Shown piece after piece: positions 1-64,000 of a stretch of DNA of 64,000 nucleotides (the stretch's first letter is position 1; each line of letters opens with the position of its first letter). Position numbers and translations under genes: made by a program. Below the pieces are notes generated by a model, which saw nothing but the letters and a program-made list of their open reading frames with translations, ran no database searches and was not told where the DNA came from. The DNA comes from Methanothrix sp. (lineage in GTDB: Archaea; Halobacteriota; Methanosarcinia; Methanotrichales; Methanotrichaceae): contig OY821645.1 in the NCBI GenBank assembly GCA_963682135.1, forward strand, positions 160,001-224,000, read 5' to 3'.

Positions 1-223
1 GATTGATAGGGTAGCACATGAACTGGCCAAAAGTGCGACCCTCCTCAGAGAAGCCCTCAATTTTGATCGCCTGCCCTTCTGTCGGGAAGGGCTCCTCCAG
101 GAGCACATCCAGGGTGCCGAAGAAGTGGACGAAGCCAAAGCGCTCCAGGAACTGGCGGCTGTAGCCCTCACAGGTGAGGAAGTACTGGGCCTGATCGAGA
201 CCTGATAGGATTTTTCCGCGCAT
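1..223 (-). pseudogene. ribK: CTP-dependent riboflavin kinase, degenerate copy; runs off the window edge
   Basis: Manual translation MRGKILSGLDQAQYFLTCEGY...FVHFFGTLDV...GRTFGQFMCYPIN. Paralogous to 1261-1616. Conserved GLG and PGTLN motifs are altered to GLD and FGTLD. Confidence 0.7.
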
Positions 224-277
224 GAATTCGACCTGCTCGTTCTCAAAGTGGAGTTAGAAACGGTGATCATCTGCAAT

Positions 278-730
278 TCAAAGCATTTTGGCAATAGCTT
301 CCGAGATCGTCCAGACCTCAATTATCCTTGCCTCCTTGATCTTGTCAAAATGCCGGTCATTTGAGATCAGGATTCCACCTGCACACAAGCATGTAGCAGC
401 ATGGAGTATGTCCGCGTCTTGTCCCACCGGAAAAAGAGGCTTGCATTGAGTTATGACTTCATCGGAGATCTCTAAAACAACTACCTCATGCAAAAGCTGA
501 TCAAGAAGAAGTTGGCCGTAATCGCCAAGTTCGCGGGCATACTTCCTGTACTCACCGATGAGGGCTTCATTGGCGATGAGATCCTCCTCGCCATCGACAA
601 GCCTTAAGACCAGATCCGTGGTCCTTGTCCATCCTCTTTTTGCAGCAGCAATGAAGACGTTAGTGTCCAGCAAAAATCTTGTACTTCTCTCGCGCAATTC
701 TGTTGCCTTCTCCCTCGACATCCCTCTCAA
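278..730 (-). CDS. PIN-domain (VapC-type) toxin
   Basis: FLLDTNVFIAA, DADILHAA and LISNDRHF PIN motifs; overlaps the upstream antitoxin gene. Confidence 0.88.
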   Translation of the reverse strand: MRGMSREKATELRERSTRFLLDTNVFIAAAKRGWTRTTDLVLRLVDGEEDLIANEALIGEYRKYARELGDYGQLLLDQLLHEVVVLEISDEVITQCKPLFPVGQDADILHAATCLCAGGILISNDRHFDKIKEARIIEVWTISEAIAKML

Positions 731-938
731 GCTTATCGAGATCCACCTTACGGGCCTCTTTTATAACGCCTTCCAATATGGTTCGCAGGTCCTTCTTTTT
801 CAGGAGTATCGAGTCGCTTGTGGCTTCGCCTATGACAAACTCGTCGCCAGGGTTCATTTTGAGCCTGGCTATCAAATCGGTAGGGAGGACGATCCTACAC
901 TTTTCATCAATCTTTGCTGTGGACATAGGGCTTTTCAT
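660..938 (-). CDS. AbrB/MazE/SpoVT-type antitoxin
   Basis: AKIDEKCRIVLP...LKMNPGD swapped-hairpin signature, directly upstream of the PIN gene. Confidence 0.85.
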   Translation of the reverse strand: MKSPMSTAKIDEKCRIVLPTDLIARLKMNPGDEFVIGEATSDSILLKKKDLRTILEGVIKEARKVDLDKLERDVEGEGNRIAREKYKIFAGH

Positions 939-975
939 TCACCTTGCATTTTATAGATCTGCTAATGATATTAAT

Positions 976-1221
976 TTATCGGTATTGACAGGTCTTTGGA
1001 GAGTTCTGAGGGTGTCTCCGTTTGCTGAGCAGCATCAGCATCTCCCACTTGCTCTTGGTCCCTGCCAGCTCTGCTGCCTTGCCCAAGGAGAGCCTGCCTT
1101 CACGGTAAAGCTCCACAGCCAAAGAGCGCTTTATGAAAGGGCCTAGCTGGTCTTTATCGACTTTAATGAGGGCCAGGACCGAGCCCGGGAGGTCCACAAC
1201 AGCACTAACCGTTTTCATCAC
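976..1221 (-). CDS. UPF0175-family antitoxin-like HTH protein; C-terminus possibly truncated
   Basis: LAVELYREGRLSLGKAAELAG motif. Confidence 0.75.
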   Translation of the reverse strand: MMKTVSAVVDLPGSVLALIKVDKDQLGPFIKRSLAVELYREGRLSLGKAAELAGTKSKWEMLMLLSKRRHPQNSPKTCQYR

Positions 1222-1260
1222 CTGATTATCGTCTCTGAAGTCAAACTAGATATTACTATC

Positions 1261-1616
1261 TTAGTTTTCGATTCCAAAAGGATCGTCGTCTTCCAGCCCC
1301 ATAGCTCGCAGCTTCACGGGTGCTATGACCTCGATCAACTCCGGAGGATAGCGGCTCTTCTCGGGCCGGACCACAGCGGCCTGCATGCCGTTCAGCTTGG
1401 TGGGATCGCATCGGCACTGGCCAAAGTGCGGCCCTCCTCGGAGAAGCCCTCGATTTTGATCGCCTGATGTTCCACTGGGAAGGGCTCGTTGAGCAGCACA
1501 TTCAGGGTGCCGGGAAAGGGGATGAAGCCCAGTTTTTCCACGAACTGGCGGCTGTAGCCCTCACGGGTGAGGAAGTACTGGGCCTGACCGAGGCCGGATA
1601 GAATTTTTCCGCGCAT
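1261..1616 (-). pseudogene. ribK: CTP-dependent riboflavin kinase with a single-base frameshift
   Basis: GLGQAQYF and FPGTLN in one frame; AAVVRPEKSRYPPELIEVIAPVKLR...* in another. One T is missing at about 1423-1425 (ACTTTGG versus ACTTTTGG in the copy at 1-223). Confidence 0.82.
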
Positions 1617-1737
1617 GATATTGACCTGCTCGCGTCCTATAGGTTCCTGCGATTATGATAATCGGTCTGCAAGAAAATCATGCCCGTCTCAGCGAACTTA
1701 ACCTTGCGGTCGGAGGGCACTGAGTTGAAAACTGCAA

Positions 1738-1860
1738 TTATCTTCCTGGCAGAGATTCTAGTGTTGTGAGATCCTTTTCAGCATCAATGGCCATGTAGTC
1801 CAGAAGGGCTCCGCTTTGCTGAGCAGCACCATCTTCCATTTGCTCTTGACCCCCCGCCTG
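1738..1860 (-). pseudogene. UPF0175 C-terminal remnant (second copy)
   Basis: GVKSKWKMVLLSK, a frameshift, then LLDYMAIDAEKDLTTL. Matches GTKSKWEMLMLLSK in 976-1221. Confidence 0.55.
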
Positions 1861-2242
1861 GCTCTTGGTCTGGTCATGAGATAGCCTGTCTTCGCGACAT
1901 AGCAGTCTGGCATGGAGATCCTATTTTTCCCCCTACTATTAAATTCATAAATTTGAAAATCAAACTGCGTGCGGCCACCCCACCCTAAACGTCTATGTGC
2001 CTCAGGACAATGGCACATACGAGGCAAATGAAAAACAAGATCTATCGACATCATAAGTATTGTTTTTCATGGGAAAGGGATGGGGTATGCTTCGGGCTGC
2101 ACGCACGCCCGGTTAGCTGGAGATCAGAAATCATCGAGTCCTCTTTGCCAGGTCTCCCTAATCTGTGCAATTGAAACTCTGCTTTCGAATTCCAGCTTAT
2201 CGGTTTAAGTGAGCACAAATAACGTGCGAGGGTTCACTTGAT

Positions 2243-2262
2243 CCCCAACCTGAAGGTCGGGG
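2243..2262. mobile_element. Orphan IS200/IS605-type terminal hairpin
   Basis: CCCCAACC-TGAA-GGTCGGGG has the same stem and TGAA-loop layout as the tnpB right-end hairpin at 21321-21340. Confidence 0.5.
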
Positions 2263-2348
2263 TATTCGTGACCCTCCGCGCTCCCGATGTAATAATTGGA
2301 CAATTTTGCGCAACCATTGACACAAAACACTAGCATGAAGAGTTATTT

Positions 2349-5300
2349 TCATTCATTCATCCTCCAATCCACAAAAACGGATTTAACGAGATAATTTAAT
2401 TTAAATTCTGCTAATATCTTGAAATAATAAGGTTCTCCATAAATTATATCATCAAAATTAGTTCTTATTGACGAAAAAATATCATCAAACTGCTCTTGAT
2501 CTTTTACATGCAATTCAATTTTTACTTCCCATTTTCCCGTGCAGAATATGATATGGAATATTTGCAAATAGTTTGACATAAATTTCATAAAATTATCTTT
2601 TTCCTTTTTCGATAATTTTTTTAATCTTAAGAGGATTATGTACCATTCAAGTCCTAGAGCCCTAATATCGCATACGGGCATTAGTCCTATAATTATATCT
2701 TTTGATTTCAAGTCATACACTATATCGGCTAGTCTCTTGACATCTAATTCAAATTCTGACGAAAAATTTAATTGATAATATTGTTCAAATTCCGAAATTC
2801 TTAAAAGCATCTTGTACTCTTCATTATGGATATAGCTATATGCCTTTTCTTCAAGCGGTATTCTATATTCTCGATATGAGAAATCTGTTTCTTTTTTCCC
2901 AGATGTAAACAGATATCTTTGGCCAAAGAAATATTCGTCGATTAACCAAAGCATCTCATAATCTTTTAATTTATCTTGGCAAATTTCCTTTATTTGCATC
3001 ATTATTTCATTGTAATGATGCATGCTCTTAGCGAAAATAGCGATTAGATACGTCCATTGACTAACTCCACCAATGGATGCTATCCATGGTATTGCTTGAT
3101 GATTCATAAGCCCTTCGAGAATATGATTTTGAGTTTTTTTATCTATTATATCTATTGATAAAAATACATTAAAGCTAATTAGACCAAATCTACTGATATT
3201 GATAATTGGGACAAACTTATCCAAAAATCCGCGACTATGAAGGTCCTTTATCCTCTGTTTTATTACAAACTCATCAATATGTAATTTTTTCCCTATAATT
3301 TTAGGAGTTTGAGGCATTCCCTCCTTCCATGCTTCCCTCCATATTTCCTCTAAAATTATTGACTCCTGCTGGCTAAGATTTGCAGGAAGATTCTCAGATT
3401 TCCTGAATCTCACATTGCTGTTATAATTGACAAAATTAGCTTTTTTTCCCCATTTATCCAATATAATATCGATTTGATCTATAAGAATATTTCCAAGCGT
3501 AATCTCTTCGACATATTCGCCATTATCTTCAGGAATTATCACATCTCCATTCGGCTGAATAATGAAGTAGGACCTATCCCTTTCCTTTCGCCTTGAAACA
3601 ACTATCTGAAACGGTGATTGCCCTTTAAGATTACTGCGGAAATCCTGAATGGTATTTGTGAATGTGCTTTCCAGATATCCGCATCGTATCATGTTTAAAC
3701 GTGCCCCTGCTTCTGGGATAAGTTCGTATATCTTCCAAAGGTCAATTGAATATTTTGCTAATAGATTATAAATATTTAGTAGATTGTTGCGCACATTGAT
3801 GTTTTTGGATGTCAACAATGTACATACTCTTATTTGAAATGGTCTTGCATACTGTTGATAGTAATCTAGAATTGAAAGAACGTTCTTATAGTTATTTTCC
3901 CTTCCATTTTCTGAATGAATTTCATTTGTCGATCCGTCAAGAGATAGAGAAAGCCTATTTACATAATGTTCTATAGGCTCTTTATGATTCCAGAAATGTT
4001 CGCCATTGGTAGAAAGACATACTTTGATCCCTTTTTCATAAATATATTTTAGCATTTCGTCAATATATCTATATTTTAACGGTTCACCTCCAGAAATACA
4101 TATTGTTTTTATATATAATCTGTGTAGTATATCAACGACCTTTTTAGCACATTCCAAATCTAAATCAGGTATATTCTTTGGTTTAAAACAACAACGACAT
4201 GCGTAATCGCATTCGGAAGTTATCATCCAATCAACAATTGCTAGTTTATGATCGATATACTGGTCTGGAATATTGTTTTGGAGGCGTCCGCCAACGGAGC
4301 ATTTTTGAAGAATCATATCAGCAATCTGCCTAAGATTTTCTTTGCGGCCATCTAAAAATCCGATAGCCGATGATATGCCCGAAATCTCTGTATTATCAAG
4401 CAGTACGGGAATAACATAATCATACTTTTCTGAAATCGCTCTTGCTTGAGCACATTTTAACTCAAGTTGCGTCCATTTACTTTTTAAATAGTATTTCGAA
4501 ATAAATATAACGCAATAGCGTGCGCGTTCTTTAAAAATCTTTTCAAGTAGGTTGGGCAGATTTTCTCCAACTAGGTTACTCTTTTCATAAAAATCATAGA
4601 ATACATTAATTTTGCCTTGAAGAGCTTTTAAGACATTTTCTACATATGGTCTATCTTCTCTAGCAAAAGAGAAAGCAACATCATACTTAATAGTACTATT
4701 TATTTCGAAATCTGCGAGAAGATTCCAAATCCAAATAGAATTATCATTAGTGCCAAAGACAGCTCGATGACCGTCTGGTGTTATCGCTATACTCGTAAGA
4801 TACTTAGTTGAACCTATACTCTTTACACACTCTCTATTGATAAGATCCCAGATCCGCACTGTTTTATCAAGAGAACTAGTAAGTGCCCAGCGTCCATCTG
4901 AGGTCACAGCTAACCTGATAATCGCATCATTGTGTCCTTCCAGAACAGCTAATCCTTTGCTCGATCGAAAATCCCATAGGCGCACGGTATTATCGCGAGA
5001 ACCAGAGATAATTAATTGCTCATCTGGTGTTATGGCAACACAATCTACTGACCTAGAGTGACCTTCGAGCGTGACGATACATCGGGTAGTCTCCAAATCC
5101 CATACACGAAGGGTTCTGTCTGCAGAAGCAGAAACCACATAACGACCATTTGGCGCTACTGCAACACCGAAAACTGAATCAGTATGCCCCTCGAGAGTGG
5201 CAGCGCACTGAAAGGTCTTCGCATCCCATATCCGTAAAGTCTTATCAAAGGACCCAGAAATTATCCGTTGGCCATCTGGTGTCACAGCAATGCTGCAAAC

Positions 5301-6563
5301 TCCCTTTGTATGACCTTTAAGTATAGCGACACAATCTCCATTTGAAGCCAAGTCCCAGACCAGAATGGTTCCATCTGCGGAGCTCGAAACGGCAAATCGT
5401 CCATCTGGCGATATTGCAACCCCAAAGACTCGATCGGTATGACCGGAGAGTGTGTTAAGCGATGCCCATGATTGCAGATCCCATACTCGGAGCGTGTTGT
5501 CGTAAGAGCCGGAGATTGCCCGCCTACCATCTGGCGTTATTGCTACACCCCAAACTTGTCCACTATGCCCCCTAAGCACTTTATAAGGCTGTAACCCACT
5601 TTTCTGCTGAAAGGATTCGCTTATATCATTTTGTTCAAATAATTTTTGATCTAATGAATAAATATGGCCATCAAAAGTCCGTACGCGAGTTGGGCTTGGC
5701 CTAACTGGAATATCAATGGATTCCCCAGGAAGGATAACTAGCGATCTCATGGCATTACTGGAACCGTCATGTTGTAAGATATCGATTGTAATCGGTTGGA
5801 TGTTTGGAACACGAATTCCGAATTGACCTGAGCCGGACAGATAACCAATTCGAAAATCATTTCCAATCTTAAGCACATCAAGAACGACATGAGGTACGTT
5901 TGAGAAATCCAATTCTGCAAGATCCAATGATGTACTCGATTTTGAGAAACGCGAATCGTGCCTAATGATTCTTGCTGTAGAAATATTTCGCAATCGAGAA
6001 AATAGCGGATTTAGATTGGCAGCTTCTGGCAAGCGATTCCCCATCTCGACAATCCATTCATCGAGTGCAGGCCGATCATTCTTGGAAATGGCCTTGACCA
6101 CACGCCAGATATTTTGTTCAAAGACCCGCTTATGTTCAGGTTCCGCCATGTTTTCTTTTAGGCTCAGGTAAACCAATTCCTCTTCCCATCGAATTACCGG
6201 GGAGACTAACTGATGGCAATCTTCTACAACTTTGCGGGCCGCATCCAAAAGCCCTTGGTCGGCCCTAAGCCGTTCCCGCAATAGTTGGCTAAATTCAGGA
6301 AGCAGAGTTATATTATCCGGGCCGCGGCTTTCAATAAATGGGCTGAACCATAGAGTCGCTTCTGTAGCTACGGTAGGACGAAGTTCTGCTGAAAACCTAT
6401 CACTCAAAGCTAACCGCAGTGCACGAAGAAGTTCGGGCTCAATCCTTCTTGCTAGCGAAGCAAGCATCGCCAATGTGACAACATCGGGTCTTATGCATCC
6501 GTACTTACTCAGACTCACGCGTGCTCCATTTATTTCCTTTTCAGTCAGTGATCCAAACATCAT
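2349..6563 (-). CDS. Multidomain effector: MoxR/vWA-associated N-domain + 7xWD40 + TIR + viperin-like radical SAM + tandem Lrp/AsnC-like domains
   Basis: Seven WD40 repeats, six canonical GH...WD (~4720-5580). TIR YDVAFSFA...SKWTQLE (~4300-4690). CDYACRCC, SGGEP and STNG (~3430-4250). Two wHTH+RAM-like units (~2349-3370). Likely start is ATG 6563 after GAGGGAAGG; the ORF is open from 6632. Confidence 0.85.
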   Translation of the reverse strand: MMFGSLTEKEINGARVSLSKYGCIRPDVVTLAMLASLARRIEPELLRALRLALSDRFSAELRPTVATEATLWFSPFIESRGPDNITLLPEFSQLLRERLRADQGLLDAARKVVEDCHQLVSPVIRWEEELVYLSLKENMAEPEHKRVFEQNIWRVVKAISKNDRPALDEWIVEMGNRLPEAANLNPLFSRLRNISTARIIRHDSRFSKSSTSLDLAELDFSNVPHVVLDVLKIGNDFRIGYLSGSGQFGIRVPNIQPITIDILQHDGSSNAMRSLVILPGESIDIPVRPSPTRVRTFDGHIYSLDQKLFEQNDISESFQQKSGLQPYKVLRGHSGQVWGVAITPDGRRAISGSYDNTLRVWDLQSWASLNTLSGHTDRVFGVAISPDGRFAVSSSADGTILVWDLASNGDCVAILKGHTKGVCSIAVTPDGQRIISGSFDKTLRIWDAKTFQCAATLEGHTDSVFGVAVAPNGRYVVSASADRTLRVWDLETTRCIVTLEGHSRSVDCVAITPDEQLIISGSRDNTVRLWDFRSSKGLAVLEGHNDAIIRLAVTSDGRWALTSSLDKTVRIWDLINRECVKSIGSTKYLTSIAITPDGHRAVFGTNDNSIWIWNLLADFEINSTIKYDVAFSFAREDRPYVENVLKALQGKINVFYDFYEKSNLVGENLPNLLEKIFKERARYCVIFISKYYLKSKWTQLELKCAQARAISEKYDYVIPVLLDNTEISGISSAIGFLDGRKENLRQIADMILQKCSVGGRLQNNIPDQYIDHKLAIVDWMITSECDYACRCCFKPKNIPDLDLECAKKVVDILHRLYIKTICISGGEPLKYRYIDEMLKYIYEKGIKVCLSTNGEHFWNHKEPIEHYVNRLSLSLDGSTNEIHSENGRENNYKNVLSILDYYQQYARPFQIRVCTLLTSKNINVRNNLLNIYNLLAKYSIDLWKIYELIPEAGARLNMIRCGYLESTFTNTIQDFRSNLKGQSPFQIVVSRRKERDRSYFIIQPNGDVIIPEDNGEYVEEITLGNILIDQIDIILDKWGKKANFVNYNSNVRFRKSENLPANLSQQESIILEEIWREAWKEGMPQTPKIIGKKLHIDEFVIKQRIKDLHSRGFLDKFVPIINISRFGLISFNVFLSIDIIDKKTQNHILEGLMNHQAIPWIASIGGVSQWTYLIAIFAKSMHHYNEIMMQIKEICQDKLKDYEMLWLIDEYFFGQRYLFTSGKKETDFSYREYRIPLEEKAYSYIHNEEYKMLLRISEFEQYYQLNFSSEFELDVKRLADIVYDLKSKDIIIGLMPVCDIRALGLEWYIILLRLKKLSKKEKDNFMKFMSNYLQIFHIIFCTGKWEVKIELHVKDQEQFDDIFSSIRTNFDDIIYGEPYYFKILAEFKLNYLVKSVFVDWRMNE

Positions 6564-6579
6564 CCTTCCCTCAATGGAT

Positions 6580-7542
6580 TCATTGTCGGCGTCGTCGTAC
6601 GGTTGTGATCGAAGTATCACGATCCCATACATATGAATAGGGAATAAGCTGTTTCAATTCATTGGGCCAATACGATTCAGGTGCAGGGATCAAAGCAACT
6701 TGTGGACAGCAGTATCTTTCTGCTAAATTTAGCAAGGATCGCCATTGATCAAAACCAGTACAGCTGCCTGATATTTCGCCATCGATTCCAAAGTCAGAAA
6801 CTATCAACAACGGTGTTTTTTCGGGAAACTTATGAGGATGATCGGAGTACCATTTAATCTGAGGACCATCAGGTAACCAGCGATCGACTTCCATCCACCA
6901 GACACGAACCTTGGATCCTCCAAGAACCCGCTGAAGTCGCCTTAAGAGCTTTTTTTCGTCACGCCAAAATGGTTGCATAGACTCGGAGCGATCTAGAATC
7001 AATAATACTCCACGTTGCAGTGTCGGTCGTTGCCGCAAAGGCAGTCTCTTTAAGAGCAGTCCTCTAACCAGTTCTCTTTCCAGCACAGTCCATTCAATAT
7101 CCTTCGAGGCTCTTGAAGTTGCCAGCATCGCGCCCATAATTCCGCGAAACCGTATATCGTGCAACAATGGTTGGTATCTTGGCCGTACCATATGCGATTC
7201 TATATTTGTTGGTTCTAGCGGTTCGGTTGATGCTAAGATCGGGTCGTCAAGCAGGATCTCAAAACGCTGATTCTCACGCCCTACTGGAGCAAGAATTTTG
7301 CCATGAGAATCTGCCTGGAACTCAGAATCGAATGATTCTGTAGGTACCTTTAGCTCAGGGGTAACCTCATCACCACTATTCTTTGAAAATTCAAAGACTG
7401 AAATGGCCCTCCAGCTAAATCCCAATGATTCAGCCATAAAGGCTTTGGTATCGTTGCTCTTAGGTTTGAGTACCACCATAACCTTTAGAAGCTCTGCGAG
7501 TCCAATTTCAGAGCAATTGCGACCATGAAGCATACCAGGCAC
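6580..7542 (-). CDS. vWA-like protein of a MoxR-associated system
   Basis: LILDRSESM (DxSxS MIDAS) and LLIVSDFG; immediately downstream of MoxR. Confidence 0.75.
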   Translation of the reverse strand: MPGMLHGRNCSEIGLAELLKVMVVLKPKSNDTKAFMAESLGFSWRAISVFEFSKNSGDEVTPELKVPTESFDSEFQADSHGKILAPVGRENQRFEILLDDPILASTEPLEPTNIESHMVRPRYQPLLHDIRFRGIMGAMLATSRASKDIEWTVLERELVRGLLLKRLPLRQRPTLQRGVLLILDRSESMQPFWRDEKKLLRRLQRVLGGSKVRVWWMEVDRWLPDGPQIKWYSDHPHKFPEKTPLLIVSDFGIDGEISGSCTGFDQWRSLLNLAERYCCPQVALIPAPESYWPNELKQLIPYSYVWDRDTSITTVRRRRQ

Positions 7543-7594
7543 TAATTACACTCCCCTCATCACCAGTCTTCGCGAAGTCTACAATAAGCTATCA

Positions 7595-8623
7595 TTATTG
7601 CTTAATGACCGTATTTTGTACGACATGATCCCAAAGCTGTGATTCGACATCTATTCCAAGCTTAAAACATACTCTCAATGTATCCAAGAACTCCGCCGTG
7701 CTAGGCTGTCGGCCTGGGCGCCCTTTTTCGTTTTTCCGTAACTGGCAGTATTTTTCTGCTACTTTACGGATCAATTCCTCCCCATAATGGTGGGACTCTA
7801 TTAAGCTGCGCATGTGAAGATTAGCAATTTTTTCTAGGCGTTCGATTTGTTCCTTCTCATCATCCGGTTCTTTTATAGTGTGAACTACACACCTTCTAAT
7901 GAATGCATCTGGAAGATCGCGTTCTTGATTTGTTGTTATTACAATTAATAAGCTTCCAAAATGATTTGGTGATATCGGATTGGGATCACGTTCTGGGGCG
8001 TTTCTCTCGATGTTTAAATCCAATTCGTCGACTGTGAAACGATTTAAGCCAAAAACCTCTAATAGATCGTTGGGCAATTCGGGATCTGCTTTATCGATCT
8101 CATCAATGAGAACAACAGCACGCTCAGGATCGCGTTTAATATCAGACTCTGCAAAAGACTCGTCCTTCTTGCTCCCCTTAGAAGTAGTCGCTTTGGAGAG
8201 TATTCTTCTCTGAGAGATTTGCTCCATTGCAGTTTCACGATTGAACGCCCACCACAATACACCTGGAGTGACATAGCGCTTCGGATCAATATTAGATCTT
8301 GCCTGCGCATCTCGCAAGCGAGCCAACGCATCGAACTTCCAGAGCAAATCTTTAGCTTCCGTACGACCAGTAATCGTCGCTTCGTAATAGCTCCAGTTGA
8401 GGTTCCGAGCGGCGAACGGAGCAAATGATGACTTGCCCGATCCAGGTTGACCACGAATGAGCAGCGGGCGTTGAGTCACAATAGCGATCTCTGCAGCCAA
8501 TTTCAGATTCGGATCACACAAATAAACCATGCCGGTACGATCGTCCGGTCCAACCTCAATATCTGTAGCATTAGGATTATTCATCCACGGGAGGAATTGG
8601 TTATAATCGGCATAAGAGCTCAT
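7595..8623 (-). CDS. MoxR-family AAA+ ATPase
   Basis: Walker A GQPGSGKS, Walker B VLIDEIDKA, and ITTNQERDLPDAFIRRC. Confidence 0.93.
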   Translation of the reverse strand: MSSYADYNQFLPWMNNPNATDIEVGPDDRTGMVYLCDPNLKLAAEIAIVTQRPLLIRGQPGSGKSSFAPFAARNLNWSYYEATITGRTEAKDLLWKFDALARLRDAQARSNIDPKRYVTPGVLWWAFNRETAMEQISQRRILSKATTSKGSKKDESFAESDIKRDPERAVVLIDEIDKADPELPNDLLEVFGLNRFTVDELDLNIERNAPERDPNPISPNHFGSLLIVITTNQERDLPDAFIRRCVVHTIKEPDDEKEQIERLEKIANLHMRSLIESHHYGEELIRKVAEKYCQLRKNEKGRPGRQPSTAEFLDTLRVCFKLGIDVESQLWDHVVQNTVIKQ

Positions 8624-8634
8624 AGTTTGCCTCG

Positions 8635-9948
8635 CTAATCTCCTAAATATATTTGCGAAATTGCAGCATCTAAACGACTTTTCAATTCAGTCAACTCGTC
8701 GCGTTTTCTTTCATCCAAGGGAGGTAATGGTTTCCCTCCAATGGTATCAAAACGTTTCAAATCATCTGCAGAATTCCCCACTTGTACTAGAAAAATGATC
8801 ATTGGATATCGCTGACGCAGTTCCTTGAGAATCCGCTCTTTGGCGTACTCAAACGGAAGCGCACAGATTGCGACATCGCCTGGCATATGCAATCGTTCCG
8901 CAACAGCCTGAGGAAGATGCAACATATCACCGTCTTCATCATCCAGGGGCTTGAGAATCCTATCTCGAATTGTCCGCTCAATCTGGTGTTTAATTGCATC
9001 ATCGCCTTCGCCAGCACCACCGCTCACAGAAAATGCCCATATCGAACCATTATTATCGTAAATCTCGATCTTTGCCCTATTTAGGTATTCGTCGATTATC
9101 GCTTGCTCTTTTGCATTAACGGTTATGAGTCCAAGTTCTCCAGGCTTACGAGAAGCGCACAGAATGATTTCCATTGTATCGTTCGTGACCCATTTTGCAG
9201 TTAGATACTTTTTGAAGTAATCTGCCTTTTCACGTTTCAATTCACACAAGAGCTCGCGAAATGCTCCAACGCTTTCTATCGAAGGCTTGTGATGCATGAG
9301 TTCCGCAATAGTCTGGCATAGGCAGTACTGCTTGCGATCTCCAAGTTTGTTCCATAAATCTCCTCCGATAGGCGACTCTAACTCTAACTGTTCTGCAGCA
9401 TCCTGCAGAACAATTATGTCAACCGTTCTCATCAAACCAACTACCTGATGGACCCAAGGACTCATCGGTGGTTGTTTAGCTATATTGGGATCTAGATTTG
9501 ATAAAATATCCTCTGCAAACTCTTCAGGTGAACGCGATTTGTCATCCGTGATAACCTGAATTTCCTTCAGTTGAAATGGCTCATATTTTTTAAAACATGT
9601 GTCTTTAAGGCACCTACCATCTAGCAATACTGGAATAATCTGAAAACTTGGATCGATAAATTTGCGGAAGCAAAGGATTAAGGCTTCATCCATTACCCAT
9701 GTTGACTTTGACACTGCCCTCTCGTTAAAAAGAATGATTCCCGCATGCGCTTCAGCGAGATTATGCAGAATCTCCATCCGCCATTTGACTCCAGGGCGGA
9801 TGTTACTATCAATGAAAACGTACCACTTCTTTTCTTCTTCGTCTTCTTTGGACAAAACTGCACATAGGCATTCTTTAAGCTTGACAGAGCGATCCTCTGG
9901 GGGTAATCCGTTCGTCGAATGACTTATAAACAATATTGGTTTGCTCAT
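8635..9948 (-). CDS. TIR-domain protein with an uncharacterised C-terminal region (third component of the MoxR/vWA system)
   Basis: LFISHS, VFIDSNIRPGVKW, TWVMDEA (putative catalytic Glu) and IIPVLL. Likely start 9948; 11-bp gap to moxR. Confidence 0.8.
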   Translation of the reverse strand: MSKPILFISHSTNGLPPEDRSVKLKECLCAVLSKEDEEEKKWYVFIDSNIRPGVKWRMEILHNLAEAHAGIILFNERAVSKSTWVMDEALILCFRKFIDPSFQIIPVLLDGRCLKDTCFKKYEPFQLKEIQVITDDKSRSPEEFAEDILSNLDPNIAKQPPMSPWVHQVVGLMRTVDIIVLQDAAEQLELESPIGGDLWNKLGDRKQYCLCQTIAELMHHKPSIESVGAFRELLCELKREKADYFKKYLTAKWVTNDTMEIILCASRKPGELGLITVNAKEQAIIDEYLNRAKIEIYDNNGSIWAFSVSGGAGEGDDAIKHQIERTIRDRILKPLDDEDGDMLHLPQAVAERLHMPGDVAICALPFEYAKERILKELRQRYPMIIFLVQVGNSADDLKRFDTIGGKPLPPLDERKRDELTELKSRLDAAISQIYLGD

Positions 9949-9952
9949 GATT

Positions 9953-10102
9953 CTAGCGCCACCAGTCGATGGAACAACAATCTTCGCCATCAAAACCATT
10001 GAGATAAGGGCGATTGCCTCCGATTACACCCATGATCCTTACTTGCGACGCTTTCCAGTTATCAGGCTTGTGGTGAATGCTGTAGAATATCCTTCGCGCC
10101 AT
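9953..10102 (-). pseudogene. ThsB/DUF1863 (MTH538)-like TIR, N-terminal stub
   Basis: MARRIFYSIHHKPDNWKASQVRIMGVIGGN resembles the N-terminus of this family and ends after 49 codons. Confidence 0.62.
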
Positions 10103-10319
10103 AAGGTACTCCTTTCGCTTCTTTTTGTCAAACGCTACGAATGAAGCTCGACTTTGCCGCTGCAATGGGCTGTAATTTCTACCCAAGGTTATAAAGCTAT
10201 TTATTTCATTCTTGACTAACGATCAGTAACACTCCCTCTTTGGGCAACAAAACCTTCCAATCAACTTTCATTAGCAGTCCTATTCCTATCGCCGTCAGGA
10301 CCAGATTGGTCTACAATCA

Positions 10320-10432
10320 GCTATTGAAAGCATGCCCGTGGCACTCTCCATCGTATCTCTAATTTCATCATAGCATCATCACCCCTAGTCGTCGCTGTCA
10401 AAACCCCGGCGTCTCAATAAATGACTTTTTCC
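10320..10432 (-). pseudogene. PIN toxin N-terminal remnant
   Basis: KSFI, a frameshift, then DAGVLTATTRG resembles the PIN motif TFIDAGVLIAAARG. Follows the small antitoxin-like ORF. Confidence 0.4.
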
Positions 10433-10435
10433 AGA

Positions 10436-10609
10436 TCAATCTACCTCTCCTCGACGTGCTGCGACCTCTTTATCGATCTCATCCCATCCGAGAAGAGTCT
10501 CCCCTGATGCAACAATCCTTTTTCGGATGGACCAGAGTCGCCGACCTAGGAGTGTTTTCGGTTTGAATGAAGAGACAATCCCCTGAAGATTGTAACGAAC
10601 CGTAACCAT
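10436..10609 (-). CDS. Small antitoxin-like protein (57 aa)
   Basis: PKTLLGRRLWSIRKRIVASGETLLGWDEIDKEVAARRG; adjacent to the PIN remnant. Confidence 0.45.
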   Translation of the reverse strand: MVTVRYNLQGIVSSFKPKTLLGRRLWSIRKRIVASGETLLGWDEIDKEVAARRGEVD

Positions 10610-10614
10610 TGCAG

Positions 10615-11301
10615 CTACACCTTCCTTCCTCTCCTCACCCTCTTCCTCACAATCAGGCATATCGACTGCACGGTATTCCCGATAAAGAACCGCGGAGGCG
10701 TCCGTTTGCCCACCACCCGTGTACTCCCGGCCCGGATGGCCGCCACCGCTTCTTCCGCGTCTGCGGCTTCGATCTCCGTAACACCCAGGCCCACCGTAGC
10801 GGCAAAGTGCGAGTCGCTTCCCGCCACCATGGGCAGACCGCGCTTCTTTGCGCCCATTCTCGCCCGCGCGTTGGCTATGCCGAAAAGGTGTTTGGAGTTG
10901 TAGACCTCTACCGCATCGCAGTCCGGTATGCGCCCGATTGCATGTCGAAAGGGATGGTAAGGATGAGGAACGATGGTGATGCCTCCCTGCTCGCGGGCCA
11001 TATCCGCTGTCTCTTCCGGGCTTCTGCCCCGGGGCGGCAGCTCCTGCACACCTAAAACCAGCAGATGCCCCTCATCGGTGGTGACCTCCCCTCCAGGGAT
11101 GAGAATCAGGTCGAGCTTCTCTTCCCGGATGATCTTCAGGGCTTTGAGCGAGCCCTGCAATGTGTCGTGATCGGTTATGGATAGACCGGCTAATTTGCGC
11201 CCTGCTGCGGCGCGCAGGATGGTACGAACATCATCGCGGCCATCGGAACAGTTGGAATGCACATGCAGATCAAATCTCATCTTCGCCAGGGTCTCCATCA
11301 C
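10615..11301 (-). CDS. PHP-domain phosphoesterase
   Basis: DLHVHS, ITDHD, PHPY and GSDSH motifs. Confidence 0.9.
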   Translation of the reverse strand: MMETLAKMRFDLHVHSNCSDGRDDVRTILRAAAGRKLAGLSITDHDTLQGSLKALKIIREEKLDLILIPGGEVTTDEGHLLVLGVQELPPRGRSPEETADMAREQGGITIVPHPYHPFRHAIGRIPDCDAVEVYNSKHLFGIANARARMGAKKRGLPMVAGSDSHFAATVGLGVTEIEAADAEEAVAAIRAGSTRVVGKRTPPRFFIGNTVQSICLIVRKRVRRGRKV

Positions 11302-11331
11302 CGAAATACATTAGTGCTTACTACCTACCTT

Positions 11332-11408
11332 CACCACAAAGACACAAAGGCACAAAGACGACTTAGCGTTTCTTAGTGCGTCCTTTGTGGCTTTGTGCCT
11401 TTGTGGTG
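11332..11408. repeat. Intergenic palindromic element with 26-bp arms built from CACAAAG units
   Basis: CACCACAAAGACACAAAGGCACAAAG ... CTTTGTGGCTTTGTGCCTTTGTGGTG, with 2 mismatches between the arms. Confidence 0.85.
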
Positions 11409-11449
11409 GAATCGTCGTTATCCACTGGTATAACCAATAGTTGCGACTA

Positions 11450-12703
11450 CTATCTGCTGATTTCCGGTACGGTCAGAATGCCGTTCAGCGCCGAGGCCGC
11501 CGCTGTGGCCGGGCTGGCCAGGTAAACCAGCCCTCCTTTACCCATCCTTCCCGGGAAGTTGCGATTGGATGTGGAGACACAAACCTCGCCTTCTGCCAGG
11601 ACGCCCATGTGCGCCCCCAGGCAGGGCCCGCATCCCGGCGGCCCGATCATCGCACCCGCTTCTACCAGCGGCTGGATGATGCCGCTTTGCATTGCCTCCA
11701 GCAAGACCTCTCGTGAGGCGGGGATGACCAGGGTTCTCGCTATAACCCGCTTTCCTCTGAGGATGCGGGCCGCCAGATCCAGATCCTCCAGCCTTCCGTT
11801 GGTGCAGGTGCCTATGAAGACCTGATCCACCTCCAGGCCCTCCAGCTCTGAGACTGGCTTCACATTATCAACCCGGTAGGGCACCGCCACCTGCGGCTCC
11901 AAATCGGTTATGTCGTACACGTATTCGTAATCGTATGAATCCGGATCAGATTGTACTGGCTTGTAAGGCTGCCGCGCCCGGCCTGCCAGCCAGGCGTGCG
12001 TCTTCTTATCAGGCGGAACTATGGCTGATTTGGCCCCCATCTCCACACCCAAATTGCACAGCGTCATCCTTCCGGATATGCTCAGAGCCTCAATGCTCGG
12101 GCCGATATACTCTACGGTCTTGTAGGTCGCCCCATCCGCGCCATGCTTGCCTATTATCATCAGCGCAATGTCCTTGGCAGATACGGACGATTTGGGCGTG
12201 CCTGATACTCGCACGGCTATAGTTTCTGGAACCTTGAACCACAAACGTCCCCGAGAATAGATCTCGGCCATGTCCGTCGCTCCCACGCCGGTGCCAAAGG
12301 CTCCCAGGGCCCCATAGGTGCAGGAATGCGAATCAGCCCCTACTAACAAGAGGCCGGGCAAGGCAAAACCCTGTTCGGGAAATACCTGATGGCACACTCC
12401 GCTGCCGCAGTCAAAAAAGTTGGAGATATTCTGCTCTTTGGCCCAGGCTCGCACATCCCGTTGCAGCTCCGCCGCTGTCTCATTGTTGGCAGGAACAATA
12501 TGGTCGAAAGGTATTACGATTCTTTTTGCATCCCATACCTTCCCAGACCCCATCTCCTGGAAGGCCCTGATTGCCAGAACACTTGTTCCATCATGAGACA
12601 TGGCATAATCCACACCAGCCTCAACAATCTCCCCCGGCTCCACCATTTTAGTGGAACCGGAGGCTCGTGAAAAAATTTTTTGGCTTATAGTTCCAGTCGC
12701 CAT
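11450..12703 (-). CDS. Isopropylmalate/homoaconitate hydratase family, large subunit
   Basis: [27 protein letters not shown] and [10 protein letters not shown]. Confidence 0.92.
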
Positions 12704-12750
12704 TACTCTCGCCCGCCTCTGGGCCTAAATGGCGATTCTATCACTTAAGC

Positions 12751-14622
12751 TCAACGCTTGCATAATATGTCCTCATGGGTGGGCATCATGTAAGCGATGT
12801 CGTCTGCCGGATGGCGGTAGAGCCTTGAACCCAAGCGCTTTTGATCCAGGATATGCCCAATCAAGCCGATGCTTCTTCCCAGGGCAAACAGCCCATTGAG
12901 ATAACCCAGGCGCACCACTTCATCGATCTCCGCCATGCTGAATGCTCCGCAGGAGGTCATCAGATCCAAGAAGAGAATGCCTATGCAGCCATCTACATTC
13001 AAGATCAAATTTCCTTTCTTGGCTGTGGTAAGCTCCTCCACCTGCAGGGCGTAATCGAGCAGCTGTGTGCTGGGGAAGTTCGCTTTGGCGTAGCTGATGA
13101 GCAACTGAACACGCTTGTCCGGGTTTTTAACGCTCTTAATCTTATGGCCGATGCCCGGGATGTTGATGCCCTTTCTCTTCATCTCCTTGACAAACTGCTC
13201 AGGCGTAAGATCCGTCTCTTTAGCATGCTTGAACTCACGAGCTGCATCATCGATAGCTCCGCCGAAGCGCGGGCCGATGGTCAAGAGTCCGCTGCACAGT
13301 GACGAGATGAGGTCTTTTCCGGCACATGAAGCCACAATGGCGTTATGGGCCCCGGATACGGCCGGCCCATGGTCAGCCACGATCTGCAAGACCAGATCAA
13401 TGAAACCAGTGGCATAGCGGGGCAGCTCCTTCTTGAACCAGAGCAGACCGATGACGCCGCCTATGCCCATCTTTTCTTCCAGGACGCTGGAGAGTCTCTT
13501 GCCGGCATAGAGCACCTCTTCTCCGCTATCGTCGGATATCGTGCAGATGAATGTGGTCGGCTTTCTGATATCGCCGGATGCCATTGCTTTGCTGTAGTCC
13601 GCCGGGATTTTGGGTACTTCCGGCTCAATGAGCGGCACTACTCTGCCCTGGGCGAGCAGCATCTCGTAAACCAGTCGAACCGTATCGCCATATCCATCAA
13701 ATGATGTGGGAACATAGGCACCTGCCGCTCTAAAGGCTTCATTCTTGGCCTGAGCCGTCTCCTTGTGAGTATCTGCCTTGGCTCCGGCATGGCCGAATTG
13801 AACGCTGGCGGGAAGAACCGGTGAGCAGGTTCCAGTCACCCAGGCTACCAGCGGCTTCTTGATCCTGCCATCTCTTAGTGCGGAAATGATCTTGTACTCA
13901 TCCTCACCGCCAAGTTCGCCAAGGCAGGCAATCATCTTGATGGCGGGGTTTTCCTCATAGCGCAGGATATGGTCGAGCATGGTTGAGCCTGGATAGCGAT
14001 CTCCTCCAATGGCCACGCCCTCGTAAATGCCGTCCGAGTTTCTGGAAATGATGTTGAATGCCTCGTTGAGCATGCCTCCCGACTTTGATACAAATCCCAC
14101 ACATCCCGGCCGGTAGAGCTTGGAGGCGATGATGTTCTCAATGGTTCCGGCGGTATTGCCTATGCGAAAAGCTCCCGCCGTCATTCCTCCAACCGTGGCT
14201 GGACCGATGACCATCTTGCCCTTCTTTTTGGCTGTGATGCTCATGATCCGCGACTGCCTCTCCGGTACACCTTCGGCAATTACCGCCACAACACGAATGC
14301 TCTTCTCAGCCAGTGCCTCCATGGTAGTATCAAAAGCGGAGCGATGCGAAGCGAAGTTGACCATCACATCCGCCTCAGGGTAGGCCTTGGCTGCCATGGG
14401 AATGCTCTTGTACATGGGCAGGATTATCTCTTTGGTTCCCCAGAAGGCCTTGTGAATACCGGCTCGGCTGGGATTGATGATGGCAGAGATGCTGGGGCCG
14501 TTACGATTGCAGATGTAATCGAAGTCCAGCATGCGCTGGATGGCATTTGTCTGATAGCCGTAGACGAAGGCTTTTGTGTTCTTATCAAATAGAACGTAGC
14601 TCTCTTTAGAAGTTTGGCTCAT
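12751..14622 (-). CDS. aclA: ATP-citrate lyase large subunit (CoA-binding + citryl-CoA lyase)
   Basis: QFGHAGA phospho-His motif, ADHGPAVSGAHN, PGIGHKIKS and LNVDG. Confidence 0.95.
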   Translation of the reverse strand: MSQTSKESYVLFDKNTKAFVYGYQTNAIQRMLDFDYICNRNGPSISAIINPSRAGIHKAFWGTKEIILPMYKSIPMAAKAYPEADVMVNFASHRSAFDTTMEALAEKSIRVVAVIAEGVPERQSRIMSITAKKKGKMVIGPATVGGMTAGAFRIGNTAGTIENIIASKLYRPGCVGFVSKSGGMLNEAFNIISRNSDGIYEGVAIGGDRYPGSTMLDHILRYEENPAIKMIACLGELGGEDEYKIISALRDGRIKKPLVAWVTGTCSPVLPASVQFGHAGAKADTHKETAQAKNEAFRAAGAYVPTSFDGYGDTVRLVYEMLLAQGRVVPLIEPEVPKIPADYSKAMASGDIRKPTTFICTISDDSGEEVLYAGKRLSSVLEEKMGIGGVIGLLWFKKELPRYATGFIDLVLQIVADHGPAVSGAHNAIVASCAGKDLISSLCSGLLTIGPRFGGAIDDAAREFKHAKETDLTPEQFVKEMKRKGINIPGIGHKIKSVKNPDKRVQLLISYAKANFPSTQLLDYALQVEELTTAKKGNLILNVDGCIGILFLDLMTSCGAFSMAEIDEVVRLGYLNGLFALGRSIGLIGHILDQKRLGSRLYRHPADDIAYMMPTHEDILCKR

Positions 14623-15899
14623 TCCGATGCACCACCCAGGGCCAGGGGAACAATTCTGGTCATATGCGTCTCAGGTCCGTAAACTTCAATGGGCACACCC
14701 AGCCTCTTACCTAAGCTGCGCATGAGCTTCAGTCCCTGCTCATAATTTGGGCCGCCTCTTCTAACGTAGATCTTGACGCCCGCATCCTGCAGCTTTTGCC
14801 GGTACTCCTCTAATGCCATGACCACTCCCTTGAAGGTCTTGGCCACATCAGTAAAGTTGGCAATAGCGCCGCCGATCAGCAGCATCTTTCCGCGAGGGTC
14901 ATTGCGACGTGTCATCAGGTCCAAAATGGTCCTGGTGTAATAGTAAGTCTCCTCTGTATTGGGATCGCCGCTGTATTCGCCGTAATTGGCCATCTCCTTA
15001 GCATGACCCAGATCGCAGATGGTATCGGCATAGATCACACTCGCTCCACCTCCGGCTACCATCGTCCAGACCCTGCCTTCCGGATTCAAAATAGTCAGCT
15101 TCAAAGAGGCACCTGTCTTGGAATCTAGATCCTTGATGAACAGCTCTTCCTTGGACAGGCTTTTGCCGAATTGCTCAGGAAAAGCAAGACCCAACCATCT
15201 TTTCCTCTGCCAGTACTCCTCGGCATCATCGAGCTTGGCCACCATATCCAAAGGTACAATGGTGCCGTCCTGGAAGGTGAAGGGATTGATCTCCAGGTAG
15301 GAAAAGCCCGTTTCTGCATAAAAGCGCCACAAAGCCTTGATGAAATTCTCAATGGCTGTGCTCTTTTCTTCAAGGCCCTCCGGCAACCTGGACTTTATAT
15401 CCACGCCCTCCATTCCGTCTAGTAGATCTACATGAAAACGAATTACTTTGTCCCAGTTCTCTTCGACAAATACGCCGCCTTGCATGGAGAAGAAGATGTT
15501 GTCGCCATCACCGTCCGAATTGATGGCCACATAAAGCTCTTCTTCATGGGGTATGAAGGGTTCAATTAAGAAATGAGATAGCCTTCCGGTTATACTCCCT
15601 ACGGTGACCGATGCACCCATATTCTCCTGAAGGTATTTCTTCGCCATATCCCAATCTGCATCCAGAAGAACCAGCCCGTGCTTGCCTCTCTTTCCAAAGA
15701 GCTGATCCGGCTTAACGACAAGCTTCTTCGTCTTCAGCCAGGGATGAGTTGATGCCAGCTCCTCCAGATCGGTCTCCGGTCCCACAAGGGCGAGATCGCC
15801 TTTATAGGAGAATTCACTGAGGTACTGGGGAAGGAATCCGGCCAGCAAGCGCTTTGCATCGTATTCCCTAATGCCTCTCTGTGCCATGTCCAAAACCAC
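14619..15899 (-). CDS. aclB: ATP-citrate lyase small subunit (ATP-grasp + citrate-binding)
   Basis: VVKPDQLFGKRGK, MVAGGGASV, NYGEYSG and ANFTDVA. Confidence 0.95.
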   Translation of the reverse strand: MVLDMAQRGIREYDAKRLLAGFLPQYLSEFSYKGDLALVGPETDLEELASTHPWLKTKKLVVKPDQLFGKRGKHGLVLLDADWDMAKKYLQENMGASVTVGSITGRLSHFLIEPFIPHEEELYVAINSDGDGDNIFFSMQGGVFVEENWDKVIRFHVDLLDGMEGVDIKSRLPEGLEEKSTAIENFIKALWRFYAETGFSYLEINPFTFQDGTIVPLDMVAKLDDAEEYWQRKRWLGLAFPEQFGKSLSKEELFIKDLDSKTGASLKLTILNPEGRVWTMVAGGGASVIYADTICDLGHAKEMANYGEYSGDPNTEETYYYTRTILDLMTRRNDPRGKMLLIGGAIANFTDVAKTFKGVVMALEEYRQKLQDAGVKIYVRRGGPNYEQGLKLMRSLGKRLGVPIEVYGPETHMTRIVPLALGGASE

Positions 15900-15998
15900 C
15901 TTCGCCGCCTTAATGTTTTTCTTATTTACAAACCTTTCTAAAGGAAAAAGCCAAAATACCTAACGAATGGCGAAATACTCCAGGGAGGCGGTCATATT

Positions 15999-16997
15999 AT
16001 GAAGTGTCCTGTTTGTGGAAAAGGTTGCATTCAGCCTGCAAGAGAGGTTCTGGCAGAGATAGAGAGGAGGTACCTTGCCTGCCCTGCTTGCGCACCTGAA
16101 CCAAATTTGGACAAGACGAAAGGGGCAAAGCTTCTTTTGGAAAAGGTAAAGCGGTGCCCCTCCTGCGGCAAAGCGACGCTTGATGGCGTAATGCTCGATG
16201 TTCTGCGCCTGTTGCAGGAATTTGGCCTGCGCGACGAAGATGATACATTGCGCAGTGTAGGCTCGCCGCTCATTGAGGTGGGCTATCCTCTGGCATACTC
16301 GCCCCGGCTTGGGCCCAGGAGCCTGATAATCACAGGTAACAGGTACAGCAAAGAGGCCGCAGAGGCGATGCTGGAGCAAATACCGGAGATCAAGGGAGTG
16401 ATTCTGAGCCGAGGAGTTGCCGGCATAGTCGACCCGGAGATCGCGCCGCGAGAGAACCTGCTGTTGGCGGGCTGTGACATGCGCGCCGATATTTCTCAGA
16501 GCCTATTTGGGGAAGCCGTTATCTACAAGAGCCAGTCGCGAATTCACATAGAATTTTCCCGGCAGAGCGCCCCCAAGATGAGAATTCTTGAGCAGCTATA
16601 TTTGCAGGGAAAGCTTCGCGATGTGGTAGATGGGCTTTGCGGTCCGGGAACGCTGGGGTTGATGTGCGTTTTGGCCGGAGCCAAACGCGTGGTCTTCAAT
16701 GATGCCTGGCTGGCGAGCGTGCAAAATGTGCTGCTCAATCTTGATGCCAACAAAAGCTTGCTTGGAATCGATGAGATCGAATATCCTGAAGTCTCCAAGA
16801 ATGCCGTAGGAAAGGAGCCGGTGCTCGTCGGTCGCGCCCACGGATCTTGCGAGATCGAGGTCTATCACGGCGACCTGCGGCAGCTCTTTTCCAGAGCAAA
16901 GCCTGCCGACATTTGCCTGATCGATCACTTTCCCGGCGCGAAAACTGGGGAGATGGAAAGGGCCAGCCGCTGCTGTAATGAGATAGTAATCGTGTAA
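15999..16997 (+). CDS. Conserved protein with Cys-rich Zn-binding N-terminus and SAM-methyltransferase-like C-terminus
   Basis: CPVC, CPAC and CPSC motifs; VDGLCGPGTLG motif I. Confidence 0.7.
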   Translation: MKCPVCGKGCIQPAREVLAEIERRYLACPACAPEPNLDKTKGAKLLLEKVKRCPSCGKATLDGVMLDVLRLLQEFGLRDEDDTLRSVGSPLIEVGYPLAYSPRLGPRSLIITGNRYSKEAAEAMLEQIPEIKGVILSRGVAGIVDPEIAPRENLLLAGCDMRADISQSLFGEAVIYKSQSRIHIEFSRQSAPKMRILEQLYLQGKLRDVVDGLCGPGTLGLMCVLAGAKRVVFNDAWLASVQNVLLNLDANKSLLGIDEIEYPEVSKNAVGKEPVLVGRAHGSCEIEVYHGDLRQLFSRAKPADICLIDHFPGAKTGEMERASRCCNEIVIV

Positions 16998-17034
16998 TGA
17001 ATGAGCAATAATTGAAAGACAAGAAATTAATGAT

Positions 17035-17112
17035 TGGTGGGACAGCGCGGATTCGAACCGCGGTCCAAGAGTCCCAAACCCTCGAGGATAGACCAGGCTA
17101 CCCCACTGTCCC
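17035..17112 (-). tRNA. tRNA-Pro(TGG) with encoded CCA
   Basis: GGGACAG...GAGGG-TTTGGGA-CTCTT...GGTTCGAATCC...CTGTCCC-ACCA folds as a cloverleaf. TATA-like TTTTAAA lies about 30 bp upstream. Confidence 0.96.
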
Positions 17113-17252
17113 GAAATGAAGTAGGCCCTACTGGTCTGTAGTCTTTAAAAGGCTTTTGCTTAGCTACTAGCCTGCTGCAGCCAGCAAAGCATTGCGATTC
17201 ACGAAAACCCTAATCACAACCTTTTTAAATCCTGCTTTAATAGGGTCATCTC

Positions 17253-17432
17253 ATGGGAAAGACAGGAAGCATAGTTTGGGTCAAGGTTAAGGGCAGAAAG
17301 GGTCAGGTTCGGCAGGTTACTAAAGCTGAGGTCACTCACAAGAAGCCCGGTCCAATGCAGAGATACACCGCAGCAGGTTCAAGAGTCAAGAAGATAAAGA
17401 GATCCGCGAAGGCTACTCAAATCAGAACATGA
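17253..17432 (+). CDS. Small basic protein (59 aa), DUF5350-like; missed by the ORF track
   Basis: MGKTGSIVWVKVKGRKGQVRQV...KATQIRT*; ATGA overlap with thiI. Confidence 0.8.
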   Translation: MGKTGSIVWVKVKGRKGQVRQVTKAEVTHKKPGPMQRYTAAGSRVKKIKRSAKATQIRT

Positions 17433-18595
17433 TCTTCCAGGACGTAGTGTTGGTTCGCTACGGGGAGATCACACTAAAAGATAGCTGGACCAGACAGAAC
17501 TGGGAACGCATTTTAGCAGGCAATATAGCTTTTTCCTTGCATAGAGCCGGGGTAGAGCATAAGATAGAGAGGGGCGAGGGCAGGATCTTCGTCCATACCT
17601 CTGATCCCCAGGCAAGCGAGATTGTGGCAAGGGTTTTTGGTGTAGTCTCCACCAGCCCCGCCGTGACAGTAGCCTCTGATCTGGAGCAGATAAGCCGGGC
17701 GGCGGTAGAGCTGGCAGGCCACGCTAAACCCAGCACTTTTGCCATCCGGCCCAGGCGTTCCGGGGTCTCATTCACAAGCGAAATGATAGGACGGGTGGTG
17801 GGGGAAGCTGTTAGAGTGGCAACGCTCTCCACGGTGGACCTGGATAAGCCAAAACTGGAGATATTCGTTGAGGCTCGGAAGAATCGGACCTTCGTCTTCA
17901 GCAAGGTGATAAAAGGCGTGGGCGGCCTGCCCCTGGGTTCACAGGGCAAGATGCTGGTGCTTATTTCCGGAGGCATTGACTCGCCTGTGGCTGCTTGGAT
18001 GATGATGAAGAGGGGCTGTCCGGTCACACTCCTGCATTTCGACTCGCGGCCCTATGCCGATGCCATAGACCAGTCCATGAAATGCGCAAAGGTTCTGGCA
18101 GACTGGACTACCGGTCGAAAGATAGATTTTATCACCATTCCCATCAGCCGGGGAATTGAGAAGATAGCATCTCACTATCCAAGAGCAACCTGCGTTCTCT
18201 GCCGGCGTTTGATGTACCGCATAGCTACAGAGGTCATGCAGATGCAGGGGTGCCTGGGCATTGTCACCGGCTATTCCATGGGTCAGGTGGCCTCACAGAC
18301 GGCAGATAACATTATGGCTGAGCAGGCGGCGCTTGGAGTTCCCGTATTTCATCCACTTATCTCTCTGGATAAAACAGAGATCACGGACCTGGCCAGAAAA
18401 ATAGGTACCTACGGTATTGCCGCAGAGACCAAATCCTGCACTGCCGTGCCGATCAAGCCCATGACAAGGGCCAAGAAGGACGAGATACTCCAGGCAGAAG
18501 AAGAGCTGGGGCTGAAGGAAATAGCCAGGGTACTGGTCAATGAGATGACGCTGACCAGAATAGGATATCTAGAGCAACCGGAGACGATGGTTTGA
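17429..18595 (+). CDS. thiI: tRNA 4-thiouridine synthase
   Basis: RYGEITLK, THUMP domain, PP-loop LISGGIDSPVA, CVLC and GQVASQT. Confidence 0.95.
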   Translation: MIFQDVVLVRYGEITLKDSWTRQNWERILAGNIAFSLHRAGVEHKIERGEGRIFVHTSDPQASEIVARVFGVVSTSPAVTVASDLEQISRAAVELAGHAKPSTFAIRPRRSGVSFTSEMIGRVVGEAVRVATLSTVDLDKPKLEIFVEARKNRTFVFSKVIKGVGGLPLGSQGKMLVLISGGIDSPVAAWMMMKRGCPVTLLHFDSRPYADAIDQSMKCAKVLADWTTGRKIDFITIPISRGIEKIASHYPRATCVLCRRLMYRIATEVMQMQGCLGIVTGYSMGQVASQTADNIMAEQAALGVPVFHPLISLDKTEITDLARKIGTYGIAAETKSCTAVPIKPMTRAKKDEILQAEEELGLKEIARVLVNEMTLTRIGYLEQPETMV

Positions 18596-19128
18596 AAGAA
18601 GAATTCGAGAGGAAAACCTTTGAGGAAAAGGTATCCTATTTTATAGAAAACCTGAGAAAATTGCCTGACGAATTGGCAAAAGAAGGCGTAGAGATACTGG
18701 CAAAAGCAGGCGAGATGGAGTATGCCGTCGTTTTAGCTAGAGACAAAGGAATGACCGATAAGGCCATCGCCATCCTGACAGATGAGGGAGACTTTCTTTG
18801 GGCGGCATTGATTGCCAAAAACGCAGGCCAAGAATCTCTTTGCGAGAGGCTCTACAGAGATGGCCTGCAGTATTACATCGAGATGGAGATGTTCGGAAGG
18901 GCCATTTCTGCGGCAACTGCCCTGGGCATGTCTCAATATGAGATAGATGATCTCTATCGAAGGGGCGTTGCCAAAGAGAGTCAGGGTGTCGACCTTGCTC
19001 ACAGCAGAGATATGATCGATTGTGCTATGCAATCACTGGATATGTCGATTATTGGCAGGGACGACGAGCTATCCCGACAGGTTATGCAGGCCGTGCGTGA
19101 GGAACGAGAAAGAAACGTAAAACAGTGA
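18592..19128 (+). CDS. Hypothetical alpha-helical protein
   Basis: Overlaps the thiI stop codon; coherent ORF. Confidence 0.7.
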   Translation: MKEEFERKTFEEKVSYFIENLRKLPDELAKEGVEILAKAGEMEYAVVLARDKGMTDKAIAILTDEGDFLWAALIAKNAGQESLCERLYRDGLQYYIEMEMFGRAISAATALGMSQYEIDDLYRRGVAKESQGVDLAHSRDMIDCAMQSLDMSIIGRDDELSRQVMQAVREERERNVKQ

Positions 19129-19150
19129 TTCGCGCACAATCATCGAGCTT

Positions 19151-20068
19151 TTACTCATCTTTCAGGTAGATTTCCAGGGACATCAGATCCTCTGCCACAA
19201 TAGTCCTCTCGAAGATGGATTTTGCCTCTCTTAGAAGCTGGGAGGTATCCTCAGAATAACGGGAGCTGATATGAGTAAGAACGAGCTGACCCACATCTGC
19301 ATTTTTAGCGACTAAAGCTGCCTCTGCCGCAGTGCTGTGCTTCGTCTCTTTAGCCCAATCCGCCATATCATTTGCCAGAGCGCAGTCATGGATGAGCAGA
19401 TCAGCTCCCCTGCCGGCCAGCTCAACGGATTTGCAGGGCCGTGTGTCTCCCGTGTAGACGATCTTTCTGCCCGGTCGGGCTGGGCCCATAACCTGATGGG
19501 GCTCTATCTTTTTACCGTCGATCTCTATTTCCTGGCCATGCTGCAGCTTTCCGAAGAGCGGTCCGGGCGGTATGCCCAGGGAAGTGGCCGCATCGCGGTT
19601 GAATCGACCAAGGCGCGCGTCTTCCTCCAGAGAGTAGCCCAGGCTGGGGACGCTATGATGAGTTGAGATGGCCCTTACCTGGCAGCCTTTCATCTTCAGC
19701 ACGTCTCCCGGCTCAAGTTCGATCGCCTGGACATTAAAGTTGCGAGAGAAGTAGCAGACTGACTTGAAGCTCTCCACCAGATGCTTGGTATGAATGGGAC
19801 CGACAACAATTATTGGATTTCTTCGTCCCTGGAAGGCCAAAGTCTCCAATAGGCCGGGAATGCCCAAGATATGGTCGGCGTGTAGATGAGTTAAGAAGAT
19901 GTAATTTAAACGCATCATACCTGTTCTCGCCCGCATCATCTGTCTTTGCGTACCCTCTGCGCAGTCGAAGAGCATCATCTCTCCCTCGCGGTTGATGAGG
20001 ATGGCCGAAGGATTTCTCTCCGGCGTAGGAAGCGATCCGGCAGTTCCCAGGAAGGTCACATTTAGCAT
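19151..20068 (-). CDS. rnz: Ribonuclease Z
   Basis: FLGTAG, THLHADH, GIPPGP exosite, GDT and LTHISSRY. Confidence 0.96.
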   Translation of the reverse strand: MLNVTFLGTAGSLPTPERNPSAILINREGEMMLFDCAEGTQRQMMRARTGMMRLNYIFLTHLHADHILGIPGLLETLAFQGRRNPIIVVGPIHTKHLVESFKSVCYFSRNFNVQAIELEPGDVLKMKGCQVRAISTHHSVPSLGYSLEEDARLGRFNRDAATSLGIPPGPLFGKLQHGQEIEIDGKKIEPHQVMGPARPGRKIVYTGDTRPCKSVELAGRGADLLIHDCALANDMADWAKETKHSTAAEAALVAKNADVGQLVLTHISSRYSEDTSQLLREAKSIFERTIVAEDLMSLEIYLKDE

Positions 20069-20177
20069 CTTTCGGCCTCTTTAAAACTCTCCGGGGAGAG
20101 ACACATGTTTTCCCATATCATCTTTTGCATGCAAACCTTTATCTGATAAAGAGACGGCACATCTGTTGGTGTAGGAA

Positions 20178-20297
20178 ATGGACGTTATTACTATTGTCGA
20201 GTGGCTCCAGGGCCTGCTGATACTGGCAATCTTCCTGGGAATCATGGCAACAAGCTTCAAGGTCTGGCGCTGGAATTACGCAACGCCGCCCAGATAG
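20178..20297 (+). CDS. Putative 39-aa single-pass membrane protein; missed by the ORF track
   Basis: MDVITIVEWLQGLLILAIFLGIMATSFKVWRWNYATPPR*; GGTG and a TATA-like TTTATC lie upstream. Confidence 0.5.
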   Translation: MDVITIVEWLQGLLILAIFLGIMATSFKVWRWNYATPPR

Positions 20298-20410
20298 AGC
20301 GAAAGCATAAAACGAATCTATCATTTGTTTTATTTTCCATTTTTGCGACAATAGCGGGCGGTTAACGCCAGGAATATCGATTTATCCAAAAAATGAGAGT
20401 TTTGCCCCCC

Positions 20411-21298
20411 TCACACCCAGAATGTGGGAGGAGCACTTCCGATTGGTGTCCCAACAACCGGCCTTGCAGCCGACACCAGGCCGGTAGTCGCTTGAACAGA
20501 GGTCTGCGTGAAGACATATCCCTGAAATTCTGCATTGACGAGATAAAACCCCGTGGCTACATCAAGGGCATAATACCCAGCGAGGTCCGTCATCGTCGAG
20601 AACTTTCCGCCCTCGTTATTGGATACTATTACCTTAACATTGGGCATGCCCAGACCGCCCTGATCCTGCACTCTTCCCGTCAGACTAAAAGATGTGGGAT
20701 AGCTTCCCGAGCCGACCATGATGGATAGATTATTGCTGGCAAATCCAGCTGATACAAAGCGATAGATGTGCGCACCGAGATAATTTGCATAAGCGCCGTT
20801 TATCCTATACCAACCAGGTGTGACATAACCCTGGTTTAGGATTTGGCGGTTATAATCCAAAAGCGAGAAGCTGCCCTTCCCGTTTATTCGGGCCCAGAGC
20901 ACATATTGCTCGCCCAAAGAGACTGTTCCCTGCGTTAAGAGGTACTTACCCCTTTGCAGGAAAAGCCCATTGACTAGCTTCTTGTCGCCATCGACAACCA
21001 GTCCCTCAATTGCCGGATTTGCAGGCTCAAGCAGCAAGCTGAATGCGCTCAATCCCTGCCCAAAGGGGTCCAACTCCAAGCTTTGGGCGCCGGATGAACT
21101 TAAGTAGTCCGGCATTATCGTACTTGCCTGATCTCCACTCGACACCGGAGTGCCCATCCAATCGTAGCCGCTCTGATCATACGATTTCGAGCCGCCCATG
21201 CCCTGTGAAGCAGACAATCCCACCAGGAGCAGAGCAAATATCAGTCCTGCGATGATAAATATAACTTTACCCATACCGAATTTCCTCCCTGCTTCCAT
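20411..21298 (-). CDS. Secreted protein with a C-terminal carboxypeptidase-regulatory-like domain
   Basis: Hydrophobic signal sequence; LTGRVQD...TMTDLAGYY...GFYLVNA. Confidence 0.75.
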   Translation of the reverse strand: MEAGRKFGMGKVIFIIAGLIFALLLVGLSASQGMGGSKSYDQSGYDWMGTPVSSGDQASTIMPDYLSSSGAQSLELDPFGQGLSAFSLLLEPANPAIEGLVVDGDKKLVNGLFLQRGKYLLTQGTVSLGEQYVLWARINGKGSFSLLDYNRQILNQGYVTPGWYRINGAYANYLGAHIYRFVSAGFASNNLSIMVGSGSYPTSFSLTGRVQDQGGLGMPNVKVIVSNNEGGKFSTMTDLAGYYALDVATGFYLVNAEFQGYVFTQTSVQATTGLVSAARPVVGTPIGSAPPTFWV

Positions 21299-21312
21299 AA
21301 GACGCAGAGCAC

Positions 21313-22680
21313 GTGAACTACCGCGTCCTGAAGGGCGCGGCTTCCCACTTCATCGCCAATACTTGCATCACTGTTATGTGATGTAGCGGTTTTAGTTCTA
21401 TGGGCGCTACGGGCTGTTCCATCCCTGTGAGGAGTATGTTCCTGGAAGCATTGTAGTCTCGATCACACGAGAATCCGCAATAATGGCACTCATGTGCTCG
21501 TACCGACAGATCTTTCTTTACGATGCTTCCACAAGCAGAACACCGTTGAGTAGTGTTCCTGGGATCCACTTTTATCAGCTTTCGACCAGCACTTTGAGCC
21601 TTGTACGAAAGCATGAATATGAATTTAGACCAGGATGCATCATGAATACTGCGATGCATACCGTTATTATGGCCTTTCTCTTTCAGACCTATAACATCAA
21701 GATCCTCAACACAAATGATATCAAAGTTATTGACATATGTCCTAGATAACTTATGCAGGAAATCGTCTCGCAGGCAGTTGATTCTCTTATGCAGCTTAAC
21801 GATTTTATCCTTGAGGAACTTATAATTATTCGACCCCCGCACTGCTCTGGCTAGACTTCGTTGCAGTCTTGCCAGTTTATCAGCAGATTGCTCGCCACAT
21901 CTTGGATTCTCTATCTCGTTGCCCTCAGAATCAACCACGAAAGAAGTCAAACCGACATCCAGACCTACTGCTCCCTCTGTTTCTGGTAACGGCTGTGGTT
22001 CCTGATCGGCCTGGACTATGGCGAACCATCGATTGCATTCTCTCTTTATTATAACGGCTTTGATGCAACCTTCGATCTTTCGATAGATCTTAATCCGCAT
22101 ATCTCCGATCTTGGAGAGATGCAGTATGCCGTGATCTTGATCGATTTTGAAGCCTGATTGGTTGTAATTTAGAGTGTTATACCAGCCATATCCTTTGAAA
22201 CGGACATGACCGATATTTCGACCATTCAACTTGGACGCTGCAAGTCCCTTGAAATTAGACCAAAGAGTATAATTCACCATCTGGAGAACTTTGGAATAGA
22301 CCAGATTCAGCTTCGAATTCTCAAGCTTCAGAGATGGAATCATATTCTGAGTATCATAGGTCTTGAGCTTGATGCCTTTCTCTTTAGCATCATTCAGATC
22401 TTCGAGAAGCCGATTATAGAGCCACCTGCAAGCATCCAAATTCTCGGCTAACTTCCATTGAGTCATCTTGTTTGGGAAGATGGGATACTTGTAGCTGATC
22501 ATCATACGAATACTGATATGCATGCCTATTATTTATATAGGTTGAGGGCGACGCGAAAGTAATCATGGCAAAGGGCTCCGCTTTCATCCGTTGCGACTGC
22601 ATCGCAACTCCCGCAAACTCTGCGGAGTTAGCGAGATCACCCAGAAGGAGGGGGACTTCCCGCTCCGCCCTTCGCAATCC
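21313..22680 (-). mobile_element. IS200/IS605-family (IS1341-type) tnpB-only element; left end approximate
   Basis: Right end has a hairpin at 21321-21340 and terminal TTCAC. A structured left end lies at about 22570-22675. No tnpA is present. Confidence 0.82.
21318..22523 (-). CDS. tnpB: RNA-guided endonuclease TnpB
   Basis: RuvC residues D (GLDVG), E (VEDL) and D (DRDYNAS); Zn finger CSAC/CHYC. Confidence 0.95.
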   Translation of the reverse strand: MHISIRMMISYKYPIFPNKMTQWKLAENLDACRWLYNRLLEDLNDAKEKGIKLKTYDTQNMIPSLKLENSKLNLVYSKVLQMVNYTLWSNFKGLAASKLNGRNIGHVRFKGYGWYNTLNYNQSGFKIDQDHGILHLSKIGDMRIKIYRKIEGCIKAVIIKRECNRWFAIVQADQEPQPLPETEGAVGLDVGLTSFVVDSEGNEIENPRCGEQSADKLARLQRSLARAVRGSNNYKFLKDKIVKLHKRINCLRDDFLHKLSRTYVNNFDIICVEDLDVIGLKEKGHNNGMHRSIHDASWSKFIFMLSYKAQSAGRKLIKVDPRNTTQRCSACGSIVKKDLSVRAHECHYCGFSCDRDYNASRNILLTGMEQPVAPIELKPLHHITVMQVLAMKWEAAPFRTR

Positions 22681-22801
22681 TACAAGTTAAATGTTCTGTA
22701 CTTTCGTGATTCGAACGATGCGATCGTGATCACATTTATAAATGAAAACTGCATCCTTGCACAGTAGATAGCTTATAACAATTATTCATTGGAGGAGATC
22801 T

Positions 22802-25800
22802 ATGGATCATGTCAGGGTCGGTGGAGTCTGTCTGCTTCTCATAATAATAGCTGCGGCTCTGCCAATTAATGTATTGGCGCAAACCCCTTCACAGAACGAT
22901 AATGCAGCGGACGGGACTGCCCCAATCATAAGCCAGAGCTTGCTTTCTAAGAGCACACAGGGAGAGACGATATCTGCAGAAAAGCTGGCCAAGCGTAATA
23001 CTGGACTTAAGCCGCTGGCATCTTCCGGGCAGGCTGCAAAATCTGAAACCTCAGCAGCCCCAGAAGAGGCTGCAAACACCGCCCCTTCTGCCCCGCAGAG
23101 CGATGCAAAACAAGAAACCGCGAACCAGGAGCCTGCCCAGGATGCGACGACAACGCCGGATATGATCCCGAAAGAAGCATCTGTAGAACCATCCGCGATA
23201 TCAAATGACGCAGCTACATCGGATCAAACCGCAGAGGCTGCAACAGAGACGACTATTGCTCCTCCTGATGATGTAGCTTTGGGAACGACAGTCTCGCCGG
23301 ACGCGACAGCAACCAGCATTACCGACTCACAAAATGCATCTCAGTCCAATGCGGAAAATGCATCTCAGACCGAAACAGAAATTGTGTCCAATAACGTTTC
23401 TCTGAATGAATCGGAAAATTCTACTGAAGAAGTGGCTGCGGTGGCAGTTGAAGAGACTGATGAGACTGATGAGCCGGCAGATCGTATCTGGCGAGAAGGG
23501 ATCAGCTCAGATAAGTACACCTGGGATTACAGAAGCTTCTCCGGCTTCTTCTACGACATGAAGAATAATGTCGGCACAGAGAAGCTTACCGTCGATCTGC
23601 AGGGCAACGACAGGTCCATTGATTCCGGCAATCTGGTATACAGCACAACTGCTGAGAAAATGGATTTCGAGTTTGGCGATTGGGGAGAATATCAGGTCAT
23701 CGGCTTTATGGCTGAGAAGTACTTTGCCGGATATCTGGAAGGAGACGGCGAGATCTTCGACAATGATGTCAGCCTCATCAATGACGGCCAGCTCCGGCGG
23801 GTGCTGGTAGATAGCGATGATGAGAGCACCATCACCACCGGATCGGTCCTCACATTGGAAGAGGGATATGAGCTGCGCATCAAGCAGATCGACATTGACG
23901 GGAATAAAGTATATCTCGGTCTGGCCAAGGATGGAGAGGAGATCGACAGCAAGGTCGTCTCTCCTGATAGCAGCTTGAAGAGCGCCACTTATTTGTATAA
24001 AGTGGAGATCTCCGGAGAGGACCAGCCGATCATCATGGCCCATATCTCCAATGTCTTTGCCAGCACCGAATCCGATCTGGTCACCGTAGACGGCATCTTC
24101 CAGATATCCGATACATACAATTCAGTTGAAAGCGGCGATGAATACGGCAAGATGCAGGTGAACAGTCTCTCTGATACAGGTCTTGAGATGGATAACGATA
24201 ACACCATCTCTCTGAGAAAGGGAGGCACTGCTGAGATCTTTGGTGATGTTGGATTTATAGTGGCAGATTCTGATGAGCTGCGTTTCGCACCAATCGTCGA
24301 GAGATCCGGACCTCAAGAAGTGAGGGGAACAGTGATAAATCCGTCAGAAGTTAAAGAATTTACCTGGACGGTTTATAACTTCGAGGGCTTCTATTACGAT
24401 ATAGATGATGATGTGGGAACTGAGGAGCTTACTGCCAGGATAACAGGCGGTAGCAAGATCGAAGAGGGTGATCTGCTCTATTCCACAAGCCCGGCACCGG
24501 TTGAATTCGAATTTGCGTCCTGGGGCAAGTACGATGTCGTCGGTTTTATGGCCGACAAATACTTCGCAGGATTCAATAACGAAACCAAGTTCACAGACGA
24601 AGTCAGCGCCATCAATGAAGGGCAGCTTAGAAAGATCTTGATTGATGACGACGACAGCCGGACCATTGCCAGCGGATCGGTTCTATCTCTGGAAGAGGGA
24701 TATGAACTGCGCATCAAGCAGGTGGACCTCAATGGAAACAAGGTCTATCTTGCTCTGGCCAGAGACGGTGAAGAGGTGGACAGCAAGGTGGTGACGCCTT
24801 CATCCAGTCCGGAGGACAAGGCCTCCAACTACATGTACAAGGTAGACATAGGTTCTGAGAAAGATGTACCGATAATCATCGTACATGTCGAGAGCGTCTT
24901 TAGGAGCACAGAGTCGGATCTGGCTACTGTAGACGGCATCTTCCAGGTATCCGATAGCCCGGAGTCTGTGGAAGAGGGTGAGATACACGGCAGGATGAAG
25001 GTGGAGACGCTGGGCGATGACGGCATCACCATGAAAAATGACGGCTCAATCAGCTTAGGCAGGGACAAGACCATTGAGATCATGGAAAACCTGAAGTTCA
25101 GGGTTGCCGACAGCAGTGATAGGCTGATGGCGCCTATTGCCATCAAGCCGGGAGAAGGGAGCGACATGACACTTAGCGTTCCTGCGGCGATTGTGAACAC
25201 GCCGGTTATCATCAGCGTCAAATCGGGCACATCCGCCATTTCCGGAGTTCAGTTCCTGATTAACGGCAGCAGCGCCGGAACTGCTGATGCTACTGGTTCT
25301 TTTACCTACACACCAGCATCAGTAGGAACCTTCCCGATTGTTGCCAAGAAGACGGGATACAATGACGCTAAGGCTGATTTGGTAGTAAAGACGGCAGCCG
25401 AGGCCGCCAGAGTGTCTGCATTCGAGAAGGCCAATGCAACGCTTGCCAACCAGCTCACCATCAATGCGCCGGCTGAGGTAATCAAAGGAGAGAACTTCCT
25501 GATAACGGTTGTCGAGGGCATCAACCAGACGCCTGTGGATGCAGCATCCCTGTTCCTGGATGAAGAGAGCATCGGCAGCACCAGCGCCCAGGGAACGATG
25601 ACCTATTCCGCAACTGTCACGGGCGATCATACCTTGAAGGCAGAGAAAGAGGGCTTTAATTCCACTACCAAGAAGATCATGATAACCTCGTCTCTAAGGG
25701 TTGTCAATCTGACTGTACCGGAAAAGGCCAACGCAGGCAGCGAGATCAAGATCTCTGCCATTGTAGAGAACGCTGGCAGCAATGAAGACACCCGCTTGCT

Positions 25801-26089
25801 GGAGCTGAAGGCCAACGAAACGGTTGTAGACTCCCAGAATGCGACAGTTAAAGGTGGCGAGAACACCACGGTCAGCTTCAGCTACAAGCCCGTAGACCCG
25901 GGATTGACCAGAATCAGCCTGGATGAGCAGAGCAAGACGGTAAATGTGGAGAAGGCTGGGAGCAAAAACTGGATCATTGCCTTGATCCTGGTGCTGCTCA
26001 TAGCCATAGGGGCAGGTTACTATCTCTACTCTACAGGAGAGCTGGACGGTTTGCAAAGGCAGGTTAAGAGGATGATGCAAGGGCGATAG
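22802..26089 (+). CDS. S-layer protein (two S-layer duplication domains, Ig/CARDB-like domains, C-terminal TM)
   Basis: Repeated FxGFxYD...GTE...GFMAxKYFAG units, signal peptide, low-complexity linker and C-terminal anchor. Confidence 0.9.
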   Translation: MDHVRVGGVCLLLIIIAAALPINVLAQTPSQNDNAADGTAPIISQSLLSKSTQGETISAEKLAKRNTGLKPLASSGQAAKSETSAAPEEAANTAPSAPQSDAKQETANQEPAQDATTTPDMIPKEASVEPSAISNDAATSDQTAEAATETTIAPPDDVALGTTVSPDATATSITDSQNASQSNAENASQTETEIVSNNVSLNESENSTEEVAAVAVEETDETDEPADRIWREGISSDKYTWDYRSFSGFFYDMKNNVGTEKLTVDLQGNDRSIDSGNLVYSTTAEKMDFEFGDWGEYQVIGFMAEKYFAGYLEGDGEIFDNDVSLINDGQLRRVLVDSDDESTITTGSVLTLEEGYELRIKQIDIDGNKVYLGLAKDGEEIDSKVVSPDSSLKSATYLYKVEISGEDQPIIMAHISNVFASTESDLVTVDGIFQISDTYNSVESGDEYGKMQVNSLSDTGLEMDNDNTISLRKGGTAEIFGDVGFIVADSDELRFAPIVERSGPQEVRGTVINPSEVKEFTWTVYNFEGFYYDIDDDVGTEELTARITGGSKIEEGDLLYSTSPAPVEFEFASWGKYDVVGFMADKYFAGFNNETKFTDEVSAINEGQLRKILIDDDDSRTIASGSVLSLEEGYELRIKQVDLNGNKVYLALARDGEEVDSKVVTPSSSPEDKASNYMYKVDIGSEKDVPIIIVHVESVFRSTESDLATVDGIFQVSDSPESVEEGEIHGRMKVETLGDDGITMKNDGSISLGRDKTIEIMENLKFRVADSSDRLMAPIAIKPGEGSDMTLSVPAAIVNTPVIISVKSGTSAISGVQFLINGSSAGTADATGSFTYTPASVGTFPIVAKKTGYNDAKADLVVKTAAEAARVSAFEKANATLANQLTINAPAEVIKGENFLITVVEGINQTPVDAASLFLDEESIGSTSAQGTMTYSATVTGDHTLKAEKEGFNSTTKKIMITSSLRVVNLTVPEKANAGSEIKISAIVENAGSNEDTRLLELKANETVVDSQNATVKGGENTTVSFSYKPVDPGLTRISLDEQSKTVNVEKAGSKNWIIALILVLLIAIGAGYYLYSTGELDGLQRQVKRMMQGR

Positions 26090-26268
26090 GCAGAGTCGCC
26101 CTTGGATTTTCTTTCTTTTTTAAAAAATGCATTTTCATTTTTTCCAGTCTACACTTGTCGATAATCCTCACCGGTTTTTTTGACAGCATGGGAATTATTG
26201 ATATACCCTGACGTTTTCTCTCATGGCACAGTATAGCATAGATAGAGCAAATTAAATTTCACCAAGGT

Positions 26269-27606
26269 ATGGAAATGAACTACTGGCAACCGAAATTGGA
26301 GCTCATGGAGAGAAAAGAGCTGGAAGAGCTGCAACTGCAGCGTCTCAAGACCGTTGTAGAGAAGGTTTACAAGAACGTTCCCTTTTACCAGAACAAATTC
26401 AAGCAGGCGGGCATCACCCCCCAGGACATCAAGAGCCTCAAGGACCTGACGAAGCTGCCCACTACCAGAAAGCAGGACTTGCGGGACAACTATCCCTTCG
26501 GCCTCTTTGCCGTCCCGCGAGAGGAGGTAGTGCGGGTACATGCCTCTTCCGGCACTACCGGCAAGCCCACCGTGGTAGGCTACACCGCCAAGGATATTGA
26601 GAACTGGTCGGACCTCATGGCTCGAGACTTTGTGATGGTCGGAGTCAAGAAAGGTGATATCTTCCAGAACGCGGTAAACTACGGCTTTTTCACAGGCGGT
26701 CTGGGTGTGCATTACGGAATCGAGCGCATGGGGGCCATGGCTGTGCCCTCCGGCGTGGGCAACACGGAACGCCAGCTCGAGATCATGATGGATTTTGCTG
26801 TGACCGTACTGCACTGCACCCCATCTTACGCGCTTTATCTGGCAGAGACTGCCAAGGCCAAGGGCGTGGTGGACAAGCTAAAGCTGCGCATCGGCTGCTT
26901 TGGAGCCGAGCCCTGGTCGGACGAATCGAGAAAGGAGCTGGAAGATGCACTGCACATCAAAGCCTATGACTCATACGGCCTCTCGGAGATGATGGGTCCA
27001 GGAGTGGCTTTTGAGTGCCAGGAGCAGAACGGATTGCACATCTGGGAGGACCACTTTCTCATCGAGATTCTGGATAAGAATGAGCAGTCCTGCGCGCCGG
27101 GAGAGCCGGGCGAGCTGGTCATAACTTCGCTTACCAAAGAGGCCATGCCCCTCATCAGATACCACACCGGGGATGTGACCTACATCATGGAAGAGAAGTG
27201 CAGCTGCGGGCGCACCAGCCGAAAGCTGCACAGGTTCCTGGGCCGGGCGGATGACATGCTCATTGTGCGCGGCATCAACGTCTTCCCCAGTCAAATTGAG
27301 GATGTGCTGGTCAGCATCCCTGAGATTGGCAACTACTTCCAGGTGGTCGTGGACAGAAAGAAGCACGGACTCGATGAGATCAGCATTCAGGTTGAACTTA
27401 AGGAAGAGGCCTTCACCGGCGAACTCTCCGACCTGGCAAAGATTAGGAAGAAGGCTGAAGATAAGCTGAAGTCCGTACTGAATGTGAGAAGCAAGATCGA
27501 GCTGGTGGAGATGGGCTCCATTCCCAGAACGGCCGGAAAGTCAAAGAAGGTCGTGGATATGAGGGATGTTTACGCCAAGGACGAGAAAGCGGTGAAAAAA
27601 AGCTGA
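26269..27606 (+). CDS. paaK: Phenylacetate-CoA ligase family protein
   Basis: HASSGTTGKP, YGLSE, RYHTGD and GRADDMLIVRGINVFP. Confidence 0.9.
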   Translation: MEMNYWQPKLELMERKELEELQLQRLKTVVEKVYKNVPFYQNKFKQAGITPQDIKSLKDLTKLPTTRKQDLRDNYPFGLFAVPREEVVRVHASSGTTGKPTVVGYTAKDIENWSDLMARDFVMVGVKKGDIFQNAVNYGFFTGGLGVHYGIERMGAMAVPSGVGNTERQLEIMMDFAVTVLHCTPSYALYLAETAKAKGVVDKLKLRIGCFGAEPWSDESRKELEDALHIKAYDSYGLSEMMGPGVAFECQEQNGLHIWEDHFLIEILDKNEQSCAPGEPGELVITSLTKEAMPLIRYHTGDVTYIMEEKCSCGRTSRKLHRFLGRADDMLIVRGINVFPSQIEDVLVSIPEIGNYFQVVVDRKKHGLDEISIQVELKEEAFTGELSDLAKIRKKAEDKLKSVLNVRSKIELVEMGSIPRTAGKSKKVVDMRDVYAKDEKAVKKS

Positions 27607-27671
27607 AAGATCGGACGGCGGCTGTAGTATTCCCTCTGCAGCCTTTTAATTTCCTTTTAATATTTATTACT

Positions 27672-28205
27672 CTACCTGGTTACCTTGCTGATGAGGTCCT
27701 GTCCGATGACTGCGCTCTCATCAACTGCAGATAGCAGCTCGTCATGGATGGAGCTTTGTGAGTAGTAAAGCGTCACCAGCACACCTGCCTCTTTTGCCGC
27801 CTCAATGGCCGGCAGGAAATCGCTGTCTCCAGTGACGATAACCGCCTTGCGGATCATTCTGCCGCAACTCAGTCGCACCAGATCAACAGCCAATGCGATG
27901 TCCACCCTCTTTTGGATAAACTCACCACCCACACACCCCAGGCGCCCAAGTTTTACTTCAAATCTGGGCAGCTTTCTTAATGTATAGACGAACTTATCCA
28001 TAGAGGCAAACCTGCGACGCTCGTCCTCAGTTGGAGGGCAACTCTGGTAAGGCATGCAATTGTAGTAATAGGTCCTCAGCCGCTCATAATCGCCACAAAG
28101 AATATCCGAAAATCCAGCCAAGTCAATCTTGGGTTTGCCAAAATCGACATCAAGAATCTTAGTTAAATAAGCTCCATCAATGAATACCGCTGCACGGTCA
28201 GACAA
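27672..28205 (-). CDS. NYN-domain (LabA/DUF88) protein
   Basis: VFIDGAY, QKRVDIALAVD and TGDSDF. Confidence 0.9.
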   Translation of the reverse strand: MSDRAAVFIDGAYLTKILDVDFGKPKIDLAGFSDILCGDYERLRTYYYNCMPYQSCPPTEDERRRFASMDKFVYTLRKLPRFEVKLGRLGCVGGEFIQKRVDIALAVDLVRLSCGRMIRKAVIVTGDSDFLPAIEAAKEAGVLVTLYYSQSSIHDELLSAVDESAVIGQDLISKVTR

Positions 28206-28481
28206 GATAGTTTCCCACCTTAATTTATAATTACTGCCGTCCCCTCCGAACGGCAGTGGACATTATCTTCTTGTGTCCACTCATTCAATGATATATCTAA
28301 TTTGCGATCAGCACAAATCCTACCCACCCAAAAGCCAATTATCCGATGACCGACTATAAAAATGTGTGGTACATTGCTGCCGAATGCATTCCGTTCTCGG
28401 CCAAACATCCGGGTTTGTGCAACGAAACGGACTGAACCGTGACAGCTTCCTCCTTGGTAAGCCTTTTCTCCTACCGTTTTC

Positions 28482-28949
28482 TTATTTTTCCGTCGCTTCC
28501 TGACTCTTCGCTATCTCCACGAGCGTTATTTCGAAGGTCAAGGTCTGTTCGGAGAGCGGATGGTTGGCATCCAGAGTAACAGCGCTCCCTTCGATCTCGG
28601 TAATCTGAACAGGAACCATCACTCCATTTGAGGCGCATACTTCAAGAGTCATACCCTCCTCAGGTACAATATCATCGGGAAGGTCTTTTTTGTCGATTTT
28701 GAATATTCGATCTTCCCTGTACCTGCCATAAGCTTTCTCAGGAGGGATTTGTACCGTCTTGGATTCGCCAGGGCTCATTCCCACCACAGCCTCTTCAAAT
28801 CCCTGGATGAGATTTCCACAGCCCAATTCGAACTGCAAGGGATCGGAGCCGGCTGAGGTATCAAAGAGAACGCCCGTATCGAGCTTGCCGCTGTAATGCA
28901 CCTTCACGGTGTCGCCTATCTTTGCTTGCGTCATTGGTGTCCACCTCAA
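28482..28949 (-). CDS. slyD: FKBP-type peptidyl-prolyl isomerase (SlyD-like)
   Basis: GDTVKVHYSG, IPPEKAYG and LDANHPL. Confidence 0.9.
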   Translation of the reverse strand: MRWTPMTQAKIGDTVKVHYSGKLDTGVLFDTSAGSDPLQFELGCGNLIQGFEEAVVGMSPGESKTVQIPPEKAYGRYREDRIFKIDKKDLPDDIVPEEGMTLEVCASNGVMVPVQITEIEGSAVTLDANHPLSEQTLTFEITLVEIAKSQEATEK

Positions 28950-29119
28950 ATCTATCAGGATAATGCCTTCCTGAAGTGTATATCTTCAACTATTTAGATG
29001 AAACTATTTGTACAAGGATCCTTATTTCAAAGAGAAGGTCTAATATCCTAGTAGCAACAACATTCAAGGAAAAAGTAAGATAGAACAAGCAAGAAAGAAC
29101 AACAAGGTGAAATTGAGAT

Positions 29120-29998
29120 ATGAATAGATGGAAGTCAGATCGAGGACTCGAAGCGAGAATGCTCCTTACTATGGGCCTGCTGGCAGTGCTCTACCTTGGT
29201 TTTTTAGCAGTTCTGCTGACCATGGGCGTCAGCCAGACGGTGATAATCCTGTTCATGGGCGGATTCATGTTCCTGCAGTATTTCTTTTCCGACAAGATGA
29301 TCCTCAGTTCCATGGGCGCGAAGATAGTCACCGAGAGCGAGATGCCAGAGCTTCATCAGATCGTGTCCAGGCTCTGTGCCAATGCTGATCTGCCCATGCC
29401 CAAGATTGCCGTAGTGAAGACCAGCATGCCCAATGCCTTTGCTACCGGTAGAAATCAGAAGAATGCCGTGGTGGCCGTAACGACGGGTATCATGGAGCGC
29501 CTCAACAACAACGAGCTGGAGGCAGTGCTGGCTCATGAGCTGACTCATGTCAAGAATAGAGATATGATGGTCATGACCATTGCCACATTCCTCTCCTCCG
29601 TGGCTCAGATAATGGTGCAATGGTTGCCATTCATGGGTGGAGGCAGTCGCGATCGCGATTCCAGCAGCAATTTCATAGTGCTGTTCCTGATCTCCCTGGT
29701 GGTCTGGATAGTGAGCTTCATTCTTATTCGAACTCTCTCTCGCTATAGGGAATTTGCAGCCGATCGCGGTGCAGCCATCATGACCGGCCAGCCGTCGCAT
29801 CTGGTCTCAGCCTTAAAGAAGATCAGCGGCTTCAGGGTGCCCACTGAGGACCTGAGGAAAGTGGAAGGGCCGGTAAGCGCGCTCTTCATCACGCCTGCTA
29901 TCTCCGGCTCGTCCTTCATGAGACTGTTCTCAACTCACCCTACTCTGGAAGCGCGCATTGCCGCTCTGCAGAAGATCGAGATGGAACTGGGGGCCTGA
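29120..29998 (+). CDS. htpX: Zinc metalloprotease HtpX
   Basis: PNAFATG, HELTH, SRYREFAAD and STHP. Confidence 0.95.
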   Translation: MNRWKSDRGLEARMLLTMGLLAVLYLGFLAVLLTMGVSQTVIILFMGGFMFLQYFFSDKMILSSMGAKIVTESEMPELHQIVSRLCANADLPMPKIAVVKTSMPNAFATGRNQKNAVVAVTTGIMERLNNNELEAVLAHELTHVKNRDMMVMTIATFLSSVAQIMVQWLPFMGGGSRDRDSSSNFIVLFLISLVVWIVSFILIRTLSRYREFAADRGAAIMTGQPSHLVSALKKISGFRVPTEDLRKVEGPVSALFITPAISGSSFMRLFSTHPTLEARIAALQKIEMELGA

Positions 29999-29999
29999 G

Positions 30000-30563
30000 A
30001 TGGGGTTTTTGGACTCCATCCTGGGAAAGACCAAGCTGCCTGAGGCCAAGACGGATAAGCTCTTTGCCATATCCACGGCTGCGGTCACATTAGAAGCAAA
30101 CCTGGGCTACAGTGCAGACGGCAAAGCCGGGGTTTGCATCAAACCCATGGAGTCGTCCCGATATGAAGCGGCCCGAGCTGAGATAGAGGATCTGCTCAAG
30201 TTAAGCATCAAGGAGACGGGCACGCAGTACAGGATCGAGAAGGATGAGTACAATTACGTTTGGGTCGTTTTATCAGACCCGGACTTCGAAGATCTTGTGA
30301 CCAACATTCAGATGGTCAGCCAGGTCCTGATGGAGCAGGGCTTCGGAACGCAGCTTCTGGCTGCGGTCTACCGTTTCCGGGGAGAGGCGGTAATCTACTG
30401 GATCTATAACTTCAAGCTGGGCTCTTACTATCCTTTTGTACCGGCGAGTGGCAAGCAGCGTGATACATCCCGGGAATTCCGGCTGAAGGCTATAATGGAG
30501 AAGGAGATGCCCATCGAAAAGGACGAGAGCAAGTGGTATCCCATGTGGGGGATGCCGCTGTAG
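30000..30563 (+). CDS. PspAB-like protein (htpX-associated)
   Basis: MGFLDSILG...YWIYNFKLGSYYPFVP...WYPMWGMPL; directly follows htpX. Confidence 0.75.
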   Translation: MGFLDSILGKTKLPEAKTDKLFAISTAAVTLEANLGYSADGKAGVCIKPMESSRYEAARAEIEDLLKLSIKETGTQYRIEKDEYNYVWVVLSDPDFEDLVTNIQMVSQVLMEQGFGTQLLAAVYRFRGEAVIYWIYNFKLGSYYPFVPASGKQRDTSREFRLKAIMEKEMPIEKDESKWYPMWGMPL

Positions 30564-30602
30564 GAATGTGCAGCTAAACACGTGGGACTCCATTCGCTCC
30601 TT

Positions 30603-31121
30603 ATCCCCCGAGAATAGTCTGAAAGCCGCTACACAACCATCTATTTTTCGACCACAGAAGAAAAGCAGCACTGGGATACTTTCGCCAAAGAGCGCGGCAC
30701 CAATATAGGCAAGCTCGCCCTTGAGGCCCTAAGGGCCCTTCAGGCCAAAACAGAATCTTCCCCTCGTCCAGACCTTCTGAAAGAGATTGAAGGCCTCAAG
30801 GCAGATCTGGCCAAAGCTCAGAGGGAGCTGAAGCTCCAAGGCAATGTGCTGGAAAAATATGAGGCGGAACTCTATCGGGCCAGATATGCAAGCTTCCAGG
30901 AGCCGGTCCCGACAGGCAATGGCATCCGGTATCACGACCTGGAACTACTCTCTTTTCTACGATCATCTAAAATCGCCCAGGATGGTGGCAAAATCCTGGC
31001 TCATCTGCAGATTGATCCGGGTGACAGGGAAGCCGTGCGCCTGGTCAGGAGCCAGCTCGAAAATCTGGAGAGATACGGACTGATACGCCAGGATAGCCAC
31101 GGCTGGAGATGGAAGAAATGA
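30603..31121 (+). pseudogene. Mobile-element DNA-binding protein (RHH-like/coiled coil/wHTH) with a damaged 5' end
   Basis: The frame is open from SESRYTTIYF to GWRWKK. Its 5' end reads ATC CCC CGA GAA TAG (no start codon, internal stop). ATGA overlap with the integrase stub. Confidence 0.55.
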
Positions 31122-31245
31122 ACAAAATGCTGGCTCCTCAGGAAGTAAAAACTCTGGGTCCAACTCGCCGACAGCTCGACAATTTGACAGAAGGCTTCAG
31201 GAAAGACTGTGAGCTGAGAAAGTTCTCGACTGCAAGGATATATGC
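31118..31245 (+). pseudogene. Possible tyrosine-recombinase N-terminal stub
   Basis: LDNLTEGFRKDCELRKFSTARIY resembles an integrase core-binding N-terminus; truncated abruptly. Confidence 0.45.
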
Positions 31246-31410
31246 CCAGACGGCCCTCTGGCGCAGATCATCATCCGACTCCTTATCAGTTCCGCCCGCG
31301 AAAGGCGCATCGTTGGTGACTGTCGTGATGCCTACGACAGGGGACCGTATGATCGTGACCAGGCCGGTGTTCACGTTGCTGGCCGTGCCAGATACCTGCG
31401 CGGTTGCATC
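31245..31410 (-). pseudogene. Baseplate J/gp47 fragment
   Basis: AQVSGTASNV...GITTVTNDAPFAGGTDKESDDDLRQRA matches the baseplate-J signature GGxDxEsDxxLR. Confidence 0.7.
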
Positions 31411-31545
31411 TTTTGTGAGACTAGCGCACACGGCAGCCTGGATCGAGTGAGAGCCGGCACGGATCCGGGCTATGCTCCTGGCCGCGGGCCTGCCTCCTTG
31501 GCAATCAGGCAAAAGGTTTTTCGTTATAGGCTTGAATTGAATCAC

Positions 31546-32344
31546 ATGCTAGGAAAAGAACAGATCGATTTGCTTTTTAGATTAGTTGAAGCTGCTCGAA
31601 ATACCCCCAGAGAGAATCGACAGCCATTTTTCGTTATGCAAGCTGCAGGCCAAAATTATGCCAAGGTAAATCATCCAGGAATTTCAGATAAAAGTGTATA
31701 TGTTGGAGATATTGACTTATTGGCAGATGCAGGCCTCGTTAGGTTATCGCCCCCGGTTGGGATATATAAAAGGATATTCGATGTCACTCCAAAGGGATTT
31801 GAGTATTACAAGCAATCTATTGAGCAAAATACAGAACCAGTAAATAGAGTAGAGTTTTCAATAGGATCTTATTTGGATGCTGATGATTTCAAGCTTAAAT
31901 ATCCTAAAGCGTATGATAAATGGGCAGAAGCTGAATCCATTGTATGGGGTGATAATTATGAACAACAATTGACTGTAATAGGCCATCTTTGTCGAGAAGC
32001 TCTTTTGGAATTCGCGAACGAACTGGTAGAAATATATCTACCTCCAGAAGTTGACAAAAACCGAGACAATACAGCCAATAGAATTGAAGCAGTTCTAGCT
32101 CAGCAATATCATCAGTTGGGGATCGACTGAGATTCCGTTCCTTGAAGCACTATTACGCTATTGGAGAACTGTTAGTGATATCGTTCAACGCCAAGAGCAT
32201 GGTGCTCAGAGGGATGGAGCATTATTAACTGGAGAAGACGGACGCAGAGTGGTTTTTCAGACAGCTGTCGTGATGTTTGAAATTGATAGGGCATTATCGA
32301 GAACTAGAACAAAGGGTAAGAGAAAAGGCCAATCTGATCTATGA
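31546..32344 (+). pseudogene. wHTH + HEPN/Abi-like protein with a +1 frameshift
   Basis: Extra G in the run at 32118-32121. The frame continues STEIPFLEALLRYW...VQRQEHG...MFEIDRAL to 32344. Confidence 0.6.
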
Positions 32345-32517
32345 TGCATTTTTTGCCATCCGCACGGCAAACGAGATCGATGAGCTTTTCGCGAAGATCG
32401 ATGCAAGAGTCCGCTCTGGCAGGAAGCAGGCTTGCGCTGCGAAGGCGGCCTCCGGCCATTTCAGGATAAGCGAGTGTAGCCACCGGGAAAAGCCCAGGAT
32501 ATCGCAGCGATCCTGAA

Positions 32518-34165
32518 CCTAAGCTCCCCGAAATTTAGGCATATCTGATCAATTTTCGCCATCGATGACCAAAAACTATAAATAGTATGCTGTGCCTAAA
32601 TACAACATGAAATCTTTTATTCGAACCAAAAAGATAAATGGCCTGGAATACATATATGAAATTACACCTTATTACGATAAGGAAAAGAAGCAAATTCGGC
32701 AGAAAAGCAAATACTTGGGAAAGAATGTCAATGGAGTTCCCGTGAAGGTTCGCGCCAAAGACCAAATCCCCAAGAAAGTGCTATCGCATGGCGAATTCGT
32801 TCCACTCAAGAAGATCACAGAGGACCTTAAGCTAGAAAAGATCCTCTCTGATGTTCTTCCTGGTAAAGAAGTCCGGCCGATTTTGACACTGGCAATGAAC
32901 TATGCCACACACCCCCGAGCACTAACCCATATCCAGAGCTGGTATGAAGGTACGGTCATGTCTGAAGACCATCCGAATCTTCCCTTATCATCACAGAGCC
33001 TTTCACGAATGCTAAGCAGTATCGGTGAAGGTACTGTGAATCTGGAATTCTCTCGCAAACTCATTGAGCAAGTATCCACAGCCAGCACGCTAGTCTACGA
33101 TATAACCTCCTTTTCGTCTTACTCTCAGAGCATCAGCCTCCTTGAATACGGCTATAATCGAGATGGCCTCGACCTGCCTCAAATCAATCTGTCTCTAGTC
33201 GTGGACAAAGATCTGGGCATACCGTTGATGTATGATCTCTACCCAGGAAGCATCGCAGATGTATCTACGCTTAAGAATACTATCAAGAAAATGAATGCAC
33301 AGGGCGTCAGAAATTATACTCTGATCATGGATAGAGGCTTCTTTTCAACCGACAATATCGAGGAGATGATATCTGCAGATCTGTCGTTCATTATTCCGCC
33401 AACGAGTAATCTCAAGAACGTCAAAGAAGCGATATCTGCTATCCACAAAAGCATTGACGATCCAGAGCATCTAAAACTCTATGAAAAAGAGCCGCTGTTT
33501 GTGATGCCTGTAGAGATCGATGTTGGTGAAAACAAGCTGAACGGATATGCATATTACGATCAGAAAAGAGAGCAGCAGGAAAGAAATACGTTTTATAAGC
33601 GACTCTACGATTTGATGGAAGTGCTCAAGTCCAAGAACCTGAAACCCTGGATGAATCCTGGAGAAGTTTTCAGGGCGACTGCGAAAAGAGATGCCAAGTT
33701 TATAGAATGGAAAGCAATAGACGGTAAGTTTCAGGTATCACTTAGAAAAAATGCGGTCTCCCAGGCTATTAATAAAATGGGAAAGTTTATCTTGCTTTAT
33801 CGAGGCGAGTTCACGTGGGTGGAATGTCTTGCGCTTTATAGAAGCAAGGATATCGTTGAAAAGGGATTCGATGTTCTGAAGAACGACATCGATTTGATGC
33901 CCGCGAACCTGAGGACCAACAGTAGTCTAAGGGGCTACCTATTCATTTCATTCCTTGCTCTGATCTTGAGGATGAAGCTCATGCGAATGATGATCGATGC
34001 CGAGCTGAATAAAAGATACTCGGTTGAGGGATTGTTCACTGAACTCGAAAAAATCAAGATCATGGTCTTGCCGGATGGAGAAAGAATCACGACCGAGATC
34101 ACTAAGAAACAGCGTCAAATTCTGGATGCCATTCATATGTGTGCCTAAAAAATGGGGAGGTCAGG
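32518..34165 (+). mobile_element. IS1634-family insertion sequence
   Basis: Imperfect TIRs CCTAAGCTCCCC / GGGGAGGTCAGG; 6-bp TSD CCTGAA at 32512-32517 and 34166-34171. Confidence 0.92.
32592..34148 (+). CDS. IS1634-family DDE transposase
   Basis: YDITS, GYNRDG, MDRGF and YRSKDIVEKGF. Confidence 0.93.
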   Translation: MPKYNMKSFIRTKKINGLEYIYEITPYYDKEKKQIRQKSKYLGKNVNGVPVKVRAKDQIPKKVLSHGEFVPLKKITEDLKLEKILSDVLPGKEVRPILTLAMNYATHPRALTHIQSWYEGTVMSEDHPNLPLSSQSLSRMLSSIGEGTVNLEFSRKLIEQVSTASTLVYDITSFSSYSQSISLLEYGYNRDGLDLPQINLSLVVDKDLGIPLMYDLYPGSIADVSTLKNTIKKMNAQGVRNYTLIMDRGFFSTDNIEEMISADLSFIIPPTSNLKNVKEAISAIHKSIDDPEHLKLYEKEPLFVMPVEIDVGENKLNGYAYYDQKREQQERNTFYKRLYDLMEVLKSKNLKPWMNPGEVFRATAKRDAKFIEWKAIDGKFQVSLRKNAVSQAINKMGKFILLYRGEFTWVECLALYRSKDIVEKGFDVLKNDIDLMPANLRTNSSLRGYLFISFLALILRMKLMRMMIDAELNKRYSVEGLFTELEKIKIMVLPDGERITTEITKKQRQILDAIHMCA

Positions 34166-34303
34166 CCTGAACGAGGTGCGGCCTTCCCGAGAACTTCACC
34201 ATCGACTGGAGGGATGGTACTGAAGGCCGGTCGTTGCCCCTCAATACGCGAAACCACCAAAACCTCTTTCGCTAGATCTCCTAATAAAGGAATAGGAGAT
34301 CAT

Positions 34304-34798
34304 ATGATAGACATACCGACTTGCCTAAACGAGGACGATAAAAATGTTTTAAAGACCATATATGAAACAACTCTAACGACAGGGAAGACGTTTATCAATT
34401 TGAGCGAAATATCCGATCGATTTGGCAGGCTTGGAATAACGAAAGAAGTAATACAAGAATCACTCGAAATGTTAAGCGGACTCGGGTACATAAGGGCGGA
34501 CTCTTGTCAGATAGGGATAATAGCTCTTCATGCCACAGGAAGAGGCTTTGCCTATTACGTCGATGAGTTTGAAAACAAATATCTTCCTGACTTCGTGTCT
34601 GTTGGTGAGCAAATTGTCAATTCTGGTGTGAAGTCAAATCTCGATATAATGAACTCACTAAATCAACCTTTAGTCATTATCGACATGATTCTCGATTATT
34701 ACAAAGAATTGGGCCACCTAAAATTATCAAATACATTTGGTTCTACTTTTATAGGAAGCTCATCAATATCATTCAAGCGCAGGTTTAGAAATAAATAG
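34304..34798 (+). CDS. Hypothetical protein, possibly with wHTH repeats
   Basis: AGGAG precedes ATG 34304; AT-rich ORF. Confidence 0.6.
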   Translation: MIDIPTCLNEDDKNVLKTIYETTLTTGKTFINLSEISDRFGRLGITKEVIQESLEMLSGLGYIRADSCQIGIIALHATGRGFAYYVDEFENKYLPDFVSVGEQIVNSGVKSNLDIMNSLNQPLVIIDMILDYYKELGHLKLSNTFGSTFIGSSSISFKRRFRNK

Positions 34799-35039
34799 GC
34801 ATTTGTATTGAATTGAGGAGAGAGGATGCTAAAGTTGTTGGCGAAGGCCAAGCATCTAGTCAACTGGTGCAAATAGGTCCTGGGTGTGAGTGGGCCTTCC
34901 CAAGAGCAGATTTCAGTCTAGAATGGCGGATGATGTCGTTTTCTAGTTTGGCATAGGCAATTTGATTCACGCCCATCATCGGATAAAACCAGCATCAATC
35001 AAGCTATTCACAGGAACTAAACACATACTAAATCTTTAG

Positions 35040-36062
35040 TTAAATCAAACTGGACGTTAGCGATTTGCGTTCTTTCTCGGATTTGCATAAGGTTAGGCTC
35101 GCTAATTTGACCGAATTAATTGGAACGGCATATACTTGTGTATAATTATGATTGGACTCATTAAAGTCCGGCCCCTGTTTCTCAATAAAATAATAGATTC
35201 CATCTTGGTGCATAAAAAAGATTAGAGACTTATTAGAGAGATTTATACGTGAATCGTTCATCAATAATTTTAACTCATATCTGCCTGGGTCGCCCTCATA
35301 TAGCAAGGGTTTGCCTTGTACCAAGCGAATTGCGTCTTCAGTGCCCATTTTAACAACCAACGAATCGTTAAAAAATATAAACATTATAAAGAATAATAAA
35401 AGAAATAGATAGATAAAAAATTCAGATTTTTGTCCATTCTGCGAAGGCTTGGAAGACCCAAATGGTCGCCTACGAATAGTTAATAAGTTCTTTGCAGCAT
35501 CAATATAACGATCTCTCCTGAGGCTAAATGCAAAACAAAGAAAAATATAGAGCGATATGAGAATATACAATCCAAACTCATCATTTTCCGCCAGGACATA
35601 GTTTTCCTCAATAATGCTATTTAAAATATAATTCTTATATTCGTAAGCAAGGAGCATAATTGTGTAGGTTATAATTGAAGAAATCGATAGCACCAACAAT
35701 TTGTTCGATCTATAAAATAGTACTATCGATTGCCAGTTTAAACGTGGCCAATTGGATTTGCCTATCATGGCAGTAATAATTTGTGTAATAAATTCAAATA
35801 GTATTATTATAAAAACAATCGCAAAAGGCATAAAAAGGAAAAACGAAAAATTCCAAAACAAAAGATCCAACATATTAAGGAGATAAAAATTAATAGGCAA
35901 AGCTGTACGTTCATCGGGAAATGAAAAGATGCTGAAGAAAGCTTCATTGTAACATATAATAAAAAGATAAAGGAAAATTGAAAATAATAATAATAATAAT
36001 TTAACTACATCATGGCTATTTTGCTTCATCTTTGAGTCATCATGTTTTCTCTGATTGTACAT
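35040..36062 (-). CDS. Hypothetical multi-pass membrane protein
   Basis: Several hydrophobic segments; long AT-rich ORF. Confidence 0.65.
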   Translation of the reverse strand: MYNQRKHDDSKMKQNSHDVVKLLLLLFSIFLYLFIICYNEAFFSIFSFPDERTALPINFYLLNMLDLLFWNFSFFLFMPFAIVFIIILFEFITQIITAMIGKSNWPRLNWQSIVLFYRSNKLLVLSISSIITYTIMLLAYEYKNYILNSIIEENYVLAENDEFGLYILISLYIFLCFAFSLRRDRYIDAAKNLLTIRRRPFGSSKPSQNGQKSEFFIYLFLLLFFIMFIFFNDSLVVKMGTEDAIRLVQGKPLLYEGDPGRYELKLLMNDSRINLSNKSLIFFMHQDGIYYFIEKQGPDFNESNHNYTQVYAVPINSVKLASLTLCKSEKERKSLTSSLI

Positions 36063-36162
36063 TACAATGTAGCACTATGTGACTCTGTTATTATTTAATG
36101 TTACCCCGAAATTTGCATTACAGGCGATATAGAGCAATAACCGCATTGGACCTCGCGGCCAT

Positions 36163-36468
36163 ATGGCTGAGGTGAAGAGTATGCAATCTGAATTCGAAGA
36201 CTACCGCGCCCGTGCGGCAAAAGAACAGGCCTTCGGTCGCAGGAGAATCGCAGCTTTCGAAAAGGGCAAAATCCAGCCTGCGCAGAAGGATCGAGGCGAA
36301 GTGCTGAAAGCCCTCTTGGCCGCGAACGGTGGCAAAATGTTCGCAAAGGATGCCCGTCATCAGATGCGACTGCCTGAAAACATATTCTCAGAACTTCTGA
36401 AGACTCAGAAAGATTCTATCCATGCAAGGCATTTTCACCTTGACAGGAGGCGGATAGTACTTGAGTAA
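36163..36468 (+). CDS. Mobile-element HTH-like protein, possibly a fragment
   Basis: LLAANGGKMFAKDARHQMRLPENIFSELL HTH-like pattern. Confidence 0.45.
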   Translation: MAEVKSMQSEFEDYRARAAKEQAFGRRRIAAFEKGKIQPAQKDRGEVLKALLAANGGKMFAKDARHQMRLPENIFSELLKTQKDSIHARHFHLDRRRIVLE

Positions 36469-36563
36469 ATATAATTCCCTTCTTATTACTTCAGCTGAAG
36501 TAATTCGCGAGAGACCAAAAGGTTTTTCGCTAAAACCTCTGATTATCCGAAAGGCGAAAGATA

Positions 36564-36965
36564 ATGATGGGGCAGATATTATCAGTGTTAGCAACACTAA
36601 TTCTTTTAGTGTCTGGTACTTACGGCACGGAACCAGTGCCTTATAAAGACACGCTTGACTTGATGCTGCGTGTATATCTCCCTGGAACGGGTGCACAGGC
36701 CATAACGCAGGGTGATGAAGTTGTTATTTGTCTTACCAATCCAGAAGAAGATGCGACCGTATCTGGGGTCAATGATTTGCAGGACCATATAGGAAGCCTG
36801 GCTAAAGAGTTGGGCAAATCCTTCCATGTCAAGAAAGTTATCGCACATATTCAATTTGCGTCGGGAAATGAGACCATACATTACACGTTCGAAGTGACGC
36901 TTAATTTGGTCGGGGATAGTGCAACTGCTGACCTGAGCAAAACCTCCAAAAAATCGATATCATAA
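36564..36965 (+). CDS. Hypothetical secreted protein
   Basis: N-terminal hydrophobic signal. Confidence 0.55.
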   Translation: MMGQILSVLATLILLVSGTYGTEPVPYKDTLDLMLRVYLPGTGAQAITQGDEVVICLTNPEEDATVSGVNDLQDHIGSLAKELGKSFHVKKVIAHIQFASGNETIHYTFEVTLNLVGDSATADLSKTSKKSIS

Positions 36966-37070
36966 AAATATCCAGTATCTTTGCTATATGGCAGAAATGC
37001 CTTGGTCTGCTATTACTTTGCCTCGGACTTCACGGGATGCTGTCATAGGTACTAATAGGTACTTGTAGCG

Positions 37071-37181
37071 GTGACGTTGCCAGAAGATGCGAGGATATTT
37101 TTAGAACAGGAATCTGAAGAAACCGGAGTGCAGCTAAGCAATTTGCTGAGTTATATTGCAGTTAATTATGTGAGAGGATAG
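37071..37181 (+). pseudogene. Ribbon-helix-helix (CopG-like) fragment
   Basis: VTLPEDARIFLEQESEETGVQLSNLLSYIAVNYV pattern; an in-frame stop lies just upstream. Confidence 0.35.
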
Positions 37182-37200
37182 AAAAGAAGAGATCTATTAA

Positions 37201-37623
37201 TTAAAATCCGCCCCGTTCAATATGCGAGATCACACGTTTCGATCTCCTAATAACATCAGCAGTTGCATCGTCTAGGTTGCCTATTTTTCTAACATCGTCA
37301 TCATAATCGACGTTGCCTCTAAAAACGCGCATAATATTCAGATCTTTTCCAATTATCAATCTTGTGCCTTCCACATCGGATTTACTTTCATCCAAATCCC
37401 CTTTATAATACTTGACTAAGTATTTGTGATGATCGTGTCTAAGAGGAAACGGATTATTATCTTTAGTTAGCATATAATTTCTGGCATTACAAAAGGCAGC
37501 ATAGTACGCTCTGCTTATTGAAGCCCGTAGTTTAGCTTCATCCGTTCTTGACTCGGCCAAATGCTCTGCTAAGTCTAAATAGTGTTTCCAGCAAAATTCT
37601 ACTGGTACTGCAGTTTCACACAT
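37201..37623 (-). CDS. HEPN-domain protein (UPF0332-like)
   Basis: ISRAYYAAF and RVFRGNVDYD. Confidence 0.82.
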   Translation of the reverse strand: MCETAVPVEFCWKHYLDLAEHLAESRTDEAKLRASISRAYYAAFCNARNYMLTKDNNPFPLRHDHHKYLVKYYKGDLDESKSDVEGTRLIIGKDLNIMRVFRGNVDYDDDVRKIGNLDDATADVIRRSKRVISHIERGGF

Positions 37624-38186
37624 ATATTTACATAAGGATCATTCGAATCCTTATTCCATCTGACATCTTCAACTCTATCTAATAGTTCAATCGCATCATG
37701 CACTGGGAGAGACGTTTCTACAGAAACCACGATATCCCTTTCGCTAGAATGCGGGGGGTCTGAGAACACTTCAAGGGTTATTTTTTCAGATGGAAACTCC
37801 TTCCGTATTTTCGAGTATATAGTGGATAACATCCCTCTTAGAGTATTGTTACCACTCAGAAACGATTTAACTTGTATGGGTTCTCGAAATTCATATTGCT
37901 CACCGAGCCATTCAACCGCGCCACGAACCACATCATCGATCTCGGCATTTATACTAGCATCTGCAATTGAATGGATCGCGTTCACCACCGGGTTGGAATA
38001 GGTTCCTATCGATCTGTCTTCTTGAAAATTGTTATATATATCTGGTTCATTGGGTCTGTACATAAATCTGTTCTGGTTCGAAGTCCCGGCAGCGCTCTGC
38101 TTTGAGACCGGCCCTCCGATTGAGACAATCGGTGTGCGGATTCTTGCAAACCGCTCACCTACATTGATTCCCGTACCATATTTCAT
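37599..38186 (-). CDS. Hypothetical protein, putative HEPN partner/antitoxin
   Basis: Overlaps both neighbouring genes; SKIRKEFP..ITLEVFSDP motif. Confidence 0.6.
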   Translation of the reverse strand: MKYGTGINVGERFARIRTPIVSIGGPVSKQSAAGTSNQNRFMYRPNEPDIYNNFQEDRSIGTYSNPVVNAIHSIADASINAEIDDVVRGAVEWLGEQYEFREPIQVKSFLSGNNTLRGMLSTIYSKIRKEFPSEKITLEVFSDPPHSSERDIVVSVETSLPVHDAIELLDRVEDVRWNKDSNDPYVNICVKLQYQ

Positions 38187-38560
38187 TTATGTGCATCCTT
38201 CTTTGCGCGCGCAGAAATAGCTTCTTCAGCCTCTGTTATTTTCCCATTGAGTAACACAACGAGATCTCTCGCAAAGGTCGCATTCATGACTATACCAAAT
38301 TTAACATCTCGCGTATAGTCCCCCGCTTCCACAAAAACCGATTCCATCACAAGTCCTTCATCTTCGGAAACCGCAATCTTTTGCTCAGCGGGTCTATCTC
38401 TCGATTCAAGATGGAAATCGCACACGATTTCCCCGCGCGCTGTTATATTGCATATTGCTCCATTGATGAACGCTAAATTGTAATTGGGTGATCTCTGTGA
38501 GAAGATGCTGAATCTACGTAGATTCTCTGCTGGCTTTCCGTTCTCAACGATTTCATCCAT
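38183..38560 (-). CDS. Hypothetical protein (DUF3467-like)
   Basis: FINGAICNITARGEIVCDF...IVMNATFARDL; GAGGTGA RBS; ATGA overlap with the next gene. Confidence 0.6.
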   Translation of the reverse strand: MDEIVENGKPAENLRRFSIFSQRSPNYNLAFINGAICNITARGEIVCDFHLESRDRPAEQKIAVSEDEGLVMESVFVEAGDYTRDVKFGIVMNATFARDLVVLLNGKITEAEEAISARAKKDAHK

Positions 38561-38699
38561 GTGATCACCTCAGTTTGCTTGCCGATGGATTTGCATGTAT
38601 TTACCTCTTGTGATATCGAGGTATAAAAAAATTTCTACTAAAGTTCTATGAAAATGGTTGCTGATTTGTATTACCAATTTACTGCATATCTATGTCACC

Positions 38700-38745
38700 T
38701 TACGTGCAAGCTCGCGACTTTACGTGCAGAAGGGGATTACGTGCA
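38700..38745. promoter_or_regulatory. Three TTACGTGCA direct repeats in a divergent intergenic region
   Basis: Copies start at 38700, 38720 and 38737. Confidence 0.5.
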
Positions 38746-38804
38746 AAGCCGTTCATCCAAAAGACTTTTCCTCAGAGACGGACCACTTGTAACAAGGTGA
38801 TTTA

Positions 38805-39298
38805 ATGGGATCCGAAATACCACAGAGCATCTCAAGACTTTTTAGTGGAGATGAGGTAGTAAGCATGGTGGTCGAGCCGTCAAGTTTCAAGCCTAAGATC
38901 CACCCCACCAAACTTATCATAACAAACCATAGAATCGTGATCTATAAGCCGGATTCGTAGGATCTGAGACGGAAGAGTATCCCTTCGAGTCAATAGATAA
39001 AATTGATCACAAAAAAGGCTTCATGCGCTCTGAAATTGAAATTCATACACATGGCAAGAAGATTGAGCTGGACAATATTTCTAATGACGATGCAGTTAAG
39101 GCCATCAGCATTATTCGTCAGAATATGCAGACCCACAAGACTGCCCAGAAAACCGTGATTTTGCAGGCACCCACGGCCCCCTCTACACAAGAAGATCCTG
39201 TTGCTAAGCTCAAGCAGCTCAAGGAAATGCTTGATGCCGGCCTGGTCAGTCAAGAAGAGTACGACAAGACCAAAGCGGCAGTTCTTGCCAGGATGTGA
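38805..39298 (+). pseudogene. Bacterial PH-domain + SHOCT protein with a frameshift
   Basis: LIITNHRIVIYKP, then one G missing at about 38951, then GSETEEYPFESID...LKQLKEMLDAGLVSQEEYDKTK. Confidence 0.75.
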
Positions 39299-39618
39299 CG
39301 ATACAAACCCGGTAGGCTCCGCCTATCCGGTATTTTCGCCATAACATTCATTTAGGTAAGATTCGGCGCACCTTTCGCCGATCCTCATTTCGTACCGTAC
39401 ATAAATTATATCCTGTGGGGCATGCCGCTGTAGTAAAGGTACGTCTCATCAACCCTATTTTTATAAACCACCCATTTTTACCAGCCAAGCTCTTTTCATT
39501 TTCGCGAGACCGCAACAAGAGCTAGCCGAGCTAGCATCTGCCCCCTGGCGTGCGTCCATCCGTGCTCCTGCCTGCCCAAGACCACGCGGCGATCCACGCA
39601 TAGTCACTACTACGAATT

Positions 39619-39756
39619 ATGGGCCAATGGAAGAGGTTCTTTATCCAAGAAGACCCAGTTGCCAAGCTCAAGCAACTCAAAGAGGTGCTGGACGCCGGGC
39701 TGGTCAGCCAAGATGAGTATGACAAGACCAAGGCCGCGGTTCTGGCGAGGATGTAG
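39619..39756 (+). CDS. Stand-alone SHOCT micro-ORF (45 aa) or gene remnant
   Basis: MGQWKRFFIQEDPVAKLKQLKEVLDAGLVSQDEYDKTKAAVLARM*. Confidence 0.5.
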   Translation: MGQWKRFFIQEDPVAKLKQLKEVLDAGLVSQDEYDKTKAAVLARM

Positions 39757-40064
39757 GCCAGCTTATGCCAAATCCTTTTATCTCTGCAATTCCAGGTATT
39801 GGTATGCACAGGTATCACGTAATTGGAGAAAGAATACCAGAAGAAGATAGGAAGAAGGCCTTAAGTGCCCTTCCACCTGAAGTACGGGATGCCTATCTGG
39901 ATGTCACCAGAAGTCATCGCCGGTTGCTAGAGCGCCTGGCTCAGAGGTAATCGAATATATTTCTCTGCCGGGCTTTGAACCAGGTCTTACTCTTCTTCTT
40001 CAGCCATCCCTCGATGCACACTATCTCACATTCTTTCTCAGTATCGGAGATCTGTTGAAGGGCG

Positions 40065-40382
40065 TTGATGATTATGAAGTTGGCATATATTCTACTCGCC
40101 TTGGCTTTACTGGTGCCCCTGGCTTTATCGGCACCAGCAAACGACGGCGACATAAATCTTGCAAGAGAAGCAATTGATGTAACACATTCTGACCACTCCC
40201 TGGGCGAACCCCTTACAGCATCCGAAAAGGTATTTGTGGGCTCTACTAAATCCGATAAATATCATTATCCGAGTTGTAGCTCAGCCAAGAACATCCGCCC
40301 GGAGAACGAGATTTGGTTCTCCAGCTCGGCGGATGCGAGATCACACGGCTACGTGCCATGCGGTCGATGCAATCCACCATGA
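40065..40382 (+). CDS. Secreted protein with an Ada-type metal-binding domain
   Basis: Signal peptide; KYHYPSC...GYVPCGRCNP. Confidence 0.8.
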   Translation: MMIMKLAYILLALALLVPLALSAPANDGDINLAREAIDVTHSDHSLGEPLTASEKVFVGSTKSDKYHYPSCSSAKNIRPENEIWFSSSADARSHGYVPCGRCNPP

Positions 40383-40397
40383 ATCTTTGAGGGGAAC

Positions 40398-40590
40398 ACA
40401 TCGATCTATTTTTCTACCGCAGAGGAAAAAGAAGTATTTGGAGAATTCTGCCAGGGAGCGCGGCGCTACCCTGAGAAAGCACTTTCTTCAGGGATTGCTG
40501 GCGCTCAAGGATAAGAGCAACTCCTCTTCTCGTCCGGGCCTGCTAAAGGAGTCTGAGACAGACCCTGAAGGCGGACATGTCCAAAGCCCA
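40398..40590 (+). pseudogene. Second decayed copy of the N-terminus of the 30603-31121 gene
   Basis: SIYFSTAEEK, ARERGA, SSRPGLLKE and LKADMSKAQ in shifting frames match TIYFSTTEEK, AKERGT, SPRPDLLKE and LKADLAKAQ. Confidence 0.6.
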
Positions 40591-40870
40591 ACCGGCCAAG
40601 CTGAACTCAACCGGATTTCCGCTCTGCCATCCGCGCCGCCGAGAGGACCGCCCAGGTGGCTCCTGCCTGCCCGGCACCTCGCAGCGATCCTGGCCGGGGT
40701 GCTGGAGAATTTGCGGTCAGGCCAACGAATGAGAATGATAAGCTATCGGCATTGCCAAAATAAGTTCCTAGAATTGCGACGGGTTACACCAAGAATCTTT
40801 CAGATACCACAGCAAGCCATCGGCGCCTGCCTTAAATAGGTAAATCCACATGGAAGGTTAACGTGAAATA

Positions 40871-41380
40871 ATGCCATTAATTGATATTCAATTAGCTGTA
40901 TCCGGCTTGGATTCTAGAACTCTGGAGCAAGCGGGGATCATTGCGAACTTTTTCGCAGGCTTCCTTCTGGCCTCTGAGTATTTCCTTATTAATGATAAAA
41001 TCATTAAGATAAATACTTATCTAGAGCGTAATTTATCAAAAATCTACAATAGGTTTTCTAAAAGAGTTAAGATATATTCAAAATGGAATAGACGGTTGAT
41101 ATTAGTGGTCTTTTTGGTGATTGCTTTCCTGTCGGTTTATCAAACCCTATTTTATTCCTCGTCCAGCTTGCTGGATTACATCGCATACTACTACGGCCTG
41201 GCAAAACATATTCTTATACCTTTACGCAGAGCGCTCCTGGTATCATTAGCGATCTTAGCAGTTATGTTCATTATCCTGTTCGTGGCTCGATCCACACCAA
41301 AGAAGATGATTGGCGCATTCGCTATCCTGCTCTTTATATTTGGGAATATGTTGCTCTTTCTCAGTACTATCTTTGAGTAA
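40871..41380 (+). CDS. Hypothetical membrane protein
   Basis: About four hydrophobic helices; AT-rich. Confidence 0.6.
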   Translation: MPLIDIQLAVSGLDSRTLEQAGIIANFFAGFLLASEYFLINDKIIKINTYLERNLSKIYNRFSKRVKIYSKWNRRLILVVFLVIAFLSVYQTLFYSSSSLLDYIAYYYGLAKHILIPLRRALLVSLAILAVMFIILFVARSTPKKMIGAFAILLFIFGNMLLFLSTIFE

Positions 41381-42002
41381 AATCAGATGCCTGCACAGAA
41401 GCGAAATATGCCTGGACCATATCGATCGCATTGTGCAGCCGTTCCTCCCTCAGCTACAATCCTGCAGGCACCCCGACCGGAAAAAGACTGCGTTACAGCC
41501 TGCCATGACCTCGCAGCTATACTGGCCAAGATAGCGCCGCCAGGAAGTGCAACTTCGAGAGAGATGAGGCTCGACAAACAACTCTCGGTCTTTCCTCTTA
41601 CTGGAACATAACTTAAATCAGAATCTTTGATAAGTACTTTGCTTGATAAATATGTATGATTCTGTATGGTATATAACTAATTAATGCAAGCGTCACATAA
41701 TAGCTTTGATCCCTGTTGATGAATGAAATAAGGCCCAAACGCCCCCGCCACCTGGGAGGGAGAGCAGGGAGGGTTTGAGCCGCTTCTCTTTTCCGCTGAT
41801 AGTGAATAAAAACCTTTTGGCCAAACGACCAAAACAAAATATAGGAGTTCCGGCCAATAGACTTTTTCTATGCGCCTCTGATCATGTATTTATCCTATGC
41901 AATTTATTTGTTCGAGGTATCATATGAACTTTTTTAAGAATGTATGTCGGCTGCATCTATGGGTCCATCCATCGCGCCAATGTACCACAGCCACCAAAAT
42001 CA

Positions 42003-42836
42003 TTATGGCAAATGCGTCTGTTCGGCTTCCGCCACCGGGAACTTGGCCCGAATCTCCCGGCTTCTCAGCACCGGCAAATCTATCTCAGCCAAAATGCCCT
42101 CAATTCTTTTTCTCTCAGCAGAGCGCAGAGACTTCCTATCAAGATAGGCATGGGTAGCATTCGACTTGCGGCAAGCCTCCTCCACTACCTCACGATTTAC
42201 TCCTGCTATCTGGTAATTGGAAAAGAGATGCCCAAAGGCTACATTTGCCTTGAACAACAACTCAGTCTGCCTGGCCACATAGTGCCCGCCGCCAAAGCCC
42301 AGGAATACAGGAAGCTGCTTGCACTCAATGGCCAGGATTGCCCGTGCTACCGTCTCCCCCGCCTGCCGATCCTGCCATTCTTTCAAAGTGCTGCCAATCT
42401 CCGCAAAAAAGCAGGGGGTCTTCAAGTCCACTGGCCCGTGATGAGTGGCCTCTGCTGATACTGCAAAGCCGGGAAGAGATATGTTATGCAAAAATGATCG
42501 CAGGCCGCAGGGTGAAGCCGTTGAAAGCTTACTCTGTCCGTCTTCCAGTATGCCTGTGAAGTGCCCACCCAGCCAGGGCAATCCAGCTTTCGCCTCGTGG
42601 CGGCTGGCAAAGACCACCATCTCCGTCTGCAATCCTAAATCAGACAGCCGATCATCCAGGCCGCTTAAACGTGTCTGCTTTTCGTCGTGAATTATCAGAC
42701 GCCACCGGCCATAGGACCTGTAGCCTTCCTCACACTGCCAGGAGCACAGCTCCCGTAGACGCTCACAAATATTGAAGCTTGCCGGATCTGCCCTAGAGCA
42801 GATTACGGCAATCTCGCGTTCCGATGCAATCTTCAG
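42003..42836 (-). CDS. dtdA: D-aminoacyl-tRNA deacylase (archaeal DTD2); probable non-canonical start
   Basis: IAVICSRADPASFNI, FASRH, EATHHGP, FAEIGS and GFGGGHY in one open frame. No ATG/GTG/TTG occurs upstream of 42632. Confidence 0.88.
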   Translation of the reverse strand: MKIASEREIAVICSRADPASFNICERLRELCSWQCEEGYRSYGRWRLIIHDEKQTRLSGLDDRLSDLGLQTEMVVFASRHEAKAGLPWLGGHFTGILEDGQSKLSTASPCGLRSFLHNISLPGFAVSAEATHHGPVDLKTPCFFAEIGSTLKEWQDRQAGETVARAILAIECKQLPVFLGFGGGHYVARQTELLFKANVAFGHLFSNYQIAGVNREVVEEACRKSNATHAYLDRKSLRSAERKRIEGILAEIDLPVLRSREIRAKFPVAEAEQTHLP

Positions 42837-43900
42837 ATCTCCTTGCTCACATCCAGCATTTTAGCTACCATGGGCGCGTAATCGATCTTGCTGGCCTTTA
42901 TCTCGGCAAGCGGCATGATAACGAGCATGGGTCTCTCAATGATCAGACCCTGAGCTGAGAGAGCACGAAGCTCCTTATCCATGCGGTTCTTTAGGTCCGG
43001 ATATCCTGTGGACAAAAAGGCGCCAAAGATCTCTCCCGGCTGCAAATAACTGAACAGAGGCGCTCCAATCCTGCGGAAGGCCTGGTAGACCTGAGCAAGA
43101 TCCTGGCGATCGTGACCATGCCTGATGCGCACATGATAAAAGGACATCAGTTCGCAGCAGATCTTCTGCCAATCCACATAGGCCTCGCGAGTCAGTAGCC
43201 CGCTCTGGAAGAACTTGGTTCGCTTTCCAGAGATGGTAGGCCGAGAGATGCCGGTTCTCCGGGAAAGCTCCAGGTCTGAGAGCATGGGATACTTTACAAA
43301 TGAGTAGAGCGTGAGCTTATCCTTCTCTGTGAGGCGCGAGTCCTCAGTTATAGCTGCTTTGGGCGTTATTACCTCATCAGATAGATCGGATCTTGTGAGA
43401 TCAAAAAGGCCGTCTACTGCGAGAGCCGCATCAGCCGAGTAGCTGGAGACCTGGAAAGGATAGTGGAAATAATGAATATCTTCCACAAACTCGCTGCGGT
43501 AGTACTCGTCGATTATAGGATCAAAGTTTACCCGAAAGTCAGTGAGGCTTCTAGAGTAGAACGTAGACACTGAATCGGTATCTGTGGCAATGTGCGAGAC
43601 ACAATTGGGGTAATTCACCCAATTCTGATACGAGGTGGATCCTTTCCTTACCTCAAAGGAAGCGGTCGGATTGTATTTCACGAAGACGGAGGTCAGGATT
43701 TCGGCACCTACAGCTTCACCGGAAGGCACATTCAAAAGTTTTATGAGTTTCCAATCTCTAAACTTTCTTTTGCTCTTGAATATTGTTGAGCGATCAACGC
43801 CTATATTAGAAGCGAGATCTATGTCACTGAGCCCCGGATATCTGGCAAGACCATAAAGAACTAACCTCTCCTTTGATGTCAATTTTAGCTGCATTCGCAT
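42833..43900 (-). CDS. Tandem HTH + Lrp/AsnC-like regulator
   Basis: Two repeats: LTSKERLVLYGLARYPGLSD and LTEKDKLTLYSFVKYPMLSD. Confidence 0.75.
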   Translation of the reverse strand: MRMQLKLTSKERLVLYGLARYPGLSDIDLASNIGVDRSTIFKSKRKFRDWKLIKLLNVPSGEAVGAEILTSVFVKYNPTASFEVRKGSTSYQNWVNYPNCVSHIATDTDSVSTFYSRSLTDFRVNFDPIIDEYYRSEFVEDIHYFHYPFQVSSYSADAALAVDGLFDLTRSDLSDEVITPKAAITEDSRLTEKDKLTLYSFVKYPMLSDLELSRRTGISRPTISGKRTKFFQSGLLTREAYVDWQKICCELMSFYHVRIRHGHDRQDLAQVYQAFRRIGAPLFSYLQPGEIFGAFLSTGYPDLKNRMDKELRALSAQGLIIERPMLVIMPLAEIKASKIDYAPMVAKMLDVSKEI

Positions 43901-44041
43901 AGCATATACATTTTATAAGTATTTATAGATTGCCTAATCTTAGATTTCCGGGTATATCTCTGCGTCATATACAAGGGATCGTAAGATCAATTTTGCCAGA
44001 ATTTAATTAAGGAGCCAAGAGCTTGCACTTCTCTTGCGAGA

Positions 44042-44626
44042 TCACATTCTAAATGGATGGGAGAGGTATTCTCTTCTCCTAATAGAAAACGGAAAATCAT
44101 GTCCTGGAACCACAATATCGCAAAGCGCTATTATTCTCTGCATACTGGCAATGGCCAGGTCACGATCGACGTGTAAGGCAGGAGGAACTTTTTTAAGAAA
44201 ATTTCCAAAGGTAGGAAGAGCATCACCGCATATTACTATTGTTGTTATTTGCGATTCTACATCACCCATATCAACTACTACGGAAATACTGTCCATGCTG
44301 TGGCCCGGAGTTGCCATGACCCAAACGCCGGGTGCTATTACATCTCCCTCCTTTGCCATCAGGATCTTCGCACGGGAAAAAAGATGATTGTTGCCACAGT
44401 GATCCGGATGGGAATGAGTATTGACAATGCTTTTGACCTCCTCCGGCTTTACGCATAGTTTTGCCAATTCCCCCAGGATCAGCTCCTCTTCACCCTGAAG
44501 ACCGCTGTCCACAATAATTATCTGCTGCCCGCTGATTATCAATGTCACCGAAGATCGAGCGTCCAGGATCCGACCATACTCGTCTCTCTCAATCGATCCG
44601 GGCTTGACAAGGAATACGGCGGGCAT
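44042..44626 (-). CDS. Metallo-beta-lactamase-fold hydrolase
   Basis: THSHPDH, TPGHS, GDA and VPGHD. Confidence 0.9.
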   Translation of the reverse strand: MPAVFLVKPGSIERDEYGRILDARSSVTLIISGQQIIIVDSGLQGEEELILGELAKLCVKPEEVKSIVNTHSHPDHCGNNHLFSRAKILMAKEGDVIAPGVWVMATPGHSMDSISVVVDMGDVESQITTIVICGDALPTFGNFLKKVPPALHVDRDLAIASMQRIIALCDIVVPGHDFPFSIRRREYLSHPFRM

Positions 44627-44672
44627 TCTTTGCTATCCTCAAACAAGTCTTGCCATGTTCAACTTGCCTTGC

Positions 44673-46016
44673 TCAAGCAAGGTAGAGCTTTTGCAGCTTC
44701 TCGCAAACCCTCTCTACCTGAGCCACGGCGGTTCCGATATACCGGTGCGGATCAAGCAAGGCATCTATATCGTTGGCACTCAGGTGGCGCAAGACTGTCT
44801 CGTTCTCCAAAAGGACCTCTGCCAGCTCCCTCTTCTGCTCAAACGCAGTCATAGAACTCTGGCGCATGATCTCATGTGCCTGCTGGCGGCCCACGCCTTT
44901 CTTGGCCAGCTCCACCATCACGTTCTCGGCCATATTCAGTCCGTGCAGCATAATCAAATTCCGCTCGATATTCTCAGGCCGCAGCCGCATCCGGCTGAGC
45001 GTGCGCGTGGCCAGAGTGATAAGGTGGTCGGTGAAGATGAAGGCTTCCGGAAAAACGATGCGCTCGCAGCTACTATTGGTAAGATCGCGCTCATCCCAGA
45101 GGGGAATGTTCTCAAAGGCAGGCAGGATTTGTGCTCGCACGATTCTGGACAGGCCGCAGATCTGTTCCGACTTAATCGGATTTCTCTTGTGAGGCATGGT
45201 CGAGGAGCCAACCTGTTTTTTGCCGAACCCCTCTTCTACTTCAGCGATCTCTGTGCGCTGCAAAGTGCGCATCTCCACGAAAATCTTGTCCAGGGTGGCA
45301 GACACGAGCGCCATCCAGCAGACCATCTCAGCATGTCTATCACGCTGCACGACCTGATTGGAGACATCTACCTCGTTAAGACCGAGGTGCAACATGACGC
45401 GTGCCTGAATCTCCATTCCATTAAGCCCGTAAGCGGCCTGAGTGCCTACTGCACCACTCATCTTGCCAACCGCAGCGCGGGGCCGCATCTGTGCCAATCG
45501 TTCGATATGGCGCCCGATTTCTGAGGCCCAGATGGCGAATCGCAGGCCATAGGTGGTGGGCACAGCGATCTGGCCGTGCGTTCTGCCGGCGCAGACCAGG
45601 GCTTTATTCTTCATGGCCAGATCGAGCAGTAGCGCCAGGAGATCTTTCAATTTAGGCTCCAGTACATCCAGAGAAGCCTTGATCTGTAGGCCTGTGGCCG
45701 TATCCAGGATGTCGTTGGAGGTGGCGCCCAGGTGAATCCACTCCCCAAATTTCGGAGCGCACTCCGCCATGGCCAGGACGGTGGCCATCATGTCGTGGCC
45801 GATCTCGTCCTCAATCTGCTTGGCCCTTTCCGGAAGCGTCGACTTTGCAGCAGCGGCAATCTCCGCAGCTGCACCCTGGGGAATCATGCCCAGCTCTTCT
45901 TCGGCCTGAGAAAGGGCGGCTTCTACGCGAAATAGACAGCGCAGCCGATAGTCCTCTTCCCAGATATCCTTCATCTCTTTGGTGCCGTATCTAAATTCAA
46001 TAGGGTGAATAGACAT
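44673..46016 (-). CDS. purB: Adenylosuccinate lyase
   Basis: GATSND, GRTHGQ and GSSTMPHKRNP; likely start MSIHP at 46016. Confidence 0.96.
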   Translation of the reverse strand: MSIHPIEFRYGTKEMKDIWEEDYRLRCLFRVEAALSQAEEELGMIPQGAAAEIAAAAKSTLPERAKQIEDEIGHDMMATVLAMAECAPKFGEWIHLGATSNDILDTATGLQIKASLDVLEPKLKDLLALLLDLAMKNKALVCAGRTHGQIAVPTTYGLRFAIWASEIGRHIERLAQMRPRAAVGKMSGAVGTQAAYGLNGMEIQARVMLHLGLNEVDVSNQVVQRDRHAEMVCWMALVSATLDKIFVEMRTLQRTEIAEVEEGFGKKQVGSSTMPHKRNPIKSEQICGLSRIVRAQILPAFENIPLWDERDLTNSSCERIVFPEAFIFTDHLITLATRTLSRMRLRPENIERNLIMLHGLNMAENVMVELAKKGVGRQQAHEIMRQSSMTAFEQKRELAEVLLENETVLRHLSANDIDALLDPHRYIGTAVAQVERVCEKLQKLYLA

Positions 46017-46213
46017 GTTGGGGTGAATAGTGCGGGGGGTTGATGGAACTTTTGGTTGCGCCTTCAAAGGCGGATGAAGAGACTGCAGGAGAATTCATTC
46101 TTCACTATTCCTCAATCGTATTTCTTCTTATTATTCCTGACAGATGCTGCAAAAAAATAATAAAGTATATGAAACAGTAAATCAATCAAACAATGGGTGA
46201 TGAATTGCCAAGG

Positions 46214-46540
46214 ATGAAATCTTTTGCAAGAGGCATAATCGTATTCATAACGGTCATGCTCTCTCTGGGGTCTATTGCGATCGGTGCGAGCACTGATAAG
46301 GGCGTAAGCCCTGACCAGAATGTGAAAGCCTCGTTTTCCGGGACGGTTCACTCAATTGGCGCAAGCCATGGCAGTGGCTTTTTCAGCGGTCAGATTGTGG
46401 CAATCGCCTTGAATCCACGGCCCGAGCCGCCGATATACAGGATCAGTGTGAACGTCGGCAAAGGCATTTTCAGCGGCCAGATTGTGTACGGGGCCATTAA
46501 TCCTCAGCCGGAGCCTCCTGGAGCAGGGACCAAACCTTAG
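46214..46540 (+). CDS. Small secreted protein with a duplicated FSGQIV...NPxPEPP motif
   Basis: Signal peptide; GFFSGQIVAIALNPRPEPP and GIFSGQIVYGAINPQPEPP. Confidence 0.65.
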   Translation: MKSFARGIIVFITVMLSLGSIAIGASTDKGVSPDQNVKASFSGTVHSIGASHGSGFFSGQIVAIALNPRPEPPIYRISVNVGKGIFSGQIVYGAINPQPEPPGAGTKP

Positions 46541-46727
46541 AAACGATATTGAGAGTGCACCTCGCAAAGACACAAATGACAAACTATAATTTTTTTCTCG
46601 AATTGATTTAATCAATATTAAGGAAAAGAACCGATACATTCAAATTATAATTAATATATAATCGACTAAAAATATAATAAATTATTAATAGTTAAAGCTC
46701 AATAAGATTAAACGAAAGGAAGAGAGG

Positions 46728-47789
46728 ATGCTGATGTTTGCGCCGGAAAGAAGAAGCTTGATTTTGACATTTTTATTGGCATTTATAATCGTGATGGTAA
46801 GTCCTTCAAACAGTTCGATTTATCCATTCGGCAGCAAAGTCTTGCCAGGTGACCTGGATATCGGCAGACCCCTTTTCCGTCTTCCCGCAGAGACCACCAT
46901 TGCTTATTGGGATATTGGAACTCCGGGTTATGATGAAAGCGACCCGGTCTATCTGCACATCGGGCATTCTGCCAGCGGCACGACCAACGCCAACGATGTG
47001 AGACTGACTTTTATTGATAATGTATCTCCCGGATCGAAGGTGACATTTCAGGATTTCGACATGAATAAGCCTCTAAAGCAGCTTTATTCGATAATCAGCT
47101 TCCTAGATATTCATGGCAGTCGCGCATATGATCTCGATGATCCTGTTTACCTGCACCATATCGACTGCATGGACCATTCCGATCATCCTGACGATATTTG
47201 CGTTGAAGATTCTGAAAATCCTGCCGATATGATGACAGGCTTTAGTGAGCGCCTTCCATACCGTGGAAGAGAGGTCTCTTCACCGGGATTGGGATTCGCC
47301 CAGTTTACAGATAATTATAAATTGTTCATTTCAGATAAAATCCTCGATAAGAAACCAAGGAAAGTCGGCGAAATGCGGGGACTGGCCATTGAAATGGTTC
47401 ACGGCCTGAAGGCCAACTATTATCATGTTCTAGGAACCTGGCTTATCAAGATTCAAATCCCTAAGGATGATGAATCTTCTGGCAGAGGATGGGAAGATCT
47501 TTCTGATCAGTTTATCCAAACCAATGATATCCGATTAAGCTGCATGGGAAATCTGATAGCTGGGACAAAAGTCACGAATTTTGATGAGGATCAGAATAAA
47601 ATACTGGCTTGGCCACCTCTGGCAAGCTTACTCGGACCTGTCATAGATACCGTAAAGCTGGGCTTCTTCGATGTAAACGGCAATGGAGTTTACGACTACG
47701 AAGACGACGTATACTTGAATGTGCCTTCTGGTCTGTCCAAGGGTGTGGTCACGGCAAATAATGTGAGGCTCTCCGGGCCAATCCTGTAA
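46728..47789 (+). CDS. Secreted protein with three Dx(G/N)..YD..D.VYL repeats
   Basis: WDIGTPGYDESDPVYLH, LDIHGSRAYDLDDPVYLH and FDVNGNGVYDYEDDVYLN; recurring ND(V/I)RL. Confidence 0.75.
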   Translation: MLMFAPERRSLILTFLLAFIIVMVSPSNSSIYPFGSKVLPGDLDIGRPLFRLPAETTIAYWDIGTPGYDESDPVYLHIGHSASGTTNANDVRLTFIDNVSPGSKVTFQDFDMNKPLKQLYSIISFLDIHGSRAYDLDDPVYLHHIDCMDHSDHPDDICVEDSENPADMMTGFSERLPYRGREVSSPGLGFAQFTDNYKLFISDKILDKKPRKVGEMRGLAIEMVHGLKANYYHVLGTWLIKIQIPKDDESSGRGWEDLSDQFIQTNDIRLSCMGNLIAGTKVTNFDEDQNKILAWPPLASLLGPVIDTVKLGFFDVNGNGVYDYEDDVYLNVPSGLSKGVVTANNVRLSGPIL

Positions 47790-47896
47790 GTTAACGGGAT
47801 ATACTTCTCTTTTTGATTCGGCGAGGTTAAGCTGATTTTGGAATTATGGTGAAGCGGTAACGCTTCAGACCTTTTTTCTATTTGAATTTAAAATCA

Positions 47897-48616
47897 TCAG
47901 TTCTCCTCATAAATCGGCTTTTCCGGCACCAGGTAGATCGTCCAGAAGACCAGCGCGGTTACCAGTGCTTTAACGATGATATTGGTCCAGACCATCTGTT
48001 GCAAGCTCTCCACTCCCAAAACCCCGGCAAAAGCGATGATGGGAAACATCAGACTGTCCACGGGAATGGAGATGGAGTTGGAGGCGAATACTCTCGTCCA
48101 CTGCGGCCATTTTTCTCTGCCGCTCCGTGTCCAGATCTGGTAGACCTTGGTGTCGATCAGCTCGGCGACCAACGCCGTGAGGATGGATGCCAGCACGATC
48201 CTCATTTGCAGGGAAAAGAGAAATTCCCAGGCAACCTGGCCTCCGGCATTTGCCCAATCCGTCTGTGCCGGCAGCAGGACCACCAGTTGAAAATATAGAG
48301 CAGCAAGAAGGTTGACTGCTGCCGACAGCCAGATGGTGGTGATTGCCGCCTTCTGGCCGAGCTGCTTGTGTATGAGGTCGCGCCAGGTGAAGGTTAATGA
48401 GTAAATGAAGCCCGCGTCCATTACCAGGCCGCCGAAGTAGGTGACCTTGGTGGCAGCGATGTTTCCTGCCAGGGAGAAGAAGAGGTAAAGGCCGGATAAG
48501 ATTACGGCAGCCTGAGTCCTATCAATCTTCAATTTGCAGCCAGCAATCCGGTTGTTATCGGATTTCTGCGTTTTCTGGCCAACACATCCACTTTGGTCCT
48601 CTATCCTCATCGGCAT
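47897..48616 (-). CDS. yhhQ: Queuosine precursor transporter (YhhQ/VUT family)
   Basis: NIAATK, FTWRDLI, RIVLAS, RVFASNSISIPVDS; directly downstream of tgt. Confidence 0.85.
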   Translation of the reverse strand: MPMRIEDQSGCVGQKTQKSDNNRIAGCKLKIDRTQAAVILSGLYLFFSLAGNIAATKVTYFGGLVMDAGFIYSLTFTWRDLIHKQLGQKAAITTIWLSAAVNLLAALYFQLVVLLPAQTDWANAGGQVAWEFLFSLQMRIVLASILTALVAELIDTKVYQIWTRSGREKWPQWTRVFASNSISIPVDSLMFPIIAFAGVLGVESLQQMVWTNIIVKALVTALVFWTIYLVPEKPIYEEN

Positions 48617-48617
48617 C

Positions 48618-49910
48618 CTAAATCGTTCTCAGCCATCGTTCTTTCATTTCCGCAAACGTACCCGTTCGTATGCTTTCTCTGATCTCTTCCATGAAGCTGA
48701 GTATAAAATGTAGATTATGAAGCGTGGCCAGCCGGAAGTAGGACAGCTCTCGTGAGACATAGAGATGGCGAAGGTAAGCTCGCGAGTAGGTGGCGCAGGT
48801 CGAACAGGTGCAATTGGAGTCGATTGGCGAGCCGTCCTCTTTGAATTTCGCCGATTTGATATTAATGTGGAACTTATTGTCCTGTGATCCACCTGCTTGA
48901 GGCGAGAGCAAGAGGCTTCCTCGCCTGGCGATTCTGGTGGGAGAGACGCAGTCAAAGGTATCGATTCCTCGGGCCACGCATTCAAATATATCGTCGATCT
49001 CGCCTATGCCCAGGAGGTGTCGTGGCCGGTCGTCATCCAATCTGGGAACAGTCCAGTCCAGGACCTGATGCATGTCTTGCTTGCTGTTCCCCAGAGAGCC
49101 CCCAATGGCAATGCCGTCAAAAGGCTGGGCAGAGATGGCCTGTGTGCTTTCCTGCCTCAAATCCTCAAACCACCCGCCCTGTATTATGCCATAGAGAGCC
49201 TGATCTTTATCATGATATGAAATGGACTCCTGCGCCCAATCATGGGTTCTTTGCATTGCCTTCTTGGTGTAATCGTAGTCTGAGAGAGGAGAAGTGCATT
49301 CGTCAAATGCCATGATGATATCAGACCCGAGGTTAGATTGAATCTTCATCGACTTTTCTGCATTTAAAAAATGCCAGGCTCCGTCGGCAAGGGACTTGAA
49401 AGAGATGCCCTCATCGGTGATCTTAGTCAAATTCTCCTTCTTGGCCACCTTATGCTTTGCTTTCTCGCGATCAACGGATCTTATGCAATTGTCATCATAT
49501 TTTTTCCGGTAGTCTTTATAAATCTCGGCATGATCACTTGATGCCATTTCTTCCGGGAAGATATTTCCGATTTTGCTGATGTTATGCTCTCTGGCAAAGC
49601 CTAAGGAAAATGCCTGAAATCCGCCGGAATCGGTGAACGTGGGCCGGTCAAATCCCATGAACCGGTGCAGTCCGCCTAGCCTCTTTATCAGCTCGTCGCC
49701 CGGCGACAAATGAAGATGGTAGGTATTGGCAAGGGTACACTCTGCGCCTAAACTGAGCAGGTCATCGGAGCCCAAAGCTCTTACGCTGCCCATTGTTGCC
49801 ACCGGGACCAGGTAGGGTGTCTGTATATCTCCCCGCCTGGTTTTTATCAGACCCAGTCTTGCTGAAGATTGCTTATCCTGCTTTAATATCTCAAAAGATA
49901 TCGCGCCCAT
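48618..49910 (-). CDS. tgt: Bacterial-type tRNA-guanine(34) transglycosylase
   Basis: LANTYHL, TDSGGFQ, AFDEC, GIIQGG, IGGSLG, DTFDC and Zn site CTCSTC...H; no PUA extension. Confidence 0.9.
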   Translation of the reverse strand: MGAISFEILKQDKQSSARLGLIKTRRGDIQTPYLVPVATMGSVRALGSDDLLSLGAECTLANTYHLHLSPGDELIKRLGGLHRFMGFDRPTFTDSGGFQAFSLGFAREHNISKIGNIFPEEMASSDHAEIYKDYRKKYDDNCIRSVDREKAKHKVAKKENLTKITDEGISFKSLADGAWHFLNAEKSMKIQSNLGSDIIMAFDECTSPLSDYDYTKKAMQRTHDWAQESISYHDKDQALYGIIQGGWFEDLRQESTQAISAQPFDGIAIGGSLGNSKQDMHQVLDWTVPRLDDDRPRHLLGIGEIDDIFECVARGIDTFDCVSPTRIARRGSLLLSPQAGGSQDNKFHINIKSAKFKEDGSPIDSNCTCSTCATYSRAYLRHLYVSRELSYFRLATLHNLHFILSFMEEIRESIRTGTFAEMKERWLRTI

Positions 49911-50108
49911 ATCCGATTACCTGAATGAAGCCATTATTTCCCAAATCCCGCCACATGAAAATTGCCCAATCTTGCTCTCATGCCTAGTTTCCCTTTGCAG
50001 TCAGCCGGCGGAAAAAGCTTTTGCATGAATAACGTATGAATGGAGTAGGCTACTCTATAAAATTGTGTATCCGAAATGAAAAAGTTTAAATGTTGTCGAG
50101 GATTGAAG

Positions 50109-50602
50109 ATGAGCGTGCATAGCGGCGGAATTCTCCTATTCAGGTTTAGAGCAAACAAGCTGGAAGTGCTGCTAGTCCATCCAGGTGGCCCTTTTTGGTC
50201 AGGGAAAGATGAGGGTGCCTGGTCGATACCCAAAGGCGTTTTTAGAGATCATGAGAGCCCACTGGACGCTGCGAAAAGGGAATTTAGAGAGGAGACGGGC
50301 TATGAAGTTGCAGGGCAGTTCACAAATCTTGGCACGATCCGGCAGCCCAGCAAAAAGATTGTGCATGTGTGGGCAAATCAATCTGATTTAGATGCCTCTC
50401 TGGCCAAGAGCAATAAATTTAGCATGGAATGGCCGAGAAAATCCGAATCATGAGAGAATTTCCCGAGGTCGACAAAGCCGAATGGTTCGAGGCTGGGAAA
50501 GCCAGAAAAAAAATCCTGAAAGGGCAGGCCGGTTTTATTGATAGACTCCTGAAGGCAGTCAATTATGATCTAAAAAAAGAAGCCATTACAGAGCCTTCTT
50601 GA
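50109..50602 (+). pseudogene. NUDIX hydrolase with a single-base frameshift
   Basis: HPGGPFW, WSIPKG and REFREETG. After EWPRKS the family motif MREFPEVDKAEWF is in another frame (~50445). Confidence 0.8.
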
Positions 50603-51284
50603 CCATTTCCACCAACTCCTTCTGTATTGCGCTCCTGCGATCTCCTCCACAGACGATGCCGCGCACGCCGATGATGTCCGGCTGCAACCTTCCCAGAAGC
50701 TCCAGATGGGCGAAGTTGATGCTTCCGGCAATTGCCACCTCTAGACCGGCGGCATGGCCCAGATCGATAAAGTCTCTTAGATCCTGCTCGCTCATGAAAT
50801 CAAAGGTAGGCTTTCCGTCTTTGACGGCTGTGTCTACCATTACAAGGTCTGCGCCGGCTTTGGCAGCAGCCGCGGGCAGGAGTTGGGGAGAGATGGATCC
50901 AACTCGGGCGTAGTCAGAGTAGGCTGATGCAACCACCTTCTTGCCGGCATCGTAGTCCTTGACGGCTCGTACGATACCCACCAGCATCTCTTCCGCTTGG
51001 GCTGGAGTCTTTACGCCTAAGAGGCCCGCCTTTACGTACTCGGCACCGGAGACCGCCGCACCTAGAGCCGCCAGGCTCGCGGTGCCCGGCTTGAATTCCA
51101 GGTCGCCGATTGTGGCGGAAACCGGCACCCTGCCTTGGGCCAGGTCTGCCACAGCCCGGATAGCCCAGGGAAAGTTCGCGCCAAGCGATCCTTCTTTGGG
51201 ATTTTTAACGTCTATTATGTCTGCACCGCCGGCCAGAGCCGCTCGTGCTTCATCAATATTCATGGGGCTAACCAACAATCTCAT
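50586..51284 (-). CDS. mfnB: (5-formylfuran-3-yl)methyl phosphate synthase
   Basis: MRLLVSP, DVKNPKEGSLGA, SATIGD, DTAVKDG and GVRG. Confidence 0.93.
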   Translation of the reverse strand: MRLLVSPMNIDEARAALAGGADIIDVKNPKEGSLGANFPWAIRAVADLAQGRVPVSATIGDLEFKPGTASLAALGAAVSGAEYVKAGLLGVKTPAQAEEMLVGIVRAVKDYDAGKKVVASAYSDYARVGSISPQLLPAAAAKAGADLVMVDTAVKDGKPTFDFMSEQDLRDFIDLGHAAGLEVAIAGSINFAHLELLGRLQPDIIGVRGIVCGGDRRSAIQKELVEMVKKAL

Positions 51285-51311
51285 ATTCATCCAATCCCGA
51301 AAGGAGCAATC

Positions 51312-52001
51312 GTGCGATGCATCTTCGTCCTCGATATACTTAATGGTGCTGTTGTCCATGCCGTGCGCGGAGAGAGGAGTCATTATGAGCCTATTGCCGG
51401 CTTTTCTAGAATCGTGTCCACATCCGAGCCGCTGGGCATTTTGCATGAGCTTCGCCCCAGAGAGGTTTACGTCGCCGACCTTAACCTGCTGATGGGTCGA
51501 GGCGATAATTTGGCGGTCATAAGGCAGATTTCGTCTCTGACAAAGACCATGGCAGATACGGGGATTTCCAGGGCCAGCGATCTGGATCGGCTGCCTTCAT
51601 CCGTATCTACGGTACTGGGTACGGAAACCGCCTCGCTGCAGCTCATGCAAGCGGCTGCAAGCAAATACGGGATAATAGTAAGCATTGATATGAAGAAGAG
51701 GAAGGTATTGGCCCGCGATCCCCGGCTAGCCGGGCAGACGCCCTTGCAACTCTTGAAGAGTTTAAACGACCTGAACTTGGAAGGAGTTATCCTTCTAGAG
51801 CTGGATAGGGTGGGCACTTCTGCAGGACTTGATATACCGTTTCTGGAGGAAGCTGGGACAGCTGCCGAGCATCCACTCATACTGGGAGGAGGCGTAAAGG
51901 GGGAGGAAGATCTGTCGGCTTTGGAGGAGATGGGCTTTTCAGGAGCATTGCTGGCAACGGCACTGCACAATGGCCGAATACCAGTGGCGCGAGTGCAGTA
52001 A
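51312..52001 (+). CDS. HisA/HisF-related TIM-barrel protein
   Basis: VLDILNGAVVHAVRGER..Y, YVADL and GGGV; GTG start after AAGGAG. Confidence 0.85.
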   Translation: MRCIFVLDILNGAVVHAVRGERSHYEPIAGFSRIVSTSEPLGILHELRPREVYVADLNLLMGRGDNLAVIRQISSLTKTMADTGISRASDLDRLPSSVSTVLGTETASLQLMQAAASKYGIIVSIDMKKRKVLARDPRLAGQTPLQLLKSLNDLNLEGVILLELDRVGTSAGLDIPFLEEAGTAAEHPLILGGGVKGEEDLSALEEMGFSGALLATALHNGRIPVARVQ

Positions 52002-52013
52002 TTGGAGCGTCCG

Positions 52014-52262
52014 TCATTCCTGCAATAGCATATTATTAACTCTACTTATTGTCTCCTGCATATTTGCGCCTTCCTTAGTTGTTTTATATAATATGTGATT
52101 CTCTTGGCTGGCCTCTAATAGATTATTTTTAATGAGGGTATCCAGATAGGGATTTACGGTTCTGAAGTTGAGGTTGGCTTGGTATACGATTCTTGTCTTG
52201 CTGGCTCCGTTTAAGCATATTTCAAGAATTTTAGAAAATATCTCCTGTTTGCTTCTCTTCAT
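52014..52262 (-). CDS. Archaeal winged-HTH regulator
   Basis: KRSKQEI..IL..C..GASKTRIVYQANLNF...YKTTKEG. Confidence 0.85.
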   Translation of the reverse strand: MKRSKQEIFSKILEICLNGASKTRIVYQANLNFRTVNPYLDTLIKNNLLEASQENHILYKTTKEGANMQETISRVNNMLLQE

Positions 52263-52507
52263 GACCTGACTTCCTGTATTTTTCCCTTCTTATTTAGAGA
52301 AGAGATCATCTATGATCATATAGACGATTATGTAAAGTCAGAAACTACAGATCTGACCAACACTATTCTCCTTAACAATGATACGTATCAATGATCACTA
52401 GTAATATCACTGTTCATATCACCGGTCATAGGTGAGAGCTTCAAAAAACTCGATGAGCCATAATTGGCTAATAACAGAATAAACAATATGGCATAGGAGG
52501 CTCCAGC

Positions 52508-53128
52508 TTGGATTACTATTCCCTATATGTGGCTCTTTATCTTGTCGGATTTGCAGCTTTGCATAGTCTTCTTGCCGGTCTGCCGGCAAAGAAGATGGCG
52601 AGAAGGCACTTCGGCTCCAAGGTAGATGCCTGGTACCCTGTATTCTTCAGCACTGTGGCGGTTATTACTATAATTCCTCTTGTGATTATGCTATTTCAGT
52701 CTCCCGGACCGGTGCTGTACACTGTCCCCTATCCCTGGATGTGGCTTTTCTTTCTGGTCCAGCTTCTCATGGGAATTGCCACGCTGAGGGCGTTCCTGGA
52801 TGCGCCGCACCGATTCCTGATTCATGCCCAGCTTGCCAAGCCTCATAGTCCGGATGCATTTGCTCTGGGCATAAAAGGGATCTATTGCTGGGTTCGGGAT
52901 CCTTTCCTGCTTTCCGGCCTTATCCTCATCTGGCTCACACCCATTATGACAGAAAATTTGTTGATGGTTTATATTATAGCCTCCGTCTACCTATTCGTGG
53001 GCTCGCTTCATTGGGAAAGCAGACTTGTCGTCCAGTTTGGCGAGGATTACACTGCCTACCAGGATCAAGTTCCTCGCATGATTCCCCGTGGATTTAAGAA
53101 GTGGCACAAATGTCGCAGCAGCAAATGA
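52508..53128 (+). CDS. Isoprenylcysteine methyltransferase/NnrU-like membrane protein
   Basis: GIYCWVRDP and ESRLVVQFGEDY..Y...VPRMIP. Confidence 0.75.
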   Translation: MDYYSLYVALYLVGFAALHSLLAGLPAKKMARRHFGSKVDAWYPVFFSTVAVITIIPLVIMLFQSPGPVLYTVPYPWMWLFFLVQLLMGIATLRAFLDAPHRFLIHAQLAKPHSPDAFALGIKGIYCWVRDPFLLSGLILIWLTPIMTENLLMVYIIASVYLFVGSLHWESRLVVQFGEDYTAYQDQVPRMIPRGFKKWHKCRSSK

Positions 53129-53222
53129 TGGCATTTAATCCAGCCAATAAAATAGAGTCCAAACAGATCCATTAACTTTAAATCTTTCAAGCACATAATT
53201 AATGATAATTGATTAGGGATAG

Positions 53223-53513
53223 GTGGAAGAAATGACGAGCACAATTGATGAATATAAAAGGCTCTTTAGAGAGGCTCACGTCTCAGACCAGATGAAACTG
53301 TTCCAGCTTCACATTGCAATCTATCTGGTAGTGAATATAATTTGGCTGGCTCTAAACATGATGGGCACGATCACGATTACTCCTGCCTGGGCAATGTACT
53401 ACTCACCAGTTGGATGGGGCCTGCTGGTAATTGTGCACTACTGGTTCTATGTACGTGGCGCAGAGAACCTATGCAAACTTCGGGAAGAGATGGTGGAGGC
53501 AAAGATCAGATAG
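53223..53513 (+). CDS. 2TM-domain protein
   Basis: HIAIYLVVN...W...GWGLL..H. Confidence 0.75.
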   Translation: MEEMTSTIDEYKRLFREAHVSDQMKLFQLHIAIYLVVNIIWLALNMMGTITITPAWAMYYSPVGWGLLVIVHYWFYVRGAENLCKLREEMVEAKIR

Positions 53514-53801
53514 ATCTGCACCTCGCCTTTGCCGTTATTTTTTTCACATGGGTTGTGAAAAGCCATACGGTTGGCATTAAATATATTAGCTGCTTATGCT
53601 ATTTTGATTCCATTGCTACCCCATATCAATTATACAATGAGGTAGCATTAAAATATTTCAGTAAAAGAAGTACACAACCAAGATTAGTGGCAAATCATGA
53701 AAGGAGGCATATAAGAACGCGGGTCCCCAGATTAAAGATAGTCTCTCATGAATCGGGATTTGTGTAGGGCTACAAGGGCGAATCATAATGCTTCCGTCAC
53801 C

Positions 53802-54788
53802 TCACCCCTCCACCCTCGCCACCCCGTCTTCCACCCTGACCCAAACCGATCCGTATCCCTTCAGTGACGGCCTGAAGGCGGGCTCGGAGTTGGCCATTTG
53901 CGCCCTGACCAGTGGGTCGTAGTATTCAATGGTCCATGAACCGTTTTGCTGCGAGGTAGCATTAATAGCCACGGCATAAGCTCTCCAGTAAAAGAGCTTG
54001 ACTTGCGGCAGTCTCTCGCCCGCACCTATGGCAGCCTTCGCCTGGGTGAGGCTGGAGGCCACGGTTATCCTGGCAAAGGTCGAGCGGTTGGTGACTTTTC
54101 CCATGAGTGAGTCATACTTATAAACCTGGAACTGATGGCTGTCATTCTCCAAAACGACCCACGAGAAAGGATTGGAATCCGGGTAGACCCTTGCGTTCTG
54201 GCCATCGAAAAAGCTCTCTGCCGATGCTTTCCCCTCAATTCTTATCCCGCCCATGATCACGAAAAATAGCACAAATATTAATAGTATATTTTTATTAAAC
54301 TTTATTCTGTGCCGCTCTCTGATCAGCTCGGCTAAAACCAGCAGGCTGGCAATAAGGGCCGCCGGCTCTATTTGGGAGAAGATGTCAGCCGAATACCTGG
54401 CTGCCTGCCAGGGATAAAAGAGTGGAGCGCCTCTTGTGGTGGTATAGTCCACAAGGAGATGCATGAGGACTCCGGCATAGAGAAAGGCCAGGCTTTTTGC
54501 GGAAAATTCAAGATCATATTTAATGAACCGGCCAAGAAAGGCTTTGATCTGCTCACGGGATGCGAGATAGAAGATAAACAGAGCGAAGAAGAAGCCAAAG
54601 AAGAGAGTATGGGTGATTCCTCTGTGCACCAGGAGTAGAGTGGTCGGATAGACGTTATTGATCAAAGAGAGAGAGACATCCAGGTCGGGTGCGATCCCGC
54701 CCAGCACCAGGGCCGCAAGGAGCCTTTTATCAAGGCCGAGATAGCTGCCCAGCAGGTAGGGCAGCAATGCATGGGAAAAGAGGTCCAT
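53802..54788 (-). CDS. Membrane metal-dependent hydrolase (YdjM/DUF457-like)
   Basis: DLFSH, APDLD, HRGITH and HLLVD. Confidence 0.85.
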   Translation of the reverse strand: MDLFSHALLPYLLGSYLGLDKRLLAALVLGGIAPDLDVSLSLINNVYPTTLLLVHRGITHTLFFGFFFALFIFYLASREQIKAFLGRFIKYDLEFSAKSLAFLYAGVLMHLLVDYTTTRGAPLFYPWQAARYSADIFSQIEPAALIASLLVLAELIRERHRIKFNKNILLIFVLFFVIMGGIRIEGKASAESFFDGQNARVYPDSNPFSWVVLENDSHQFQVYKYDSLMGKVTNRSTFARITVASSLTQAKAAIGAGERLPQVKLFYWRAYAVAINATSQQNGSWTIEYYDPLVRAQMANSEPAFRPSLKGYGSVWVRVEDGVARVEG

Positions 54789-54900
54789 TCCGTTATTCCT
54801 TGATCATTGTCTTATTTTTCTCTTGCGGCCAGGCAATTTGTGCATATCATTTTTTATTTCGAAAAAATGAATAGCAAGAAACCTCAAATGGGTTAATTGC

Positions 54901-55770
54901 CTATTCAAGACTCTTGTTGCTCAGCAATCTGCCGGCCAGGAGGGCTGTTGTGCCGTCCGGGATTGTCTGCAGATCATCGGAAGTGTTTATCTGCAGTTTT
55001 GTCCTGCTCATATTTTCGGAAAGAGCCGTCGTCTGATCGGCAAGCAAGCTCGAATTGATCGTTAAATCGGGCTGCATAGCTGCCTCTGGCGAGAAAGCCG
55101 GATAGGGCATTATCATCAGGCAGGGCCCCTCGCCGCTCTCTCGTGGCAGGAATGATATTTGCGCGCTGCTGTTGCTGATGGCCTCCAGGAGGAAGGATAT
55201 CCTGTCCCCTTCATCTAAGGCATCTCTCAGCTTTTGGGAGACATCAAAGGCAAAGATGCGATCGCCATCGGTGTTGCTGCTCATGAGGGTGGCATCGTTC
55301 TTCTTGATGATATTCCAGGCGGGAAGGATATTGACCAGAAATGTGGTATAGTCCGAACTTTCATCCCAATCCGAGCCGATGGACATCAACGCCACCATGG
55401 CAGGATCGCCCTGGGTTTGCATGGATCTGGCTTTGAGCACCAGAACTGCAACATCGTTATCTGTGATATTAATGCCGGAAATGTTGAATTGAATTACAGG
55501 AGCGCCGGGATAGCTGGTCCTCTCTGTCTCTTTGCCATCCGTTACATCAACGGCACATAGAAGCGCCTCAGTTTGATTATAAACCGAGACCCGGTTTTCT
55601 CCCATGCTTATGTAAACATCCTGCGAAGCAGGAATGGCAGTCATATCGCTCTTTGCAGCATCCTCGCCCTGCGCGCTGCCGGCGAGAATTGCCGCCAGCA
55701 GCAATAGTATTAACCCCCTTCTCATCATTATCTCATCCCCTTTTTTCAGTAATCTATCTATCTGATTCAT
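54901..55770 (-). CDS. Secreted hypothetical protein
   Basis: Signal peptide RRGLILLLLAAILAGSAQG. Confidence 0.7.
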   Translation of the reverse strand: MNQIDRLLKKGDEIMMRRGLILLLLAAILAGSAQGEDAAKSDMTAIPASQDVYISMGENRVSVYNQTEALLCAVDVTDGKETERTSYPGAPVIQFNISGINITDNDVAVLVLKARSMQTQGDPAMVALMSIGSDWDESSDYTTFLVNILPAWNIIKKNDATLMSSNTDGDRIFAFDVSQKLRDALDEGDRISFLLEAISNSSAQISFLPRESGEGPCLMIMPYPAFSPEAAMQPDLTINSSLLADQTTALSENMSRTKLQINTSDDLQTIPDGTTALLAGRLLSNKSLE

Positions 55771-55809
55771 ATTTAAATTTTTAGATACAGATTGGAATTC
55801 CGATTCGGC

Positions 55810-58800
55810 TTACATGAAGTCTGCCAGCCCGGTCTGCTTGGCCTTATCGTTCTTGAAGAGGGAGTTGATCTCGATCTTCAGAAGCTGCAGTCTCTGCTTG
55901 GTGTAGCTGCTCACACCGTACTCCTCTGCCACCTTAATGGAGACCTCCAGATATTTCCTGACACTGCCCTCATGCACTGTGAGGATAATCCTGCCGCCGC
56001 ACTTGGGACAGGTCTCTTTCAAAGGAGGTCGCCGGAATTTGGCTCCGCACTTCACACACCTCACCTTCTGCTTGGAGAAGGCATGCAGATTGCCGATCAG
56101 ATCGGGAAGAAAGTGGGAGTTGATTACCCGTTCCGCTACATCCTGCTCATCCACCGCCCGGATCATGCGCCCCAGCTCCAGCTGGGCATCCATCTTGTCG
56201 ATCATGGTCTCCAGGGTCTTGTAGGCACTGTTCTTGGGGCCGGCGGCGATATCCGTTGTGGCGTGGCTGAAATTGAAGCCCACATACTGGGCATCAGATC
56301 CCAGCCTCTTGGATACCAGATCAAATTTTTTCTCCATGTCTTTGGGGTTGCCACCCAGGAGGGTGGCTTCATAAAACTCCAGAGGATAGACGGTTGTCAG
56401 ATCGAGGTTATGAGCCTCTTTATCAACTTCTGATGGATTGAGGATGGTGGTCATGACCAGGCAGGCATCCATCTTTCCTCCTCGCTTGGCAGGAAGGTAA
56501 GACATGGAGAAGTTGAGCAGCGCATCCATGAGCAGCATCACGCAGTCCTCATCCCCGTCGCAGTTGCGCCTCTTGGCGGCATGAAAGAAGGGATGGCCAA
56601 AGCCGGCTGAGGCAGGACTGTAACCGATGAGGCGGCAGAGCACTCCTGCTGAGGTGTGGGGAGCAAGGCCTATCATGAGGGTGCCGATCAGGTCAGCCGG
56701 AGTCAACGCATTGTAGTATGGCGCAAGGCCGTAGAACTTGACGAGAAGCTCATCCACGAATTTGGCCACTTTGACCAGGTATTCCCCGGCATCCACTGCC
56801 AAAATTATGTCCTGCACGCGAAGCTCGCAGACCTGATCCGATGTCGTCAGGGGAAGGTCGTGCATGTCCTCGGTGTAGCCCAAACCGCACAAGATTTCTG
56901 GGCTGGTGCCGATCTCATCCGGGCGGAAGTGAGTAAGGGGCAGATCGGTCAAATCGTATCGCACTGTGCCGTCTTTGAAGATGTTCACGCCATGTTTGGC
57001 ACGCAGTATGCCTTTCTCCAGAGGCTCGGGAGTTTTATCCCGAGAGGAGAGGCCCAGGACGCCCTTGAGCGACTCCGGTTCCCGCTCGCCCAAATTCTCC
57101 AGAGCCTGATGATACAGCTTCTTTACATCGATCTGCATCTTGGCCACGGCCGTTGTCTCTTTATCGCACTTGGGGCACTTATCCGGAGCGGGAATGTTGC
57201 ACTTGGGGCAGACCCTCTTTTTTTCTGTGTGGCTGCCGCATTCGCAGCGGAAGGAAAAGCCCTCTTTGCCGCAGGCTTTGCATACCCTCCGCTCGATCTC
57301 CACATTGATGATGCCGGTGGTATTGCTTGTGGAGTGCTTGGCGGCCTCTTGAATGGATCTTGATTTGCCGCCTTCTTCTCCTGCCGGAAAGAGCACATGC
57401 GGTGGTGGGCGCATCAATCGTTTATCCGATTTCTCGGGCCGGCCCATGCGAGCACCGATGCGCGTGGGAGCCCGAGCGCGAACGACCAGACCGGAAAGTT
57501 CATTGACCAGTTCTAATGCAGAGCCTTCTTTCTTTTCGCCTTCATTTCCTTCGTTATTACCTTCAGCCTTTTGAATGCTGCATTTCTTCAGGGCCTCGCC
57601 ATCAGGCTCCAATCCCAGGCAGAGCAAGAGCGGCAATGGATCTTCGATGATGATCTTTCCGGCTCTGACTTTGTGGAGTACCAGCAGCTTCTCCAGTGCT
57701 TGCTTGGCTGTTAGGGGGAGTCGGAGGGTTTTGGATTCAAGAACGCCTTCAGAGAATGCCAGAGTGGCAAGCTCCTCATACTCCTGCCGGGAAAGATCAT
57801 GCCACAGATAGGTATGAGCCGGATGGAGGGGCACGCCGTATTCCCGGCACAAAGCAATGGCTTCCTGTCCGTCGATCTTCTCTTTGCCGACGGGATCTCC
57901 GCCTGCCTTGAGCATCTCCTCCGCCCACCACTCAAAAGCATAGGAGGCGACAGCCAGAGGTCGATTGTTTTCCAGGAACTCGCCGTAGCTGATTAAAATT
58001 TCACCTATATCTAAAATGCTCGATATATGGGCTTTGAGCGCCGTATGAATGGTCCTGGGATCTTTGCAGCTCTTGGGCATCCATTGCAAAATATCCTGAT
58101 CGCAATCGATGCGAACCACGTCGCCGTTTAAGAGCCTCACCGTCGGCCCCTCTATGGAGTCGACGGGAGCCACAGCCGCAGCTTTTCCCGGCTGCTCCAC
58201 CTTGATCTGGGTTCCGGCAGCCATGAACTGGCCCAGGAGCATCATGGTAGCGGGGTTGATGCCGGCGGCTGCAAGGCCCGTATTTCTGGCCCGCCCGTAA
58301 CGCAATCGAAAGCCGCCTGCCCGGGAAGGATGGGAAAAGACGGGACGTCCTGCAATCAGATCCCGCAAGAACTTGGGGGTTGAGTCTCCTCCGTCTTTTT
58401 TGCCGCTGGAGAGTGTATCGAGCCACTCCCAGCCCGTGATGCCCAATTTGGTGACGTGCTTCTTGAGTTTGGGCCTCTTCAGGGCTATTCCCTCAGCTGA
58501 GACAAGAGCTATGCCGCCCCTCACGCGGTTGGTCTCGATCCTGGGAAGGTCGCGGTATCCTGATACCTCTTCTTCTTCGGTGGGCTCGCCCTCTATGCAG
58601 ATGGGGCAGTTGCGCACAATGATTCGAATCTCGTCATCGGAGGGAGAATACTGCAGTCCGGCTACGCGTTTGTATAGGCCGATCTCCTCTACATAGCGTT
58701 CCACCTCTTCGGGCCTCGGTTTCCAGGGAGCGATGCCCATGGCTCTTCTCACATAATCGGCCACGAGAACGGAGAGAGCCTGAGCGGTTCCGCCTGCAGA

Positions 58801-59229
58801 ACGAATGGGACCGGCATAGTAGACCTTGAGATATTCAGTTCCGTCATCATTCTTTCCCATATCCACGCGAGCTATTCCTTCTATGGGGGCAGCCACCACG
58901 CCCTCGGTCAGCAGGGCCACAGAAGTTCTGATAGCGTTTTCTACCGACTGAATCTTGCTGGCGCCCTTTCCCAGACGCCCTTCTGCAAAATCTATGCCTA
59001 TGGCTAAAGCCGCTTCTTCCCGGCTCAAGCCCTTCTCTTCCAGCTCCCGAACGCGCACCGCAATGCCGGGAATGCCAATCAGCTTCTCTACTCTTTCCGC
59101 CAGGTCTACTGCCAGCGGTATCTCAACATCGGTGGTGGGGTCCAGTCCACGGCTTCTTGCTGCCTGGGCTATCTGCATGGCGTTTTTAAGGCCCTGCTCT
59201 AGATGCTCGAAGTATTCGGAATTTTTCAT
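55810..59229 (-). CDS. polC: DNA polymerase D large subunit (DP2)
   Basis: [33 protein letters not shown] and Zn modules; no intein. Confidence 0.97.
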
Positions 59230-59657
59230 TATTCTTTACCCCATAGATTCAGGCCCGTGACAGAATCAGGGACTCTTATCAGGGGCAGGCCGGAAAGCTC
59301 CTGCAAATATAGTTCGGCGGCAAAGATGGTGCCAAAGGTCAAATGGCCGCCCCACGCTCTTCCCGTCCTGTCCGATAGAACGGCGTGAGCATGCACGAAG
59401 GGCCGGCCGTCCTTCAAGGATATATTTCCAGAGCAAGATGCCAATTCCACTGGTTCTTCCAGGGAGACTTCGCCGTATTCATGAGAAATCTGATCGTAGC
59501 AAGCCAGCTTTGCCCGAGAGAGAGCACCTATAGCGCTCAGAATGCCGGTCTCAATTCCATTCTCTTCAGCCAGATGGGTGAACTGGCTGATAATATCCTC
59601 TTCGTGATCGAGCCTGGCACAGATGATGCGGCCTTGTCTGAAATTCCTGATAAGCAT
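59229..59657 (-). CDS. PPC/DUF296-domain protein
   Basis: AIGAL, SGNIS, HAHAVL and GGHL. Confidence 0.88.
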
Positions 59658-60171
59658 TAATTATCCTCTATCTACCAACGATGCATGAGATCATAATGCT
59701 TTCGTAATATCTGCATGTTGGAAAGTGAGTTCTGCTTTTCTCCACTTTTATGGATAATATTAAAACGGGACCTCATTGATGGAAATTGGTCGCTTGATCT
59801 CTTTTTAAGCAAACTTTATAAAATATATTGCCCATCAACCCCTCAGCTTCGCGTGGGGTTATGCCATGACTTAGATCGGTTGCATGCAAGAAATTTACAT
59901 TTACTTATTATTATTTTTTATTAACTCACAGATTTCCTATAGCTGTAGGAACTATAAAAATTTTTTTGTGCCATTTTTCCTGTGGAATCCTTCCTGGCAG
60001 AGAATCTTCTCTCCCGAAGGCGGGACTTTCCATTCTCGGCCAGGAGTTTAAAAACTTTGCGCCATCTCGCCATCTCTCACTCAATGCCTCACTCAATGCC
60101 TCATTTAAAGTCCCACTAATAATATCTCTCAAAGCGTCATCTATTTTTGATGTGAGATCCAATAATCTGCG

Positions 60172-61134
60172 ATGAATCTGGAGTCTCTGGCATCCCAACT
60201 GCGAGGATTTGTAGGCATCACTCGCAAAAAGCAGATAGGCAGCCTCATGCAGTTCTTTCCCATAGAGTCTGAGCGCATCATCGCCTCCTTTGGTGAGGAT
60301 GCAGCCGTGATTGACGACGGGGAGGAGGTCATGCTCCTGGCGGCGGACGGCATCTGGTCCAAGCTCATGCAGGTCGATCCGGAGTGGTCCGGCTACTGTT
60401 CCGTCCTGGTCAATGTGCACGATATCGCGGCTATGGGCGGCTGGCCGGTGGCCATGGTGGATGTGCTCTCCGTGGACAACCAGGAGATAGCAGAGCAGGT
60501 CCTGCGAGGCATGAAGAAAGCAATAGAAAAATTTCAGGTGCCAATCGTCGGCGGGCATCTGCATCCGGACACGCCCTACAGTGCTCTGGACGTCTCCATT
60601 CTGGGCAAAGCAAAGAAGAGCGGTGTCATCCTGAGCAGCACTGCCCGAGAAGGTGAGGTGGTAGTGGCTGCCGCCGATATGGATGGCCATCCGCATGCCA
60701 AATTCTCCATAAACTTCGACTCCACCAGCTTCAAGGACAGCAAGACCCTGCTCACACAACTGGGATGTATGCAGGAGCTGGGCGAGAGGGGGCTGGTCAA
60801 GGCGGGCAAAGATATCAGCAATCCGGGACTGCTGGGAACCCTGGGTATGCTGCTAGAGACAAGCCGGGTGGGCGCAGTGGTGGATGTGGAGAAGATAGCC
60901 GTTCCCGCCGGCCTGGATCTGGCAAGCTGGCTGAAGATGTATCCGGGAATGGGATTTGTCGTGACTGCAAAACCCGAAAACGCGCCGGCCGTCCTGGAGG
61001 TATTCGAAAGGCGCGGCCTGACGGCAAGGGTGATTGGACGGGTCACCAAGCAGAGAAAGCTCGTCATTTCCCTGGGCGAGGAAGAGACTGTGCTCTTTGA
61101 TCTGGAAAAGGAGTGCGTAACCGGAATTCACTGA
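60172..61134 (+). CDS. Methanogenesis marker 2 (AIR synthase-related)
   Basis: FGEDAAVI, VNVHDIAAMGG, VGGHLHPD and KDISNPG. Confidence 0.9.
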   Translation: MNLESLASQLRGFVGITRKKQIGSLMQFFPIESERIIASFGEDAAVIDDGEEVMLLAADGIWSKLMQVDPEWSGYCSVLVNVHDIAAMGGWPVAMVDVLSVDNQEIAEQVLRGMKKAIEKFQVPIVGGHLHPDTPYSALDVSILGKAKKSGVILSSTAREGEVVVAAADMDGHPHAKFSINFDSTSFKDSKTLLTQLGCMQELGERGLVKAGKDISNPGLLGTLGMLLETSRVGAVVDVEKIAVPAGLDLASWLKMYPGMGFVVTAKPENAPAVLEVFERRGLTARVIGRVTKQRKLVISLGEEETVLFDLEKECVTGIH

Positions 61135-61135
61135 T

Positions 61136-61957
61136 ATGGACGCAGACTTCGTAAGCTTACTGAAGCAAACGGCAAAAGCCAGGCGGGCTCGCATCGGCAT
61201 AGGCATCTGGAAGGCAGACGCAGAGCTTATCGCCTCTCTGCAGTCGGCCAGCGAATATGCCGATCTGGTCATGGTGGGCGACCCATGTTGCGACTGCTCA
61301 CTTGATTATATCGCCAGCAAAGAGCCCTGGAAGGAGCTGGTGCGTCTTTTGGCTGAGGGGGAAATTGATGGCGCCGTGAGGGGGAACCTTCCCGCGGGAA
61401 GGACCATGCGTGCCCTGGCGGAGCAGTTTAAGATCCGCGTGCGGCGTTTGGCTCTGCTGGAGGTCTCAGGATGGGCTTTCCTCTTGGGGCCGGTGGGCAT
61501 CGATGAGGGTGAGACTGCGGCTGATCGTCTGGAGCTATTGCTGGGCGGCGGTAGATTTCTGCAGGAGATGGGCCTGCAGGCGAAGGCGGCCGTGCTCTCC
61601 GGTGGCAGGATGGAGGACAGGGGCCGCTGCGAGCGCGTGGACCGAAGCCTTCTGGAAGGCGAGCTGATCGCCGCCCAGGCAGAAGAAGCCGGTCTCGTGG
61701 CGAAGCACAAAGGGATACTCATTGAAAGCTGCCGGGGGGATGATATTGTCATTGCGCCCGAGGGAGTATCCGGCAACCTCATCTTCCGCACGCTATTACT
61801 ATTATGCAAAGCTTCTTCCTACGGCGCGCCGGTGCTGATGGACCGGGTATTCGTGGATTCCAGCCGGGCCAGGGAGGGATTTGACGGGCCGGTGATGCTG
61901 GCAAGTGCCATGACAGGCATGAGAGAGAGGAATGGTACTAAAATCGAGTTCAAATGA
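61136..61957 (+). CDS. mtxX: Methanogenesis marker MtxX (Mmp4)
   Basis: AVRGNL, PVGIDEG, LSGGR and GNLIFR. Confidence 0.88.
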   Translation: MDADFVSLLKQTAKARRARIGIGIWKADAELIASLQSASEYADLVMVGDPCCDCSLDYIASKEPWKELVRLLAEGEIDGAVRGNLPAGRTMRALAEQFKIRVRRLALLEVSGWAFLLGPVGIDEGETAADRLELLLGGGRFLQEMGLQAKAAVLSGGRMEDRGRCERVDRSLLEGELIAAQAEEAGLVAKHKGILIESCRGDDIVIAPEGVSGNLIFRTLLLLCKASSYGAPVLMDRVFVDSSRAREGFDGPVMLASAMTGMRERNGTKIEFK

Positions 61958-62005
61958 GATCTATTATTATGATGAATAACACATATATCTTCTAATATTT
62001 CCTTT

Positions 62006-63391
62006 TCAGTCCGATGATATATTGATTATCAGGGAACTGGACCATCCTGAAGTAGCTCCCTTATCATCCAGGGCCATGGCTTTGACCTGGTAGGTTCCAG
62101 CCTGACCCCATTTGTGAGATACGCTCTCATTCTTCCCCGAATCAATGAAGTCCAAGCCGGTCCAGGAAGTTGTCTTATCTCCCCAGTCGAAGACATACTT
62201 GACCGGGTCTCCATCCGGATCGTTTGCAGATGTGGCATATTTGTAAGTCATCATGCGTCTTCCACTGGTCGGTCCCGATGGAGGGATGGGAGAATTTGGC
62301 GGATCATTGTCGCGAATTGTCACATTCATTAGATTTATCCACCCAGATGATGCGCCTTTGCTGTCTGTAGCTTTGGCTAGGACCTGGTAGCATCCTGCTC
62401 TGACCCAGGTATGAGATGCGCTTTCCAAGCAGCCGGATTCGACCATCTTTGTTGAGGAGGACGCCCCATCACCCCAATCGTAGCTGTAGCTGATATTGTC
62501 ACCATCGACATCTTTGGCCATTGTAAAGTAGCTATGTGCGAGTCCTTTGTAACCGAAGCTCGGGCCGAATAGTTCCGTTGGCTTATTGGGTTTGTTGTTA
62601 GCAATGACGGTGACTGTCAGATCTTCTGACCAATTTGATGCGGCTCCCCATCGATCCCTGGCAATGACTCTGATCCGGTAGTCTCCAGCTCTGCTCCAAC
62701 TGTGCACCGCACTTGCATTGCCTGCGGAGCTGGTCAGATTGGTGCGGGATGTATTTTTATCTCCCCAGTCGAAGGTGTACTCCACTTCATCTCCGTCAGG
62801 ATCGGATGCGAATGAACTGTAAGCATATTCGGACCAGGCGTAGATCGATCCCGGTCCGGATGGTGCGGAGGGTTTATCGGGAGGCATATTTATGGTGATT
62901 TCAAGGGGCGCAGACCATGGAGATAGCGCACCCTTGCTATCAGTGGCCATGGCTGTGATCCTGTATCTCCCTGCCTTGCTCCAGTTGTGACTGGCATTTG
63001 CGGCTAGTCCCGAGTGCAAGAGCGGCGTGCTCGATTCAGTCTCGTCGCCCCAGTTGAACGTGTATCTCAGCTGATCGCCATCCGGATCGATGGCTTGGAC
63101 GAGAAAGCTATACGATGCTCCAGGAACGCCATTGGCTGATCCCTCTGGGATGAGGGGCATTTGCGGAGGATGGTTGCGAATTTCCGGGCAGATCAATGGT
63201 CCAGGACAGCAGGGCATGATGCCATAGTTCGCAGTCCAATGTAGCAGTCTGACTGCATCAAAGGCTGATTCACGAAAACCATTGCTCACATTTTCTGAGC
63301 AAAGAGATCCCTGTGAAAATATGATGGATGACCCGAGCAATGTCAAAACAATGAAAAGCCTTACTTTGCGGCCAAACTTCTTTTGGGACAC
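62006..63391 (-). CDS. Secreted PKD-repeat protein (4 repeats)
   Basis: Four D(P/V)DGD..Y.(F/Y).WGD...H.W...G.Y units. Confidence 0.88.
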   Translation of the reverse strand: MSQKKFGRKVRLFIVLTLLGSSIIFSQGSLCSENVSNGFRESAFDAVRLLHWTANYGIMPCCPGPLICPEIRNHPPQMPLIPEGSANGVPGASYSFLVQAIDPDGDQLRYTFNWGDETESSTPLLHSGLAANASHNWSKAGRYRITAMATDSKGALSPWSAPLEITINMPPDKPSAPSGPGSIYAWSEYAYSSFASDPDGDEVEYTFDWGDKNTSRTNLTSSAGNASAVHSWSRAGDYRIRVIARDRWGAASNWSEDLTVTVIANNKPNKPTELFGPSFGYKGLAHSYFTMAKDVDGDNISYSYDWGDGASSSTKMVESGCLESASHTWVRAGCYQVLAKATDSKGASSGWINLMNVTIRDNDPPNSPIPPSGPTSGRRMMTYKYATSANDPDGDPVKYVFDWGDKTTSWTGLDFIDSGKNESVSHKWGQAGTYQVKAMALDDKGATSGWSSSLIINISSD

Positions 63392-63594
63392 ACAATAGAG
63401 AGTAATATGAATAGTATTTAAATTTTTCTACAGACATGAGTAAGATTTGTTTGTCCATGCTGGTGCGATCCAACCAGTCTTTCAACTTTGTCCCGGGCAC
63501 CCTCAATGCTGGGCCGGCTTTTCAATGATGGCAAACTCTAAATTCTTTCAGGATATTTTGATATGAAATACATCTTCGCATGGGAGGTTACGTT

Positions 63595-64000
63595 ATGAAT
63601 CAGTTCTGCCTGATTCCTGCAAACATGCTACTGGCATTTATGCTAATTCTGATGCCTATGACGGCATTGGCCTCAGATCGCATCTCTGAAGATCTTGTTC
63701 TCCAGAAAGATCTCAATCTAAAGAGCTTTGATTTCGAACCAAAACATGTCAAATTAGATGGCTCTGCAAAGACAGTGACCTTCCTGGCCACGATCCACGC
63801 TGATAAGGGCCTCCTGGATAAAAAAAATTTAACAGACTTTTCGACCTCGGCTACTTTCCTCGGGCCGCATTCCTTTTGGGACCCCTTCCACAGAGACAGA
63901 ATGAATGTGACTATCCTGCCATCTCCTATCTTGGGTGACGCGAAGAACGGATCCTACAAGGGAACTATGACACTCGAGAGCGGGACTGGGGAAGGGTTCT
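63595..64000 (+). CDS. Secreted protein, partial (runs off the window)
   Basis: GGAGG RBS; MNQFCLIPANMLLAFMLILMPMTALA...; open to the end of the window. Confidence 0.65.
   Translation, partial: MNQFCLIPANMLLAFMLILMPMTALASDRISEDLVLQKDLNLKSFDFEPKHVKLDGSAKTVTFLATIHADKGLLDKKNLTDFSTSATFLGPHSFWDPFHRDRMNVTILPSPILGDAKNGSYKGTMTLESGTGEGF

What the first reader, a model, noticed from the sequence alone, without database searches (positions are those of the whole stretch)
2349..10102. Candidate new archaeal conflict system: TIR protein - MoxR - vWA - giant WD40/TIR/radical SAM/Lrp effector
Seen: four tightly spaced co-oriented genes (gaps 11, 52 and about 16 bp). The MoxR Walker motifs, the vWA DxSxS and two TIR domains with the W-x3-E glutamate are all intact, and the operon sits among TA modules and IS remnants. 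Established: MoxR-vWA ternary conflict systems (VMAP and beta-propeller types) carry variable effectors and are mostly reported from multicellular bacteria; TIR NADases act in antiphage defence. Inference: this is a horizontally acquired defence system in a methanogen, in which MoxR/vWA controls a sensor (WD40) plus multi-effector protein. I do not recognise this effector combination from described systems.
Basis: partly seen in the sequence, partly recalled or inferred. Interest (0 to 1): 0.92.

Follow-up and report, generated by a model that had tools for sequence, protein, structure and literature searches.

The report
MoxR-vWA immune operon with viperin-like effector
A methanogen carries a horizontally acquired four-gene operon of the predicted MoxR-vWA 'conflict system' kind, and its giant last protein ends in an unusual TIR, viperin-like radical-SAM and double-Lrp module, so it is a rare new variant of a known but experimentally untested type of microbial immune system.

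Summary
There are four intact, co-oriented minus-strand genes with gaps of 11, 52 and 16-19 bp and intact motifs, in a low-GC single-copy island of a methanogen (McrA present).

The core is not unique. The same order (TIR adaptor, MoxR, small vWA, giant protein with a conserved ~320-aa N-terminal domain, NTD) recurs in all 9 complete loci I fetched and is consistent in the partial ones. These come from several bacterial phyla, a Streptomyces plasmid and a related methanogen contig. Everything after the NTD differs between loci.

This matches the logic of the MoxR-vWA ternary conflict systems of Kaur et al. 2020, with the vWA-effector protein split in two:
- In one distant locus the vWA and an NTD-like region are fused.
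- A co-fold places the NTD on the vWA MIDAS face (0.82; best control 0.00).

The gene's 3' 2.4 kb (GC 31-35%) is a swapped-in cassette: TIR, viperin-like radical SAM and two Lrp/AsnC modules. It also exists as a stand-alone protein and as caspase-fused relatives. None of the other 22 loci carries it.

A defence function is inferred, not shown. Verdict: a new variant of a known kind with a previously undescribed effector cassette.

The parts
8635..9999 (-). Gene 1, adaptor (454 aa): N-terminal TIR (about residues 22-170, W101-x3-E105), helical middle (181-289), alpha/beta C-terminal module (291-454).
   Evidence: TIR_2 scores 27.7 bits on the window's own protein, and 11 of 11 orthologues match TIR_2 (best 8.3e-14). 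AF2 gives pLDDT 80.8. Foldseek finds AbTir TIR at TMt 0.71, and the top hit is the TIR-NLR RPP1. The C-module family has 39 members among 1.84 billion representatives.
7595..8623 (-). Gene 2, MoxR-clade AAA+ ATPase (342 aa) with Walker A G58..K64S65 and Walker B D174E175.
   Evidence: AAA_5 2.7e-11. bpMoxR scores 22.9 bits, below its cut-off of 27. Motifs are conserved in 16 aligned orthologues. One copy in the genome.
6580..7542 (-). Gene 3, small vWA-like protein (320 aa): N-terminal helices, disordered linker, then a Rossmann-like domain with MIDAS D184xS186xS188 and D250.
   Evidence: No Pfam match. Family of 29 clusters, aligned as A1. The AF2 C-terminal domain has pLDDT 80-90. The Foldseek top hit is the NorD vWA domain in the NorQ-NorD complex at 2e-4, among many phosphoribosyltransferase hits.
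5598..6560 (-). Gene 4, part 1: conserved N-terminal docking domain (NTD, about 320 aa). It is the only part shared by all fourth-gene products.
   Evidence: No Pfam or NCBIfam match. 22 proteins share it, with unrelated C-termini. Aligned as A3. hhalign to the region after the vWA domain of the fused L007 protein gives Prob 87%, E 3.8e-6. Co-fold with the vWA protein scores 0.82 against a best control of 0.00.
4713..5597 (-). Gene 4, part 2: seven-repeat WD40 beta-propeller.
   Evidence: WD40 3.1e-75 with 7 stretches. 66% identical to P0006 over residues 25-763.
4263..4712 (-). Gene 4, part 3: second TIR domain (W720-x3-E724). It is the start of the low-GC cassette.
   Evidence: TIR_2 6.9e-15. 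GC falls from 0.47 to 0.35 here. Homology to the stand-alone P0057 starts at residue 645. Contigs in two studies span the junction, and a landfill-metagenome contig bridges it.
3468..4262 (-). Gene 4, part 4: viperin-like radical SAM domain (C808/C812/C815, GGEP at 848).
   Evidence: Radical_SAM 4.8e-16. NCBIfam viperin_w_prok scores 87.5 bits against a cut-off of 180, and the next family scores about 60 bits. PADLOC pVip 6.5e-26. The best PDB sequence hits are viperins.
2352..3467 (-). Gene 4, part 5: two tandem Lrp/AsnC-type modules (winged HTH plus RAM domain, twice).
   Evidence: The window's own sequence is weak (AsnC_trans_reg 18.5 bits). Relatives pass Pfam cut-offs for HTH_24, HTH_AsnC-type and AsnC_trans_reg. 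The family profile hits Lrp/AsnC structures at about 1e-11 for module 1, and at 2e-3 (plus NirD-like at 9e-5) for module 2.
1949..2300 (.). Remnant of a multi-copy repeat element directly downstream of the operon.
   Evidence: blastn against the window's own genome: pieces of 1949-2300 match about ten or more other places at 76-98% identity. In other copies the pieces lie about 500 nt further apart.

Best explanation
The locus is a horizontally acquired, single-copy, four-component MoxR-vWA conflict (immune or abortive-infection type) system. It is a split-gene variant of the 'ternary systems' of Kaur et al. 2020.

Shown:
- The domain content of the four proteins.
- The conserved order adaptor, MoxR, vWA, NTD-protein across bacteria, a plasmid and another methanogen.
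- Extreme variability of everything after the NTD.
- The mosaic origin of the last 2.4 kb of gene 4.

Inferred mechanism:
1. The small vWA protein holds the giant protein by its conserved NTD at the MIDAS face (supported by a co-fold and by one fused form).
2. The MoxR hexamer uses ATP to remodel or release this complex. This sets a threshold.
3. The WD40 propeller (TPR or STAND modules in relatives) acts as the binding or sensing surface for an invader-derived signal.
4. Activation brings together the TIR of the adaptor and the TIR of the giant protein. They then consume NAD+ or make a nucleotide signal.
5. The viperin-like radical SAM domain makes a modified nucleotide or another small molecule.
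6. The tandem Lrp/AsnC pair acts as a ligand-gated oligomerisation or DNA-binding module for the cassette.

Steps 2-6 are inference from family knowledge.
For: Domains.

Synteny over 22 fetched loci:
- MoxR lies directly upstream of the vWA-like gene in 20 of 22. The other two contigs start in or next to the vWA gene.
- The TIR adaptor was found in 15 of 22.
- The NTD was found downstream in 15 of 22.
- All four genes are complete and in order in 9 loci: L003, L005, L010, L011, L015-L019.
- The Streptomyces plasmid NZ_CP107864 carries TIR protein, MoxR, hypothetical protein, TPR protein in the same order.

Variable fourth genes: TIR-NACHT-TPR, NB-ARC-TPR, WD40-Roc-DUF4365, SEFIR-cNMP-NACHT-TPR, kinase-like-EAD1-TIR, among others.

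Distant relatives replace the adaptor's TIR with a weak trypsin-like domain (21-24 bits) and carry EAD1. Kaur et al. describe the same for VMAP and iSTAND adaptors (PMC7159879, sections 9, 20, 30).

Split model:
- The L007 vWA ORF is 1223 aa.
- Its residues 344-583 align to the NTD profile at Prob 87%, E 3.8e-6.

Co-fold of vWA with NTD:
- Score 0.82; best of 3 controls 0.00.
- The mark was reached by 58 of 80 solved complexes and 2 of 110 mismatched pairs. These counts hold only roughly, because my own alignments were used.
- The runs agree in at least 57% of contacts, and the partner's pLDDT is at least 80.
- The interface includes vWA 188-194, D250, 286-288 and 305-308, and NTD 41-47 and 63-72. 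Both sets contain invariant residues.

Horizontal transfer:
- GC values.
- NTD found in 0 of 400 other sampled genomes of the phylum.
- A related methanogen contig, L011, has flanks 70-82% identical at the amino-acid level. It carries the system at a different locus, and there too the operon is low in GC.

Cassette:
- Residues 645-1420 are 41% identical to the stand-alone 793-aa P0057.
- Relatives carry TIR or caspase at the N-terminus.
- There were no radical SAM or Lrp hits in any of the 22 loci.

The fusion is real. 9295-nt contigs in two studies span it with 0 differences. A landfill-metagenome contig (4484-4880) bridges the junction.
Against: - There is no experimental evidence for defence, toxicity or any enzymatic activity, here or for any MoxR-vWA ternary system I read about.
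- No PADLOC system-level match.
- The vWA assignment rests on motif, gene context and a modest fold match. Foldseek E-values are only about 1e-4 and phosphoribosyltransferases score similarly. The family profile finds no vWA structure by sequence.
- The adaptor's C-module could not be assigned. It has no VMAP-C match, and hhalign to STAND domains gives Prob 0.4%.
- The radical SAM domain is well below the curated viperin cut-off (87.5 against 180 bits). In the alignment to mouse viperin, the viperin stretch V-N-Y-H aligns to V-D-W-M. So a ddh-nucleotide product is uncertain.
- A co-fold pass is the model's own confidence, not a measurement.
- No integrase or other mobility gene lies nearby.
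Confidence: 0.7

Rival explanations
1. It is a social or developmental programmed-cell-death or kin-conflict system, not an antiviral one. The hardware is the same, but it is triggered by cell-cell or stress signals in aggregates.
For: Kaur et al. link MoxR-vWA ternary systems statistically to multicellular or aggregating prokaryotes, and mention their few archaeal cases in such organisms (PMC7159879, sections 9 and 36). The sequence gives nothing that tells apart a viral trigger from a cellular one.
Against: TIR, viperin-like radical SAM, caspase, STAND and EAD domains are typical immune-effector parts. The patchy distribution by transfer fits defence islands.
Confidence: 0.12
2. It is a non-functional mosaic. 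The cassette swap produced a chimeric giant gene that is no longer regulated or active, and the operon is a decaying relic.
For: There is an abrupt change of GC and homology inside one ORF. A repeat-element remnant lies next to the stop codon. One run (X5) has a contig whose match ends at 4724, close to the junction, and continues in unlike sequence.
Against: All four ORFs are intact over 7.6 kb, with every catalytic motif kept. A 4.2-kb ORF at 31-35% GC in its 3' half would soon collect stops if it were neutral. The same sequence is present with 0 differences in runs of two studies, and nearly identical in a landfill metagenome.
Confidence: 0.08
3. It is a housekeeping MoxR-vWA chaperone pair (like NorQ/NorD or CoxD/CoxE) that inserts a cofactor into, or matures, the radical SAM / Lrp-like enzyme. 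The Lrp-like pair would bind substrate, as in siroheme decarboxylase AhbA/B or NirDL.
For: The best Foldseek hit of the vWA model is NorD in the NorQ-NorD complex. After viperin, the radical SAM domain hits AhbD, NirJ and AhbC models at about 1e-16 to 1e-12. The second Lrp module hits a NirD-like structure at 9e-5.
Against: The radical SAM / Lrp part is absent from all 22 related loci, so the core cannot exist to serve it. Fourth genes are hypervariable, with TIR, STAND and TPR domains. Two TIR domains are present. The locus is an island absent from 400 sampled relatives. Viperin models score about 27 bits above Ahb and NirJ models.
Confidence: 0.04

Closest known systems
iSTAND ternary MoxR-vWA systems (Kaur, Burroughs, Iyer, Aravind 2020, eLife; PMC7159879, section 20 read)
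   Same: A third component with N-terminal TIR (or trypsin-like peptidase or EAD in relatives) comes before MoxR and then vWA. The MoxR has no VMAP-type terminal motifs. A variable effector array follows the vWA domain. The top Foldseek hit of the adaptor model is a TIR-NB-ARC protein.
   Different: An inactive STAND domain in the adaptor could not be shown (hhalign Prob 0.4%). Here the helical part comes before the alpha/beta part. The effectors are on a separate protein with its own conserved docking domain. No TM segments or cell-wall domains were seen. The host is an archaeon. The paper's source data were not readable, because supplements are closed.
VMAP ternary systems (same paper, section 9 read)
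   Same: Strict order of adaptor, MoxR, vWA. The adaptor is tripartite (N-terminal effector, helical middle, conserved alpha/beta C-terminal domain). The vWA protein has an N-terminal extension, a disordered linker and the vWA domain, and what follows it is extraordinarily variable.
   Different: No match to Pfam VMAP-C PF20028. The MoxR N-terminus carries a different conserved pattern (F-L-P-W ... P-D-D-R-S-G) in place of the two VMAP-system motifs quoted in the paper. The vWA and the effectors are split.
Beta-propeller-containing ternary systems and Pfam bpMoxR (same paper, section 22 read)
   Same: bpMoxR is the nearest specific MoxR model. Two relatives pass its cut-off (39.7 and 32.5 bits). 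A large protein with a beta-propeller is present.
   Different: In that subtype the propeller is on the vWA protein, there are no conventional effectors, and the P-loop often reads GxxxTAKS. Here the vWA protein has no propeller, the P-loop is GQPGSGKS, and the bpMoxR match covers only profile positions 17-96 of 205. The window's own MoxR is below the cut-off (22.9 against 27 bits).
Prokaryotic viperins (pVips) and viperin/RSAD2
   Same: The radical SAM core has CxxxCxxC and GGE. Viperin models and viperin structures are the best matches in NCBIfam, PADLOC and the PDB.
   Different: It is below the curated cut-off (87.5 against 180 bits). It is embedded in a 1427-aa protein or a 620-890-aa cassette, not a stand-alone protein of about 300 aa. 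The stretch that aligns to V-N-Y-H of mouse viperin is V-D-W-M. That those viperin residues contact the substrate is recalled, not tested. TIR, caspase or Lrp fusions are not among the viperin fusions listed in the passages I saw of bioRxiv 10.1101/2023.09.13.557418.
Lrp/AsnC (FFRP) regulators and the Lrp-like siroheme decarboxylases AhbA/B and NirDL
   Same: There are two full winged-HTH plus RAM modules. The tandem arrangement in one chain resembles fused NirDL-type pseudo-dimers.
   Different: They are fused behind a radical SAM enzyme and TIR or caspase domains. No evidence shows DNA binding, ligand binding or decarboxylase activity.
NorQ-NorD and CoxD-CoxE MoxR-vWA chaperone pairs
   Same: A MoxR AAA+ is paired with a vWA co-chaperone whose MIDAS face binds the client. 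The best structural match is NorD.
   Different: The clients here are hypervariable immune-type proteins, not a metalloenzyme. A TIR adaptor is present as well.

Membership tests
MoxR-vWA-centric ternary conflict systems (Kaur et al. 2020) | MoxR-clade AAA+ ATPase with intact Walker A and B | tested here: met
   AAA_5 2.7e-11. G58..K64S65 and D174E175. Conserved in 16 aligned orthologues.
MoxR-vWA-centric ternary conflict systems (Kaur et al. 2020) | vWA co-chaperone with MIDAS aspartates | tested here: met
   DxSxS at 184-188 and D250. D184, S188 and D250 are invariant and S186 nearly invariant in 28 sequences. Fold support is modest: NorD vWA is the top hit at 2e-4, but phosphoribosyltransferases score similarly. 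There is no Pfam VWA match.
MoxR-vWA-centric ternary conflict systems (Kaur et al. 2020) | Conserved third component with an N-terminal signalling or peptidase domain, encoded 5' of MoxR, then vWA | tested here: met
   The TIR adaptor lies upstream in 15 of 22 loci. The order is conserved in all 9 complete loci. A trypsin-like domain (weak) replaces TIR in L008 and L021.
MoxR-vWA-centric ternary conflict systems (Kaur et al. 2020) | [quoted passage not shown] | tested here: met
   Met in split form. The array is on the next gene, behind a conserved NTD. It is fused in L007.
VMAP subtype | VMAP-C domain in the third component | tested here: not met
   No PF20028 match in P0001 or in 11 orthologues at E up to 1. 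No match in the whole genome either, though the control genomes also gave none.
VMAP subtype | MoxR N-terminal motifs WxhapG and PsWRxa (as quoted in the paper) | tested here: not met
   The alignment of 16 MoxR orthologues shows a different conserved N-terminal pattern (read by eye).
iSTAND subtype | Inactive STAND NTPase domain in the third component | tested here: inconclusive
   The Foldseek top hits are the TIR-NB-ARC protein RPP1 (2.8e-4, TM 0.24 over 490 columns), and a SIR2-STAND protein is listed lower. hhalign against 15 STAND domains from related fourth genes gives Prob 0.4%. No iSTAND profile was at hand.
Beta-propeller subtype | vWA protein carrying a C-terminal beta-propeller of about 4 blades | tested here: not met
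   The vWA-like protein is 320 aa and the AF2 model shows no propeller. The WD40 repeats are on gene 4.
Beta-propeller subtype | bpMoxR-type MoxR, often with P-loop GxxxTAKS | tested here: not met
   bpMoxR scores 22.9 bits, below its cut-off of 27, with partial coverage. The P-loop is GQPGSGKS.
Viperin / pVip | Radical SAM core with CxxxCxxC and GGE | tested here: met
   C808/C812/C815 and GGEP at 848. Conserved in the cassette family.
Viperin / pVip | Score above the curated family cut-off (NCBIfam NF038283, 180 bits) | tested here: not met
   87.5 bits. It is still the best-scoring family, by about 27 bits.
Viperin / pVip | Makes 3'-deoxy-3',4'-didehydro nucleotides | not testable with these tools
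   This needs enzyme assays. The alignment to mouse viperin covers only the radical SAM core, and the stretch aligned to V-N-Y-H reads V-D-W-M.
Lrp/AsnC family | Winged HTH followed by a RAM (AsnC_trans_reg) domain | tested here: met
   The window's own sequence is below the cut-off (18.5 against 25 bits). Relatives at 38-41% identity pass the HTH_24, HTH_AsnC-type and AsnC_trans_reg cut-offs. The family profile hits Lrp/AsnC structures at about 1e-11.
TIR NADase-type domains | TIR fold with the conserved catalytic glutamate | tested here: met
   Giant protein: TIR_2 56 bits, E724. Adaptor: 27.7 bits against 28, but 11 of 11 orthologues match, E105 is invariant, and the model matches AbTir at TMt 0.71. 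Catalysis was not tested.

The most novel reading that the evidence does not exclude
The TIR (or caspase) / viperin-like radical SAM / double-Lrp cassette may be a self-contained immune module that has not been described. In this reading, the radical SAM domain makes a small (nucleotide-derived) molecule. The tandem RAM domains of the same chain sense that molecule or an invader-derived ligand. The resulting Lrp-type oligomerisation switches on the N-terminal TIR or caspase.

In this methanogen the module has been captured as the warhead of a split MoxR-vWA system, and the vWA MIDAS face holds it in check through a dedicated docking domain. That would also give the first concrete structural handle on how MoxR-vWA conflict systems hold and release their effectors.
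Probability: 0.15. Interest if true: 0.85.

Novelty: new variant of a known kind. Interest (0 to 1): 0.62.

Why it matters
MoxR-vWA ternary systems are a large class of prokaryotic conflict systems that, in what I read, is known only from computation. Nobody has shown how the chaperone pair controls its effectors.

This family separates the vWA protein from the effector protein. It also supplies a compact, conserved docking domain that co-folds confidently onto the MIDAS face. That makes the central step (holding and ATP-driven release) testable with two small proteins.

The locus also shows effector swapping caught in the act. A low-GC TIR / radical SAM / Lrp cassette, which also exists as a stand-alone gene, has replaced the tail of a giant protein. 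It points to a small family (35 proteins found) of viperin-like radical SAM enzymes fused to Lrp-type modules and to TIR or caspase domains. These are candidates for a new immune chemistry.

Finally, it adds a case of such a system in methanogenic archaea, acquired by transfer.

Tried and rejected
- Protein Atlas search with the NTD: only unnamed clusters at 0.83-0.90 and no structure search. Uninformative.
- Profile of the vWA-like family against PDB sequences: only a spectrin hit (0.01) and a TIPIN hit on the linker region, taken as chance. No vWA hit.
- Pfam and NCBIfam on the NTD: nothing above noise.
- VMAP-C search of the genome: nothing, but the control genomes gave nothing either, so this is weak as a negative.
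- hhalign of the adaptor C-module against STAND domains from related loci: Prob 0.4%. Its one local alignment laid the conserved S-V-S-x-x-x-G-E-G-D loop on the Walker A loop. I treat that as a hint only.
- Viral contig scan with the cassette alignment: 106 pattern matches, none confirmed.
- Search of 400 genomes of the phylum with the cassette: only radical-SAM-only matches. The best were ORFs of about 280-300 aa at 25-27% identity. None reached the Lrp part.
- Search of 400 genomes of the phylum with the NTD: none.
- Tyrosine integrase search in the window's own genome: four places, none near the island.
- Sequencing runs: no RNA holder listed, so nothing can be said about expression.
- Literature searches and passages: I found no description of a radical SAM / Lrp / TIR cassette or of a split vWA/NTD arrangement. 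The supplementary source data of PMC7159879, which list the neighbourhoods, are closed and may contain relatives of this locus.
- I considered an assembly chimera at the WD40/TIR junction and rejected it.

Full report
OBSERVATION. The region holds four co-oriented minus-strand ORFs without internal stops (translations):
- 8635-9999: 454 aa.
- 7595-8623: 342 aa.
- 6580-7542: 320 aa, GTG start.
- 2349-6632: 1427 aa as the longest ORF. The form on record in the protein collection starts at residue 25 (base 6560, 1403 aa).

- MoxR G58-QPGSG-K64-S65 and D174-E175.
- vWA-like D184-x-S186-x-S188 and D250.
- TIR W101-x3-E105 in gene 1 and W720-x3-E724 in gene 4.
- Radical SAM C808-x3-C812-x2-C815 and GGEP at 848.

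GC is 0.43-0.47 for genes 1-3 and the first half of gene 4, and 0.31-0.35 for the last 2.4 kb. The right flank is 0.54 and the genome 0.50. The genome encodes McrA, so the host is a methanogen. The operon is single-copy.

THE FOUR PROTEINS.

Gene 1 has an N-terminal TIR. The window's own TIR_2 score is 27.7 bits against a cut-off of 28. All 11 aligned orthologues match TIR_2, with a best E-value of 8.3e-14. The AF2 model (pLDDT 80.8) shows TIR, a helical middle (181-289) and an alpha/beta C-terminal module (291-454). Foldseek matches TIR domains, for example AbTir at TMt 0.71. Its top hit is the TIR-NB-ARC protein RPP1, but at TM 0.24. The C-terminal two-thirds form a very small family. There are 39 proteins at E of 0.001 or better among 1.84 billion cluster representatives, nearly all about 415-450 aa. 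27 of 40 members scanned (P0001 included) carry TIR_2, and most of the rest are fragments.

Gene 2 is a MoxR-clade AAA+ (AAA_5 2.7e-11). The most specific Pfam model is bpMoxR. The window's protein is below its cut-off (22.9 against 27 bits). Two relatives are above it, with partial coverage.

Gene 3 has no Pfam, NCBIfam or PADLOC match. Its family has 29 clusters among 5.8 billion. The family has an invariant D-x-S-x-S-M-Q-P-F-W stretch and a second conserved aspartate. The C-terminal domain folds confidently (pLDDT 80-90) as a Rossmann-like sandwich. The best structural match is the vWA domain of NorD in the NorQ-NorD complex (2e-4). CLCA1, midasin and TFIIH vWA domains also appear, but so do many phosphoribosyltransferases at similar scores. 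I accept 'minimal vWA' on motif plus context plus fold. The fold evidence alone is modest.

Gene 4 has five parts:
- A 320-aa N-terminal domain with no known family.
- Seven WD40 repeats.
- A TIR (6.9e-15).
- A radical SAM domain.
- A C-terminal 370 aa with weak Lrp/AsnC signals.

THE CORE IS A RECURRENT FOUR-GENE SYSTEM. I scanned one genome per species (185,579 species) and the metagenome collection with the vWA-like family. This gave 6 and 16 confirmed loci. The named ones are bacterial: Sedimentisphaerales, Pyrinomonadaceae, Prosthecobacter, Desulfuromusa, an alphaproteobacterium and Parafrankia.

tblastn of the window's proteins against these 22 loci and ORF mapping gave:
- MoxR lies directly upstream of the vWA-like gene in 20 of 22. 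The other two contigs start in or beside the vWA gene.
- The TIR adaptor lies upstream in 15 of 22.
- The NTD lies directly downstream in 15 of 22.
- All four genes are complete and in the same order in 9 loci: L003, L005, L010, L011, L015-L019.

A Streptomyces plasmid has the same layout. It is annotated only as TIR protein, MoxR family ATPase, hypothetical protein and TPR protein. The pattern scans find only relatives that keep two short peptide patterns, so the wider family is probably larger.

After the NTD, the fourth gene differs in almost every locus: TIR-NACHT-TPR, TIR-STAND-TPR, NB-ARC-TPR, WD40-Roc-DUF4365, TIR alone, STAND...TIR, SEFIR/TIR-cNMP-binding-NACHT-TPR, SEFIR-TPR, kinase-like-EAD1-TIR, WD40-TIR-WD40-Roc-cyclase-TIR, and WD40-HEAT with a further C-terminal region. 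In the most distant loci (L008, L021) the first gene starts with a weak trypsin-like domain instead of TIR. There the fourth gene carries EAD1.

RELATION TO THE PUBLISHED TERNARY SYSTEMS. I read sections 8, 9, 20 and 22 and further passages of Kaur et al. 2020 (PMC7159879). Their VMAP and iSTAND systems have:
- A strict order of third component, MoxR, vWA.
- Third components with N-terminal TIR, trypsin, caspase or EAD domains.
- A vWA protein whose C-terminal tail is a hypervariable effector array.

The present family follows this grammar, except that the effector array is a separate protein beginning with a conserved domain. Two results link the two forms:
- In L007 the vWA ORF is 1223 aa. 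Its residues 344-583, directly after the vWA domain, align to the NTD profile at Prob 87%, E 3.8e-6, including the best-conserved NTD motifs.
- A co-fold of the vWA family alignment with the NTD alignment supports binding. The score is 0.82 and the best of 3 controls is 0.00. The mark was reached by 58 of 80 solved complexes and 2 of 110 mismatched pairs. These counts hold only roughly, because my own alignments were used. The runs agree in at least 57% of contacts, and the partner's pLDDT is at least 80.

The confident interface joins vWA residues 188-194 (directly after DxSxS), D250, 286-288 and 305-308 to NTD residues 41-47 and 63-72. Both sets contain the invariant residues of their families. 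This is a model's confidence, not a measurement. No similar solved complex is known to me, so a pass from memory seems unlikely, but it cannot be excluded.

On subtype:
- VMAP-C (PF20028) is not detected.
- The MoxR N-terminus has its own conserved pattern instead of the VMAP-system motifs.
- The beta-propeller subtype is excluded, because its propeller sits on the vWA protein and its P-loop differs.
- iSTAND remains possible but unproven.

HORIZONTAL ORIGIN. The NTD was found in none of 400 other sampled genomes of the phylum. One metagenome contig, L011, has flanks 70-82% identical at the amino-acid level to two regions of this genome, at 2.09 and 1.90 Mb. It therefore comes from a related methanogen. 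It carries the system (49-63% identity) at another locus, again with low GC (0.47 against 0.585 in the flanks). So the system moves among methanogens as an island.

In the window it lies between a PIN and UPF0175 pair with riboflavin-kinase gene fragments on one side and housekeeping genes on the other side: a PHP-domain protein, an aconitase-family protein and ATP-citrate-lyase-like genes. A multi-copy repeat remnant lies at 1949-2300. No integrase is nearby.

THE CASSETTE. Within gene 4, residues 25-763 are 66% identical to P0006, which is NTD-WD40-TIR followed by other domains. Residues 645-1420 are 41% identical, end to end, to P0057. P0057 is a stand-alone 793-aa protein with TIR, radical SAM and Lrp domains. 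The GC drop falls at the start of the TIR. The tail of an NTD-WD40-TIR... protein was therefore replaced, at or in the TIR, by a TIR / radical SAM / Lrp gene from a low-GC source.

The fusion is real. Contigs of 9295 nt in runs of two studies span 2349-6700 with no differences, although these may be the genome's own source. A 397-nt contig from a landfill metagenome bridges 4484-4880 with 3 differences.

The cassette family is small, with 35 proteins found:
- Forms of about 620 aa with radical SAM plus two Lrp/AsnC modules.
- Forms with N-terminal TIR (P0057, P0064).
- Forms of about 890 aa with an N-terminal caspase domain.

Relatives pass the Pfam cut-offs for HTH_24, HTH_AsnC-type and AsnC_trans_reg. 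The family profile hits Lrp/AsnC structures at about 1e-11 for module 1. Module 2 hits at 2e-3, plus a NirD-like protein at 9e-5.

The radical SAM domain is closest to viperins in every library:
- NCBIfam viperin_w_prok scores 87.5 bits, and the next family about 60.
- PADLOC pVip 6.5e-26.
- The top PDB hits are RSAD2 and viperin-like enzymes, ahead of MoaA.

It is nonetheless far below the curated cut-off of 180 bits. The stretch aligned to V-N-Y-H of mouse viperin reads V-D-W-M. That these viperin residues touch the substrate is my recollection. I call it viperin-like, not a viperin. None of the 22 related loci contains radical SAM or Lrp homologues, and none of 400 genomes of the phylum has the full cassette.

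MECHANISM (inference). By analogy with characterised MoxR-vWA pairs, as summarised in section 8 of the paper, the vWA MIDAS face captures a segment of the client and MoxR ATP hydrolysis remodels it. Here the client is the NTD of the giant protein. I propose the following:
- The vWA-NTD complex keeps the effector array inactive, or poised.
- The WD40 propeller (TPR or STAND modules in relatives) binds the trigger.
- MoxR action, with the TIR adaptor, sets a threshold and then allows assembly. TIR domains need to assemble for NADase or signal-nucleotide activity, which is established for TIR effectors generally.
- The radical SAM domain adds a second chemistry.
- The tandem Lrp pair, an intramolecular dimer, could drive ligand-dependent oligomerisation or bind DNA. 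That would explain why the cassette is found fused to TIR or caspase, both of which are activated by proximity.

Which of these steps occur, and in what order, is untested.

VERDICT. The locus is a new, split-gene variant of the published MoxR-vWA ternary conflict systems. It was acquired by a methanogen and carries an effector cassette that I could not find described (searches; supplements of the key paper are closed). The most useful outputs are the testable vWA-NTD docking model and the TIR or caspase / viperin-like radical SAM / double-Lrp family.

Noticed in passing
window 1949-2300: This is a multi-copy repeat. Pieces of it match about ten or more other places in the genome at 76-98% identity. 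In other copies the pieces lie about 500 nt further apart, so this copy looks internally deleted, like an IS or MITE remnant.
   Followed up: partly
window 10647-10700 and genome 159867-159920 (just left of the window): A 54-nt imperfect direct repeat (83%) brackets about 10.8 kb that holds the toxin-antitoxin pair, the riboflavin-kinase fragments and the operon. The right copy is the 3' end of the PHP-domain gene, so it may mark an old insertion into that gene's end.
   Followed up: partly
window 2-223, 1392-1616 and genome about 483036-483380: Two truncated CTP-dependent riboflavin kinase ORFs lie in the window. They share a 210-nt direct repeat (30-239 and 1423-1632, 83%). A third similar copy lies elsewhere in the genome.
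   Followed up: partly
window 278-730 and 976-1221: A PIN-domain ORF and a UPF0175 ORF lie on the minus strand and are likely a toxin-antitoxin pair.
   Followed up: no
window 11450-15899: An aconitase-family gene lies next to two genes with ATP-citrate-lyase-type domains (Citrate_bind, ATP-grasp, CoA-ligase, citrate synthase C-terminal). This is a notable central-metabolism cluster for a methanogen.
   Followed up: no
L027, L028, L030, L032, L035 (G388, G170, G079, G055, G248): Related methanogens of the same class carry stand-alone ORFs of about 280-300 aa. These are the best matches in the phylum to the radical SAM domain (25-28% identity, E from 3e-22 to 8e-16). They may be ordinary prokaryotic viperins.
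   Followed up: no
L011 (metagenome contig, 35 kb): This contig comes from a related methanogen (flanks 70-82% identical at the amino-acid level). It carries the same four-gene system at a different chromosomal position, with a WD40-Roc-DUF4365 fourth gene. The longest reading of its adaptor gene has an in-frame TAG at codon 9, so the true start is probably the downstream ATG.
   Followed up: partly
run X5 on window 2349-6700: In one run, short contigs match the gene perfectly and then continue in unlike, GC-rich sequence at 3105, 4026, 4724, 5436, 5742 and 6356. The break at 4724 lies 12 nt from the cassette junction. I cannot tell whether this reflects another arrangement of the cassette, a mixed sample or assembly noise.
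   Followed up: no
genome 157001-159000 (1-3 kb left of the window): This is a second low-GC stretch (0.375-0.436) just outside the window, so the variable region may extend further left.
   Followed up: no
L038 (Streptomyces europaeiscabiei plasmid NZ_CP107864, 392829-401415): A mobilizable 417-kb linear plasmid carries a distant version of the same four-gene layout: a 690-aa TIR protein, MoxR, a 345-aa hypothetical protein and a 1489-aa TPR protein. This shows that such systems travel on plasmids.
   Followed up: partly
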